A stretch of 64,000 nt of DNA from Botryllus schlosseri (lineage: Eukaryota). Position numbers and translations under genes: made by a program. The number at the start of each line of letters is the position of its first letter. Within the stretch, counting starts at the first letter, position 1. Shown here piece by piece: positions 1-64,000 of the stretch. The stretch spans positions 33,420,001 through 33,484,000 of the forward strand of contig CM119372.1 in NCBI GenBank assembly GCA_051294905.1, read 5' to 3'. The notes under the pieces were generated by a model that saw only the letters and a program-made list of their open reading frames with translations, was not told the DNA's origin and ran no database searches.

Positions 1-492
1 CTGCGGCTATGTTAATGATGAGTGGGCTCGACAAATTAAAATCCACAGTGGTCGTTTTCAGACTCTACACGTTCTTAAATACGTTTCGAAACACGCATCA
101 GTCTCATTTTTATTTTGCAACGTTGGATCGGATTGTCACAAACACATGTTCATGTTCATCGATTCGCGAGAATAACAAAGAAATCTGAAATTTGCTGACA
201 TCTGAAAATTCATGATCCACAAAAACATGTTTTCACGAGTATGATGAGTTGATCACCGATGATAAGTGGTATTCATTACCGTTATTACTTGACATCCAGT
301 GAAAATTAGTCAGAACGACTACGTTGGGCCTTGAGTGGCCTATCAGTTATTTTCGACTAACTGTCGAAAAGACCATTCTTATTATGTAAGCATTTATAAC
401 CAGGTTAAAAAGCTAATGAAAAAGTCAGTCGTTCTCCGCTACCAACTACTTGAAACATATGAATGGATACGCAGTAGGCCTACACAATATCG

Positions 493-655
493 ACAAGATA
501 GCGTAATGGTGGAGCGTCCGGCTTCTTGATCGGTCGGTCGGGGGTTTGATCCCCGGCCGGGCCAGACCTGAGACCTGATTAGTAACAAAGGTATCTATAA
601 CTTCCCTGCTTGGCGCTCATGCATTACTGGGATAGCATGGAGGGGTGGTGCAAGA
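493..655 (+). mobile_element. tRNA-derived SINE copy
   Basis: A-box-like TAGCGTAATGG (499-509) and B-box-like GGTTTGATCCC (543-553). These are followed by a central domain containing CTTCCCTGCTTGGCGCTCATGCATTA, which resembles conserved metazoan SINE core domains. No complete tRNA cloverleaf. Confidence 0.6.
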
Positions 656-3057
656 CTTAGAAAGCCGTTAAAGGCTATATTTGCACCTTCCTTGTCCAGC
701 GGCATATGCACATCATGCACTCATGGTATGCATATATGCACAGATCGTGTGTATGTGTATCATGAGTCGGTGCGTATGCCGCAAAAACATCAAGGACAAA
801 ATAAACTACGTCCTTTCCTTTCCATATACAATATGACTTCATAGTGAGGGATTTATAAGGCATTTATCACTAGATATTTGATAAGCTTACCTAAAACACC
901 TGCCGTAAAATAACTAGACTTCGCTTCCCTCGCATCATACTGTGTTACCCTCAAAGGTGTCCCCGAAACTTGCGTAAATTGTCACGACTACCGTAAAATC
1001 TCGCTCTTGATGTACATTACTGCCTTCAAGCAGGAAACTATAATTAGGAGAAAATTACTCAGACAGACATCGTTAATTTAAATTTGACCACCCAGTATGA
1101 ATTCAGAACGTCGACGGCTCTGGGCCTGAAAGGTGTTGCGATTAAGTAATCTTAGGCAAGAATATGCCTGTTAACACTAGATTTCCGGTGATCAAGCATT
1201 TATTAATATTATTGATGAGAAGGGGAGTGACGCTTTACGCCTTTAAGGCCAAGTACGTCACGGACTAGAATGTGCGGGTGGTATACCAAATATGTAGGCA
1301 AGAACCCATTTACAAATACATCAAGCGTCCAACTGCTGTTTCGGGAAAGTTTTCGCAGCATCCGGGGCGTCGGAGAGTGGGAGCTCAAGTGCGGTCAAAA
1401 CTTATTTCGTGAATCAACATAAAGTACGGTAGTTTTTGCAAGTTTACTCAACTACAATTTTTTTTAGGTTACTTGATTCCAAATTGGGCTCCCCAAAACC
1501 ATAACTATAAACATTAGGAGTAGGAAATATAGCCAAAATTTTCAGAAAATTATGAATGACGCGATTTCGAGTCATTTCAGTTTGGTATTCTCATCAATAA
1601 CATCCACTGCACGGTGGGAAGCAGTCGAACCGGTTTGAATTGTCTATTAATCACAAATCCAGGGTTGTAACCAAGTCACACGGTTCCGAGTCACAAGTCA
1701 ATCTCACTTTTAAAGTTTTGACTCGAGTCAAGTCGAGTCATTTTCAATTCACCACCGAGTAAATTCTCGTGGGACCGTAATCTGCCTGGTGCAAATATTA
1801 ACTGTAGGCTAATGATACATAGCAACAAAATGCCTTTTCAAAAAGTATCATCATACTATTTATGTATAAATGGGGCGGACTTTTATTATTTTAAAGCGAA
1901 TTCTGTAGCTGCATTTCTTGAAATACGGAATCGTGTCTTGAAAATTGGCATCTGCGATTTAATATGAACGAGAGCCGTAAATCCATTTTCGCCCACTTAG
2001 ACGGTGGCGAATGTAATAAAAACGCGTAACGCTCGAGACGCCACCCTTTGGTATGATTGCAACATACAGGTACCAAATTTTTTTTTAATGAACGTATGAC
2101 GCCCAGCCTAGTCATTTATATCTAGCAGCTCATCTTGAGGTTACTCTGGAATGGTGGTTTTGTATGTTACAGGGGAAAATGGAGTTTTTCAAACATTTCG
2201 AAGTCAACCCGTTTGACCTTACTAGTCCATATTTTTTTAATTATTTTTCCACAAACCCCAACAGAACATCTCGACACAGCAATATGTTTGTATCAGTTGG
2301 CTATTGGCAATTTGGCAGTTCAAATTAGTTTGAACAGTGGGATATTTCACCTTAGACGACCATTCTGTTGATGTCACTCCTAAAGTTTTAGCATTTATGA
2401 AGATAAATTGCCTCGTGATTTTCCTAACTTAAAGAAATACAAATTAGGTTTTCAACCCTTTTGTAATTTTAAAGTTTTCGCGGACCCCTGAAAATTCTTC
2501 GCGGACCCCCGGTTGAGAACGTCTGATCTACTGCGACGCCATTTTTCTTCAGCGCCCCCGTACCGCCGCCGAGCTCATCTTCCCCATATAGCCTCTTGAG
2601 CGTTTCCGCCCGGGGGCGCTGGAGCCCAGGTCAAAAACCACTGTTTTAGCCTGTTATTGAATATGTATTACTCATCCGATCAATCTAATTTATCGGATAG
2701 TCAAGTTTGAACTGGTATGGTGAACAAGATCATAATAATATGATATTCCTTATTCACAGTAAAACTGGTAAATACACACATAATCCGGGGAGCAACCTGT
2801 CCCTAAAGGACAATGGCAAGATTGTTATTTCTATGCAATGCATGAAAAGGACAGATTACAGAATTGGCAAGGATTGCAGAGCAGAGCATAGGTAGAGATG
2901 ATTGAAAATGAAGGATATTATGCACAACAGCTGTGCTTTTAGCCTGTTTAAGGCTTTGTGCTCCACTATATTACAATGTTTTGTACAGTACAATGAATGC
3001 ATGTCTTCATTTTCTTCCCCTCTCTCACTCTTTCACGCGCGCTTTATCGTTTCTTTT

Positions 3058-3232
3058 GCTCGGCTCACGGTGATTAGGCGGCTTCTAAGTCACTGCGACT
3101 GCAGGGAGGTCGGCGATGAGGAGCCCATCTAACCTCCGACACGTAGAAGTTGATCCGAACCGGGATTCGAACCGGGGCCATCGGTGCCGTGATACTGGCG
3201 GATAACCAACTCGCCACTCGCCACCACTTCCC
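3058..3232 (-). mobile_element. tRNA-derived SINE copy (second family)
   Basis: Minus-strand A-box TGGCGAGTTGG (3206-3216) and B-box GGTTCGAATCCC (3162-3173). The body GTCGGAGGTTAGATGGGCTCCTC is shared with the copy at ~40970-41085. Confidence 0.6.
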
Positions 3233-3276
3233 AAAGATTGAAGCAGCTACGAACCATAAACTTCACATATAATAGA

Positions 3277-3327
3277 AACAGCAACGACAGCAACAACAAC
3301 AACAACAACAACAACAACAGCAACAGC

Positions 3328-3363
<36 letters not shown>

Positions 3364-3397
3364 AACAACAGCAGCAGCAGCAGCAACAGCAACAACA
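3277..3397. repeat. (AAC)n/(AGC)n trinucleotide microsatellite
   Basis: Direct run of AAC/AGC units; it explains the poly-N, poly-L and poly-V ORFs in the track. Confidence 0.97.
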
Positions 3398-5014
3398 CAA
3401 ACAAGGACATAGCTATATGTATAAAAATCAAATTTGATCAAACGCATCAGAAAAATTCCCAAGATTTGATAAGATGGCTATTATCAATTATCAATTTTTC
3501 AAAATTATGGATAAAAGATGGGCAATGCCGATTCTTAAAACAGGATGGAAATTTTATTCTATGGGCAGCGGACATAGATTTGCTGATGCTTCCTTTGGTT
3601 TTATTTCAGGACACACAATGGTAACAGCATCATAACCATACAACTTTTAAATATCCAATGGTTTAATATGTTTGCGTTTAAAATATGCCTTCTTCAAGTT
3701 CTTTTATGAAGGCATCATTAACATAATGTGCTGTTGCAGCAAAAATTTTATTATTTCTGATTCTTTATTTTGAAGCTCATAATTTGATACGTTTTGTCTA
3801 TAATTAAGAAGTTCGGTTTAAATGGCGTCTGAAATTGCAGCAACAAGTTCTTTATATGATACTGTTCAGTCGATACTTTTTTGAAAGAAATGCATGTATC
3901 GTCAACTTGCTTTCTACAACTCATTATGAAGGAGTTGTGACGGAAGGTATGAGCTATACCTAACTGCAGATATCGAGGGTAAATCTACCAATCATCAGCA
4001 CGAATCAGTTTTTCCAAGTATACAGCACTAAAATTAATACATAGGGCAAGTTTTTGTTGCACTAAAATTGTGATAAAATTGCATTGATTTTAACAAATGT
4101 TGCGGTAAAAAGTTGCATCTATGCGTGAGATTTTTATTATTATTAGGGCATGTTTTACTCGGAAGGTTCAGGCGTAATTTCCAACAGCCTCATTGATTGA
4201 GCCTGGTTGCCTTATTCCAACTTTATATTTTTCCACGAACCCCAACAAAAATTCTCTAAACAGCAATATGTTTGTATCAGTAGTCTATTAAAAATTTAGC
4301 AATTAAAATGAATTTGTACAGTAGAATATTTCATATGTCATCATTACGTAAGTCATGACGTTTTAGCAGAAATTAAGCGAAACTGACCCGTAATTTCGCT
4401 AACATAAATATGTAATAAAACTAAGTTATCAACAATGTTGGAAATGTAGAGGTTTCGAGGACCCCGGTTAGTACCCATTGGGTTGGAGTCATAATCCGGT
4501 TTATGTAATACCGTTATGATTTTGCTGTAGGCTACTCTTTTGTCAGTCTTATTGAGTGGCCAATTGGGAGAGATGCATATCTGTCACCGTTATGTATCAA
4601 TCCACATTTCAAACCCTTTTTGAACTTTCAATGAATGAGCGCCACTCTTGAGGTCTATATCAGGGCATCCAATCTTTTTTTTGACTCATTGCCCCCATAT
4701 CAATCACGACGCCGCCACATTTAAGGATCCGAAAAGAGGACATATAATCAGGAAATTTATTCAACTAATTATGATCGCTGGTAAATTTACTAAACAGGTG
4801 GTAGGTGCTCGGAAAACCGGACGTTTTTATCGCGTCATATGCAGAATAGACCGTCTTCGCGTGCGTTTTGTGAACGTGTTAATTAGAAATAAGTCACTGG
4901 ACGTTCCATTATTTGCGCCTATTGTCGCCCACTGGCGCCCACTTGGGCATTTTCGTCCTCTTGTTTCTCTAGTCGTCCACTGGGGGCAATATCGTTGATG
5001 TTGGGAACCCCTGA

Positions 5015-5622
5015 TCTATATTGTGGCACTCCCATTATCAGCAGAAGCCCTTCTTTGCAGTAAACAAGTTCATCTTGTTCACTAAAATACAGGAGTAATT
5101 CCTTCTCTCATGTAGGTCAACGGTAGAATGTCATTGAAGTTCCTGTTCCAACGCAGTTTTTATATTCGAGTTGAGATGCCAAAATATATGCTACCTTCTT
5201 GGATACGTTAAGATCCCTGATAAGATCGCTTAGCTCCTCCTGCTTGAATGGCTTTGGAAGTAATGGACTGCTTTCGAACATACTTCCACTGCTGTCACTT
5301 GCAGAGCTTTCAACCTTTTCATAAAGCTCATCATATTCCAAAGATGCGTCAGGTAAATCACTAAATTCAGGCACAGACACTTTCTCAGAGTGAATTGCAG
5401 GTCGCCGAGAGGATTCTAAATCTTCCTGATTCCAAGTAATCTTCTTACGACGATTAAATAAAATAAAGTAAATAAAAAATAAATAACAAATATCGATGTC
5501 TCAAAAACTAGTGCCAATTCAAAAAGAAACTGATGTCATTATCGGACTGAGCAGCCCCAAAATACCAAGACCCCCCATTATAGTATATTTACCACTAAAA
5601 ATAGTTTTTCGGTTGGCCAGTG
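5015..5622 (-). mobile_element. Chapaev3-like (CMC) DNA transposon remnant with transposase fragment
   Basis: ORF 5117-5380 (FKQEELSDLIRDLNVSKKVAYILASQLEYKN...TFYR) continues through stops into EKELLLYFSEQDELVYC. This resembles the N-terminal half of Chapaev3-type transposases. Terminus-like ...GGTTGGCCAGTG at 5622. Confidence 0.55.
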
Positions 5623-6828
5623 TTTTCCACTCGATATACTTTTGTCCCGGTGTAAATGTTATGATTATATTTCGATCGAAGAAATATTTGAGTAATAATG
5701 TCGAATGAGTGGTCAATCTGCATAAATACCCTCTAGTACTAGAGTCGTTGTGCCCAGCCTTAAGGTTCACCCTAGCTTACCTCTGTTCGATTTTATGCAC
5801 TTTACAGCGGTTATTTTATAATCGAATTCCCTCCCATGGGTCGTCATATGCCAGAGGTGGGCAAACTACGGCCCGCGGGCCGCATGCGGCCCGCAACAAC
5901 AGTTTGTGCGGCCCGCGAAGGCATCGAAAAACGTGATACAAATATTGATAAAAATTTGCAGATAAAAAATCAAATTACTGGAGCGAATCGATTAAACTTT
6001 TTCTAAATATAATATCAAATCAACATTTAAATTATTTTAATATACATATGTATCTCTAAGTCTTCGGTTGCTTACATCAGGGATTCTGAAAGTATGGGCC
6101 GCGAAGGGTATAATTTTTGGTTGTGATGGCATTAGAGCGATTCCTAAAGTATGTAATATTTGTTGAGTTTCAACAAAAATTCTTCGCGGGTCGCGAAATT
6201 TCCTGTGGATCGTTTGTTGTTGCTGTTTATTTAACATAAAGATTTGACATTTGTCGCCTGACGGCCTTTTGCACCACGGTCAAGAACATTGTAAACGAAA
6301 AGAGAAGGTCGTATAAACAGTGTATCGTTTGTGAATTTCCGAGGACACTGTCTTGGGTACTATCGGTCAATAAGCGAGACACGTGGAAGAGTCATTGCAA
6401 CAACTTGGTTGGATCATAAAAAATGTGCCGACCTTTATAATACATAAATTGGTTTCAATTCACATCAGGATTTATTGTCCGGACAGTGTTTTACCTGAAA
6501 AATACTGTCGTTAGGATGCTTTAGTGTAGGGGTGTGCCTGTGCAACGATCTAGTGCGAGACTATGAGAGAGATGACTTACGAGGCCAGCCCCTTGCGCGC
6601 CAGGTCTCATGAAGACATTAAGTTTTGGGCAACATATCAACGGGTACAGTGCGGTGCCAAAAATATTAGCGGTGATAAAGCCTTGGCCAAAAATGACCGT
6701 CGCTGACTGGCTAAAACCATCGATATTGATATGTCCGGTCATCGAAATGGTCGGTACTAAATAGTATGAGTAGACCATACCTGGGCAAAGTGCGACCCGC
6801 GACACGATTAGTTAACTGGAGTCAGGGG

Positions 6829-7028
6829 CAATGCTCCCTCTAAGCTGCGCGCGTGCGCAATTGCGCAGTGCTGACACGGTCTCTGCGCACGGAAAATCTA
6901 AGCTGCACACAAAAAATCCGAAAAGATGACCATTTTTATTTAGTCGTTACTCACAAAATTGTGTCCAAGGGACCGCGCAGTGAGTTGGTGAGTGCGCGCA
7001 GACTCGTGGAACATTAGAGGGAACATTG
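6829..7028. mobile_element. hAT-type MITE (related copy at 47731-47904)
   Basis: TIR CAATGCTCCCTCTAA / TTAGAGGGAACATTG; 8-bp TSD GTCAGGGG at 6821-6828 and 7029-7036. Confidence 0.9.
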
Positions 7029-8708
7029 GTCAGGGGTAGATCCGTCCTTTTAGTTTGTCGCGAGCACGTCGTCGTGGAGTATAATTTAAGTCGGCATTAT
7101 GGGGAAAACACACGAAGACAGAGACTCGGCTACGGGAGGGCGAAATTCGGAAGCACTGCTATAGTTTCGATAGCAGCAAAGGCTATTTAACCAAGCTATA
7201 CACTGCTCGGGTAGCAGCGATGAAGACTAAATACATTTTAATGCCTTAATAAGGAACGTGTCTGTAGGTTAAAAAAGAGTTTAAAATGTTTCATATCTAC
7301 CATTGCTTTCAATTATGACGGCAAATAAATATTATTCTTGTTCATTAACCGTTACTTTGTCGTTGCCTAATATACATCCACTGAGCACCGTGTATTTCAA
7401 TTTAGAAATAGAATTATTACGCCGCAGAATATAGTTAAAAATTTTGATTCAGCCCGCCAATGTATTTTTTGCTGTCATTTGGCCCGCTGGGAACAATAAT
7501 TGCCCACCCCTGGAGTAGGCAGTAGTACAAATGTGACGCGTATGGTGAAATATTACACTCTAATTTGAAAGCGCGTCGAGTCAGATATGTTCCATGGAGC
7601 TTCATTGCGTACAACTGCTGTCTGCGCGTTCTCCATATCGTATACATGACGGTAAAATGTAGCATAGTTATATTTAAAATGTATAAGATTGACGCTTGAG
7701 GCGTGCGTCGCGAGATGCCACTAAAACTATGATATGCGTCGCAGTCAAAATATTTTAAGAACCACTGCTTTATATAATCGAATAAAAGCTTGCGTTTTGG
7801 TTAATAAATACGATTTTACCATAGTGCGACCCGCGAATGTAATCAGATGTTGAATGTGGCCCGCGAGCTGAAAAGTTTGCCCACCCCTGTCATGCCATTC
7901 TAGAAGCACTTTGCGCAGCGCATGCATACTTTCCATGATAGCCAAGAAATTAAATTGGATGCGGACAAAATTTATAAACGCCTACTCCATATAAAACTAT
8001 TTACCTACTTTATACCGATCTGAACCCGACAATTTAACTATAGAAACACATAATTAATCAGACAATATTTAATTTCAACATTAACCGCATAGCAGTAATG
8101 ACCACGCGAACGCTCAATTGGTGGCGATCGTCGGAACATGCAACCCATCGTTGCGAATGCATTATCTGTGGTCTCATGAAAATTGTGTGAAAATTGATGA
8201 AAATTGCAAAGGCTGAAACAAATTCCCAGGTCATAAAATTTGTCGTGATATGCGGTTGTTTAATCTTGTTGCAGGACAAAACAATATTTCGAACTACGTA
8301 CAACTTGATCTTAGCGACTGTGGGCTTGAAATCGTACATAAGAGCATGACTTCCGGAAAAAGTATTTTTGAATGGCTGGTATTTAACGGGATACCAGGTG
8401 TCCTGACAATCGAAGATGATTTGGTTCAATTTGAGCTGGCCCACAAGTTATCAATTGATGTGAAAGGTGCTTGTTTACAACTGCGTTGGAAATGCGAATC
8501 GCTCCACCCGCTGACTGCATTTTTATGTTAAGTCTCTTTTTATCACAATTTAAATTGTGGATTTCTAGTGCTCGAAGAAATACGTGTCTCGAATCCTCGA
8601 TTTTGATCCTAGAACACGACCAATCGAGGTTTCAAGGCCCCCACAGTGTAAATAGTAACAAAGGTATAATTCTGGTGGAAAAAATACCTCTAACTATAGT
8701 GTCATGAC

Positions 8709-8987
8709 CAGAGATGGCCACAGTCCGGTTCAGGAGCCGGAGCCGGAGCAGGATTTCATTGATTTTTCACCTGGCCGGACTGGATCCGGATTTTGAATTT
8801 GCGGTGTCGGTCGGATTTTAGCCGGATTTTTTGCTGCAATTTGAATAATTAGCATTGTTCTGGCAGGATTTTTTCGGATTCCGAACTGGACCTTCACCAG
8901 CCGGATTTTTTCGGACTCTGAATTTCCAATTGCCAGCCGGATCCGGATAGATTCGGATCCCGAAATTTTGGAATCCGCCCATCTCTG
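8709..8987. mobile_element. hAT-type MITE rich in CCGGA motifs
   Basis: TIR CAGAGATGG / CCATCTCTG; TSD GTCATGAC at 8701-8708 and 8988-8995. Confidence 0.92.
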
Positions 8988-9429
8988 GTCATGACTCGAA
9001 AAGATCATCTCTCACCAATCCACTCGAACCACAATGTTTCTTGATGAATGAGATGCACGCGCCTGTGCTTGTTTTGGAAACTTCAACGGTGGCGTCTAAG
9101 TCAGGCCAGCAAAGTAGGCCCCTACACATTTTAGAAGTATGCACTCAGTGCAATCAAATATCCCCATAAACCACTGATTTGAAACCACGAAGCTGGAAAT
9201 GGACGGATGCTAGTTTACACTTACATCTAAAATCCTAATCACTCTTTCTGATGGATTCATGTTTACGTTTAGTCACATTTGTTAATGTTGAGTGGTAAAT
9301 TTTGATTGCACAACAAATACATGCCACAGAACAACACTTTCTTGCTTTGGAAGTCCAACTTTCCATTGCTATTACGAAGTTTACAAATATTTTCTGTGGT
9401 CAATAATAATCCACAATTATGGTAATGAC

Positions 9430-10262
9430 TAGGGCGATTTTTTTTTACCTAAAAAACGGAAGATTGTGACGTAAAAAATCAAAATTTTGCCATTTCTTTG
9501 ACCTTAAAAATCCTAATTGTGACCAAATCTGATCTAAAGTATGCAAATTAGGTGTTTTCCCGCATAATGTTAGAATAGTACTTCTTATCTTCATTTCTTG
9601 TTGGAACTGACTTTCGTTACGAAGAAGTTGGGCCTGAAAAACAACCATTTTGCCTCAAAACCTAATAAAGTTTTACATGAAAAAAACTTTATTTTAACGA
9701 AATCTGGCCCTGAAGAATTCCAGTAGTTACATTACGCATTATTGTAGAAATAAGTGGAATTTTTGTATTACAACGAAAGTTACTTTCCTACATTTTCGGG
9801 TAGAAAGTGTCTGTCCTTACTAAGTACGTTGCCAAGAATGGGGGAAGAACGTTCAACCGCAGCAGTTGTTGGCTGACAAAGCGTGTTGCTTCATTCTGGC
9901 AATGGTGTGTACATCACAATTTTTCATCAAGCGCTTCTTAATATAAGAATCCTGCAATGCCCACGCAGTCTGGCTTCAGTTGGGATATTGCCGTACGTTG
10001 AGCATAACACCATGTCAACCTATTTGTTTCATTTGAATGTTTGTGATTCATAATGAGTAGACAATGGCCGTCTACAACGGTAGGTCTATAAAGTAGGCTA
10101 AGAAGCTGTAAAATGCCAAATGATAAGTTCACCGCAGTGCAAAATCTACGATACAAGCGAAATGCAGGTTTCAAAAAATTTTTAACTTTGTAAAATATTT
10201 TGATATTTTTTGACCTAACGATACAATTTTGACTTTTTTGACATGTCAAAAAAATCGTTCTA
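9430..10262. mobile_element. Non-autonomous hAT (hATm-like TAGGG terminus) element
   Basis: Imperfect TIR TAGGGCGATTTTTTT / AAAAAAATCGTTCTA; TSD GTAATGAC at 9422-9429 and 10263-10270. Confidence 0.85.
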
Positions 10263-11361
10263 GTAATGACAATTGATGTCCCGAATAGACAGGGTTTAGT
10301 ATCATGCAATATGACACCATAATTCCAACTTCTTGTCGTCGCTTCAACGACTATGGCCCTTTTCATACCGGGGTTCCGGGAATAACATTTCCCGAAAATG
10401 TTTACGGGAACCCCTCTATATGAACATAACACTGGTTTTACGGGGCAGTATGAACGCGCTCATTTTCGGAGATTTTTACGGGACCGATTGAGTATGAACA
10501 CGAATGGCGCAGGTGGGTTTCCGGAACGCTGTCAATCAAACCTTTAGTTACAGTAACGCGCTGTTCATTCAGGCTGCGTGTATTTCGAGGTCAGCTACCT
10601 CCAGAATTTTGATCTTCTTGGGTAATGGCGTTTGGGCTGAATTATTCTTGGATTTATATTATGTATACTCACAATACGTAGTCTGCTTCTTTTTTTCTGT
10701 TGTTTTGTAAACATGGCATGGCTAAAAAGGTGGAACACAATCTCCAAATGATGCAGTTACCAATTGGGTGAGTTGCCTGAAAACTTTATGACTTCAACAC
10801 TCATTTCGTTGCTGATCTTAACCCTTGCCAAGTTTGTTACATCAGAGGCAAGTTTCTAACCATGGATATGTTGTGCGTAGGTTAGTCACCATCATATCGC
10901 CTGTAGACTGAAAAGGGGATTTGGTAACATCTGCTTTGATAGTGGCAGAACAGCAGAGAATGATGTCCTTAGCTCTGAATCACTAACCAAAATTGAAATT
11001 GTACGAACGAACTGGTAAGCCATCACACGTCATCCAAGCCATACTTGGGTTATTACCACTGCCTCCATTCTCTTGTTTTAGTATAGTTACAGCCATGTCA
11101 TTACTTTGCCATGCGATGTTAGGCAAGTGTAACTTATATCTGATCTTTTTGCAGATCTAGATGGAGGATACTGATGAAAAAGATGGAACTGTGCATTAAG
11201 TTACAATTTCTCTGATGAATAAAATGAAACAGCACAAACGCATCTGATTAAGCAAGAGCATTGTTTATTGAGAAAGTCACACAGGAAATTTCCGACATCT
11301 GGGCTTGCGATACTTGGATCACCACCAGGTCTTCATTGCGCATACCAACCATCCTCTGTAT

Positions 11362-13743
11362 CATTCTGGCCTTAGCGGGTTGCAGTTTCTGAGCAAAGCC
11401 GACCACCGCGCCTTCAGTCGACCAACATCTTTCCAAAATCTTTCAACCTTCATGTGTTCTTCGCTAAGTTTCTGAAAAATCAATTATGAATTTGAAGGGC
11501 AGCATAAAGGAAATTTATATTACATATTGGAAATTGTCTTAAGCTTATGCCCTGAAATTAGCTCTAGCTTATGCTCTGTTTGTGTCTCAGAGAAAAGGCT
11601 TCATGAGTCAGGGCTGAAACGGATAGGCTGCGTCATCAGTTATGTAGGCTAGTACGGAACACTCTGGCTCCCAACCATGAAGTCATTCTGAAAAAACTTA
11701 ATGCAGCAAATGCATGTTTGGTACAAATGTTGCTGTAGTAATTTTTTATCCACCCACTACACCCGGACTTGTACAAAGTACTGTAATTCCACAATGCGCA
11801 ACTTCAACTAGAACTACTCGATTTTTAAAACTAGCAATTAGAACTACCAACTCTTCTAAACCTACAATTAGAATTTCAGTCTTAATGATGAAGTGAGCAG
11901 GGTTGTAACCAAGTCACAAGTCGATCTCACTTTTATAGTTTTGACTCGAGTCAAGTAGAGTCATTTTCAATTCGCCATCGAGTATAAGTCATTGAGCAGA
12001 GTATCGAGTCGAAGTCATTGTGTTGACTGCTCAGTTTCCAGTTAAAGTCTTATTAAACCCACTTGTTATAACTCTGAGTGGTGATATCGAATGGTTCACA
12101 TATCGCATTTATAATATACTGATTTTTCTTACTTTTAGCAGTTTTTGGTCGCATTTTCAAGTACCAGCACCAATATATGAAATCCCAATAGTGTGGTTAC
12201 TGTACTATTCTTCGAAATTATAGTGAAATGTTGGTCTTGGTCATCTGAGTCTCGAGTTATATGACTTGGTTCGAGTCATGCGTATTGCACAATGACTCGA
12301 GTCCAAGTCAAGTCAATACACTGATTGACGCGATTCGAGTCACTACCGTATTTTGAGGAAATGACTCGAGTCATCCGAAAATTGTGACTCGAGTCATTAC
12401 AACCCTGGAAGTGAGGTCTTAAAATCGGGACTGATTCAGCTCTTCAAGTCCATATAAAATTCTCACACTTTTTCAATCTATAAATAAGACCAAGAAGCGC
12501 AAGAAGACAGATTGTGCTTATCAAGACCGTATTTTATTGCAGAACTTTTTTTGTCTTGATTTCAAGGCAAATTTTGGTAACGAAGAAACAATATAATCTG
12601 TGGTCTTAAAAATGAGACCGAATAGTTCTCACGAGACATGAACACAAGACACAACCAGCTGATTGAGACAATTTTTGATGCTTACGTTTTTCAACTCTCA
12701 TATTAAAGACGAATTGAGCCTCGTCTTAAAAAATGAGGCGGGTAAGTCATCATGAGCCAGGAGCACAAGAGATAACCAACTTGTTGAGACAAATTGATTT
12801 TTTTTTCTTTTCCCGGACCTGGACCAGGCTCATACACTTTCGGTCCCAAAACCCATTTTCCCTGAATGTTAGCAATGGTTTGTGGTCTGAAAGTGATGAG
12901 CCCTCCAGGTCCATGGATTAAATCTGCCGGAATCGGAAGTACTACTGACAAAGGCTGGACATGGACATTAGGTGGTACCAGGTTGTTGGTTGCATACCAC
13001 CCTTCAACTTGATCAAATGTATGGGGTATTTGCACCACAACCAGAATTCAAAGTACCTTATTACTTTGACTGATACACACATACATTGATGGGCTATCCG
13101 CTACCGACTTGAACACCACAAATGCTAGTATTGACTCGGACAGCCGTATATATTGTTCTTGAGTTTTGAGTAATGAGTGGTAAGTGGCATGTACCTTGAT
13201 GGTAGTGAATGAATTGTTAACTCATTATCACGTTAATATCCCAACACTGCGAACTCGGGTCTCTCACGCTCTCCTTTCACTAATACCTTAATGCTGAACA
13301 GATTGCCACCACAGCACTGCTAGGCCGACTATTTTTCATCAATTTGGGTATTACTTTTGAGACAAAAAAGTAGTCTACTTGGTAAGACCAATTGGTCTTT
13401 CAGACTTCCTTTTCTAACATAATGATTCAAGACCAAATTTGTGTGATGTAGTGGTATGCTATGCTATGCAAAAACTGGCTTCATACTGACATTCCACCAT
13501 GACAAATATAGAAATATTACTAGGCACCAGCAATAATTTCTATTAAAATCAACTTGTGCCAGTTGCCATCTTAAAAATACATCTAAAGTTTACCTGGATC
13601 TATGAACGATTGGCTCCATTGGCTAGCCTCCAAAGAGCAACAGCTACTCAGCAATCAGGAGAAATTGAGTTCGTATAATTTGCTGGCTGCTTTTCGCTAT
13701 GGTCTCGAAGCTCGTTGCAGAGTATACCAAACGTTTCTCTCAC
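11362..13743 (-). pseudogene. Harbinger (DDE_Tnp_4-type) transposase pseudogene fragments
   Basis: 13600-13743 translates RETFGILCNELRDHSEKQPANYTNSISPDC*VAVALWRLANGA, the N-terminal HTH motif of Harbinger transposases. 11362-11471 translates KLSEEHMKVERFWKDVGRLKARWSALL, matching the C-terminal VER..G.LK.RW motif, and is preceded by an acceptor-like TTTTTCAG. Confidence 0.75.
11898..12407. mobile_element. hAT-type MITE (GACTCGAGTC-rich) nested in the Harbinger element
   Basis: TIR CAGGGTTGTAA / TTACAACCCTG; TSD GAAGTGAG at 11890-11897 and 12408-12415. A 5' fragment of the same family is at ~1660-1760. Confidence 0.92.
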
Positions 13744-14595
13744 TGATTTCTAGAGATTCCTGGTTTCTCTGTAATGTGCAAATAAGATTGTATTTACTCC
13801 AACCATTATACAGCAATCACAAAGATAAACTGACTTTGTCGCACGCAGATGTCATCGGTTGTTCTTTTCATTCCAAGACTCTATCCTCTTCGTTGGCTTT
13901 GAGTTTCAGCTCTCAGCTTCGGTTGACAATATACAAACCAGGAACATGTTCGGGCTCTATTACTGATACAGGTATATTGAGTATAGAGCCCCACATACAT
14001 TGAGAAGGCATATCCGCAACACCCCATAGCTTAAAGTTGAAGCCAACTTCTCCGCATCTCACGAATAAGCCTCTCCCACATCGTTTTCCACAAGTCCACG
14101 ACACCAAAATACTACTCAGGTCGAAGCATATTACAACTGTAACACCCCACAGACATGGTTTCGTAACTATCAACACTTACGGAGAATCGCGTTCATACTG
14201 GCCATGATTTCCCGGGAATTTACCGAAAAAGCGACTTGTCTGAACAAAAGTTCGCGGTAACTCTAAATAGGTGTGAACACGACCTGTTCTCGGAAATGTT
14301 ACCGTAATTTCTGCTCTATATGAACATCGTCTGTTTCGGCGCATGTTCCCGAAAGAGTTTCGTAAATCCGGTATGAAAAGGGCCTATGTTATATCTGATC
14401 CATGGTAACTGTTCAATAATCGCTTTGTATGTGTGCTTCTGCTGTAGGCTATATTTAATCTCGGTCATCACATATAATTATGATTTTTCGCTGTCCATTT
14501 CGAAGTACACTGTCTCGGTACTACACCATGTAATCGCTTCGCATTACTACAGCCATCGGCGTTAAATTGTTGAAATTAAACAATAAAGAGTGTAT

Positions 14596-16898
14596 CAGTG
14601 ATGAGCACCGGAGCGGAGTCGGAGTGGAGTCGGAGCGGAGTTTTGCCAATTTTGTGATACCCGGAGTGGAGTCGGAGTTTACAACAGATATTTTTCCGGA
14701 GTTTTACGGAGTATTGTTAGTTTTGCCCCCGATATCTTTCGATAGCTTTGACCAGAAGACACTATTGATTACAAACCAAAACACAGACAGTTGACACCTT
14801 GTAAAGTTGTAATATGACCGGTAACATGCAAAAATGATTGACAAGTGCATAAAAATCAGCCATCTGCACTGCAATTGGGGACTGGAGAGTAACCTAGTGA
14901 TCTAGCAAGGCACTTCCGCTGAGCAGTGTCTGTAGTTCACAAACTTGAAGACACCCAATATCGTTCGCAGCGCATCATTTTTCCCTGCAATGAGATGCAG
15001 TCTTTGAATCCACTGCTGAATGTCACCATATTATGAGATAAGATCTCCAGAATCTTCCACGTTGTTGTCATTGCAGTCTTCTATAGTCACATCATATTCC
15101 TCCTTGCGTATTTGTTTCGTGACTAATTTTCATGCTACCCCAGTAATTGTGCGAAACATTTACAATCAGCAACATACAGCGGGGCTTCCCTATGGTACAG
15201 CCTTTGGCTACCCTGATTCTTCCAGCAAGTTGATGATCATAACGGAATATATCCCATTATCCTGATGACATTCAAGATAGTAATAGGTCCATTTTGTGAA
15301 AATGTATTCCCAACAAGATAATATCCGACACCACTTTTGTGATAACTTTTCGCAACTTTCATCGTACTTGCAATTTGCAGTGAGAGATATCGATAATAAG
15401 TGTTACATCAATATTACCTTTATATCTGTGACAAATATACATACAACAAGCAAGTATCTGGATGGAAACAATAATAACTTATGCAATGTGTTACATGATT
15501 TAATGACATTGCGACGAATTTTCGCTAGTAAGATCCGCTCACAGAGGCATACCAGCATCTAAACCCGCTTTAAAGATTTCAACAATACATAAATCACTAA
15601 GGTAAGCTGATCTTACCCTATAAAAACAGAATATTCCGAATTTCTGAACAGCCACACTAAATAACTAAACAAACAACCGTCTGCTTTGCTCTGCTCGCAT
15701 CAACTCAACTACCCTTCCTTCAATATTGATTGACGTAGTCAGTCATCCAGAACTCTTCTGAATTTTCGTCATGTAATGTTTGGTTTGATTGAGAAATGAC
15801 TTTGATGTGATATGAAAAATCAGCACCGCAATCAAGTTTCTGCTGCTGGTCTGTCTCAGACTCCAAATTCCAGATATCATGTATCAGCTTCAAAATTGGA
15901 AGTCACTAGTCATTTAGTCAACTTAAAGGAGCGTCGATCGGTGCGTCAGTGATGCATCATGTATGTTTAGTGCAGTGCAGTTCCATCAACTGTTTCATGG
16001 CGATGCGGAACTTAATTTACTGAAACCTGTGATGTGATCGTCGATTTCAGTGGTGTTAGTGGTAGTTAGTTCGAACTGACTGGTCTTCCTTCGTCGTTTT
16101 AATATAATGGCTGAAGCACCGTCGACGTCAAGTGGGTTACTCACTAAGACGCAGAAAAAGAGTGACGTGTGGAAGGATTTAACTCTGATGCTGCATGATA
16201 ATAACGGCCAGTATACTGGGTTTGCGAGATGTCAAAATTGCAATGTTAAGCTAAAGCATCACAAGTTGACAAGTGGTACGTCGCATCTTCGAAGACATAT
16301 CGAAGCTTGTAAGAAGAATTGATCGCAGTTGAAATGCAAGTAAGCGAGTAATCAAAGGAGAAGGTGATCATGGGGAACACTGATCGCCGGGTGGAGATTC
16401 TGGAGAATACCGAAGAAGTGCCGGTTTGCCGTGGTGTTGTGCAGAAGACGTTTTGCCATCCAGATTTACGGTGAAACATAAGTTCGATGAGGAGGCTTCA
16501 TCTTTAAAGCAGAAGCTGTCAGAGGAACTAAGAGTTGCTATCAAGTGTTACGGGCTGGCTGGCATCACCACAGATATGTGGACCGATCTAAAGGGTCGCA
16601 GTTCTATTAGCTTGACTGTCCATTTTGTTGGAGAGAACATGACTCTCAGAAGTAATGTTGCGACTGTTCGGCAATCCACGGATACTAAAAAAACTGGTAT
16701 GAATATCAGACAGGCTATCGAAAACATCGATTGGGATTCTTCGACAATGGTCTGAATATATTTCGGGGACTGGACAAGATTCTTCGGGTTATCTCGGAGT
16801 CTGGGATTGAGATCCCCGGAGTCGGAGGGACTTTGCCTCAGAGACCAAAGTTGTCGGAGGGACTCGGAGTCTCGAAAAGCAGACTCCGCTCATCACTG
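14596..16898 (+). mobile_element. Internally deleted hAT (Ac/Hermes-like) transposon
   Basis: TIR CAGTGATGAGC / GCTCATCACTG; TSD GAGTGTAT at 14588-14595 and 16899-16906; GGAGTC subterminal repeats; transposase remnant inside. Confidence 0.92.
16107..16755 (+). pseudogene. hAT transposase N-terminal remnant (BED zinc finger plus first catalytic Asp region)
   Basis: KSDVWKDL...ARCQNCNVKL...GTSHLRRHIEAC is a BED finger. LPSRFTV...ITTDMWTD...ISLTVHFV is the hAT catalytic-domain start. Broken by a stop, a frameshift and a 3' deletion. Confidence 0.88.
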
Positions 16899-17128
16899 GA
16901 GTGTATACCAGTCTGGGTGTATTGAATATCACAGGTCGAATTCGTCACCATCACATCCATTATACGGCAATATGTTACTTCCGCGTTTTCATTCCCATAG
17001 ATATCATTACGCGCAGTCCCCATGCGTCGTATATATCTTCATATATTTCATAGTATGTGGGAAAGCGGGTGGCGCAGTGGGCTAATCATCGTCGTCACGA
17101 CGCCGAAGGTTTGTGTGTATGCGTGTGA

Positions 17129-17145
17129 AAGAGAAAGAGAGAGAT

Positions 17146-17178
<33 letters not shown>

Positions 17179-17192
17179 GAGAGAGAGAGAGA
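17129..17192. repeat. (GA)n microsatellite
   Basis: Imperfect GA dinucleotide run. Confidence 0.95.
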
Positions 17193-19280
17193 CGGAGCAA
17201 TGGAACCCTTTCGAGTACGAAGAACCAAATGAGAATGAGAAAGAAAATATTGCACAGCATGTAGGCCTAATTCCACAGCGTACTACTGCCTTACTCGCCA
17301 CCGATAGTCCCATGGATGAAGAGAACGAACAACACCCAGCATGTGACCATACTATACGTCACAGTAGTAGTGAGGCTAAGGAACTTTGGTACGCACAAAT
17401 CAGAGAAAGCCACGTCATCCTAATTGCCACGCCCATTTTCATGCCGGCCACGCCCATTTTCAATAATGTTTTGTGAATTTCAATACCGATTTTTTAGATA
17501 TTCTAATGTTTTGTGAATTTCCATACCGATTTTCCATGTGTATTTAGCAATATGTATTGAGTAACTTGCTTTCGAAAAATAAATATAATTCAGATTATAC
17601 ATAAGTTTCGAAAACTATGATATCTATGCAAGGCTATGTTCGCCAGATAATATTATTATGTGTATTTGGACTTTATATTTTCACGGATAACATCAGCTCT
17701 CAGATAACACATTTTTGTGAATGTGAATTTGAATTCAATTGATTTAAGTGCGTATTTTGCGCAGTTTTATGGCGACATATTAAAATTCTACATATATTTC
17801 GCGCAATCAATTTATGTGTATCTAAGACTATATATGATACACAAGACCTCTGTAAATATTGAGAAATGGCATCATCACTAATTAATTAATGTTCATTTAT
17901 TTCGAAAAAAGAGCATAATATATCAGTAATAGCGTTAACGTCACAAACGCATCCAGCACGACCAGACGGCGTGAAACAACGCTTTCGCTCGATTCTTGTA
18001 GTCACCACATTTCATACGATTCAGTCCTTTTCATGTCACTAGAATAAGGGTAATTAAACCGACAGTGAAACGCTGCCGGCGTCTTATAACGTAATAATGT
18101 AAGCTGTGTCGGGTGCTGCCATAATGTTAGGAGCGAATATAGTAGAAATTCCACGTCTGGACACCTGTTGCTCTGCGATAATTTTGATCACTATGTTTTG
18201 ATAATGACTTGCATCCGAGAAATAAATAACATTCATTATACGTTAGATGATACTTTTCCTTGATATTCTATCATGTGTATTTAGGACAAATGCGACATCA
18301 CTATGTTTACGACAGGTCTGATTTGAACACACTAATTTTGCGTATTACACCACAAACTGCGCAAGCCTTCAAAGTTGATAAGTAAACAAGTATTTGTACT
18401 CCATCAGAATACTAAAGTAGCTTTTCGCGTATATGTACCTAATGCTAAAGTGTTTATGATTTCAGATTGCTTCAACTTCATAACATTTTCAGTATTAAAC
18501 AGAAATATAAACCTAGAATACTAACTTTTATTCGTAAATAGCTACTTCTACCTTAATTTAATGGATTTATCTGAGATCATTGCTTTACTTAATCTCTCCA
18601 AAATGTGCATTATACAAGTACGTCAGCATCGAAATCCTCTGGCTATAACTATCTGGCAGTATAATTGCAGCAAATACTCGGGTACTAATTTTAAAGTAGC
18701 TTAGGTATCTAAATGAGCTCTGAGTCGCTGTTACTACTCCCTACTTCACAAAATATAAAGTTATAAAAGTAAGCAGATTTGTATGAAAACCCGTTAAATA
18801 GAAGTAAAAGTAGCCTAGAAACATAACTACTTACTGAAACATCGTTACGTAGAAGTGGGGTTAGTCTACGAACATAACCACTTACTTACTTTGAAATCTC
18901 TACTTGTACTTGTATTCGAGCGGAATTGCGACCGATGCATTAATGACTTTAATACTCTGTATTTTAAATTATCATCGCAAAGTTCACGAATTTCCATGTT
19001 GATCAAATACCACAAACTTTACTTGCTTTCAGAGTTAGTAACTAAGCGCATAACAGAATTTACCCAAAATAAATCGGTACTCCGAAAGTTTTGTAAAGTA
19101 GAGCTTTTTGGTGTTGGACTCAAGTTCCAATAAACAAGTGTTCACGTAGGTTCGAGGTCTTAATGGGTCTTTTAAAGTAGATAGAAACGAAAAAACTAAC
19201 CGAAAAAATTTATGAAGTTTGGATGCGCCATATGTAGGTTTTAAAAAAAATATTCATACCCCCGATTCGAAATATTGTTT

Positions 19281-19910
19281 ACTTGGTACGTAGTTGCAGG
19301 ACATTGTGATTATTCAGCATACCAAATTTCCTCACACATTTCATGATGGAACAACTTTAAAACTAACGCGGCTCAACATCGACTTTTTGCGTACATCTGT
19401 TTCGCGGGAGCGTATAGCACGTACCTATACATGGTCAACTTTAATAACGGAATTACCATGCTTAACATTGAATCCCAACTCGAAACTTGATACGTAGTTG
19501 TAGGACATTATGGCAATGCACCATGCTAAATTTCATCACACATCTAATGATGGAACACCTTTAAAACCAACGCAGTCGTATACCGACTTTTACGCATATC
19601 TGTTTTGCATGAACATAGCATATACCCATACATAGTCAATTTTAATAACAGAATTAGCATGCCAAACATTAAATTCTCACCTTGAAGGTTGGTACACAGT
19701 TGTAGGACACAATAACAATGCACTATACCAAATTTGATCACGCATTTCATGATGTAACACCTTTAAAACTAACGCACTTCTCTACAGACTTTTGCGTAAA
19801 TCTGTTTTTCGGTACCGTACCACGTAGGCTACCTATATATAGTAAGCTTTAATAACGGAATTACCATGCTAATAGTCAAATCCCCACCCTGAAACTTGGT
19901 ACGCACCGCG
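19281..19910. repeat. Diverged tandem repeat, ~205-bp unit, about 3 copies
   Basis: Unit starts resembling ACTTGGTACGTAGTTG(C/T)AGGAC recur at ~19281, 19485, 19687 and (partial) 19894. Shared internal motifs include AAATTT..CAC and TTTAATAAC.GAATTA.CATGC. Confidence 0.8.
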
Positions 19911-20017
19911 AAAACGCATTGTACGATATAGATGAAACTTATGCAAATCCTAGGATCCTCATTTTCAAAGTAGCTTAGATCTCGAAATAAGATCTGACTC
20001 GCTATTCTCCTCAAAGC

Positions 20018-20446
20018 ATGGAATTATCACGAGTATCACCTTCGATCACTGAAGAAAAGGATGAAATTATATCCGAAGCATATTCCTTGACCAGGAATTT
20101 TATCATGTACGAACTCGACGGCTCATGCGTTAAGGTAAACACGAAAGCAGAGAGAACCTTACGTCGAGTTGGGGATGAAATGTTCGAGCGACATCGAACT
20201 GTCCTAAACGCAGTCTCCAAACGTCTCCGCTATGGTGATGTCGAAGTCAATGAAAAATATAAAGAATATTTACCCGATGAGCGAATGTTCCTGATGATAG
20301 CTGATGAAATTTGCAAAGATACAAAAGAAAATTGGGGTAGGATTGTCTCCCTTTTTGTGGTCGGTAGCATTCTTGCTCGCAAGAACGAGGATGAACATCA
20401 CGGGGAGCATATAGAAGCTATCATACAGACAGTCAGTGATCAGTGA
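20018..20446 (+). pseudogene. Bcl-2 family (MCL1-like) ORF truncated before BH2/TM
   Basis: BH4-like AYSLTRNFIMYEL, BH3 ERTLRRVGDEM (compare MCL1 ETLRRVGDGV) and BH1 ENWGRIVSLFVVGSILA. The stop codon falls at the edge of a MITE fragment. Confidence 0.85.
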
Positions 20447-20722
20447 ATGACTGGTTGCTCTCACAATTGTTACCGGCATATCGCGAATAATCCGAACATA
20501 TGTACACTGTACAGTGATTTAATCAACACCATTGGTTATTGATGACTTGAAATTTACTCGTAGATTTTGCTCCGAGTCACGAGTCAATCCACAATTCTGA
20601 AGCGCCGAGTCAAGTCAAGTCAAGTCATTTTTGCAAAGTGACTCGAGTCAAGTCAAGTCATACGAAAAAGTTGACTCGAGTCTGACTCGAGTCGAGTCAT
20701 GACTCGAGTCATCCCAACACTG
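20436..20722. mobile_element. 3' fragment of the CAGTGTTGGGAT/GACTCGAGTC MITE family
   Basis: Aligns by eye with ~53528-53744 and the right end of 54339-55310; ends in ATCCCAACACTG. Confidence 0.85.
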
Positions 20723-21191
20723 CAAGAAGCCGGACGCGTCACCATTACACTATCTCGCTCGGAGGCGCGGATGACACGACCACGTGTTTCAAGAAATGCA
20801 GTTGCAGAATTCGCTTTGAAATAATAGAAGTAAACCCAATTTCTACACGAATAGTATGATCTTATTTTCAGGAAAAGTCATTTTGTTGCTGTTTATAACT
20901 TGCACAAGACAGATGACGATTTCACGATAATCGAGCTAAATTTGAACTAAAACTTCGTGGGGGTCCGCGGGGGTCCGTGACGGTCCGAAAGGGGTCCGCG
21001 AAGACAAAAAGGTTGGGAGTCCCTGGTGTAAAAGGAAGGCTGTTACATGGTTTCACCGACTTTTGCCACGTAGTTGCCCATGTCAATTTCAAATTACAAG
21101 ACAAGTGTCTGTGGACAACCTAGATTTATTACTGTTAGCCAAAATATAGGTCTCTCGAGATTATATACACAAGATGACACATGAGCTATAC

Positions 21192-22221
21192 CAGGGGCGG
21201 GCAACATACGGCCCGCGGACAGTTTCCCGTCTTACATGATTATGTGGCCTGCGACTCCAGTCTGCCGAGATTCCCCACTATATACTTGCGCAAACGTCTG
21301 ATTTTAGTGACTGTACGTTATTGCAGTAGTGGTGTTCATAAATGACTTTTTTCTCAAATTGTATTGGCTACTTGATAAAATCGTGAGGTTACCTAATCTA
21401 GGCCTACACACCAAATTTGGTTCAGTTACAACCATTTAGCCGCATTACTACAGAAGAAGAACGTATCTATTTATTATATAAAAATTATTAGAAAAAATTT
21501 TCAAAATTTTATGTTCACCCCATGAAAGTGTTAGGTTGTCTATACATACGATGTTCCGCAAATTTGACCCAATTCCAACAAGTGGAAGCGGAGTTATTGC
21601 CGTCGAGAAATTTGGGTTCGAATAAAATAGTATTTACGGTGGGCACAATTATGATAAATAATTGAAGAATTGGCCACCGTAAATACTCTTTTATTCAATT
21701 CCAAAAGCTAACAATTTTATCAAATAGATATAGGACAATTTGAGAAAAAAAAGTCATTTTTGTGAACACCCCTATGGCCCTATATTACATACGTGTGTGC
21801 GTAGCGTGCGAGAGCAGAGCTTACGCGTAAGTTAGTTGTAGTGAGAAGGCTTGCATTATCGGCATTTATCATGCACTCAACCCTAATGAATTGATATATG
21901 GGTAAATTTGGGGTACTTGGCTCATCGAACGACTGGAAATCTTAATTATGGACTGCACCGTGTGTTAATTGATCAGAGAGAAGCAGACATGGCGGAGGTT
22001 GTGTGACAATGCTGTTCTCAAATCCACATTGTTTTCGACATTATCGGCGAGAAATGGCTTTGAAATGACGTTAATGTCGTTAAAATACATTCATTTAATA
22101 CGATTTATTCCTTGTATATGTGGAATATTAAGCGAATAATGTATCGATTCAGCAATCCGGCCCTCCAAGTACTTAATTTTCCTATATCCGGCCCGCCGAC
22201 TGCAGAAGTTACCCGCCCCTG
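21192..22221. mobile_element. hAT (Buster/Charlie-type) MITE with a nested insertion (~21330-21773)
   Basis: TIR CAGGGGCGGGCAAC / GTTACCCGCCCCTG; TSD AGCTATAC at 21184-21191 and 22222-22229; paralogous to 50231-51129. Confidence 0.9.
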
Positions 22222-25200
22222 AGCTATACTGTACGGTATTTCCTCGGTCATTTTGCCAAATAAAAGATTTCCAAATGTAATGATTGCATAAAACAACGAA
22301 GGCAAAATTATCAAACCGATACAGGATATATGGCAAAGACATATTCGTGCAGCGACTGTTTTATCAATTCTGATACACGCTGGAGTTGTGACGGTGTTGG
22401 AAAACACTAGAGAATCGAACAAACTCGTCCTCATTCTACTGAGATGTATACGAATGTAGTGACATGTTCTACCAGCTATCACAGTTGTCACAATAAATTC
22501 ACAACACTTGTCACTAGGTGAAACGGTTGAGAATTCATAATGTCTGCGGCCCGATATAGAGGTTAGTATTTAATCATGTTTACATAAAAATAATCTCACA
22601 CAAATTTTCCTACGAAATTCTGTCATAGATTATCTCCCTATGCGACATCATGATGTCTAAATTAGACAAAGATGCCTGCACTAAAACACATGCTATATTT
22701 ATAACGATAGACATAATGTAAGGTAACAACCGACAGCCTCTTTTCTCTCAGTAGGACATGTATCGTCATAAGACTATAAATTTCAACCTAGGTGTGAATT
22801 AAATAACGCAATAGAGTTTCGACTTATGAATAGCTGGCAAACGAATTATTCCTCGGGCTATTCTGATTTTCTTCGGGTAGTTGAATTGACGATACGCCAG
22901 TCAATAATGTTGCTTCATCTACGGTACGAAAATCTGCTTATTTCGATCAGAAATTGGAGATAGATAGAACCAAATGTATGAATGCTCTGTGAATGGCGTC
23001 TAGCCATCGGAAGAAAAAACGGGGGGGGGGGTGCTAACTAAAATAGAGTTCATGGTGAAGTCATGAGAAAGTCTCATCAATCGCGTCCAGGAGTAGACGT
23101 GAAGAGCGAATTTTATACCATAATCGCGATTTGCCGAGTGGGTAGTTCATGCTAAGTTATGATGTTGACGGAACAGCGGAGAATATGCGGAGACACATGG
23201 AAAATCCTAATTCCGAAAATATATGCATGTACTAGCAAGGTTTATTGTTGAATTATAGCTTACCCTTGTTGTTACTTGCGAACTAAGTACCAATTGGTTA
23301 TCAGCATCTGAAATCAAATAAGATGTTTGATGCGTGAGACGTCTGTATTTATTTCTCATCAGATCAGTACTCTAATCTGATGGCTGTTGAAATGTCATGG
23401 ATAACCAGAAAGGAGAAAGTATAGCAATAATTCTTACGATTGTATACGATTAGACGCATGCGACTGAAGATACGCACCGTCACGGAAACACCTCGAGACA
23501 TAGTTGAAGTTACATAGTTGAAAAAAATATTGATAGCCTGCTGACATGTATGTTCAACATTGAGAAAAACGAAAACGATTTATTAGGCTATTGGGTTAAT
23601 TAGGGAGGGTCAAGTCGGTCAAGGTCAGCACTTCCCAAACTTTTTTCACAAAACTAAAGCAAAATTGGATGAATGCGGAATATACGACGAATGCGCAGTG
23701 TATGCGAGCGAAGTGACCACATCTTCATGTATTAGTTATTTTGCACAATTGAAGTTATTTATTTATGCATCCTTACACTATCTGCGCCGTCAATCACCGA
23801 TTTGCGCCCCCATTGATGTCACTTACGACTCCAGGGAGCCCTGGTACTCACTTTGGAATTCATTTTTCTAGTTGGTAAATATTGTGGATAGCTCGAAAAC
23901 TACCGACCGTGGGCAGAGAGCAATGTCATAATCGGATTCTGCGGTCACACTTTACCTGTGAATCGAGCTTATTGAGAAGAATTGGATTTATTATCTGTTT
24001 AGTATAGCAAATAGAGTCATAAAAACGTGACAAAGAGTTGGAACGACAGGTGTGTGTATGTGGACAAGATTGAAACCCACTCTTGTAATATATTAAATAT
24101 GGAGTGTATTTTCAACGATATGGCGCAACCCATCCCTACATTCTTGCTGTTCCGAATTATTTTTGAGAACTCCAAGTCATATGCCCGGTGAAATGATTCC
24201 AATGAACTGGTCCCCACATTTTTTCTAACTCTATTTTCTAACTATATTATACACGATTGTTCATATCAAATGACTAGAGCCACTCATCAGAAAATTGAGG
24301 TCCAACTAGCATCACTGCCACCACGAAAGTACTAATTGAGATGGCAATCCCCGACATATCCTACAGTAGTATACGGAGTATATTTGAAAAATACTATTGA
24401 GGAAAGGAAATGATCTGCAACGCCAACGAAAATAGGGCCATAAGTGAATCACCAACTCGTGACTCCATTTAACATGAATAAACAAAAAGCGGAGTAGTCG
24501 TGTTGGGAAGATAGTCAGTTACATTTGACTGTATTGGGATTATAAAAACCTATAAGTCTGCAGTATTAAGGACTCTTTTTGCTCTACGGGCCGGTGTCAA
24601 AAACGAAATATTTTCGCAGACCTCACAAAACGGTTATGTTTCGCATTGTAAACTTAATAATGCGCGTACATTCTAAGAACTTTAGTCATTGCTAGGTGCT
24701 ATGTCTACAATGCGGTCACGAGTATGTTATAACGAAACAGGATATATTGTTACTTAACTTGAAAATAAATACGCGACTTCGGCATGCAAGCTTTTGAATA
24801 CCAAAATGCTCAAAGCGGAATATGTTATGTAATGATAGGGTTACCATTTGTCCTCTTTTTTGACTTTTTTGAAAGTGTCCTCGGAGGACGCCCTTTTGTC
24901 CTCTTTTTTGAGATTTTGTCCTCTTTTTTGAAAATTTAGGTCAGATTTAGAGCAAATTGCGAGTGATATGCCGTAAATTAGCACAGAAGTGACGCTCCGA
25001 CGGGTATTTCGGAGTGAAAAACGGTGATTTTAGCTCTGAGCGAAAAGATGACCTTTTTTTTAGTCATCCACCTAGCAATGTGGAGAGAAAAATGGTAGTT
25101 TGAGCTCTGAGCGGAAAGATGACCTTTTTCTTTTTTTTAGTCAACCGATCACAAAGTGAGCAAAATCCACCGTAAGCCTATGTAATGATACAATTTGCAA

Positions 25201-26144
25201 TTTGTCATATCGCTAAATTCAGTGTGTAACAATTGTCCGCTTTACTAATGTATTGCTATCGCAGACCAGTAAGGTATCTATTTACTGATTGACCTGTTTT
25301 TATTATTCACGCAATCAAGCATATCAATTTCAATTAACCAGAGAGATATCTACAAACCAACAGCTAAGATGAGTAAACGTTTCATTACTGCATGACTGTG
25401 TTCATAATTACGATAAGTAAATTACGCTTGTATTCACAAAATAGGGGAAATGCTCAGCGTACATCTAAATAGGAATGAGCAATAGTGCTAAGAAATATTT
25501 ATTATGGCTCTTTTGGATTCGAAGAAAGCAGGTATCTTTTCCTGCCTAAGCCACTGCTAGTAAGAAGCATGTATTGAATAAAGTGATTAATAACTTTTCA
25601 TCAGTGATCTCAACCACAATACTTATGAACCTTATACTTGTCCTTCAAAAGTATAGAAACTGGTCACAGAATAGTGACAAACACCTCGCGGACTGACTCT
25701 GGCCCGCGGTTGCCTACCTCCCTACTAAGTGCAATCCAATCTATCAGAATACTAGGAAGACACGAACGGCAAGGTCTGCGGGTACCGCCATTACCGTGCG
25801 CCCGGTCGACTTCCACACCAGACGCAAGCAAGTGATTTTGAAGAGACATCGCACAAAGACATGTTGCATATGAGAGAATTGTTAAATTCGAAACGTTGCT
25901 CATTGTACACGGTTAGTCTACATCAGTGGTTCCCAAAGTGTGCGCCAGCGCCCGCCTGGGGGCGTTCGCGAGCGTGGAGGGGGCGCTGGCCATGAAATGG
26001 GCGATTGGGGGGGGGGGGGCGCTGGCTAGAAAATTGGGCGGCAGGGGGGTGCTGAGAGCAAATGCAGGCGGTATAGGTTTAGAAGTCAACTGCTGCGTAT
26101 ATAGTGTTGAAACGATTGATTAATAAAGAGGCTGGATTCGCAGT

Positions 26145-26860
26145 ACCAGAAACATCCATCGTTACTCAACAATGGGAACTCATGAACTATACGCCCTCTT
26201 TTCCCGTGCATATGAAACACGTCATCAATCATGTTTCCCCATGATCATATAATTCACACTCACCATTTCTTCAGTCACTGAATCCTTTTTCTCTTCTTTA
26301 TTCTCTCGTTTTTTCACACGAGTAATATTAATGCTGACTCAGCATTATTTCTAGTTACGAGGTTTCAGTTTTGTCCGACTTCTCCCATTGTAGCACATAT
26401 TTACAATCTGCCAAAAACAGCTTTACATCTTTAGTATGACTGTGGGTGGTATAGGACCTTCGCATAACACCACTTCTTGTATGTTTGATTGCAGCAGTAC
26501 AAGTCCCTCGTTCCTTATATCTGCTGCCTTCATGCAAACTACCGTATTTCGTTTTTTGCTTTTCTTCGTTATCGTTTTGCTCCAATGAATGAATCTCCTA
26601 TTCATTCGTTCAATGCCTGTAGACATTATCTGTCGTGCATTGTTTTAATCGCCATGTGGTACAATATCTCGTAGCCTTTATATTTACAGTGCGGAGGGGG
26701 CAACCCTTTTGTATGTCCATGGGCAGCCGTCAAACCACAGTTCTAGACTATTACTCTATCGCACCTTTTCATGACGTTCTTGATTTCTTCAATTCTCATT
26801 TGCACCCCCATTTTCTTTTTTATGACGCCGCAAAATTTCTTCCCAGGGATGGTATTCATC
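26145..26860 (-). pseudogene. Possible integrase remnant (Zn-binding region and start of core)
   Basis: Broken frames give WEEILRRH...MRIEEIKNVMKRC, HSHTKDVKLFLADC, and WGNMIDDVFHM...VTMDV. These loosely resemble integrase HHCC and PW..v.iD...vD motifs. Confidence 0.35.
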
Positions 26861-27087
26861 TACTGAGTCATTACAAAGATAATGGCGACAATGAGACTCT
26901 TGAGTTCCGTCTTAACGCTTGGACTGGTCCCTTGTTGTGGTAACTTGGCCAACCATTGGCCAATGTGAATCTCGTGATGAACGGGGTTTTGCTGTTGGTG
27001 GAGAGAGGGCGAGGTTCTTCGTTGTCAGCGGGGATTCCCTACCTATTCAATCTAACCTCTGATCTCGGCGTGTGCCCACGCCTACCG

Positions 27088-29243
27088 TCACACCAACGGA
27101 CTCAGTCGCCGCCGGGGCCTTGTTTCTGGGGAGACGTGCATCCTAAAATCCCCAGACTCCTCGTCGGTCATATCCGGATATATGTCCGGTTGACCGGCAA
27201 CAGCTGCTTTCTGGTTACCTTTTGGGAAAGTAGGTAAGACGGTGGCTGTCGTAATGCTACTATGGGCCGAACAGTTACAATCGTTCGGACAAGTGCATCT
27301 ACGAGAGCTGCCAGGACCAATTTTCTCGTGTTGGTCCTCATTTGCGCCAGCGGGGATTCCACACTCGACGTCTTCAAGAATAGTGCCAGCAGGGATTCCT
27401 GACTCGACACTTGGAGTTTCCCATAGGTTTTGTGTGACGTTAGTTGCGCTTTTCAACTCGTCGTTCGCACCAGTGGTGATTACCATCTCGGTACTTGCGC
27501 CAGCGGCATCGGCCAGCGGCGACGGCCAGCGTGCCGGCTCGACGCTTATTTGATTTGCAGCTTCCATCAACCCATCATCGGTTACAGTGTCGCGAGGACT
27601 GCTTCCGACTTTGGTTCCGTCCCGTTGATCTCATGAGATCCCATCATGTAGCGTTACTAAAGACAACTCTTCAATTGCGTTAGACCAGAGGTCTCAAACA
27701 CGCGGCCCGCGGGCCGCATGCGGCCCCCCAGAGCATTTTGTGCGGCCCGCGACGACATTTTATATTTTTATTAATTTGACAATATATAAGTGTCACATAT
27801 ATCTTTTCAGGTTATAAAGTGAAAATTCCCTCTTAAATTGTGCCGAAAGCCTGAAACTATTCATCAAACTTCACTATCACATCAATTGCAAACGCTACCA
27901 TGCAGTGAAAGTTTCACTATTTCGCGACATTTCCAATTCATGATGACAAAACCTGACCGTTAGACGATTCATGACTGAAATTTGTGAGTGGGACTTGGAT
28001 GCGACCTTTCTTAGAATTATTCAGAATCGCACTAACTCGATGGCCAAAGGAGAATGACTCTAGTGGACTCGGAATGCCGTGAATTTGTTTGAACCATGGA
28101 CGGAACAAAATAATCGCGTATCAGGAGAATAGTAATAGATCAGAAGGTCGCAGCTTGGTATTTCACTTATAGATAACTAACCTACGGTTAGTTATCTATA
28201 TTTCACTACCTAAACACGTAGTTATGGCAACCATTGGCAATCTGTTAGTTATATCTTTGGTCGCTAAACCATGTTATTAAGGCCACTTAAAGGTACCGAG
28301 TACCGTATTGGTACTCTCCAACGATGTAACATCAATGGGTCGTTCGGCGTTCCAGCATTTCAATCACTAGGACACATTCATTAATATATTTACATTATAT
28401 TTATATTTTTTCAGCTCCTATATTTGAAGATACTTGACCATAAGATTAATAGCCTACTTATCGGAAGTATGCCCGAATCCTGGACTGGAATTACAATGCT
28501 CAACTTAAAAATGTTTTGATAACAGATCAGTCTCGATTATCAATCTGTTAAATTCAAGCTGCAAAATTATAATCCGATAGCTTTTATGATGGCATCATAC
28601 ATTTGTCCGACCATATGGTGCCTGTATCTTATAATTAATATATATCAAGTACAACAACAATTCTATTCAAATAGTTGTAAATGTGATGATTCTTTTCGTG
28701 CCAGGCTTAAATTGATACAAGAGTAAATCACATTTTGACGACATGTGTTTACTGTCAGTCTGCTGGATCGGCTCACTTTCAATAGGACAATTCATTCCCG
28801 CCAAATAAGTCCTACTTGGAAAGACATAGAATTCCCCTATAAATGCTGCGGCCCGCGGCGTCATCAAAACTGGAAAACTGGCTCGCGAGCACATTTGAGT
28901 TTGAGACCTCTGCGTTAGACGGTGTTTTCAACCCAATTACTATGCTTGGTAATTGCTGTCCTTGATCAATCCATTTTAACCCTATGATATTAAGTGGGAC
29001 TCCTAATCCGGTCACAAATGGAACTGACAGACCATCAAAATTAAGCTCTAACAAGCAATCAACTCGGGACGAGCCACCTATTGCTGCTAATTCCATGTCT
29101 ATTGGTTGACGTTCCTCCCAGCTTTGTGGGTATTTAGTAATAACGACCTTTTTCATTATCAAATTGGGGATGCTTCCCGTGTCAGCTAGGAATTTCGAAC
29201 CCGTTGTTGTATCAATCAAATACAACAATTGGCCTCCGAACAA
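27088..29243 (-). pseudogene. Retroviral-type aspartic protease plus low-complexity linker, interrupted by a MITE
   Basis: FLADTGS active site and NIIGLKWI C-terminal motif. Removing MITE 27686-28912 and one TSD copy restores the frame ...GLKTPSNAIEELSLVTLHDGIS*DQRDG...LMEAANQ, joining ORF 27088-27570 with a single TGA. Confidence 0.75.
27686..28912. mobile_element. hAT (Buster/Charlie-type) MITE inserted in the retroelement pro region
   Basis: TIR CAGAGGTCTCAAAC / GTTTGAGACCTCTG; TSD CGTTAGAC at 27678-27685 and 28913-28920; colinear paralog at 41597-42792. Confidence 0.95.
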
Positions 29244-29370
29244 TTCCGTAAATCGGGCTGTAATGGGTCATCCGGCGTATCAAGAAATGTAAATAGGGGC
29301 AGGGAATCATTATATACAGTTTTTGCGTGTTGGGGTAGTATATTAACTGGGAGCTGATTTACCGGATCAA

Positions 29371-31225
29371 TCAGCACCCGCAAGCGATTTTAGAGAGTCG
29401 AATACCTTGATTCAGTTCATCATCCGTCCAATATGAAGCATCATATCGACGATGATCGGGGTATTGAGGTTCCGCCCAAGCCACTTGGCTATTACCTAGG
29501 GATGAGTGTGCAGGCGGTAAAGATGGCTTTGTGTCACGCACTTCCTTCGTTTCCTGGTTCCTAGGGCGCGTCTCTTGTTCATCCAGAAACTCGGAGTTCC
29601 AAACAAATTGTAGTTCTTCCGCAACGTCCCGCCAGGTTTTGTCTTTTTCCTAGCCTCGTAACATCAGTCTGAGCGCTTCAGGTAGTCGTTGTCGCAGATT
29701 TCGAAACAGACGCAATCCATCAGGATTATTTTTAATTCTACTGTCCATGTTTATTTCCAGTTGCTTCAAGGCGCTATTGAGCAACGGTAGTGGCTCATCC
29801 TCCCAGCGATAATCTCTGCGGAAATCTCCAATGATTTTTTCGTCATTTACCAAACCCTGGGGATTTGATAAGGAAAGAGATCGCATCACCGATTCCCATT
29901 CTGCTTCTCCCGAATTGGTATTAAAAAAATTTCCAAGTTGGGTAGCCTGCTTGTGCCAGCCAGCCGCCCTCAATTTCTTCTGCAAAGCATTAGCCAAAAT
30001 CACATCAGCATCCGTATTCCCGGGACCGTGGCGTATTCGTCTCATCGAATTTTCCATCCACTTTAGCAATGGCATGTCCCCAGGGTCCATCATAAGCTGA
30101 AGCATTTCTTTTTCTGATTGCATTTTAACAGGTACGTTGAGCATTGGAACTGTTACACCGGGATATTGGTGCAACTGTTGTTGCCCTGGCCTTCGGCTAC
30201 GATCGTTAAGAGTAGAGGTAAAACGAGGCATATTTGGATAAGTCGGGTTGTTAGGTCGGCCCCCATCCTTATCTTCATCCGACGAATTTTCGGAACTTTG
30301 GAGAGACTTCCCAACCTCCTTTATTTCTCGAGCCAATATTCGCATTCCAGTATCGTAATCGTCATCTCCAGCGTCTTCCGCATCTTCCCTTGTATCACCT
30401 TGTTCTCGAAAGGTCACCTGTCGGGATTCGCCATCCGCACTCCCCGCTCGTTTTCGAGAATCCTTCTCCTCGTTACGACGTTTCTGCCATCCTCGATACC
30501 CCATATACTTATCGAAGGGACTCTTTTTTGGTTTTGACGCAACAGGGGACTCCTTCCCCCCCAAGTCTGATGGAGCTTGGCATTTCAGGCGGGTTGGTAG
30601 GTTTTTGTTTGGCACGCGCACCACCTTCCACATGGAAACATGGAGTCGTTCCCCTGCAGGAATCTGACAGCGAGGTCGGCTCGGAACGTGGTAGCTTAGG
30701 ATAGACGGCCGTTACTGTATGACAATCCAGACCCTTGCGAACCGTCATTGTTGGTCCTTATTTTACGTCTCCACTTGGCCGCTCAGCAGCAAGAACGTAC
30801 GCCGGAGGATCATATTCTGGTGCATTTGGAAGTACCGTCAAAACGGGAGGTTGGGTTCTATCTCGCGTAACCTGTGCATGCGACTTTCCGAGCTCAAACT
30901 CTGACGTAAGAATGTCATTCAGCACATCGGCGGAGACCTTCCCGCTAACTTTTGTTGTGGCATCACAAACAGCTTTGAGGACCGCTTGAGCTTTTCGAAC
31001 CTCTTTCTTTGCCTTCTCTAAACCTTTCATAGTTTTCGGAAGAGCTGTTTTTACTTCCTTTAAAACTTCAGCCTGTTCCGCCACATCTTTAGCAAGTTGT
31101 CTTTCTTGTCGCCGTGCATCTTCATGGCGTTTTTGTGTCGCTTTAAGCAAGGTAATCCCTTGTTTGAGTTCTTCTGTTGCCTCTGACGACTTTTTCCTTT
31201 TCAATGCTTTCAATATTCTTCGCAT
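29371..31225 (-). pseudogene. gag: gag-like gene (~617 aa reconstructed)
   Basis: ORFs 30758-31225 and 30509-30748 are in the same frame across one TAA. Removing one G from the G7 run (30556-30562) joins ORF 29650-30633, which reads through a TAG (29650-29652) to a TGA at 29371. Basic, coiled-coil N-terminus; PPAY and YPKL motifs; helical capsid-like C-terminal half; located between PBS and protease. Confidence 0.7.
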
Positions 31226-31233
31226 ATCACTTC

Positions 31234-31503
31234 CTATTGACTGGAGGAAGTACTGTTGACAGAAGGTAGTTGATCAGGTGAAGATACGTTGAAATAGAAT
31301 GTATATCCTTGCGTCGTATCCGTGGGTTGGACGTAAGCAGTGGATTCGCTGCTATTGGATCCCAAAAATACGTTCAACAGATTAGAAAACGTTCCAGGCG
31401 ATACATGCAGATATATTGCTGCCAATGTAATCAGGAGAGATACAGACAATGAAAGCAAGGATACGACAAGTACAAGTTTTACGATGGTCGTCTTGGAAAG
31501 CAT
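31234..31503 (-). CDS. Intact 89-aa single-pass membrane protein upstream of gag (putative type II glycoprotein)
   Basis: ATG about 30 nt after the PBS. Hydrophobic stretch LVLVVSLLSLSVSLLITLAAIYL, then a Ser/Thr-rich tail with N-glycosylation sequons NSS, NVS and NST. The stop lies 8 nt before the gag ATG. Confidence 0.6.
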   Translation of the reverse strand: MLSKTTIVKLVLVVSLLSLSVSLLITLAAIYLHVSPGTFSNLLNVFLGSNSSESTAYVQPTDTTQGYTFYFNVSSPDQLPSVNSTSSSQ

Positions 31504-31532
31504 CGATTGGTCAACATCTGAACACCGGAAGT

Positions 31533-31551
31533 ATCCCCGTACTGGCCACCA
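31533..31551 (-). promoter_or_regulatory. Primer-binding site complementary to tRNA-Ile(AAU)
   Basis: Plus-strand ATCCCCGTACTGGCCACCA matches the 3' 19 nt (including CCA) of animal tRNA-Ile(AAU) as I recall it. The minus strand reads ...AAAACA-AAAT-TGGTGGCCAGTACGGGGAT, i.e. an LTR end followed by the PBS. Confidence 0.9.
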
Positions 31552-31939
31552 ATTTTGTTTTTATAGTGCAGCTCCGATAACGATTGTTATGCGAGTAGTC
31601 CACACTTGTTCGGGTTACTTCCTAGTAAAGCGTTGCCTTTCGTTTGCTTTAGTATCCTGACGACGTTTGTAAATGGTGATTGGAGCAACAACAGTTGTAG
31701 GATTGTTTCTTCTCAAGTTGACAATTACCCTGGGGTCCAGAATTTTAATCTACCTTTATCTACTGATAATCTAGAACCTTCATACAACCAAATACTCCAA
31801 TCAGTTAATCGCGCAGACGGAAATGAGGTAACTCTATGCAAAGCTTGGTTAAATTGGCATACACATCATTCATCAATTATAACACAAGGCATGGTTTAAC
31901 CTATACATCATCATACACGATTCATAAACATTTTCAATA

Positions 31940-32050
31940 CTCCAAGGTTTGTTTACGCATATAATTGATGCGACGGCCTTTCCTGCCGAAAAGCAGCTCC
32001 AAGGTTGGTTTACACATAGAATTCATGTGACGGCCGTTCCTGCCGAAAAG
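31940..32050. repeat. ~58-bp imperfect tandem duplication in the putative LTR
   Basis: CTCCAAGGTT.GTTTAC.CATA.AATT.ATG.GACGGCC.TTCCTGCCGAAAAG occurs twice. Confidence 0.85.
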
Positions 32051-32321
32051 TTTATACATGACATATCGTTTCACACTCCATTACAATAGTCATGTAAGAA
32101 CTAATGTTTTGAATTCAATCTGTTTTTTCACCGGGTTCTTTTAGTATTGGTGTCCTTAAGCTTTTTATTCATTCGTATGTTGACTAGCAATCGTCAAAGG
32201 CAAACAGCATGTTTTCGATGCCAAATATTTACATAACTCGGATGATTACGAGGGTCTTGATAATAAGTTTAACAATTATAACTTCCTATGTACGTGCTCA
32301 TTAAATGCAACACGTAATGTT

Positions 32322-32433
32322 ATGTTATTTTATGTCCTATTGAATAACAGTCCGCACAGGCAACCCGTCCTGATTTTGGCGTTATTATGTCCTATTAAAT
32401 AACAGTCCGCACAGGCAACCCATCCTGATTTTG
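32322..32433. repeat. ~57-bp tandem duplication (U3 enhancer-like) in the putative LTR
   Basis: TTATGTCCTATT.AATAACAGTCCGCACAGGCAACCC.TCCTGATTTTG occurs twice. Confidence 0.9.
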
Positions 32434-35340
32434 TGATCATGAAACCTCAGTAAAATGTAGGGGTCCTACCGCTGAGTGTGGGTAGTTATAACACATAACC
32501 AAGGCCTAATCAATGCCTGAATCCGTAGTACTTGCTAATAAATTACTACAATAACAACCAATTATTCACATATTAATGATCATCAACTCATACACATATC
32601 TAAGACATAAAATTTTAGCGCCATTTTGAAGCAACCTGATGGTAATGATCAAAGATACAGTAATACAATGCTTGATCACAATAAGGAACATTGGAGTCAC
32701 TATGCAATAATATAACATGAGAATACCATTGTTGTGTTATGACTATTGGTGTCCCGTCGTCATGCAGCAGATTGATTTATGCCATCGATCCTCCAACGCA
32801 TCCTTTCCGATCTCCATCATCAAATGTTCAGAACACATTTCGTAATTGTACGTTAGAGTGCTAAGTCTTGTGCATCTATTTTCGGACCTGATTTCTTTGA
32901 CTCCCATGATCATGAAACAACTTTTCTGCGCATCTCTTCTTGATTCCGCAGCCGTCATGATCGTTTCTTTCTCCGTTACCTTTAACGCGATTTCTTGCGG
33001 GCTTGGTCTGGCACGTCCCATTCTTAGGTTCAATGTTGATTGCGCCAGATCACTTTATTAAGCCCTTGAGAGGAGCAATCTTTTCGGGATGTCGTTTGGC
33101 ACTTTTAGAGTTGTACTCCCAAGTCGTATATTATCGCCAGCAGAGTGTCCCAGTATTGCGTGGGTAAAAGTATGGCATTTCTTTCTCGGCATTTTCCAGA
33201 CGGTATCACGTGGTCTTGTCATATAAGTTTTGAATACACTCAATGCTCACAGGGATGACATTTAAACAGACACATATCAGACCATGGCGTCATTTGTTAT
33301 CATAACGACGTTATAATACAATACAGTAATTTGCATACATATGCAGATCACGGTGCGATAACTGCACCTGCCAGGCATATCCATTTCGTGAAACGAATGT
33401 GCAGACAAGGCGGGTCTAATTCTAATGTCCCACTCAACCATCGACACATCAGTTTCGAAAAACGAATGTGTGGAGAGGATCCATGGATTATTTTCCCAAG
33501 GTCTTTATGATAGCAGTACGGGCCTGAGGTATTCCTCTTTGATTCTAGTCCTAGTTCTAGTCCTAGTTCTAATTCTAGCCCTAATCATTTTGGAATATCT
33601 GGCGGTCTTCTCCAAAGTCTAGCACCAAGGTACCGGGGCCATATCCATTGTGGATAAGCAACTTTTGGTTGCCATCTTGTTCGTCGTAACGCTTTTAATA
33701 TTTTTTCCATGAATTCTCCAAGAGTAACGTTTCACACCACAACAAATCTGGCTTAGCGTTATACGCATCATATTGTTCCGTCTATACATCAATACTATCA
33801 TATATTTGTACAAGTTTTTCTTCAGTTGTGTCCATTCTCGTTCATTACGGTTGCTATCGCATAACAATAACTTTCCTGTAGTCGGCCGTCCTTTTGACTT
33901 TGCGGCGATCACTTTCTCCAGCGGCATACCTTATTTTTATAGGGCCTTGTATGGCCATGTCGTCTCTCCTGAATGATGTCATCTATAAGCGTCGTCGAAA
34001 CTTGCGACGTAGTCACTCCTGTCATCCGTTGGATTTGCGCCTTCTGTTCTTCCGTAAGATTTTTAAATCTTGCCATCCCGTAAAGTTTGTTATGACGTTC
34101 TGCCGACCAACTAGCAAATATCAACTGATAGTCTTTCCTATATTCCAAAGACTCGTGGTACAGAAGGTGACCCATTTCGTTCAGAATAAGTCATCATATG
34201 CCATGACATGCGACTGATTTCGTACCACATATTGTCTAGCATTTTCACGGTGTATTGTCCGGTACGTTCGAGTCTTTGCAGATTTCATTCAGGATTTACT
34301 TCTCCATTATGCTCAAACCATATATCCAGTTTGTTGTATAGCGTTACTATTGCATTCTCATTGTAACTCAAGTTTTCATTCATAATACTTTTCCTTATTC
34401 ATAATACCCCAGCATTAAGCGTGACATCATCCCACCATGAATCATGGTAAAGTAATCACTTCATCAGTGGACTAACAGGAGCTTTTTGTTGACGAAACTA
34501 TACATAGTCTAAATGAGCTTTTCCCAATTTTCAATGGTAACAATAATCCCCCCCCCCCACAAAGGAATATCAATGAACACGTACAACTAGAACTGCCCCC
34601 AGGAATTGTTCCATCATTTCGAGCGTCTTAGAGGGATCAATTAGTTGAGGCAGCTCCCGTCACACAGATTATTTAAGTACCATGCCCATAAAACATTTTT
34701 AAATTTCTCCGTAAATATGGCAATGTTGGGAACAAGTCACTACCTTTGAGTCACGAGTCAAGTCATGATCCTATTCTAGTAGCCCGTCGCTTTAACACCT
34801 GAGCAATGCTTTAAGCAACTCCCCGTTTTGTTTTACAATTTTATTTTCAAACATAAAAACGCACTTGCTAGTTATCTGGTTCCTGTTAACCTTTCTGTTG
34901 GATGCTAGTAAGTCTTCACTTGTTTACAATATAACTTCGTCTTCTGCACCTCAGCTCCATGTGAGATAAACTAAATTTTTAGGCCTCGTTCTCCAAGTTA
35001 TATTCAGTTCTGAGCGGAAGGACGTTGACTTTCATGCATTCCCACGCGTCAATCAATAGGCAATATATTGCTTCCTTAATTATAGACTGACGCACATCCC
35101 GACATTCATCAAGCAAATTTTGCCGCTATCACGCATCATATGGCGTGATTAAACCGTCAATTAAAATCAAATTCCACCGTTTTGCTGTAATTTATACTTT
35201 TATGGCTTCCTAATTTCGTTACAACATTGCAATTCCCACTGCCTTTTGCAGCATCATTTTGCAACAGTTCCGCAATCTGCTTCCAAGTCTGCATATTGTC
35301 GCATTTCACGACCCGTACTTATTTTTATTACATAAACAGC

Positions 35341-35444
35341 ACTTGGTTTTGTTACGCAATCCGTAACTCCAGCAGTTACATAAATTCTTTTGTACTTGGT
35401 TTTGTTACGCAATCCGTAACTCCAGCAGTTACATAAATTCTTTT
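35341..35444. repeat. ~53-bp tandem duplication
   Basis: ACTTGGTTTTGTTACGCAATCCGTAACTCCAGCAGTTACATAAATTCTTTT occurs twice. Confidence 0.9.
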
Positions 35445-37305
35445 TTCTCCGATTATGCAATTCGCAATTTTACTAGTTATGTAATTCTTGTTTTTACTTA
35501 TTACGCAATTCACATCTTTGCTTGTTATGTAAATTTTCATTACGGTCAGAACAAATATTCTGATGGCACTTTACAATGCAGTCATCAGGTTTAGGGCTCG
35601 GACCACCTTTCCCCCAAAAAATCCGCAAATTTAGATTACTGCCGTGCCGTGCCAGCTACCATATCCCTTGGCAATTCTATGTAGCCTTCCCGACTCGAAA
35701 TTTTGAATTGTGCGGGACGTTGATTAATCAAAGAGCATAGCAGAAATGGTGAGTGGCAACGCCGATATCACAACGCAGCTTTTCAAATACACATTGTCTC
35801 CCGGGCCTACGGCGCGAAATGAACTGACGCGAACGTGGTATACGGTAACGTAAGCTGTAATCTACGGTCATTTTGTGCGAATTAAATTTATTTTCCAAAA
35901 CAAGTGCTAATGGAGTTTCAGAAAAAGTTAAAAAGCACGGCATTAGACGCTTCCCATTGTGCAACTCCATTTAGTATTTTCAACACGATAGGACATATGA
36001 TCAATATAATTCAGTGCGCCACAGGCGTAACCAGGGCCGAAATCAAAACTTCTCCATTTTCAAAACCCGATGTTATACTTATAACAAGCACTGTTAATTC
36101 CCCAGCATCCGCAACTACTAAAACCTGCTACGTTCGAAATGTGGTTTTTCTTGTATATAGTGCAATTATCATCATATGTGTATGATTTTGACTCACAAGA
36201 TCGCCCTTTCACACATTATTAGTCAATCCAAGGTCTGCAAGTTAGCGGAAAACACACCTGTTTGAGGCAAGTTGTCCGCAGAACCTGTCATTAGGTTTAG
36301 TAACTTCTCAAAGGGTCGTAACGAGGTTAGAACTTGGGTCTCTTCATCCACGTTATTATCGCCAATGAAAGATGGCGAGTAACAAACTGGTGGGCTCGAC
36401 AGCAGTAATCACTCACGGAATGCTAGGTGATTGAACCTTTCCTTGCTACGTAACATTTAGGTACAACATCGTTCACAAAGCCATTTCTGTCGAGCACCAT
36501 AATACAATACCAATTACCAAGGCAACATAATTCAGTAATTGTGTTGTTATTTATCTGATCCAATATTGGAAGATAAATTTATATTTAGACTTAAATAGAT
36601 TTAGATGGAAATTACATTTTGCCACGGCCGCAAAACTTCAACGTGACAGAATTCACTCTGCCGCGACGCAATTGCACGCCTACACTGTCTCTGTGTCCCA
36701 TAATTTTGACAAGTTATGCCAAGTACAACAACCTTTTTATTCAGTTATTTCAGAATGTGCATTTTTCTCGTGCCAGGCGTAAATGTTGCTATAGTAGGCC
36801 TACATAGTACACTCATAATGTGTGTGGAATCTGCGCAGTCCAAATTCAAAATAGGGTCGACACCACGCAGATTATTCTAGGTATTGTTATTTCAAAACCA
36901 TGTACTTTTTTTGCCTAAACTGCAACTGTTGAGAGTTCGTATTCTACCATTTTGAGCTGTTACATTGCTTTACTCTTTTATGGCCTTTCAACAGTATAAC
37001 TATTCATAACCGCTACCATCGCACAAGCGATTTCCGGCAATTTTTGTGGAAACCGGTACCATGCAAACCTATAAGTTTCACTTTAATTCAATTATTGATC
37101 TTACGCGCAGTCGTGACTGGTGCAATGTACATACTGTTTTGTTACTGACATATGTCAGAATTACCACTCTCATTTGTGTACTCGAATGCACGATGTAGCG
37201 CGCTGTGTAATGCAATTTACTTATACTAAACTAAAGCCGCGAAACAAGCGGTATTCACTTCGTGTCGTTAGACAGCAGTAGTTATAAAAACCAAATTGAC
37301 AGAAG

Positions 37306-37887
37306 TGTTGGAAAATCAACTCACCCGACACAAAAACCTACCCACTGGTTCCGAAATATCTAATGCAAATGGTGATGCGGTATGCACGGATAACCACCTG
37401 CATTCATGCAGCTTACAACACCGACCATGATAACAATTTAGAATTGCTGTTAATACTTTTGGGCCACAACTATTCCCTCGCTAGCCAATAGTTAGAATTC
37501 ACGAGTTACTGATAAAGCAGTAAGTTACCGAATGTTTGGGGGACTAGTATGGTAGACATTGGTGGGGTTACTTCTTAGTCACTGGGACAATTAAATTAAC
37601 GACCATTACTTCAGCGGGCCTTTCAACATTTTCCAATTTATTAGCATATTCGTCAAGCTAAGTCCACTACAACAAATTTATTTTCCTTGAGTATTCAGAG
37701 CTAGTGTTTTCCGTAACTTTGTGGCTTGTTACATCAAAAGTGCACATTCAGACTGTGTGCGTTCACCTTTGACCAAAAGTGATCGTCAGACTGTGGTGTG
37801 AACACGTCTTCATGGATATGCCATTCCAATAATGTGCATATTGCGTAGCTTTGTACTGAATGATTAATATGTTGCGATGCACCAACA
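37306..37887 (-). mobile_element. 3' LTR (582 bp) of a second LTR retroelement, preceded by a PPT
   Basis: Perfect 6-bp inverted termini TGTTGG...CCAACA. Purine tract GAAGGCGGGGGAGAA (37888-37902) abuts the TG. Internal minus-strand AATAAA motifs. Confidence 0.65.
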
Positions 37888-38759
37888 TTCTCCCCCGCCT
37901 TCAATAAATACAATTATTAATTCATTAATTCAATTATTACGTATTTTTTATTGACGATTTTAATTTGTCCTGCAAATTAATGGCTGTTATATACGTTTAC
38001 TGGTTATCAATACGAGTAATACCCCCAATATATTTTCTAGTCCTGTTTTTGCAGTACTTCATATAGGTGACATATGTCAATGATGTAATGATAGACATGC
38101 TTACTACGAAAATTATGGAATAACTATTTAGCGGGTTCTACATTCTACGTAGCCCGGTCAGCACCGGGGTATTAAGTTGGGATGATTCAATCTTCCAGAA
38201 CTGGGCGGTCCAGACGATGGAACCGCGGCCGGAACCATGATCGCTACAATATCACCGCTTGTGGCTCGAATATTGACGTTTGGTATATTTTGTTCAGGTG
38301 TCTCATCGGAAATACATGTGGTGTTTATTAGTGTGACATTTGTGTAATGCCCCTGACGGGACCAAGCGCAGTACATTGTATGTCCTTCTTTGATGGCCTG
38401 CGTAGATCTGCGTAAGCAAACAGCACAACATGTGTGGAATATTAAATCCCTGCCGCCATGTGCGGGGCTAACGTCGTTTTTCTCGACAACTCATAACTAT
38501 TGATTCTCTCCTTTTTAATCCCGTACAATTTATATGGCAGGGTGGTCTTTTTCACCTGTTCCACACTAGACCTAGTGAATCTACCACCCATATTTCAAGG
38601 TCCAGGGGAAACACTAACATACCTACCACACACCCATCACTTGATGCTGCATACTTTTGCCGACAACACCTCTGGGCATGTAATTCACTAGTACCCAACA
38701 ATGTTATTCCTGCTTATCAATGGATCAATTTAGCAGTCGGCATCATCCCCGAAAAGCGT

Positions 38760-39900
38760 CGTTCATTGTGCGCTGCTGTGAGAACTACGAAGTATATTAG
38801 AGCAGTTATTGCTCACTGCAAGATGTGATGGCCTTTTAAGAGGAACTGTCTTGCGTGATTTTATTATCTGTTTCAAATGATGTTGGATTTTTCACAGCGC
38901 TGTCACCATGGCCTTCGACATGGTGTTCTGGTTGCGAGAAACGACATTACTCCTACTTGATGGCCGTATTTCTCAAAATTTAAGGGTAGAATATATCCGT
39001 TCATGGTATTGATGAAACCTGATAAACGTGAACATCTGTATTCGCTGACATGTCAGTGATAGACAATTTACCGGAATTTTGCGACACGTCAACTGTTCTA
39101 ATTCTCAAGCTTGGCTATGAGTTACCGGTCCAGCCCGAATACCTGATTTTGATGGAGAAACATGAATCAATCATCTCACAAAATTACGCAAGGATAGTGA
39201 TTTGGTTCCAGGATATGTTCCAATTAGATATTCCTCACCGGATAATCAATCCATTCTGTGACGTGTCCAGGCATGAAATGTGTGAGCAGCTGATTGCATT
39301 GTAGTCAGGGTTGCCATACGTCCCCTTTTAAGAGGATTTGTCCTCTTTTTTGACTTTTTTGAAAGTGTCCTCGGAGGACGTCTAAACGTCCTCTTTCTTG
39401 AGAATTGTTCCTCTTTTTTGTAATTTTTGGTTAAATGTACGTGGAAATTGGACTGAGATATAGGAAATCAGCGCCCGAATAACGGTCTGGCGGGTTTTTC
39501 GGAACCTGAGCCAGAAAATGACTTTTTTTAGTCAATTAGCCACAAACTCGGGAAAAATTTACCCTTTTTCCGGATTTTACTCCATCATTGTAAATCTGAA
39601 AATTTTGAAAAAGCGTCATTTTTTCAGATTTCGAAAATATGGTAACCCTAATTGTAGTGTAGAACTATTTTGAGTTCAACCAGAAGTTCAATATCTCCAA
39701 TCAATCGTTCTGGGTACACAACTGAATAAAAAAATAAACACTCTCACTGAAGTTGGGCTTGGCTTTTTCGCCGTTACCCTTCCCCGCTCATATTTGATAG
39801 AACGCGTTTTTTTGGCTAATCGAGGAGGGTCTTCGACGGGCACTACACCAACCTTGAAATTTGATACTACAATTATTGTAGATAAATAGGGGAACGTCGC
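38760..39900 (+). pseudogene. Degraded hAT (Buster/Charlie-type) transposase C-terminal remnant, split by a MITE
   Basis: WFQDMFQLDIPHRIINPF...EQLIAL before the MITE and LPFPRSYLIERVF after it. These match the Buster-family dimerisation region (FPSSYLVERGFS). Confidence 0.6.
39306..39650. mobile_element. hAT-type MITE (related partial copy from ~24836)
   Basis: TIR CAGGGTTGCCATA / TATGGTAACCCTA; TSD ATTGTAGT at 39298-39305 and 39651-39658. Confidence 0.9.
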
Positions 39901-40969
39901 AGACGTAGTCTAATGTTTGTTCTGGAAGCGATTGTAGCAGGTACATTTCAATTCTTACATGCAATCAGGTTGTAGTGCTCTTGCAATTGAAAATTGGGTT
40001 AATCAGTTGACTCATATCTTGACATGTACTTGACAATGTCAATAAATATGTGTAAAATCATTCGCAAAACCAAACATTCGTATTCGCCCTATCTAGAAAA
40101 GAGGTTCTCGAACTTTTTTAGACACGCCCCGCTTGATTATAGTGAAATTTCACGCCCCGTCATCGACATATATAAAAAAAAAACGTATTAAAATGGGCGA
40201 CCAGAATGTTTGCAATCCCAACGCATAGTTTGATGGCATGGAAAATTATGAATAATGAGAGGCTAATTCAACTTATCCTTTTTTTTCGATTAATGATGCA
40301 TATTATACATGGCATATGACACGGCCTGGTAAGGATCTTATTTCTTAATAAAACGGTGCTTTTCGACGCACTCTGCACAGATGCTTGACAGACAGACCAT
40401 AAAACGTCAGCTAGCAGTTGTGCTACGCTGTACAGTGTACAGTTTACGAACCATTGTGCGGTCCTCTTGAATGTTTATGACCTAGTTTAGTCTTCCGATA
40501 AAAACGAAGCGGATTAGGTAATGGTGAAACAAGACTTACATTACTCTATGCATCAACATCGATTACAGTTATGTCATGAAAACTCTGTGTAAAAAAGGGT
40601 TGTCCAAAATTGGGAGAATCTTAAAAATACTCCGCGACTGATGTGTTTCATTCTACAGATTATTTATTTAAAAAAAACAATGAGCCAGAACGAAGCTAAC
40701 AGGAGAGCCGTTCAGATTTCAATCAAAGCGTTTGAAAGTAGCTGCTCAAGAATGGGTGTGCCACCGACCATAGAACGGCGAGAAGACTAGTAATCACATA
40801 ACCATTACTCTTGATTAGCAAATCGGCTATGCTTCAATGATCACGACAGCAGCAGCTTGATGATTAGGTGTTCAAGGAGTCTGTAACCGGCGGGGATTCA
40901 GAAAGCGCATTGTTGGTAGGTTGGCAGATGATGATTTAAGATTATTTCACGACATGTTGAGGTACATAG

Positions 40970-41085
40970 CGGGGGACATAGCGTAGTGGTGACGATAAGC
41001 GCCTACAAATCTGGCGGATCCAACTCGATTCCCGTCGGAGGTTTATCTGGGCTCCTCTTCCCCCGCCGTTGCCGTTCTTTACGGC
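40970..41085 (+). mobile_element. tRNA-derived SINE copy
   Basis: A-box TAGCGTAGTGG (40979-40989) and degenerate B-box ACTCGATTCCC. The body GTCGGAGGTTTATCTGGGCTCCTC is similar to 3058-3232. Confidence 0.5.
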
Positions 41086-41434
41086 GACAAAAAAGTACAG
41101 AAAAATACCCGACGAAAGAAAGCACTCACAAGGAATGGAAAGAACTGGTAGAAAGGGCCGCAGCTTCAAAAATATAAACTTCGAAAAGAACTGTGACATC
41201 GGGCACTCTAGGCCGAGGTGGATGTTAGATTAAAAGGATCGCTACTGATGCGTGTCGTTCGACATCGTCCTATCTATTCATGACATCGCATTATATCTTA
41301 TCGAATTGTACATTGTGTGTGACTTGTTCAGATGAAAAATATAACTCAAAGATTTACGAAATACATGATGAAGAAACAACAGCTTCTTCACAAAAATTTC
41401 TACAGCACGACTGCTTTATTGTGAAGGTAGCGGC

Positions 41435-43775
41435 TAGGGGTGGTGTGAACCTCTAAAAGGTTCAGGTTCGTGTGAACGCGAACCTTTTTGAAAGGTTCTG
41501 TGTGAACACGAACGTGAACCTCATGACGTCACGGGACGTCATATTGCTAATTCCAATCTATCCTTCAATGAAATGATAGCCTATATTAATGTACACCAGA
41601 GGTCTCAAACACGCGGCCCGCGGGCCGCATGCGGCCCGCCAGAGTATTTTGAGCGGCCCGCGACGACATTTTAGATTTTTATTAATTTGACAAAATATAA
41701 ATTTCACATATGTTTTTTTCAGGTTATAAAGTGAAAAATCCCTCTTAAATTGCTCCGAAAACCTTAAATCAAACTTTATTATCACATCAATTGCAAACGC
41801 TATCATGCAGTGGAACATTCACTATTTCGCCGCATTTCCAATTCATGATGATAAAATCGGACCCTTAGACGATTCTAGACTGAAATTTGTGAGTTGGAAT
41901 GGGACGCGACCTTCCTTAGAATTACTCAGACTCGGGCTAACTCGATGACAAAATGAAAATGACTCGAGTGGACTTGAAGTGACTCGGAATGCCGTGAATT
42001 TGTTAGAACCATGGACGCAACAAACTAATCCCGTATCAGGGGAATAGTAATAGATCAGAAGGTCGCAGCTTGGTATTTCGCTAACTAAGCAAGTATAGTT
42101 ATGACAACCATTGGCAATCTGTTAGTTACATCGCTAAACCATGTTATTACAGCCACTTAAAGGTACCGAGTACCGTAGTGGAACGCTCCAACGATGTAAC
42201 AGCAATGGGCCGTTCGGCGTTCCGACATTTCAATCACTAGGACAAATTCATTAATATATTTATATTATATTTATATTTTTTCTGCTCCTATATTTGAAGA
42301 TTTCGCTATGTGATTAATAGCCTACTGATCAGAAGTATACCCGAATCATGGATTGGAATTACAATGCTCAACTTAAAAATGTTTTGATGTCAGATCAGTC
42401 TTTATTATCAGTCTGTTAGATTCAAAATATTCATAGTAGCTGAAAATTATAACCTGATAGCTTTTATGATGGCATCACACATTTGTCCGCCCATATGGTG
42501 TCTATATCTTATACTTAATATATATCAAGTACAACAACAATTCTATTCAAATAGTTATAAATGTGATGATTCTTTTCGTGCCAGGCCTAAATTGATACAA
42601 ACGTAAATCACATTTTGACGATGTGTGTTTACTATGAGTCTGCTGGATCGGCTCACTTTCAATAGGAAAAGTCATTCCCCCCAAATAAGGCCGACTTGGA
42701 AAGACATAGAATATCCATATAAATGCTGCGGCCCGCGGCGTCGTCAAAACTGGAGAAATGGCCCGCAAGAACATTTGAGTTTGAGACCTCTGATGTACAC
42801 GATACCTAGCGACGACTCGGGCAACATTACGTCACAATGCTGAAATACATATTGACGTTTTAAACGTCGCCAAATGTATCAACTGGGGCAATCAAATGAT
42901 ATAATAATCCCATAAAATCAATATCTTCCGTCGCTTTGCCAACAATTTTGACGAGGACTTACCAGGGAATATAAGGAAACGAAGGGACGTAGTATATTTT
43001 TGTCCTTGATGTTCTTGCGGCATATACACCGACTCATGATATACATACACACGATCTGCGTATATGCATACCATGAGTAGATATGCAAGATGCAGATATA
43101 GCCTTGTAGCAGTGTTGGGATGACTCGAGTTATGACTTGACTCAAGTCAGACTCGAGTCACCTTTTTCGTATGACAGATCGGAAAATGTATTCGGCGTCT
43201 GAGTACATTGATATTGAGCAGAGTGTGAAACGGGTTTCTATACTTGCTACCGATAGTAGGCCTACCCCAGTTACAAGTGTGTAGTCACAGTAGCCAACAC
43301 CTCAATCGCACCGATTTGGTTTTAATGATCCAGTAAACATATGAAGTCAATATTGACCCCAAACGTCTGCTAGATTGATTAGTTGAATAAACATCATTCG
43401 CTGACTACGTTGCTTATTTCGCTCGTGATATTTTGTGATTGTGGGTCAAGCTCGCAGCAGAAAGTCAATAGATATATTTACAAACGGAAAGTTGGATATT
43501 TCGAGGAAACTTTTGCAACAAAGCAAGTAAAACTTTTGAGATTGTCAAGGTACATGCTCGTTTAGTGTTGATTTTTTATGCCTATTGCGCCATGCATAGA
43601 GTGGCCTGCAGTTGAAATGCAATAAATTTGAACCAACGATGAAGTGAAAATTGTAATATATGAAAAAGGTTCACAGTGCAGAACCTACCAAGGTTCTGTT
43701 GTGAACGCGAACCTCTAAATTTCCGAGGTTCACACACAGAACGCGAACTTGAACCTCACGTTCACACCATCCCTA
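41435..43775. mobile_element. hAT-type non-autonomous element hosting nested insertions
   Basis: TIR TAGGGGTGGTGTGAAC / GTTCACACCATCCCTA; TSD GTAGCGGC at 41427-41434 and 43776-43783. Confidence 0.9.
41597..42792. mobile_element. hAT MITE, paralog of 27686-28912
   Basis: Same TIRs and internal sequence; TSD ATGTACAC at 41589-41596 and 42793-42800. Confidence 0.95.
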
Positions 43776-44752
43776 GTAGCGGCTGTAGTCAACATGCCGT
43801 GTTTCCATCGAGGGAAAGCAAATGCGCTTATGCAAGTGGCGAACGAATTCCCCATTGCAGAAGGGATCCATCATCAGTGAATACAAATATAAAGTGTGAC
43901 TATGGCACTATACTTTGTGTGATCTTATTGGACCCAAGTTGTAGTATATAGCGGATGTTTTGAATGCTTGGTTATGCTTGGCAATTATACTTACAGCAGA
44001 TCGAATTCACTTGTAAGTGTTGGCAAAGTCCCTAATGATGCTGCAGAAAAGAGGTATAAGGCAAGCACAAACTATGCTAGATACTATGCAGCATAATCTG
44101 TGCTTTTCGTTACACCTCTTTTCTGCGGGATCATTTAGGACTTTGACATATAGGCTACCATATCCAGCATAGCCTGTGGGTGCATTTACACTTCTCTTTT
44201 CTGTGTTTATCATTAAGGACATTGACAACACTTACAAGTGACTTCAAATTGCTGTAACCCAGCAAACACAGAACCGTAAAAAAACCTTTCGGGATGGTTT
44301 CGAATGGTTATTTTAGGGTTTCGATTTTTATGTTTCAGAGGTATGTTTAAAATACGTAGGAAAAATGATCTTGAGGATCAAATTATTCTGTATGAATTCC
44401 AATTTGGTGGTAAGTATTCTGATGTGGGAAGCTATTTGGAACCTGTAGATACCGTTGCGTTTTGATAGAGTGCTGTCATCAGTATAAATTCATGTTACTT
44501 GGTCGAAAACCTTATTTTCTGATTTACCGTCATCATTATATACAGCCTATATTCATTGTCTCGTGAGTCTCGTCTGTTTCGCTAGCTGAGCATGAATTCC
44601 AGTTTTATTCCGAGTAAATATAACTAAATAAGTCGAATGGGTGCACTTAACTGTACGTGGTTATCCGAGCGTGACTTCTAGATTATTCTGGAAATTTGAA
44701 CCGCGCTTCGCGCTTCGTTCGCGGGATGACTGTTTCGGAATGTGGTTGTATA

Positions 44753-46781
44753 CAGGGCTGTGGAGTCGGAGTCGGAGTCGGTGGAGTCGGAGTCGGAGTC
44801 GGGGTGATTTTCGCTTGATGGGGTCGGAGTCGGAGTCGGAGTCGTGAAAACTATAATAGCTGGAGTCGGAGTCGGAGTCGGAGTCGGTGGGAAAATATTG
44901 ACTGGAGTCGGAGTCGGAGTTTGTGATAATGACTATGACTTCGACTCCGACTCCGACTCCAACTTCTCTATCATGAAAACATATGCTTTCAAAGAATTTT
45001 CAATATAATTTTTATGTACCACCAATCACTGTTATTGATAACCATACAGATCAGGGGCGGCCAGCCCGTGGCACGCAGGCCAAATTTGGCACACGAGAAG
45101 GTTAGGTGTGGCCTGCGAGGTAATTTTCGAAATTATTTATGACATCAGGTACAATTGCAAAACCAACCAAAATTTGATTAGCATGACCGCGAAATTTGAT
45201 GATGACTAAAACAACAGTTCTGACGCATTGACGTATCCAGGGGTCAGCGACATTTATCCCAGATCTTCTTATATGACCATGAAGTAGAATAGGCTATTTC
45301 ATAGCAGATTTATTTGACTTGAAATTTTTCTCGGTACTTCGCATGATTCATTGTCACTAGATTTCTTGCATTCAGTATTTGAGCCCCCTTCTGAAAATTA
45401 TAAATACATATTATTCACAGAATTGAGTCTAACTATATTCGCAATTAGGAGATACGGCTTCGCTTGTGCACTCGCAGCGAGATCGTCGACACAACATTTG
45501 TACAAAATGATAGAGGCATGTTCACTGATACCGTCGATTTTGCTATGTCTAAACGTCGAATAATCCTGTCCTTGCCAAATGACCCCAGTGGTATACAGAT
45601 GCGACCCCCAATGTATGTTAGCGACATATTTATCGATGTAGCTATAGCCTAATTCAGTCGTTATCTTGCAAAAAAATTTCGCGCTTCGCGCGACCATGCC
45701 CTGCTGCGCACAGCACAGTTGCATGACATATTGTTATCAATTTTAGAGCGTATTATATAAGTCTTGTTTGCAATGTTACCTAATTCGGTTCGCTCCTATA
45801 TCGACGACTAAAAAAGGTTTTCCACATTCCAGTTGCCCGTGCAATGGTTCGTAAATCTCAGGTGTCTCTTTCACCCTGATATAGATAAAATTATACATTA
45901 CTTGCAAATTACGACTCAGTTGCAGAGGGGAAGAAAATCGCAAGATGCGTTTTGCGTTGATGCAATTTTTAGAATTATACCATGATACTGTGACAGAGAA
46001 AATGCATCGGCTGGTTTTGTAAAATTGTAAAAATGATGTAAATATGACCAAAGGATGCTTCCCACATGACAAAATTAAAAATATTTGTAGTGTAGCTTAG
46101 CTGTTTGGGTCGAACAAATGATTAAGAAAGACTGCAAGTCCCAATCCTTGAATACTTGATTAAGTACATGTAGACTAGACATAGGCTATGGTCTTTGACT
46201 ACTTAACTAAATTCCATTTACGACCAATGTCTATTATTAGTAGTAGTAAGAGTGTTTGTGCTTGTAATCAGGATAGTGTGCAATGACGAAATTAGTAAGT
46301 TCAATTTCTTTATTAGTTGCTGAGTTATACACAAGAGCTACACTTGGATTTTTTATCTACATTTTTGTTATACAGGATTGGATATCTGCCATATTTGAAT
46401 GATTCATACATTTCAGGATATTAGAGAGTCCATGTTATAAAAACTTGAATAAGGAAGGATATTTAGCAAATCTTTATTTCATGTTAATTGCATAGTGGAT
46501 AATTCGAGCTGTGCCACAATGAAACAATTTAGCATGCCACAGTTAATCATATGTTTGCATGTGTTTAATGGTTGTATGATAGTCATTCAACCGACAATGT
46601 GGCATATAATTTTCGAAGTAAATTGGTAATAATGCTGGAGTCGGAGTCGGAGTCGGAGTCGGAGTCGGTACATTTAAAGACTCGGGAGTCGGAGTCGGAG
46701 TCGGAGTCGGTATATTGAAAATGTGTGGAGTCGGAGTCGGAGCCGGAGTCGGTGGTAAAATTTACCGACTCCACAGCCCTG
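44753..46781. mobile_element. hAT-type element with (GGAGTC)n subterminal arrays
   Basis: TIR CAGGGCTGTGGAGTCGG / CCGACTCCACAGCCCTG; TSD GTTGTATA at 44745-44752 and 46782-46789. Confidence 0.93.
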
Positions 46782-47730
46782 GTTGTATAGTTGTGTATGT
46801 TAAATTCTGGAAGCTGGAATTGCGACTGGTACCGGATGTGGGTAAGAACTAGGTGTACGGTACATAGTTGAGCGAGTAATATGCTATTTTGAAGGAATAC
46901 CCTGTAGTTTATGACTCCGAGAGCTGTTTGACTTGCTGCAAACAGTTCGAAAATTACGTCTATTTCGGTGGCTGTAATAATAATAATACAAGCATTTTCA
47001 GCTATTTATAACATTATAATGTAGCATGTTATCAGGGACAATCACCGTACCGGAATGCATACTATATGGGTTGCTCAATGGCTTGGTCGTCTGCAGTTAT
47101 CCACGTAAGTTTCTAAAATGATGCTTATATGAGTCATTTTCGTATCATATTATGATAACATACCGTAACATGTAGGAGATTATATGACACGGCCTACTGG
47201 GTATAATCTTAGCGCTGGCGACCAGCTGTACCAACTACTTTTTCACTGATTCCTAAAATACTAATTAAAATCTCGTCCGGGCACTGAAACCCCCTAAAAT
47301 CTCTCACAAAGTTGGAAATTTTCATTTTACTGAACAATAGGGGCGCCCGAGCTGAATGCCGATTAACATTTGGTACGCACGGTACCGATTGTGACGCCAT
47401 GCCATTGAGCGTCTCGGCGAAGTCAAGCCGTGCTCCCGGTGAGGCCGTGACCCTCTGAGTATGTTGCTAGAGATTGATGTGATGCCAATATACGTCCTAT
47501 TCGAGTAGTTTTAGTATTTCGCGTCGTAGCGCATTTACAAATTTGAGAATACAAATGATAGCACTGAAGCCAACGCATATTGTAGAATTTACTATCAACA
47601 TCAACGTGTACTTATTTGAAGCTAGCTGGCCAATTTACAAAACAATTATATAGTTCCATTCGGGTCTTGATGGTTCCTAAATTTTATTTGAATTGGCAGT
47701 ATTGGAACGTAGTTTTATAGGTGTTGCAAC

Positions 47731-47904
47731 CAATGTTCCCTGTAAGCTGCTCAAGTGTGCAATTGCGACATGCTGACACCGTATCTGGGCACAGAAAATT
47801 TAAGCTGCGCACAAAACATCAAAGTGATGACCTTTTTTTAGTCGCTACGCACTGTTGTCCAAGTTGAGTGCGTGCAGACTCTTGAAAAATTGGAGGGAAC
47901 ATTG
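47731..47904. mobile_element. hAT-type MITE, relative of 6829-7028
   Basis: TIR CAATGTTCCCT / AGGGAACATTG; TSD GTTGCAAC / GTTGCAGC. Confidence 0.85.
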
Positions 47905-50230
47905 GTTGCAGCTACTTTGAGTTGGTTGCATCGCATCAATCGCTGTAAACGCGAATACGTCCTAAAATGCAAGTAGCCTACTTTCATATTTTTTGTCGCG
48001 CATATAGAAATTTGGACAAATAGAAATGAGAACACACCAGTTATTCTCTGCGATTAACCGACTGATTAACAAAACGGCTCATTCTCATAATTCATTCAGC
48101 TAAGTCCTAAACGGCATCCCAACCAAACCAAAAATGATATCGCAAATGTATGATTTCAAACTGCCGAACATCCCAATTATAGGTACAATTTATCTATCTA
48201 TGATGCACTATAAACACTGTTTCGTTAATTAGCCTGTTATGCGCAGAGAACACCTAGTGTGTTATCGCACTGGTGTCTCATTCACATTAGAACTATGTTA
48301 TAATATTGTCAGTTCCGATGAAATTTATGACCCACAAAGAGCCGAATGGATTCATCTGCTACGTGCAAGGAAGTACGCATCTATATCGAATTCCGCAGTG
48401 ATATGCGTAGGTAGGCTGCATTTGTATAATCAAAATTCGTGGATGCGCGATGATGCGAAATGCAAAAACTACTCGACGTATTCGGGTCACATTGAATTAT
48501 ATGTCGCAAAATACTCTGACAATCATGGGGAACACAGCTCGACTTTGCCGAGACGCTTGTTGGCGTCACAGTCGAAAAGAGACTTTATTCGACTATTGTC
48601 TACGGGCGATACAATTGTTAGAAACAATGTAGATTCGGACATTCAGGGTTATTTTCGGGGGGTTCCAGTGGCCGGACCAAATTTTAATTTATATTTTCGA
48701 AATCAATGTGACAGTAGCTTTCGATTGAGACCGGTTGAACAAAATTTTGAGCTCGAGTTGCCAGCGCTAAGATTACCACCTACTGCTTTCGATTTCAGAA
48801 ACAGCAGCACTGATTTTTTTCGGAAGAGCAAGCGGATGCGTAAGAGCTGGCAAAATTGGTAAACTTCTTGACCGGAAAGTGAATTAAACTGTTCTACAAA
48901 AAGATTGTACCGCAGGTATGAGGCTGAATATTTCTAATACTTCTGAGACTTATGGCTAGCAAAACATGATATACAATTGCAGTTTAAAGTTCATCCAACG
49001 CAGAAGCAACTTCCCACTTGGCAGACCGCACTGTCACAATATCACACTGATACGATCGCAAAAGTGGATTTACATACTTTCGTAGTATTCCCTCGGTATG
49101 TCTAGAATTTTTAACCGGACTGACTTTGATAATTATAATGATATCAAAAACTCAATCTCAAACCAAGTATCAATGTTTGATTCGTGGATGTGAAGCAATA
49201 ACTGCAACTGCTGTACCCAGAATCCCTCAATAGGGTTCTTTAGAGTAATGAGGTATCTTCAGTAACTTGAGACTATATTTTCATGCTTTGCGGGGATAGT
49301 TATGTGCACTAGATTCATTTTAATATTCTGAAAACAATGTGGGGGTCGAATATCCGCATTTTAGTTTCATGACCAAAAGTATTTAAGAACCCCTGTAGAT
49401 ACGATACCGCCATATTGTATATTTTGACTCGCGTCAAGTCAGGTTAATCGATTTTCGAAGGTGACTCGAGTCAAATCAGTCGATTTTTGTATGTGACTCG
49501 AGTTGAGTCAAAATTCAAGTCAAGGTGCCTTTTCGTCGTATGAGGCATGATTATGTCATTGCATTTTGCTAGCTGTCTGAAACAGATTGAGCGGTAATTG
49601 ACTCTGAGCCAATGAACGAATACAGAGTTAAATATACGCGCAAGAAGACGCTGTATCGCTCACATATACGCAGAACTGTTAAACTGCGTAAGTAATTGCA
49701 CAGCCTCAGTTTATAGAACTTCTAGAACTGGTAACTTTACCAGCCAAAATAGAGAATAGAGAAATAAATTGATAAGATGCAATACATTACCCTTTTACAA
49801 ACAGATATGATACACCATGCGTTAGTACAACGACGAAGCCGTTTCTGCTAGTGCGGAATAGTGTTGTTGCACACAGGCGAATAGCTTATTTTGAAAAAAA
49901 AACAATAATTTGAAACTGACATCAATTTCAGCATTCAACCGTCAGCCACGTGTTGCACATCTATCCGTAGATTAGTTATCAATACCTATATCTATAGCTA
50001 ATGTTCGGTCAACTGGAAAGTTACACAGCACATTGCATTGAAATAGCAGTGACGTAACGTTAGCAGTCTTCTCACAACTTTTCTGCAATCCTAGTTAAAA
50101 CTCCAGACTCAAAGCAAGAGGCTTGGATGCATGATTATGCATTTTTGTTTTACTTCTAATCCAATTCCTTGTGTTCCTGTAAAGGCTACTGCAGGCCTAT
50201 TGTGTGAAACAAGCCAAGCTTGCTGTACGG

Positions 50231-51129
50231 CAGGGGTGGGCAACATACGGCCCGCGGGCCGGATCCGGCCCGCGAAGGGATTTTGTCCGGCCCGCGGACA
50301 GTTTTCCGTTTTACATGATAATGTGGCCCGCGGCCCCAGTCTGCCGAGATTTGCCACTACTTGCTTACAACGTCAAATTTTAGTGACTGCATAGTGCATG
50401 TTATTATATACGTATATGCGCAGCGTGCTAGAGTGGAGCTTACGCGTAATTTCGTCGAAGCGAGAAGACTTGTATTATCGGCATTTGCGATGTACTCAAC
50501 CCTAATGTCGTTTGAGGTAATCATGGTGTTTGTCGACTACAATGGTCAATTACACCAGGCTGATATTTCTTATTTTTCATTCTGTAACCGCCGACTTGTA
50601 GCACGGCACACTTCTAGGCTTTTGTAAGACGAAAGCACTGCTTATACCAAGGGGTCGCCAACTCAAAACGGGTCGCGGGCCACTTTTCAAATTTCGTAGA
50701 GGTCGCGGACCGCATGAATTCATTATCGAGATTTCTCAGGCCACACAGTTGAACAACGATGCTATCTCGTCACCTACTCAACCCTAACGAATATATGTGT
50801 TGGTAAATTAGGGGTACAGGGGTTATCGAACTCCTTGAAATCTTAATTGAGGATTGCACCGTGTGTTGATTGATCAGATAGAAGCAGACATGGCGGCGCC
50901 TGTATGACAATGCTATTCTCAAATCCACATTGTCTTCGTCACTATCGGCGAGAAATGGCTTTGAAGTGACATTACTGTCGTTAAAATGTATTCATTAAAT
51001 GCGATTTATTCCTTGTATATGTGGAATGTGGATAAATGGGCGGATATTGTATCGATTCAGCAATCCGGCCCGCCAAGTACTTAATTTTCCGATATCCGGC
51101 CCGCCGACTCGAGAAGTTGCCCGCCCCTG
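50231..51129. mobile_element. hAT (Buster/Charlie-type) MITE, paralog of 21192-22221
   Basis: TIR CAGGGGTGGGCAAC / GTTGCCCGCCCCTG; TSD CTGTACGG at 50223-50230 and 51130-51137. Confidence 0.93.
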
Positions 51130-51462
51130 CTGTACGGTATAGACATTTGCTATTCTCATGTCCTTAATAAGAATGGACCATGATTTGGAACTTGGTGCGA
51201 TGTCCGAGTTTTCTCGAATTTAGTCATTTTAATCTAATTTGTATACAAACTGTAGCTATAACTCTAATTTAAATCTAATTTGCAGACAACTGCTGTGTAG
51301 CTATAATCCTTATTCTACTCTGATTCGGAAATATATCTAACTGTAATTCCAATCTAATCAGGAAAAGCTAAAATATTTCTAATTGTCCAAGTCTTTTTGT
51401 GAAGTCCTTGCCGGGTATGATCGTTGCACTTGAATAATTCTGTTTGTATATTATGATTTCAG

Positions 51463-51622
51463 ATAGCTGGATTCAGCTCAGTTGGAGGCGACACAATTGG
51501 CCAATCTGTCAGATCCATCATGAAAAAGGTCGCTACTACCCGTGTGTGGAGCAGTTACAGCCGTGTTGGAAAATGTGGGAAGGAGGCTTTTAACAAGCTC
51601 GCGTTGTACAAGATCATATATA
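51463..51622 (+). CDS. Exon encoding a DUF4806-like domain (accessory gene of the CACTA-like element)
   Basis: Bounded by TTTCAG and GTGAGC. The open frame IAGFSSVGGDTIGQSVRSIMKKVATTRVWSSYSRVGKCGKEAFNKLALYKIIY fits the iGG...vr.iM..l.t....yS..G..gK.aF..l.l pattern. Confidence 0.65.
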
Positions 51623-54338
51623 GTGAGCAACATTTATGTTTACCTTCGAACCTATCTATATGTGTTCAGTAGCCTACCTTACACCCCATGTAAATGTTGA
51701 GCTAGCTCAGTGGTTCTCGAACTTTTTTGACAAGCTACCTTGGCAATAGCTAAAATTTTCGCCACCACCCCTTTATCGTTATATCAAAAATATTAAAACG
51801 AGCAGCCAGAATATTAGCGACCCCAACACATTGTTTGACGGCATGCAGGGTATTCTGGCTACACTATGTTACCAGCCTGAACTATCGCGTCTCCAGCAGG
51901 ACTGTCGTGTGTGCGCAGCGTGTGCGAATGTTAGCCTGACCGCGGACTTTAGGCTGTCGATGACTAAAATATCAGTTCCGACATGTTGGCGTAGCCAGGA
52001 GCCATCTTTGTATATGACCATAAAGTAGAATATCTCGTAAAGGATTTATTTGTCTTGATATTTTTTTAGCGCTGCGCTCGATTTATTGCCAATCGATTTA
52101 TTGCTTTTAGTATTGGTGTCTCCTCCTGAAACGTCTTATTTACGGAATTGATATTAGCTATATTGGCAATTATGCGAGAACGTGTCGTCCGACATACGAC
52201 TTCGCGTCTGCACTCGCGAAAAGATCGTCGGCGATGAAACCTTTGCACAAAGTGATAGACGCACTTTCACTGAACTCTTCGATATTGATACGTCCAAGCG
52301 TTGATTAATCATGTCCTGGCCAAATGAGCCCAGCAGTTTACAGCGTCGACCCACAATATATGCAACTAACAATGTTTTATTGACCTAATTCTTTCATTAA
52401 CTTAAATAATATTTTCGCGCTTTGCGCGACTAGGACATGTTTTCATGACATAATTGTTAACGATTTTGATGTGTGGTAATATGAGTCCTTTTTTACTGTT
52501 ACCTATAATCCGGTTCGTTCCTATCGAACGACTAAAAAAGCACATCAACATTCAAGTGGCCCACGCAATGGTTTGGAAATCTCATGTGGCCCGTTGGCCG
52601 AAAAGGTTGACCACCCCTGATGTACGGTATCAATAAATTTTTGTCAATCATTATTCAATCGATTAACCAATTCAGTGTCATGGTTCAGTTATTCAAATGT
52701 AATACGATGTAATGTTATTCAACAGAATGTTATGTAATTTAACATTGCAAGTCTATTATGGTTAGTGCAGGGGTGGCCAATCGTTTTCAAAAGTCTATTA
52801 TCGTTTGTGCAGGGGTGGCCAACCTTTTCAAATTTTTTCAAAGTTCACGAAACAATTAGGTCAATGAAATAATGTTAGTTGCATATATTGTGGGCCGTCG
52901 CTGTATACCGCTGGGCTTATTTGACCAGGACATGATTAATCAACGCTTGGACATATCAGTATCGAAGAGTTCAGTGAAAGCGCGTCTATCACTTTGTGCA
53001 AAGGTTTCATCGCCGACGATCTCTTCGCGAGTGCAGGCGCGAAGTCGGATGTCGGACGACACGTTCTCGCATTCCATTTTGCTGGGTAAAAGACGGATTA
53101 ATCGGTCATTTATCTTCAATCAAATAATATAAAGTTAAATATAAATGCAAAAGGCGTTTTATCACTCACACGTAGAACTGCTAATAGCATATGTGAGTAA
53201 CTGTATAGCTACACGCTACGTTCTATTATCAGCCGAAATAGAGGATCGAATACGAAGCCTCGAGAAGTTGCAATAAATTGATAAGGGACAATATACTACC
53301 CTTCCGTGAGAATAGGGACGCATAGACAATATTCGTTCGATTTAAATTATACAGGAGAGTTGGTAAAAGATAGCACCGCGCAATTTAACCACTGTGCTGT
53401 CTGAGAAACAAAGATACCTTGCTAACAGAATAAACTACTACTACGACGACAACGCAAGCATAAGCTGTGACCGTTTCGTTTGCGGTCAATTAAATTATGA
53501 TGTAACAACAGGATCAGTGAAAGGTGCGATCAGTGAATGGCTGTTTGCTCTCACAAGTGATACCGGCATATCGCAAAAAATCCGAACGTACATAAGATAT
53601 AGGGTGATTTAATTGACACCGTTTACTTGATTACTTGAAATTGACTCGTGAATTTTACTCCGAGTCACGAGTCAATCCATATATCTCGAGCGCCGAGTCG
53701 AGTCAAGTCATTTTTGCAAAGTGACTCGAGTCATCCCAACACTGCGTAGTACTAAGAGCTATCTAAACAGGATCGAGCATGTCTTTAACATTCAATGTTG
53801 TTGTTTCTCTGTAGGGTTCTATGGGGAAAAAGGCAGAAAGCAGCGTCTTATCCTTGTCATCAGAAGATGAAGAAGACACATAATCAGTTGGCTTGATTAT
53901 TTTTTCATTCGCTTCTTTGACATCGTTTCGTTTTGAATTATTTTCTTTGAGTTTCGTTGACACTGTTTTCTGTATGAATTATAAGTTCATCAAAGGCAAT
54001 GTGTACTGTGATACGTGTATGTGTCCGCAGCCACCCTCAGGTATGCCTAAATATGGGAATACAGGGATGTTAGTATCTCAGGATGTTTTTCTGACCATCG
54101 ATTGTACGTTCTAAAGCATTGTAGATACACAGTTTTATCTACGTTTTATTAACGATCCCGATTTGCGTGAAGAACGCGTTAAAACGCGTCGACACAAAAA
54201 CCGACTTAAAACTATCCTGCTAGTCTTTAATATGAACCAAATAAAAACGTTTTTTTAACCTCAATGGGCTGTTTCGTGTTTGCTGGGAAGCATCTGATAA
54301 GTACTAAGTGTAACCCATTACATTCTCTTACATTCTAT

Positions 54339-55310
54339 CAGTGTTGGGATCAAGTCACTACCTTCGAGTCACGAGTCATTTCGAGTCATTGGATATTTTG
54401 ACTCGAGTCAAGTCAAGTCATTCGATCTTCGAAGGTGACTCGAGTCAAGTCAAGTCACTCGATTTTTGGAAGTGACTCGAGTCAAGTCAAGTCAAGTCAA
54501 GTCAAGTCACGAGTCAAGTCATATTTCAAGTCAAGTTGCCTTTTCGAAGTATGAGGCATGCCTACGCCATTGCATTTTTGTAGTTGTCCGAAACACAGAT
54601 TCACTGGTCATTGATTTTGAACCGATGAACGAATATGAAGTTGAATATACACGTAAGACGGCGCTGTATCGCTCGCATATAGGCTACGTAGAAATGCTAA
54701 ACTACGCAAGTATAATTGCATAGCCTCAGTTTATAGTTTCCAGCCAAAATAGAGAATCGAGAAACGAATTGATAAGATACAATTTATTACCCATTTACAA
54801 ATGGATATGATACAATTCGAGCCTGCGCCAATGGTCGAGGACTATATAAAGTATCTTCGAATTTAATTTCAAGAAAACAAGAGGTTTGGTTCAGGTACAG
54901 AGAACAGTAATACACATTTTTCTTTAAAATACTTTACTTAATAGTTTACGACAGCGTTAGCTGTAAGCTTCGATCACTTCGTAAGCGGTCCATTTATTTG
55001 TGAGAGAACAATCGGGGCTCAGTAAAACGCACGATCATTGAATAATTGGTCGCTCTCACGGGTTACACCAGCGTTTCGCGATCAATTCGATTGCAAGATA
55101 CAGTGATTTTTATCGACATCGATTGCTTGATGACTTGAAATTGACTCGTGAATTTTGCTTCGAGTCACGAGTCAATCCACATTTCTGATACGCCGAGTCA
55201 AGTCAAGTCAAGTCATTTTCACAAAGTGACTCGAGTCAAGTCAAGTCATACGAAAAAGGTGACTCGAGTCTGACTCGAGTCAAGTCATGACTCGAGTCAT
55301 CCCAACACTG
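54339..55310. mobile_element. hAT-type MITE rich in GACTCGAGTC/CAAGT repeats (fragments elsewhere in the window)
   Basis: TIR CAGTGTTGGGAT / ATCCCAACACTG; TSD CATTCTAT at 54331-54338 and 55311-55318. Confidence 0.93.
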
Positions 55311-58045
55311 CATTCTATCACGGAAATATAGCTGTCATGTACTGCTCTCAGCATTATGTCAATTTCACAACCAGACTTGAACAAACTCGTAACTATAAGT
55401 AGGCCTATATCTAGAACTACCCTCCTTCAAAATCCGCAACTATACTAACTAAAATACATCTACGGCAACTAGATTCAATTCCAAAGCGACTTCTTAAATT
55501 TTACTTTATCGGAATCGGATCGGTTCTCCATATGAACTTCATTGCAAGTTTGAAATAGGAGGGGCTATGACCCACGCGCCCCCCACAGCCACGCCGGGCT
55601 TCGCCACTGGTAGAGATGGCTCTGAGCTAGCAATAGGGGAAAGAACATCAGACAACAGAACACAGGTATCGCGATTTCCGCAAGACGACGAAACGTATTT
55701 TTTTAGTCGTTCGGCAACTAATATTACTAGAACTAACTAGAACTACTCATTCATCGAAGTGCGCAACTAGAACTAGAACCAGAACTATCCACTTTTAAAA
55801 ATACGCAACTAGAACTAGAATTAGAAGTAGGCTGCTCAAAAAACCTGTAGTAAGTTGACAATCTACAAACTAGATTGTTAGTTTGTACAAGTTTGTTGAC
55901 AAGGCCTTTTTACCCAGTTTTACGAATTTAATAGGTTATAGAGTAGTTGTTCTCAATTATTTGAAGCCGCGACCCACTTTCCAGTTTAAAAATAGTCTGT
56001 GAACCAGTTTTCAAAATTCTACTCGAACTATAAATAAAGATATGTTTTTGTAACGTTATAGCGACAACTGAGCAAAATTTATATCTGACGTGTGAGTGAG
56101 TGAGAAATATCAATTGCGATATTTCATTACTGTTATATTGTTTACGGATTATTTTCTTGTAAGCTTTGCTGGTTAATCTTACCGATATCAGCTACTGATG
56201 CAGCAAGTTTCAAGTTTCCATCACCTTTCAAAGCTAGAACAACTTATCGTTAAAATATTGTAGGTCTCGAAAATTGTGGCGAAGCAGAAGAAACAGCAAC
56301 AACATAAGTATCATTGATACATATCATTGATACAATAATGTGTTACTAGTAAATGTGGTGGATTTATGTTTTAGTCGCACAAGCTAAAAATTGGGGTTCG
56401 CCGAAAGCTTGCAGCGTATGGTTTCGGCATGTAGATAAACGTTAATAACCACCTGGCATTAGAGTTACTCATGTTAACGAATTCTTTAAATTTTAGATGC
56501 TCAGATGCTCATTGTTCATTCGTATGAAAATTGCGTCAACTTGCACAACTGTCGTGTATGTGTATATAGACAAGACAAATAACTAGGAATTTTTCGATGA
56601 ATATAATCCTACTATTTTCTCGCACGCGGATCTTTTTTCTAATCAACGTAGAATACGTGCACCACACCTTTTCGTTATAAACACAAGGATCAGAAAAATA
56701 TCCTCACATTCTCGGGACAGAAGTAGTTTTTAGTACTGACCGTGCCATATGCCACGACCAACGACGAAAGTATTCTCGTACAGCTCGTCAGTCGTCAGCT
56801 TCCATTCTGAAAACGGAAGTTACGGGAAGTTTCTTTATATAATTTTCCACAAAGCTAAAATGCTGTGTGAACCTCGGATATTTGGAGGTTCGCGTTCGCG
56901 AACGAACCTTGGTGGATTCTGCACTGTGAAACTTTTTCATACATTAAAATTTTTCGCGTCATAATACCATCTTTGGTTGAATATATCTATATTTCAACTT
57001 CGAACTACTTTCCTCATGACACTGGTGGTATGAAAAAAATCAGCACTAAACGAGCATGCACCTTGCCAATTTGAAAATTATTCGCTTTGTTGGAAAGTTT
57101 GATCGAAATTTTCAGCTTGCCATTTGTGAATTTTTACTGACTCTTTTATATAAGCTTTGCCCACAATCACACAATAGCTAGAACTAATATACTAGACCAG
57201 TGGTTCTCAGACTGGGGACGCGCCACCATTGGGGGACGTGATAACATCTGAAAGGGGGCGCAAAGCTCCAGTCAACTGATTTTTTCGCGCCTCAAGCGAT
57301 TTACCTCTAATTCATTGTTATTCCTCTGTGTATAGTCTGAATTTCTTACATGAGAATTCTCTCATCAACAGTCATAACCTTCCATGGCAGTTAACTATCC
57401 GTTGGGATTGCTATAGCATTATGTTTGTATTTTGTGATATGACGATAAAGGGGGCAAGAATATTTTCACTGTCATAAAGCAAAAGTCAGACTCGAGTCAA
57501 CTTATCGTATGACTTGACTTGACTCGAGTCACTTTGCAAAAATGACTTGTTTTGACTTAACTAGGCGGTTCAGAAATGTGGATTAACTCGTGACTCGGTG
57601 CAAAATTTACGAGTTAATTTCAAGTCATCAAGTAAATGGTGTCGATTAAATCTCTTTACCTTGTTTATGTTCGGATTGTTCTCGATGCGCCGGTGTGACT
57701 TGTGAGAGCAAATGAAATGATCACAGATTATGTTCTAGTAGTAGAATAATCTAATAACAACGTATCTCTGTTTCTTAGACTGCCCTAGGTTTGCATTTAA
57801 AACAAATGGTGTCTTGAAACACCTCATCACCTTTGTAAACACGATTCAACAACAAACACACTATATCCGTATCGATTGCAGTCCACGGTTACCCACTTCA
57901 CAAACGCAAGACTTATATATATTTGTTTATAGTGTAACGACAGGCTTTTTTATTCACTGACCGCCCACGTGCACAGATTAGCCGGTAGAGGTCATAAATT
58001 CGAAAACATAGTGCACCACATTGTATACAATGTATAGTTGTACAC

Positions 58046-59587
58046 TAGGGTTATGACTTGAACGAAAAATTCAAAATTTTGTGTGTCCTGTAGTCATGAA
58101 TGATGAACTTTTGTGTCCTGATTTGAAAACTCACAAAAGTTAAGACTGTTCAAACAAAAACCTACCGCACAAAAGTTTTCCAGTTTTCAGTGTGTGAAGG
58201 ATAGGTTTATTTTGGAGATACAGACTATATAATATATGTATCGACTGATTTGAATGTAACTTAATCAATTCCAATTGCGAAGATTTAAAATAGTATTTTG
58301 GTATATTGTTATTGCCCAGATTGAATTAATTCTATCGTGTTCTTGTTTACAGTCAAAAATAAATAATCATTAAATAATGAAGAATTTCGATTTTAGATGT
58401 AGACAGTATGGTATAATTTCAATTGGTTCGACACAAATCAAATTGGGTGTTCGAAAATGGGAAAATAGAACAACTCAAGATATTTTCAGCTGTCTAGAAA
58501 ACCGATTAGAGGAATATGATGCATAGGGAAATTTGAAAATGTCATATCATATGTGACACAGCATCTGTTGATACTCGACGGCGAAATGGCGTTGTTGTGA
58601 AATTGCAAAATGCAATGATGAGCAAGGGTTTTGATAAACCACCATACATTGGTTGCCAACATCATATTATTGAGTCTTAAAGCATATATCAGAGTCCTTC
58701 GATCCAACGTCTTCAACAAATCCAACTCTCAGCTACAAATTTGGAGATGATGTGGTAAAACACCACGAAAACTTGGTACAATCCACCAAGCCAGAACTTC
58801 AGATGAAAATATTAGAAAACCAAGGCTGGAGGGATGATTTTAAGTTTATCTTTGAGCTGTGCAGAGCATGCCGCTCTTTCAACAAAAATAGTAGATTACC
58901 ACTAATCGGCATCGGTATCGGTATCGGTCATTGAAGGTGAAAAATTACGTCACAACATGGCGGTAGGAATAAGTCAGCAAACTATAATCTTTGACCGCTT
59001 GACTCAGAATATTGATAGCTGCCTTTCTATAGTTTATTTCATGTTCAAGTATAACAATGGCTATAAAGCTGTTCAAATAAATGCTCCAAAGCGTTGAAAA
59101 TGTGCCTATTAAGATATATTCCACTTCTTTTGAATATCGGGTTTATCGGTCAAGGTGTGAGCTATCGTTTTTATCGGGATCGACCCAAAATTCCAATATC
59201 GGCCGGGCTCTAAAATATAACAAATATTATTTGCTGCTATCTTTGAGCTCGAATGTCCTGCAGCGATAAAGTGCCTTAAAACCCCATCGGAATTAGGATA
59301 AGTACATTGTATATGTCTCTGGCACTAACACAATTACAGAAAGGGAAGTCAAATTCATGGAAGAACTTTACCAGAAGTGCAAAAGAAAAATATTTGAAGA
59401 TTAAATTTGTAGCGTAGAATAATCTTCGAATTGTAATTTTTTTCTATCTTTAAATCAATGTCCAAAATTGAATTTAGTTTGCGCGGGACATTTTTTACGA
59501 TTTGAACAAAATAATTATAATTTGATCAATTTATACCGAAATGTTCATTAATTCCTGCTAAAGGTATTTTTTCAAGTCATAACCCTA
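58046..59587 (+). mobile_element. Internally deleted hATm-like transposon with transposase remnants
   Basis: TIR TAGGGTTATGACTTGAA / TTCAAGTCATAACCCTA; TSD TTGTACAC / TTGTAAAC. Plus-strand fragments ICDTASVDTRRRNGVVVKLQ, KPPYIGCQHHI and GWRDDFKFIFELC are typical of hATm transposases. Confidence 0.85.
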
Positions 59588-60502
59588 TTGTAAACCTTAA
59601 ATTAAGTCATGGATTCCCAATTCGCATTTATTCAAGGGGCACATTGTCTGCTCTGATGATCACATTTGTAACGCGGGGCTCAGATTGCAGGACGGGACTA
59701 TTCGGCACCGGCTATATTTGCGGATGAAGATATCACTATCGTAAGTTTCGCCACTTTTTCGGGGCCAACGTTGTATCGCCTCCGATCTCGGGGCCAACAC
59801 TGCATACGTCTGTGGTCAAGTATGCCTTGTGGCGTGATGTATAACCGAATAGCATTACCTAGTATAGTACTTATTATTACTAATATTTGAGAGTGCGGTA
59901 CCCATAATCGAGTTTTTGTATAACTATTTACATGAAATTGTGCCTAGCGCGAAGAGAATTTTCTATTTAAATGTAAACTGCTCAGCAAATTTTCCACCAA
60001 ATGATGGCTTTCGAAATAATTTTGGTCTCCAAGCAGTGCATGATTCCACAATCCATCTCGTACACCTTTTTTGGAACTTCGCATACCTCCAATGGGATCC
60101 TGCACTCCTGGCTAGCTAAGAATCCACGATCTGTAGATTCCTATACATACTCGGTGATTTCGTTCTAACAAATGTTCCTGTTACCTGTATGAAAACTACC
60201 GATATTGCACTCAGCACCCGGCAGTCAATTTACTTTACTATCATACGTCATTTTCTATATGTCTACTCTACATGTAACTCGAAATCGAACCCTCAGAAAT
60301 AATAAACGAACTACTCGACAATATCGAATGCCAGATGTTCATTTATTTTGAATAAGGTGAACATGAACAATTTACCTGATCAAGCGCAATGCATTCTGTC
60401 CAAAATTCGTGTTATATGAGGGATACCGAACAATTGAAATTCGCCACCGGATTAGATTATTTAGCATCAGGCTATTCCCTTTCTCATCCTTAACAGGAGA
60501 GT

Positions 60503-61511
60503 CTAATTAATACTGAGTGTATTACTATCGAGGGTGACGGTTTCCCACATTTTCTGCCGAGTAAATTCCGCCAATCCGTGGACAGCGATTGTAAGAGGGA
60601 ACTTGATTCCCACTCGACTGCCATCAAAAAAGAAATCGTGATCCAACGCCTGGGCGGCGGTGATGCGATCTCGATCATCGTAAGTCAGCAGTTTAATCGC
60701 CAAGTCCTTTGCCTGTGACGACAGGACTCGCCAACCCTCCGAAACGAAAGACGGATCCTTACCCGTGGCAAAGTAGTGAGGATGTGAACCAGTCAGCAGA
60801 TTGTACACGATGCAGCCGCATGCGAATACGTCGACACCACAGTGGTATCCGTCCACAAAAGTTGTTTCAGGGGATCTGTAGCCCACCGTACCGACGGATC
60901 CGTAACAACCGTCACCGTGCTTTGCTTCAACCGCTGAACTAAAGCCAAGGAGCTTCACAGATTCACCACGATACGTTCTGGCGAGGAATAAATTCGGAGG
61001 AATAACGTTTTTGTGGATTATTTTCTTATCGTGACAGTATCGAAGTGCGAACACGCATGTACCACGTCACATGCATTTCGCAGTGCGATCTATCGTATTG
61101 GCCGATAACGGACTTGAAGAGTTCGTCTCCGACCATCTTTTCAAATACTTGGAAATGTATGGCTTGTTCGTGGTAACTTCTGTAGAAATACACTATATTT
61201 GGATGACCGCGCAGTTTATCCAATATCTTCTCTTCCCTATCGAAATTCCACTTCAGGTTTTCGGGCCTAGGCCTACCCATTCGGAACATCGCCAAGTCTT
61301 CTTTGAACCTCAACTTCACGGCAAATTCACCCGGTTCCGGTTCATCATTTTTGTTACAGTACGACTTCACAATTGAGAATTCACCTTTAGCAATCACAGT
61401 CAACTTATCACGGAGGTCCTTGGTTATTGAACGGGGTGGACGGGCATTATTGGAACGGTCGACACCACGCAGGATATCCACGATCACGAATGGCGAAATA
61501 AACATAGTCAA
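60503..61511 (-). pseudogene. Intronless CASK-like CaMK-family kinase domain, frameshifted and catalytically degenerate
   Basis: Motifs IAKGEFSIV, FAVK, HPNIV, ALRYCHDKKIIH, VKLLGFS, VGT..YRSPE, VDVFACGCI and AKDLAIKLL...RITAAQALDH are colinear with the CASK CaMK domain. Frameshift at ~61050 (WYMR/FALRYC). HRD is replaced by HKN and DFG by GFS. Confidence 0.8.
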
Positions 61512-62438
61512 ATGAAAAGTACACAGAACAGACCTTCAGCAATATGAATTACCTGTTGTTGGATTCGGAGCAGCCTGCACGCCGTCTCGGAGTCTCGCAG
61601 TGATCGCCGATAATTACCTTCACATGAGACGACGAATTACCAGACTTATTGATATGCGTACGGGCAAGACATCAGCTCGGTCCCGTTCGTACGTTGGATT
61701 ATAGAAAACGCTCGTGTCACATGTAGTTGCTTGGACTGTATCAGTCTCGAAATATTGTCATTTTCCTCATTACCTTGAACAGTTTAAAAAGATGTCACCA
61801 GGTGATCGATTTATCAGTATCAGAAGTCTGCGAAACCCGGACGTCGCTCGGCAAGCAACTTACAAGAAACATTTCTACACCCTTCACTTACATGGATCAT
61901 TTAGGCAACTATAATTGTTTTCAGATGTCTTGAAAGCAGCTATCTACACGCAAAATAGAGCCATAATATACAACATTACTTTTCTCTTTTATTGAGTGAT
62001 ATATCAGTCCTGTAGAGTCGGTTCAGTCCATACCAGTGACTTCAAACATGTTCAATATACGGACTTCAAACCTGACTCAGACTACGGAAACGTCAAACAC
62101 ACGGACCCCGGACTCCAGCTCCGGCTGCAAAAATTTTATTTATATCTCCATTTTTCCTACAAATCAACTCAGAAAACTATACATGTCACATTCACAATCA
62201 ATCACATGTACTCAAATTAGTGAGCATTTCTACTCAACCGGATGCAGGAATAATGTCGTAAACTAAATTTGAATGGTATATTCCTATTGAAATGAACCCG
62301 AATATTTTCGGCTGACACTCGCCAGGGGTAATCGTAAGAGTCAGCAACTATAGTAGAGAATTCAAAAGAACATTGTATATCAACAATTGTATCAGAAAAT
62401 GTGACGTCACCAGCATGAAATTTCGAATACAAGAGCGT

Positions 62439-62875
62439 TCAATGTACTATTTTCAGACGATACACGAACTCTATTTGTTGACACAGCCTTGGCTGCTGTA
62501 TTTTGATAAAAGTCGACTCCAAGGCACACAAATGAAAGTGTGAACGACCCTTTCCGAGTGCGCGAAATGTGTTGTCTCGATAATTTTTTGCAGAGGTGGG
62601 TTCATCCAACAAGTGTTTTCCAATTGCAGAATTTATGGCCTTTGATTGCTCCGCTTCAATCTTGAGCGGGTGAGTCAAGGGTGAGCTTTTCACCGAGCGT
62701 GACGAGCGTGTTCTAATGAATCTAGGGACATGCTGATCTATGCGTTCCTGCAAGCGCTTCGATGTTCTTCCCACGTAGCCACAATCACAGTGACACTTAA
62801 ATTCGTAAACTACATTGCTCTGTTGAAGTGCAGGAAGCACGTCTTTACGTGTTGCAGAGAGAAGTTGCGTTGTCC
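62439..62875 (-). mobile_element. Penelope-like element fragment (GIY-YIG endonuclease)
   Basis: SNVVYEFKCHCDCGYVGRTSKRLQERIDQH...SAIGKHLL...LESTFIKIQQPRLC matches the Penelope-type GIY-YIG domain. Confidence 0.88.
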
Positions 62876-63559
62876 AACATAGGTGGAATTAGTATATGCA
62901 AATCATACATCAGGATTTTTCTGGACATGTCCGTAATTTTAGTGTTTAATCTGCGTCCTAATGTATTTGAATAATATATGCATATCTAATCCCGAAGCTT
63001 TTCGGCTGACACATATCTGGGGATAACGTCAGCAATAATGCGAGCATTCAACAAAATTTGTTTAGCAACAATCTGTATCGCTAAGTCAAGTCGAGTAAAC
63101 TACAAAAATTCGAAATACGAGAGAGCTATAGCCAAGGTTGCCATCGACATGGACTCAAATATAAGGACAGTTGAAAAATTAGATTAGGCTGCCAATAAAA
63201 GCGATTTTGTATATACTTTGTATTTATACGAGCCGTGGCATATCACATTACATACTTTTCGCAAGAAACAACCTTCTCCTGCAACTCCTTGTTATTAGAA
63301 AGTGCTTTATGGATCTCACGACAGCTCAGGTTTAGGTTTACCATTACTCAAGGCCGAAACAGCACTTCGTCAGCCCCTCCCCCAAAACACACGCTGGTCC
63401 GCCCCCCCCCCCATAGAATGATAAACCAAACTTCTTCACCTCGTTCTGATTAGAGGCGTCAACCAAGATGGAAAAAGTTTAGACAAAATCATTTTTGAGC
63501 GTATGGAGCAAGAACTCCAGTAACAATGCTTGTAGTCTTGGTCCTGACCGAAGCAGACG

Positions 63560-63934
63560 TCCTTGCGATGTTGGAACCGCTTTGAACAATTGCGATGTGC
63601 AATCGTTGTAGAGGAATGATTGCTGATATTTGACAGTATGGGATGTCCAGGTACCCGCAGCAGCAGCTGCCTAGTAGTCTATGCTGGTCGTTGGTGTTGA
63701 TCGACTTGTGAAAAAATAATTCATCGACTGGCTCGAGACAATCATTATGACACACTTCTTGTGTTTTGAGGTATCAATGTGAGTTGAAATAGCGGTCTTT
63801 CCTATGGCCTCCAGGTTAATGTCACAATTGCAGAGATTGCAATGTGCGAAACACTCGCCCTTCATTAAGCTTCCTTTGATATATTCGAATTCTCGTTCAT
63901 AATCGTCACGAAAAACGTTTTTACGCCTGCTCAT
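63560..63934 (-). pseudogene. hAT-type transposase N-terminal zinc-finger remnant
   Basis: RKNVFRDDYEREFEYI...AHCNLCNCDI...GKTAISTHIDTSKHK, continuing past a stop into AAAAGTWTSHTVKYQQSF, a pattern typical of hAT transposase N-termini. Confidence 0.7.
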
Positions 63935-64000
63935 TCTAACTGAACAGATTTAGATATAATTTAGATAAATTTATCAATGATTAATAGCTTTACTACTTTT

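Follow-up and report, generated by a model that had tools for sequence, protein, structure and literature searches.

The locus considered here raises the question of what kind of mobile element combines a tRNA primer site, a gag gene and a DTG protease with a membrane ORF placed ahead of gag, and of how such an element enters the chromosome. It lies on the minus strand of a 64,000-nt stretch of the Botryllus schlosseri genome (contig CM119372.1; hereafter the window), where the initial annotation had placed a retrovirus-like LTR element with an unusual gene set at 26100..34558. The retrovirus-like character and the unusual gene set were supported by our analysis; the long terminal repeats were not.

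Boundaries and termini of the element

Blastn searches against related copies, together with comparison of their ends, showed that the true element extends past the span first assigned to it and occupies window positions 26175-38695 (minus strand, 12.5 kb). With considerable confidence we regard this sequence as a decayed, non-autonomous deletion copy of a giant mobile-element family. The chromosomal elements of the family have neither LTRs nor a retroviral integrase; they are bounded by inverted ends of ~22 bp (GG...CC) and by 8-bp duplications. The inverted ends are imperfect (17/22 complementary) both in the 12.4-kb form and in a 40.1-kb copy, of which 10 kb plus 300 nt of sequence was examined, and the 8-bp duplications were perfect in all eight copies checked, namely 7/7 of the 12.4-kb form and the 40.1-kb copy. 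A search with the family version of the 5' end motif returned 49 places in the genome, and its reversed control none. The exact ends were confirmed by a copy designated C1, which lies within a satellite: its predicted 32-nt empty site was matched exactly four times in neighbouring monomers. The features of the window copy are as follows.

38696..38703, minus: 8-bp target-site duplication, 5' side (CATTGTTG in element sense; identical to 26167-26174)
38674..38695, minus: 5' terminal inverted repeat, begins GG (comparison of copies)
34722..38673, minus: ORF-poor 5' region common to the 12.4-kb family (colinear blastn matches, 69-91% to the C1 copy)
32050..34721, minus: variable region, most of the formerly called LTR, including G11 at 34548-34558 (comparison with related loci)
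31778..31802, minus: spliced-leader copy, 25 nt with 1 mismatch, sense orientation (match to host leader)
31533..31551, minus: tRNA-Ile(AAT) primer-binding site, 19 nt, TGGTGGCCAGTACGGGGAT (complementarity to host tRNA gene)
31234..31503, minus: small signal-anchor membrane ORF, 89 aa, intact (ORF translation)
29371..31225, minus: gag remnant with coiled coil, PPAY and conserved core (alignment to intact relative)
28920..29416, minus: N-terminal part of pol carrying the protease remnant (LADTGS), frameshifted once (alignment)
27686..28911, no strand assigned: MITE-like DNA transposon insertion, foreign, 1.2 kb (14-bp inverted ends, 8-bp duplication)
26893..27677, minus: pol linker, residues about 168-435 of intact Pol (alignment)
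26432..26893, minus: Tpt1/KptA-like C-terminal domain of Pol, remnant (alignment)
26175..26196, minus: 3' terminal inverted repeat, terminates CC (comparison of copies)
26167..26174, minus: 8-bp target-site duplication, 3' side (same 8 bp as 38696-38703)

No second copy of the ~3-kb LTR proposed for 34546-31563 occurs within the window, and none was found in a full-length locus of 34 kb or in six further 12.4-kb copies; self-comparison of the seven copies and of the 34-kb locus revealed no terminal direct repeats. Inverted ends and 8-bp duplications were found instead. Part of the claimed repeat, about 33656-31460, is internal upstream sequence common to other subfamilies, and within it ~33656-32050 runs colinear, at 73-84%, with sequence lying upstream in the group A elements described below. 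The first ~1 kb of the variable region had no match among the related loci compared. The G11 run that had been taken for a polypurine tract is present at 34558-34548; this role was abandoned, since the run falls within the unmatched sequence and there is no 3' LTR.

Most of the genes first described were recovered in damaged form. The small membrane ORF is intact (31503-31234), the gag remnant (31225-29371) retains its late-domain motif, PPAY, and the DTG protease is represented by a LADTGS remnant at 29267-28913. The genes are indeed broken by stops, a frameshift and a MITE: the reading frame of the window gag shifts once, near 30711-30758, and is interrupted by a single stop (29650-29652), gag is missing ~300 aa including the CCHC knuckle, and pol is interrupted by the MITE-like insertion. 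This insertion is flanked by its 8-bp duplication (CGTTAGAC) at 27678-27685 and 28912-28919 and is skipped by contigs from other element copies; a second copy of the MITE lies at window 41578-42742. Behind the protease, what had been taken for integrase debris is instead the linker of Pol (27684-26893, aligned to Pol residues 168-435) followed by its Tpt1-like tail (26893-26432), with no rve domain. Pol residues 435-1007, comprising RT and RNase H, are deleted after the linker, and the window copy also lacks the zinc knuckle, the transposase and env. The Pfam scan of 12 window ORFs was uninformative because recognisable domains have been lost from this copy.

Gene content of full-length relatives

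Relatives of full length (~33-52 kb) encode two envelope-like glycoproteins and one or two DDE transposases of IS1595/Merlin type, in addition to the membrane ORF, Gag and Pol; the gene content of the large copies is that read on either side of the 17-24 kb separating env2 from DDE2. The membrane ORF that precedes gag is conserved as a gene: the search pattern found it in 13 of 20 sources, and in all 13 it is intact. Full-length Gag (954-968 aa) contains PPxY and a putative CCHC knuckle, the latter scoring just below the Pfam cutoff (zf-CCHC, 20.5 bits vs 20.8); its atlas look-alikes (zf-CCHC, Retrotrans_gag and PNMA) serve as leads only, and the structure model of the Gag core was poor (pLDDT 43.9), so that a capsid fold is not confirmed from it. 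Among long gag matches, 45/49 were free of stop codons. Codon comparisons show purifying selection on the truncated gag carried by the non-autonomous form (dN/dS 0.22-0.32 in the 12 divergent pairs). Both env1 and env2 are class-I-fusion-like envelope candidates, an assignment made from language-model look-alikes only.

Full-length Pol has the order protease-RT-RNase H followed by a Tpt1-like domain. Profile scores in full-length copies were 4e-16 for RVT_1 and 6e-18 for RT_RNaseH_2; the protease of the intact relative carries a DTGS motif and matched Pfam RVP below threshold (E=0.067). Pfam scans found no rve domain in the window ORFs, in Pol or in its closest relatives (P0004, P0005 and P0028). 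The next-nearest proteins are of Ty3/gypsy type, with 27-32% identity, and when 16 clean gene models were scanned, rve was present in 12. Against solved structures, the RT-RNase H region matched 8r0s best (1.4e-15), followed by foamy virus (7.3e-11) and Ty3 (8.6e-11); the best match is entitled 'Enzymatic polyprotein', which we take to be the name used for caulimovirus P5. The C-terminus of Pol matched solved Tpt1 with full-domain coverage (1.5e-5), and the PTS_2-RNA domain scored 42.5 bits in relative P0004 against a cutoff of 26, and 25.1 bits in Pol of this genome. Across 11 family sequences, the RH pair was found in 10/10 that cover the site (P0125 begins past it) and the Arg preceding (F/Y)(V/I)H in 11/11, and the Arg preceding GHS/T was missing in 11/11; with the Tpt1 tetrad mapped by eye from the match to solved Tpt1, it appears incomplete in the family.

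The transposase of full-length copies matched DDE_Tnp_IS1595 (E=3.6e-13), with D113, D177 and E215 invariant in 7/7 sequences at spacings of 64 and 38 residues. A second paralog (DDE2), 41-44% identical, is often present. The N-terminus has a CxxC...CxxC motif, for which Pfam made no IS1595 zinc-finger call. Merlin elements are defined by ends starting with GG, 8-9 bp duplications and an IS1595 DDE domain, and are found in ascidians, according to PMC8101967; the same paper describes them as being without the IS1595 zinc finger. The GG ends, 8-bp duplications and IS1595 DDE domain observed here thus fit the published definition. Pfam scans of the ORFs tested listed no tyrosine recombinase.

Copies, gene order and distribution

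Two arrangements of these genes were observed. Group A elements have the order gag-pol-DDE-env1-env2-3' end and group B elements the order 5' end-DDE-env1-env2-...-gag-pol-3' end, which is a circular permutation: the cyclic order is kept though the ends are placed differently. Judged by coordinates, a constant order and strand of the 5' end, DDE1, DDE2, gag and the 3' end is shared by at least 14 group B copies of 33-52 kb, and the distance from DDE to gag is fixed in 6/6 group A and 7/7 group C copies. None of the 49 places listed by the genome-wide end-motif search lies near group A copies.

The family is abundant and apparently active. No RNA run was listed as containing this stretch; in a raw RNA run, depth across gag and pol was 0-3.6 at >=85% likeness, the copy of origin not being assignable. 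No circular or end-to-end (go-back) read junction occurred among the 15 joints listed; 142 more joints exist. A more distant metagenome relative of 13.9 kb (L048) has gag-pol-env, with no DDE gene or Tpt1 domain on its contig. Scans of virus contigs gave zero pattern matches with Pol and 68 with the DDE alignment, with no relative among them.

Primer site and spliced leader

The 19-nt primer site first noted as tRNA-Ile (31551-31533) is the perfect complement of the 3' end, with CCA added, of a host tRNA-Ile(AAT) gene, which was called by ARAGORN in locus L044 and whose 3' end has 10 exact 20-nt genome matches (reversed control 0). The site adjoins no LTR. Across the family three versions of it occur, and each pairs without mismatch, over 18-19 nt, with its own host tRNA (Ile-AAT, Thr-AGT or Thr-CGT). 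A copy of the host spliced leader lies 251 nt upstream of it, with one copy in each of the six elements scanned. The 25-nt leader corresponds to 'Chordata 1' of PMC3795323 (Table 1). Taken together, the three tRNA-matched primer versions and the spliced-leader copy speak for a genuine stage of RNA and reverse transcription.

Window position 31802, where the loose end of 2,335 RNA reads abuts, was considered as a transcription start and rejected: since the 25 nt at this position correspond to the host spliced leader, the reads need not derive from the element. By eye, the sequence downstream of the leader motif at 17 family loci with the motif did not match the loose-end consensus of the reads.

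Origin and mode of movement

We consider it probable that these elements unite a reverse-transcribing, retrovirus-like module and a Merlin/IS1595-type DDE transposase in one chimera. The encoded transposase would perform chromosomal integration in place of integrase, presumably by acting on the inverted ends, and the gag-pol-env module would supply an RNA, particle and reverse-transcription stage. In the route that we favour, reverse transcription would yield double-stranded, possibly circular DNA, as in pararetroviruses, and the abutted inverted ends of this circle would be the substrate of the transposase. Such a route would account for the circularly permuted gene order between subfamilies. 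Against this reading, RNA started at the leader and primer site, deep inside the integrated copy, would miss the 5' part and the ends, and we know of no reverse-transcribed genome as large as 40 kb; the absence of a circular or end-to-end junction among the 15 joints listed and the contig of L048, with gag-pol-env and no DDE gene, also count against it.

The least improbable of the rival readings, which we hold to be unlikely, is that of a giant Merlin moving purely as DNA, after one past capture of an LTR-less retroelement. Here gag-pol-env would be cargo, either beneficial (through particles, or through cDNA recombining into DNA copies) or merely young, with reverse transcription outside the transposition cycle. 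The eight copies are whole-unit insertions with inverted ends and 8-bp duplications that include the 8 kb upstream of the leader and primer site, no LTR or terminal redundancy was found in seven copies and the 34-kb locus, the single internal spliced-leader copy could derive from recombination with cDNA of a trans-spliced mRNA, and a 40-kb RNA genome would lack precedent; all of this suits purely DNA-based movement. Yet if tRNA-primed reverse transcription played no part in spread, a primer site re-matched to three host tRNAs across subfamilies would be difficult to account for, and the purifying selection on a truncated gag, the largely intact gag frames (45/49) and the conservation of cyclic gene order despite differing end positions also count against this rival.

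There is a slim chance that the 33-52 kb units are chance composites of independent Merlin, retroelement and envelope-bearing sequences nested in one another. Nested insertions do exist (the window copy holds the MITE, the C12 locus contains other repeats, and on C5 two units overlap), and the reading of the 40-kb copy covered the 10 kb plus 300 nt given above; yet order, strand and spacing recur on many chromosomes in the group A, B and C copies counted above, a single perfect 8-bp duplication flanks the 40-kb copy as a whole, and the parts of the elements that were examined showed no end-like sequences internally. Slimmer still is the chance of an ordinary Ty3/gypsy-type LTR retrotransposon or endogenous retrovirus whose LTRs were overlooked, even though the family has the tRNA primer site, gag, DTG protease and an RT-RNase H of Ty3/gypsy-retrovirus-caulimovirus type; the missing terminal direct repeats (seven copies and the 34-kb locus), the exact inverted-repeat ends with 8-bp duplications in 8/8 copies, their confirmation by the empty site, and the absence of rve from Pol and its three closest relatives all speak against it.

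Comparison with known systems

A literature search found no description of an element combining RT with Merlin or of a Pol-fused Tpt1 domain. The elements resemble Merlins in their GG...CC inverted ends, 8-bp duplications, DDE_Tnp_IS1595 domain with intact D-D-E triad and ascidian occurrence, as these are given in PMC8101967. Described Merlins are small and single-gene, however, whereas the present elements are 12-52 kb with gag, pol, two env-like genes and often a second transposase, and their N-terminal CxxC...CxxC contrasts with the missing zinc finger reported in the same paper (PMC8101967). With the Ortervirales (Ty3/gypsy Metaviridae, retroviruses and Caulimoviridae) they share a tRNA primer site, Gag with PPxY and a putative CCHC knuckle, the protease-RT-RNase H order and envelope-like genes, and with Caulimoviridae also the absence of integrase. 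They differ in having inverted ends and no LTRs or rve, 8-bp rather than 4-6 bp duplications, a Tpt1-like Pol C-terminus and a membrane ORF before gag; the nearest Ty3/gypsy-type Pol is only 27-32% identical by pairwise comparison.

Teratorn, a herpesvirus fused to a piggyBac transposon in teleost fish (41-182 kb, with rearranged subtypes, as described in PMC6431247), is similar in being giant, in having a virus-like gene set integrated by the cut-and-paste DDE transposon that carries it, and in its subtypes of rearranged order. The viral partner here is a reverse-transcribing gag-pol-env module rather than a DNA herpesvirus, and the transposase is of Merlin rather than piggyBac type. DIRS/Ngaro elements, which are thought to use circular DNA, likewise have another recombinase in place of the retroviral integrase and unusual termini, but they use a tyrosine recombinase, with no target duplication and no DDE transposase.

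The initial proposal of an undescribed lineage of potentially transmissible LTR elements can thus be kept for its unusual gene set, the lack of a found description and the env-like genes of the relatives, and not for its LTRs. Tentatively, and as a possibility only, we suggest that the family represents an unrecognised class of enveloped, reverse-transcribing virus-like elements of a marine chordate, in which a Merlin-type transposase and inverted ends replace integrase and LTRs, and spliced-leader-capped, tRNA-primed RNA would be converted into circular DNA inserted by the transposase.

Significance

To our knowledge, all gag-pol retroelements fall into three kinds: those whose LTR ends are integrated by a retroviral-type integrase, those with a tyrosine recombinase (DIRS and its relatives), and those that lack active integration (pararetroviruses). 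If the proposed reading is true, a complete retrovirus-like gene set joined to a Merlin transposase and inverted ends would be a new way to make a provirus, and the retroviral integration module would be exchangeable for an unrelated transposase. The family would then stand beside Teratorn as its retroviral counterpart and would rank, at order level, as a new type of retroelement; the cargo known for Merlin, so far one gene, would grow to 40-50 kb. Further experimental openings are offered by the internal spliced-leader copy and by the Tpt1-like domain fused to Pol, and the elements would provide a natural system for asking how LTR-less reverse transcription yields integration-competent DNA.

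Termini and extent of the element

The window corresponds to C2:33420001-33484000 of a host genome that comprises 495.5 Mb in 219 contigs; the GC content is ~40%. The gag DNA of the element has at least 49 matches in this genome (40 of the 90 candidates were scored), and the six other copies compared have 11.3-13.0 kb in common with one another. The window copy, which lies on the minus strand, is colinear with these six copies from 38695 to 26175, with the exception of a MITE-like element and a variable stretch, part of which aligns colinearly with upstream sequence in another subfamily. The resulting element is longer than the span of 26100..34558 proposed in the initial annotation. Its features are as follows.

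Features of the window copy
38695-26175, minus strand: element, 12,521 bp
34721-32050: variable stretch
34558-34548, minus strand: G11 run
31778-31802, minus strand: spliced-leader copy, 25 nt
31551-31533, minus strand: 19-nt primer-binding site, TGGTGGCCAGTACGGGGAT
30711-30758: gag frameshift (near this position)
29650-29652: in-frame stop in gag
27686-28911: MITE-like element, 1,226 bp, with 14-bp inverted ends and 8-bp duplication CGTTAGAC

Terminal direct repeats were absent from every copy of the 12.4-kb form compared. All seven copies carry ~22-bp imperfect inverted repeats at both termini (GGTACTAGTGAAATAAGTACCC and GGGCATATAGTTCACTAGTTCC, complementary at 17 of 22 positions), and each is surrounded by a perfect 8-bp duplication whose sequence differs from copy to copy, that of the window copy being CATTGTTG. 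Because the ends are inverted repeats with 8-bp duplications and not direct repeats, neither the ~3-kb LTR of the initial annotation nor its interpretation of the G11 run, which does exist, as a polypurine tract is supported; of the paired LTRs and target duplications that the initial annotation proposed to look for, the duplications were found in all seven copies and the LTRs in none.

The copy on contig C1 is inserted within a satellite array, and the 32-nt empty site predicted for it by removal of the element and one copy of the duplication occurs exactly four times in neighbouring monomers. The 5' end motif has 49 genomic occurrences versus 0 in a reversed control. The satellite itself occupies C1:19054585-19060424 and C1:19041197-19042163, with repeat offsets of ~0.5, 1.0, and 1.6 kb and units that are 75-99% identical.

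Full-length relatives

When the terminal 150 nt of the 12.4-kb form, from the 5' or the 3' end, served as query, each gave at least 40 scored matches, and the coordinates of the ends, gag, and the IS1595/Merlin-type transposase (DDE) genes together delimit no fewer than 14 units of 33-52 kb. Their features run in the order 5' end, DDE1, second DDE paralog, gag, and 3' end, with DDE1 ~270 nt inside the 5' end, the second paralog ~22-25 kb in, gag ~31-33 kb in, and the 3' end ~3.7 kb past gag. Three subfamilies (groups A, B, and C) are distinguished among the full-length relatives, and a 34-kb group A locus (L040, L027, L039, and L041) has the following organization.

Order of features in the group A locus
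1. ORF-poor upstream region, >11.5 kb
2. Spliced-leader copy, followed by the primer site
3. Membrane ORF, 111 aa
4. Gag, 956 aa
5. Pol, 1165 aa, with FLADTGS, RVT_1 (4e-16), RT_RNaseH_2 (6e-18), and PTS_2-RNA/Tpt1 (2.1e-5; 25.1 bits versus a cutoff of 26)
6. One stop codon, then an in-frame 349-aa frame with DDE_Tnp_IS1595 (3.6e-13)
7. Glycoprotein, 869 aa, with a hydrophobic stretch after an RRKR site, with heptad-like helices, and with an anchor at the C-terminus
8. Paralogous glycoprotein, 1047 aa
9. 3' end, TATAGTGCACTAGTTCC, ~500 nt after the 1047-aa glycoprotein

Neither a retroviral integrase (rve) domain nor an LTR was found in this locus. In all six group A copies the DDE gene lies 6.3 kb past the gag start; in all seven group C copies it precedes gag by 17-19 kb and is on the same strand. 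The unit at C4:22817343-22857404, read over its initial 10 kb and final 300 nt, has the ends of the 12.4-kb form, a perfect 8-bp duplication (CAGCATTT), and the order 5' end-DDE1-env1 (859 aa)-env2 (1165 aa), where env1 and env2 encode envelope-like glycoproteins. Given this order, groups A and B share the cyclic arrangement gag-pol-DDE-env1-env2-...-gag, with the ends placed at different points of the cycle.

Two neighbouring arrangements were also observed. At C5:18373634-18412484, a plus-strand group C copy (gag at C5:18402449-18405358) lies between the ends of a minus-strand element, an arrangement suggestive of one family member nested in another. The group A 3' end is immediately followed (L041:946-2389 and beyond) by an unrelated retroelement, itself multi-copy, that has frames for a gypsy-type protease, RT, and an integrase-like protein.

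Transposase

In an alignment of two genome copies of the transposase with five database relatives (59-67% identical), D113, D177, and E215 are invariant, with spacings of 64 and 38 residues, and an N-terminal CxxC...CxxC is conserved in the five sequences that cover the region. PMC8101967 includes ascidians among the hosts of Merlin, and all of the Merlin defining features given there (ends beginning with GG, target duplications of 8-9 bp, and the IS1595 DDE domain) are present in the family, which differs from described Merlins in its size and cargo. The second DDE paralog is 41-44% identical to the first and has a mostly open 317-aa frame (e.g., C4:22842086-22842991). In group B copies it precedes gag by ~8.6 kb, and in one group A copy by ~4.3 kb. 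The presence of two transposase genes per element may reflect a heteromer or a regulator.

The window copy as a deletion derivative

Several of the coding features proposed in the initial annotation were recovered in the window copy, namely the small membrane ORF, three gag-like ORFs (171, 353, and 92 aa), and the protease motif LADTGS in a 151-aa ORF. The gag is fragmented by one frameshift and one stop, and the MITE-like element interrupts pol; fragmentation of the genes by stops, a frameshift, and a MITE had also been proposed. A Pfam scan of the window ORFs recognised none of them. Alignment to a full-length locus identifies the supposed integrase-like debris as the Pol linker and Pol C-terminal domain.

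The six other copies of the 12.4-kb form all have an open gag frame of 622-624 aa. Two database relatives, P0002 (928 aa, 68% identical) and P0003 (976 aa, 59%), have ~300 additional Gag residues including a CCHC knuckle, and a search of the genome with P0002 gave 49 long gag matches, 45 of them without a stop, in which the open frames are mostly 954-968 aa. Relative to one full-length locus, the window copy has kept residues 2-583 and 886-956 of Gag and residues 2-435 and 1007-1160 of Pol, and it lacks RT, RNase H, the knuckle, the transposase, and the env genes. The 12.4-kb form has the appearance of a group B element that lost parts of gag and pol and all of the sequence separating the 5' end region from the upstream leader region.

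The 1.2-kb MITE-like transposon has a second copy at window 41578-42742; the two are 84-94% identical, both with CAGAGGTCTCAAAC inverted ends and 8-bp duplications, and related end fragments occur at window ~5833-5973 and 50212-50296. The window also contains arrays of GGAGTC hexamer runs interleaved with ~20-nt spacers (44778-46784; period 42 nt).

Primer site, spliced leader, and selection

The 19-nt primer-binding site of the initial annotation is present and is exactly complementary to host tRNA-Ile(AAT) at its 3' end plus CCA. One of three forms of the site occurs in 14 of 20 distinct copies, these being the copies where the search pattern found a site.

Forms of the primer site
TGGTGGCCAGTACGGGGAT or near variants: 6 copies, the window copy included
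TGGAGGCACCACTGGGAT: 5 copies, with the last base changed in one
TGGAGCCATCGGCGAGAT: 3 copies

Each of the three is perfectly complementary to the 3' end of a host tRNA gene with CCA added, and exact genomic matches to the primer tRNAs number 10 for Ile(AAT), 8 for Thr(AGT), and 1 for Thr(CGT). Such apparent switching of primer tRNA between subfamilies is the behaviour expected from a working primer-binding site. The membrane ORF is intact (88-111 aa) in 13 of 20 sources, the other 7 being unmatched by the search pattern. Pairwise dN/dS of the truncated gag is 0.22-0.32 in the 12 more divergent pairs and 0.74-0.89 in three nearly identical pairs, which have very few differences.

The leader copy lies 251 nt upstream of the primer site, and its 25 nt match the chordate spliced leader "Chordata 1" (Table 1 of PMC3795323) exactly or almost exactly. 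A copy within 8 mismatches of a 32-nt probe was found in 17 of 19 family loci, and the six elements scanned for it have one copy each. A leader embedded in DNA is the footprint left when a trans-spliced RNA is reverse-transcribed. The 20-nt core of the leader has 509 genomic occurrences, ahead of many different sequences, versus 2 in the control; some are followed by GTAAGCATC, as expected for leader-RNA genes, and several recurrent contexts look like other leader-carrying repeat families.

Among the RNA sequencing runs on record, none was found to hold the window stretch. Read depth over gag and pol is 0-3.6 (reads of at least 85% likeness from ~6% of one raw RNA-seq run). At 31802 begins a stack of 2,335 reads that match ~32 nt only, with a loose end that reads as the reverse complement of a template-switch oligo; over window 31768-31802 the reads match 7-10 nt past the published 3' end of the leader and then diverge (agreement 0.46-0.74). 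As the 25 nt at this position are the host leader, these reads are not creditable to the element and were rejected as a mark of its transcription start.

Relatives of Pol, Gag, and Env

From RT to the C-terminus, Pol has three close relatives elsewhere (P0004, P0005, and P0028; 39-49% identity), none of which has an rve domain. An exhaustive search returned 118 proteins at E<=1e-30, with 27-32% identity outside the family and its fragments; of the 26 that were domain-scanned, those outside the family are Ty3/gypsy-type, with rve in 12 of 16 clean gene models and the remaining ones truncated. The best solved-structure match of RT-RNase H, in a ranking of similarity and not a phylogeny, is 8r0s "Enzymatic polyprotein" (1.4e-15), a name used for caulimovirus P5, followed by foamy virus and Ty3.

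The Tpt1/KptA-like domain at the Pol C-terminus (L039:2901-3452 in the group A locus) is also conserved in relatives that come from other data sets. Its match to solved Tpt1 enzymes extends over the full domain (1.5e-5), and in P0004 it scores 42.5 bits, above the Pfam threshold. With the essential tetrad mapped by eye, the RH pair is present in all 10 sequences covering the site and the last Arg in all 11 family sequences, while the Arg before GHS/T is absent from all 11.

A metagenome scan identified two family loci, a 4.7-kb contig with gag and pol (L047) and a 13.9-kb contig, ~35% identical (L048), with gag (PPAY, CCHC), pol (protease, RT, RNase H), and an env-like gene (1338 aa); neither DDE, Tpt1, nor an LTR was found on the latter. 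A ~100-nt palindrome with ~30-nt perfect arms (L048:1713-1816) lies ~110 nt upstream of its gag. Language-model look-alikes, which serve as leads only, are class I fusion proteins for env1 (CoV_S2 at 0.90 with 192 shared features, then paramyxovirus F and influenza HA) and the zf-CCHC, Retrotrans_gag, and PNMA clusters for Gag.

Proposed mode of propagation

The literature, with Repbase and subscription journals outside the search, yielded no element joining gag-pol-env with a Merlin/IS1595 transposase and no Tpt1 domain fused to Pol, and the word Merlin does not occur in the available portion of a 2019 review of giant eukaryotic transposons (PMC6431247).

In this family, Merlin-type ends and duplications surround units in which a Merlin-type transposase and a retrovirus-like gene set occur together, with a co-evolving tRNA primer site, a leader footprint, and a gag under selection. 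The main rival explanation, which we consider improbable, is that of a DNA-only Merlin transposon carrying retroviral cargo. A tentative link between a transposase stage and a reverse-transcription stage, which we hold to be a distinctly better prospect than that rival while still short of probable, is by analogy to pararetroviruses, in which reverse transcription would yield circular or end-joined DNA that the transposase would then insert at the abutted ends. This favoured link fits both the absence of LTRs and the circular permutation between subfamilies; against it, an RNA begun at an integrated copy's leader would not contain the element ends, and no end-to-end junction was present among the read joints listed. 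We know of no precedent for a 40-kb RNA genome. In the two-stage reading that we prefer, the DDE transposase would integrate the element in place of an integrase, and the gag-pol-env module would provide an RNA, a particle, a reverse-transcription stage, and possibly cell-to-cell spread.
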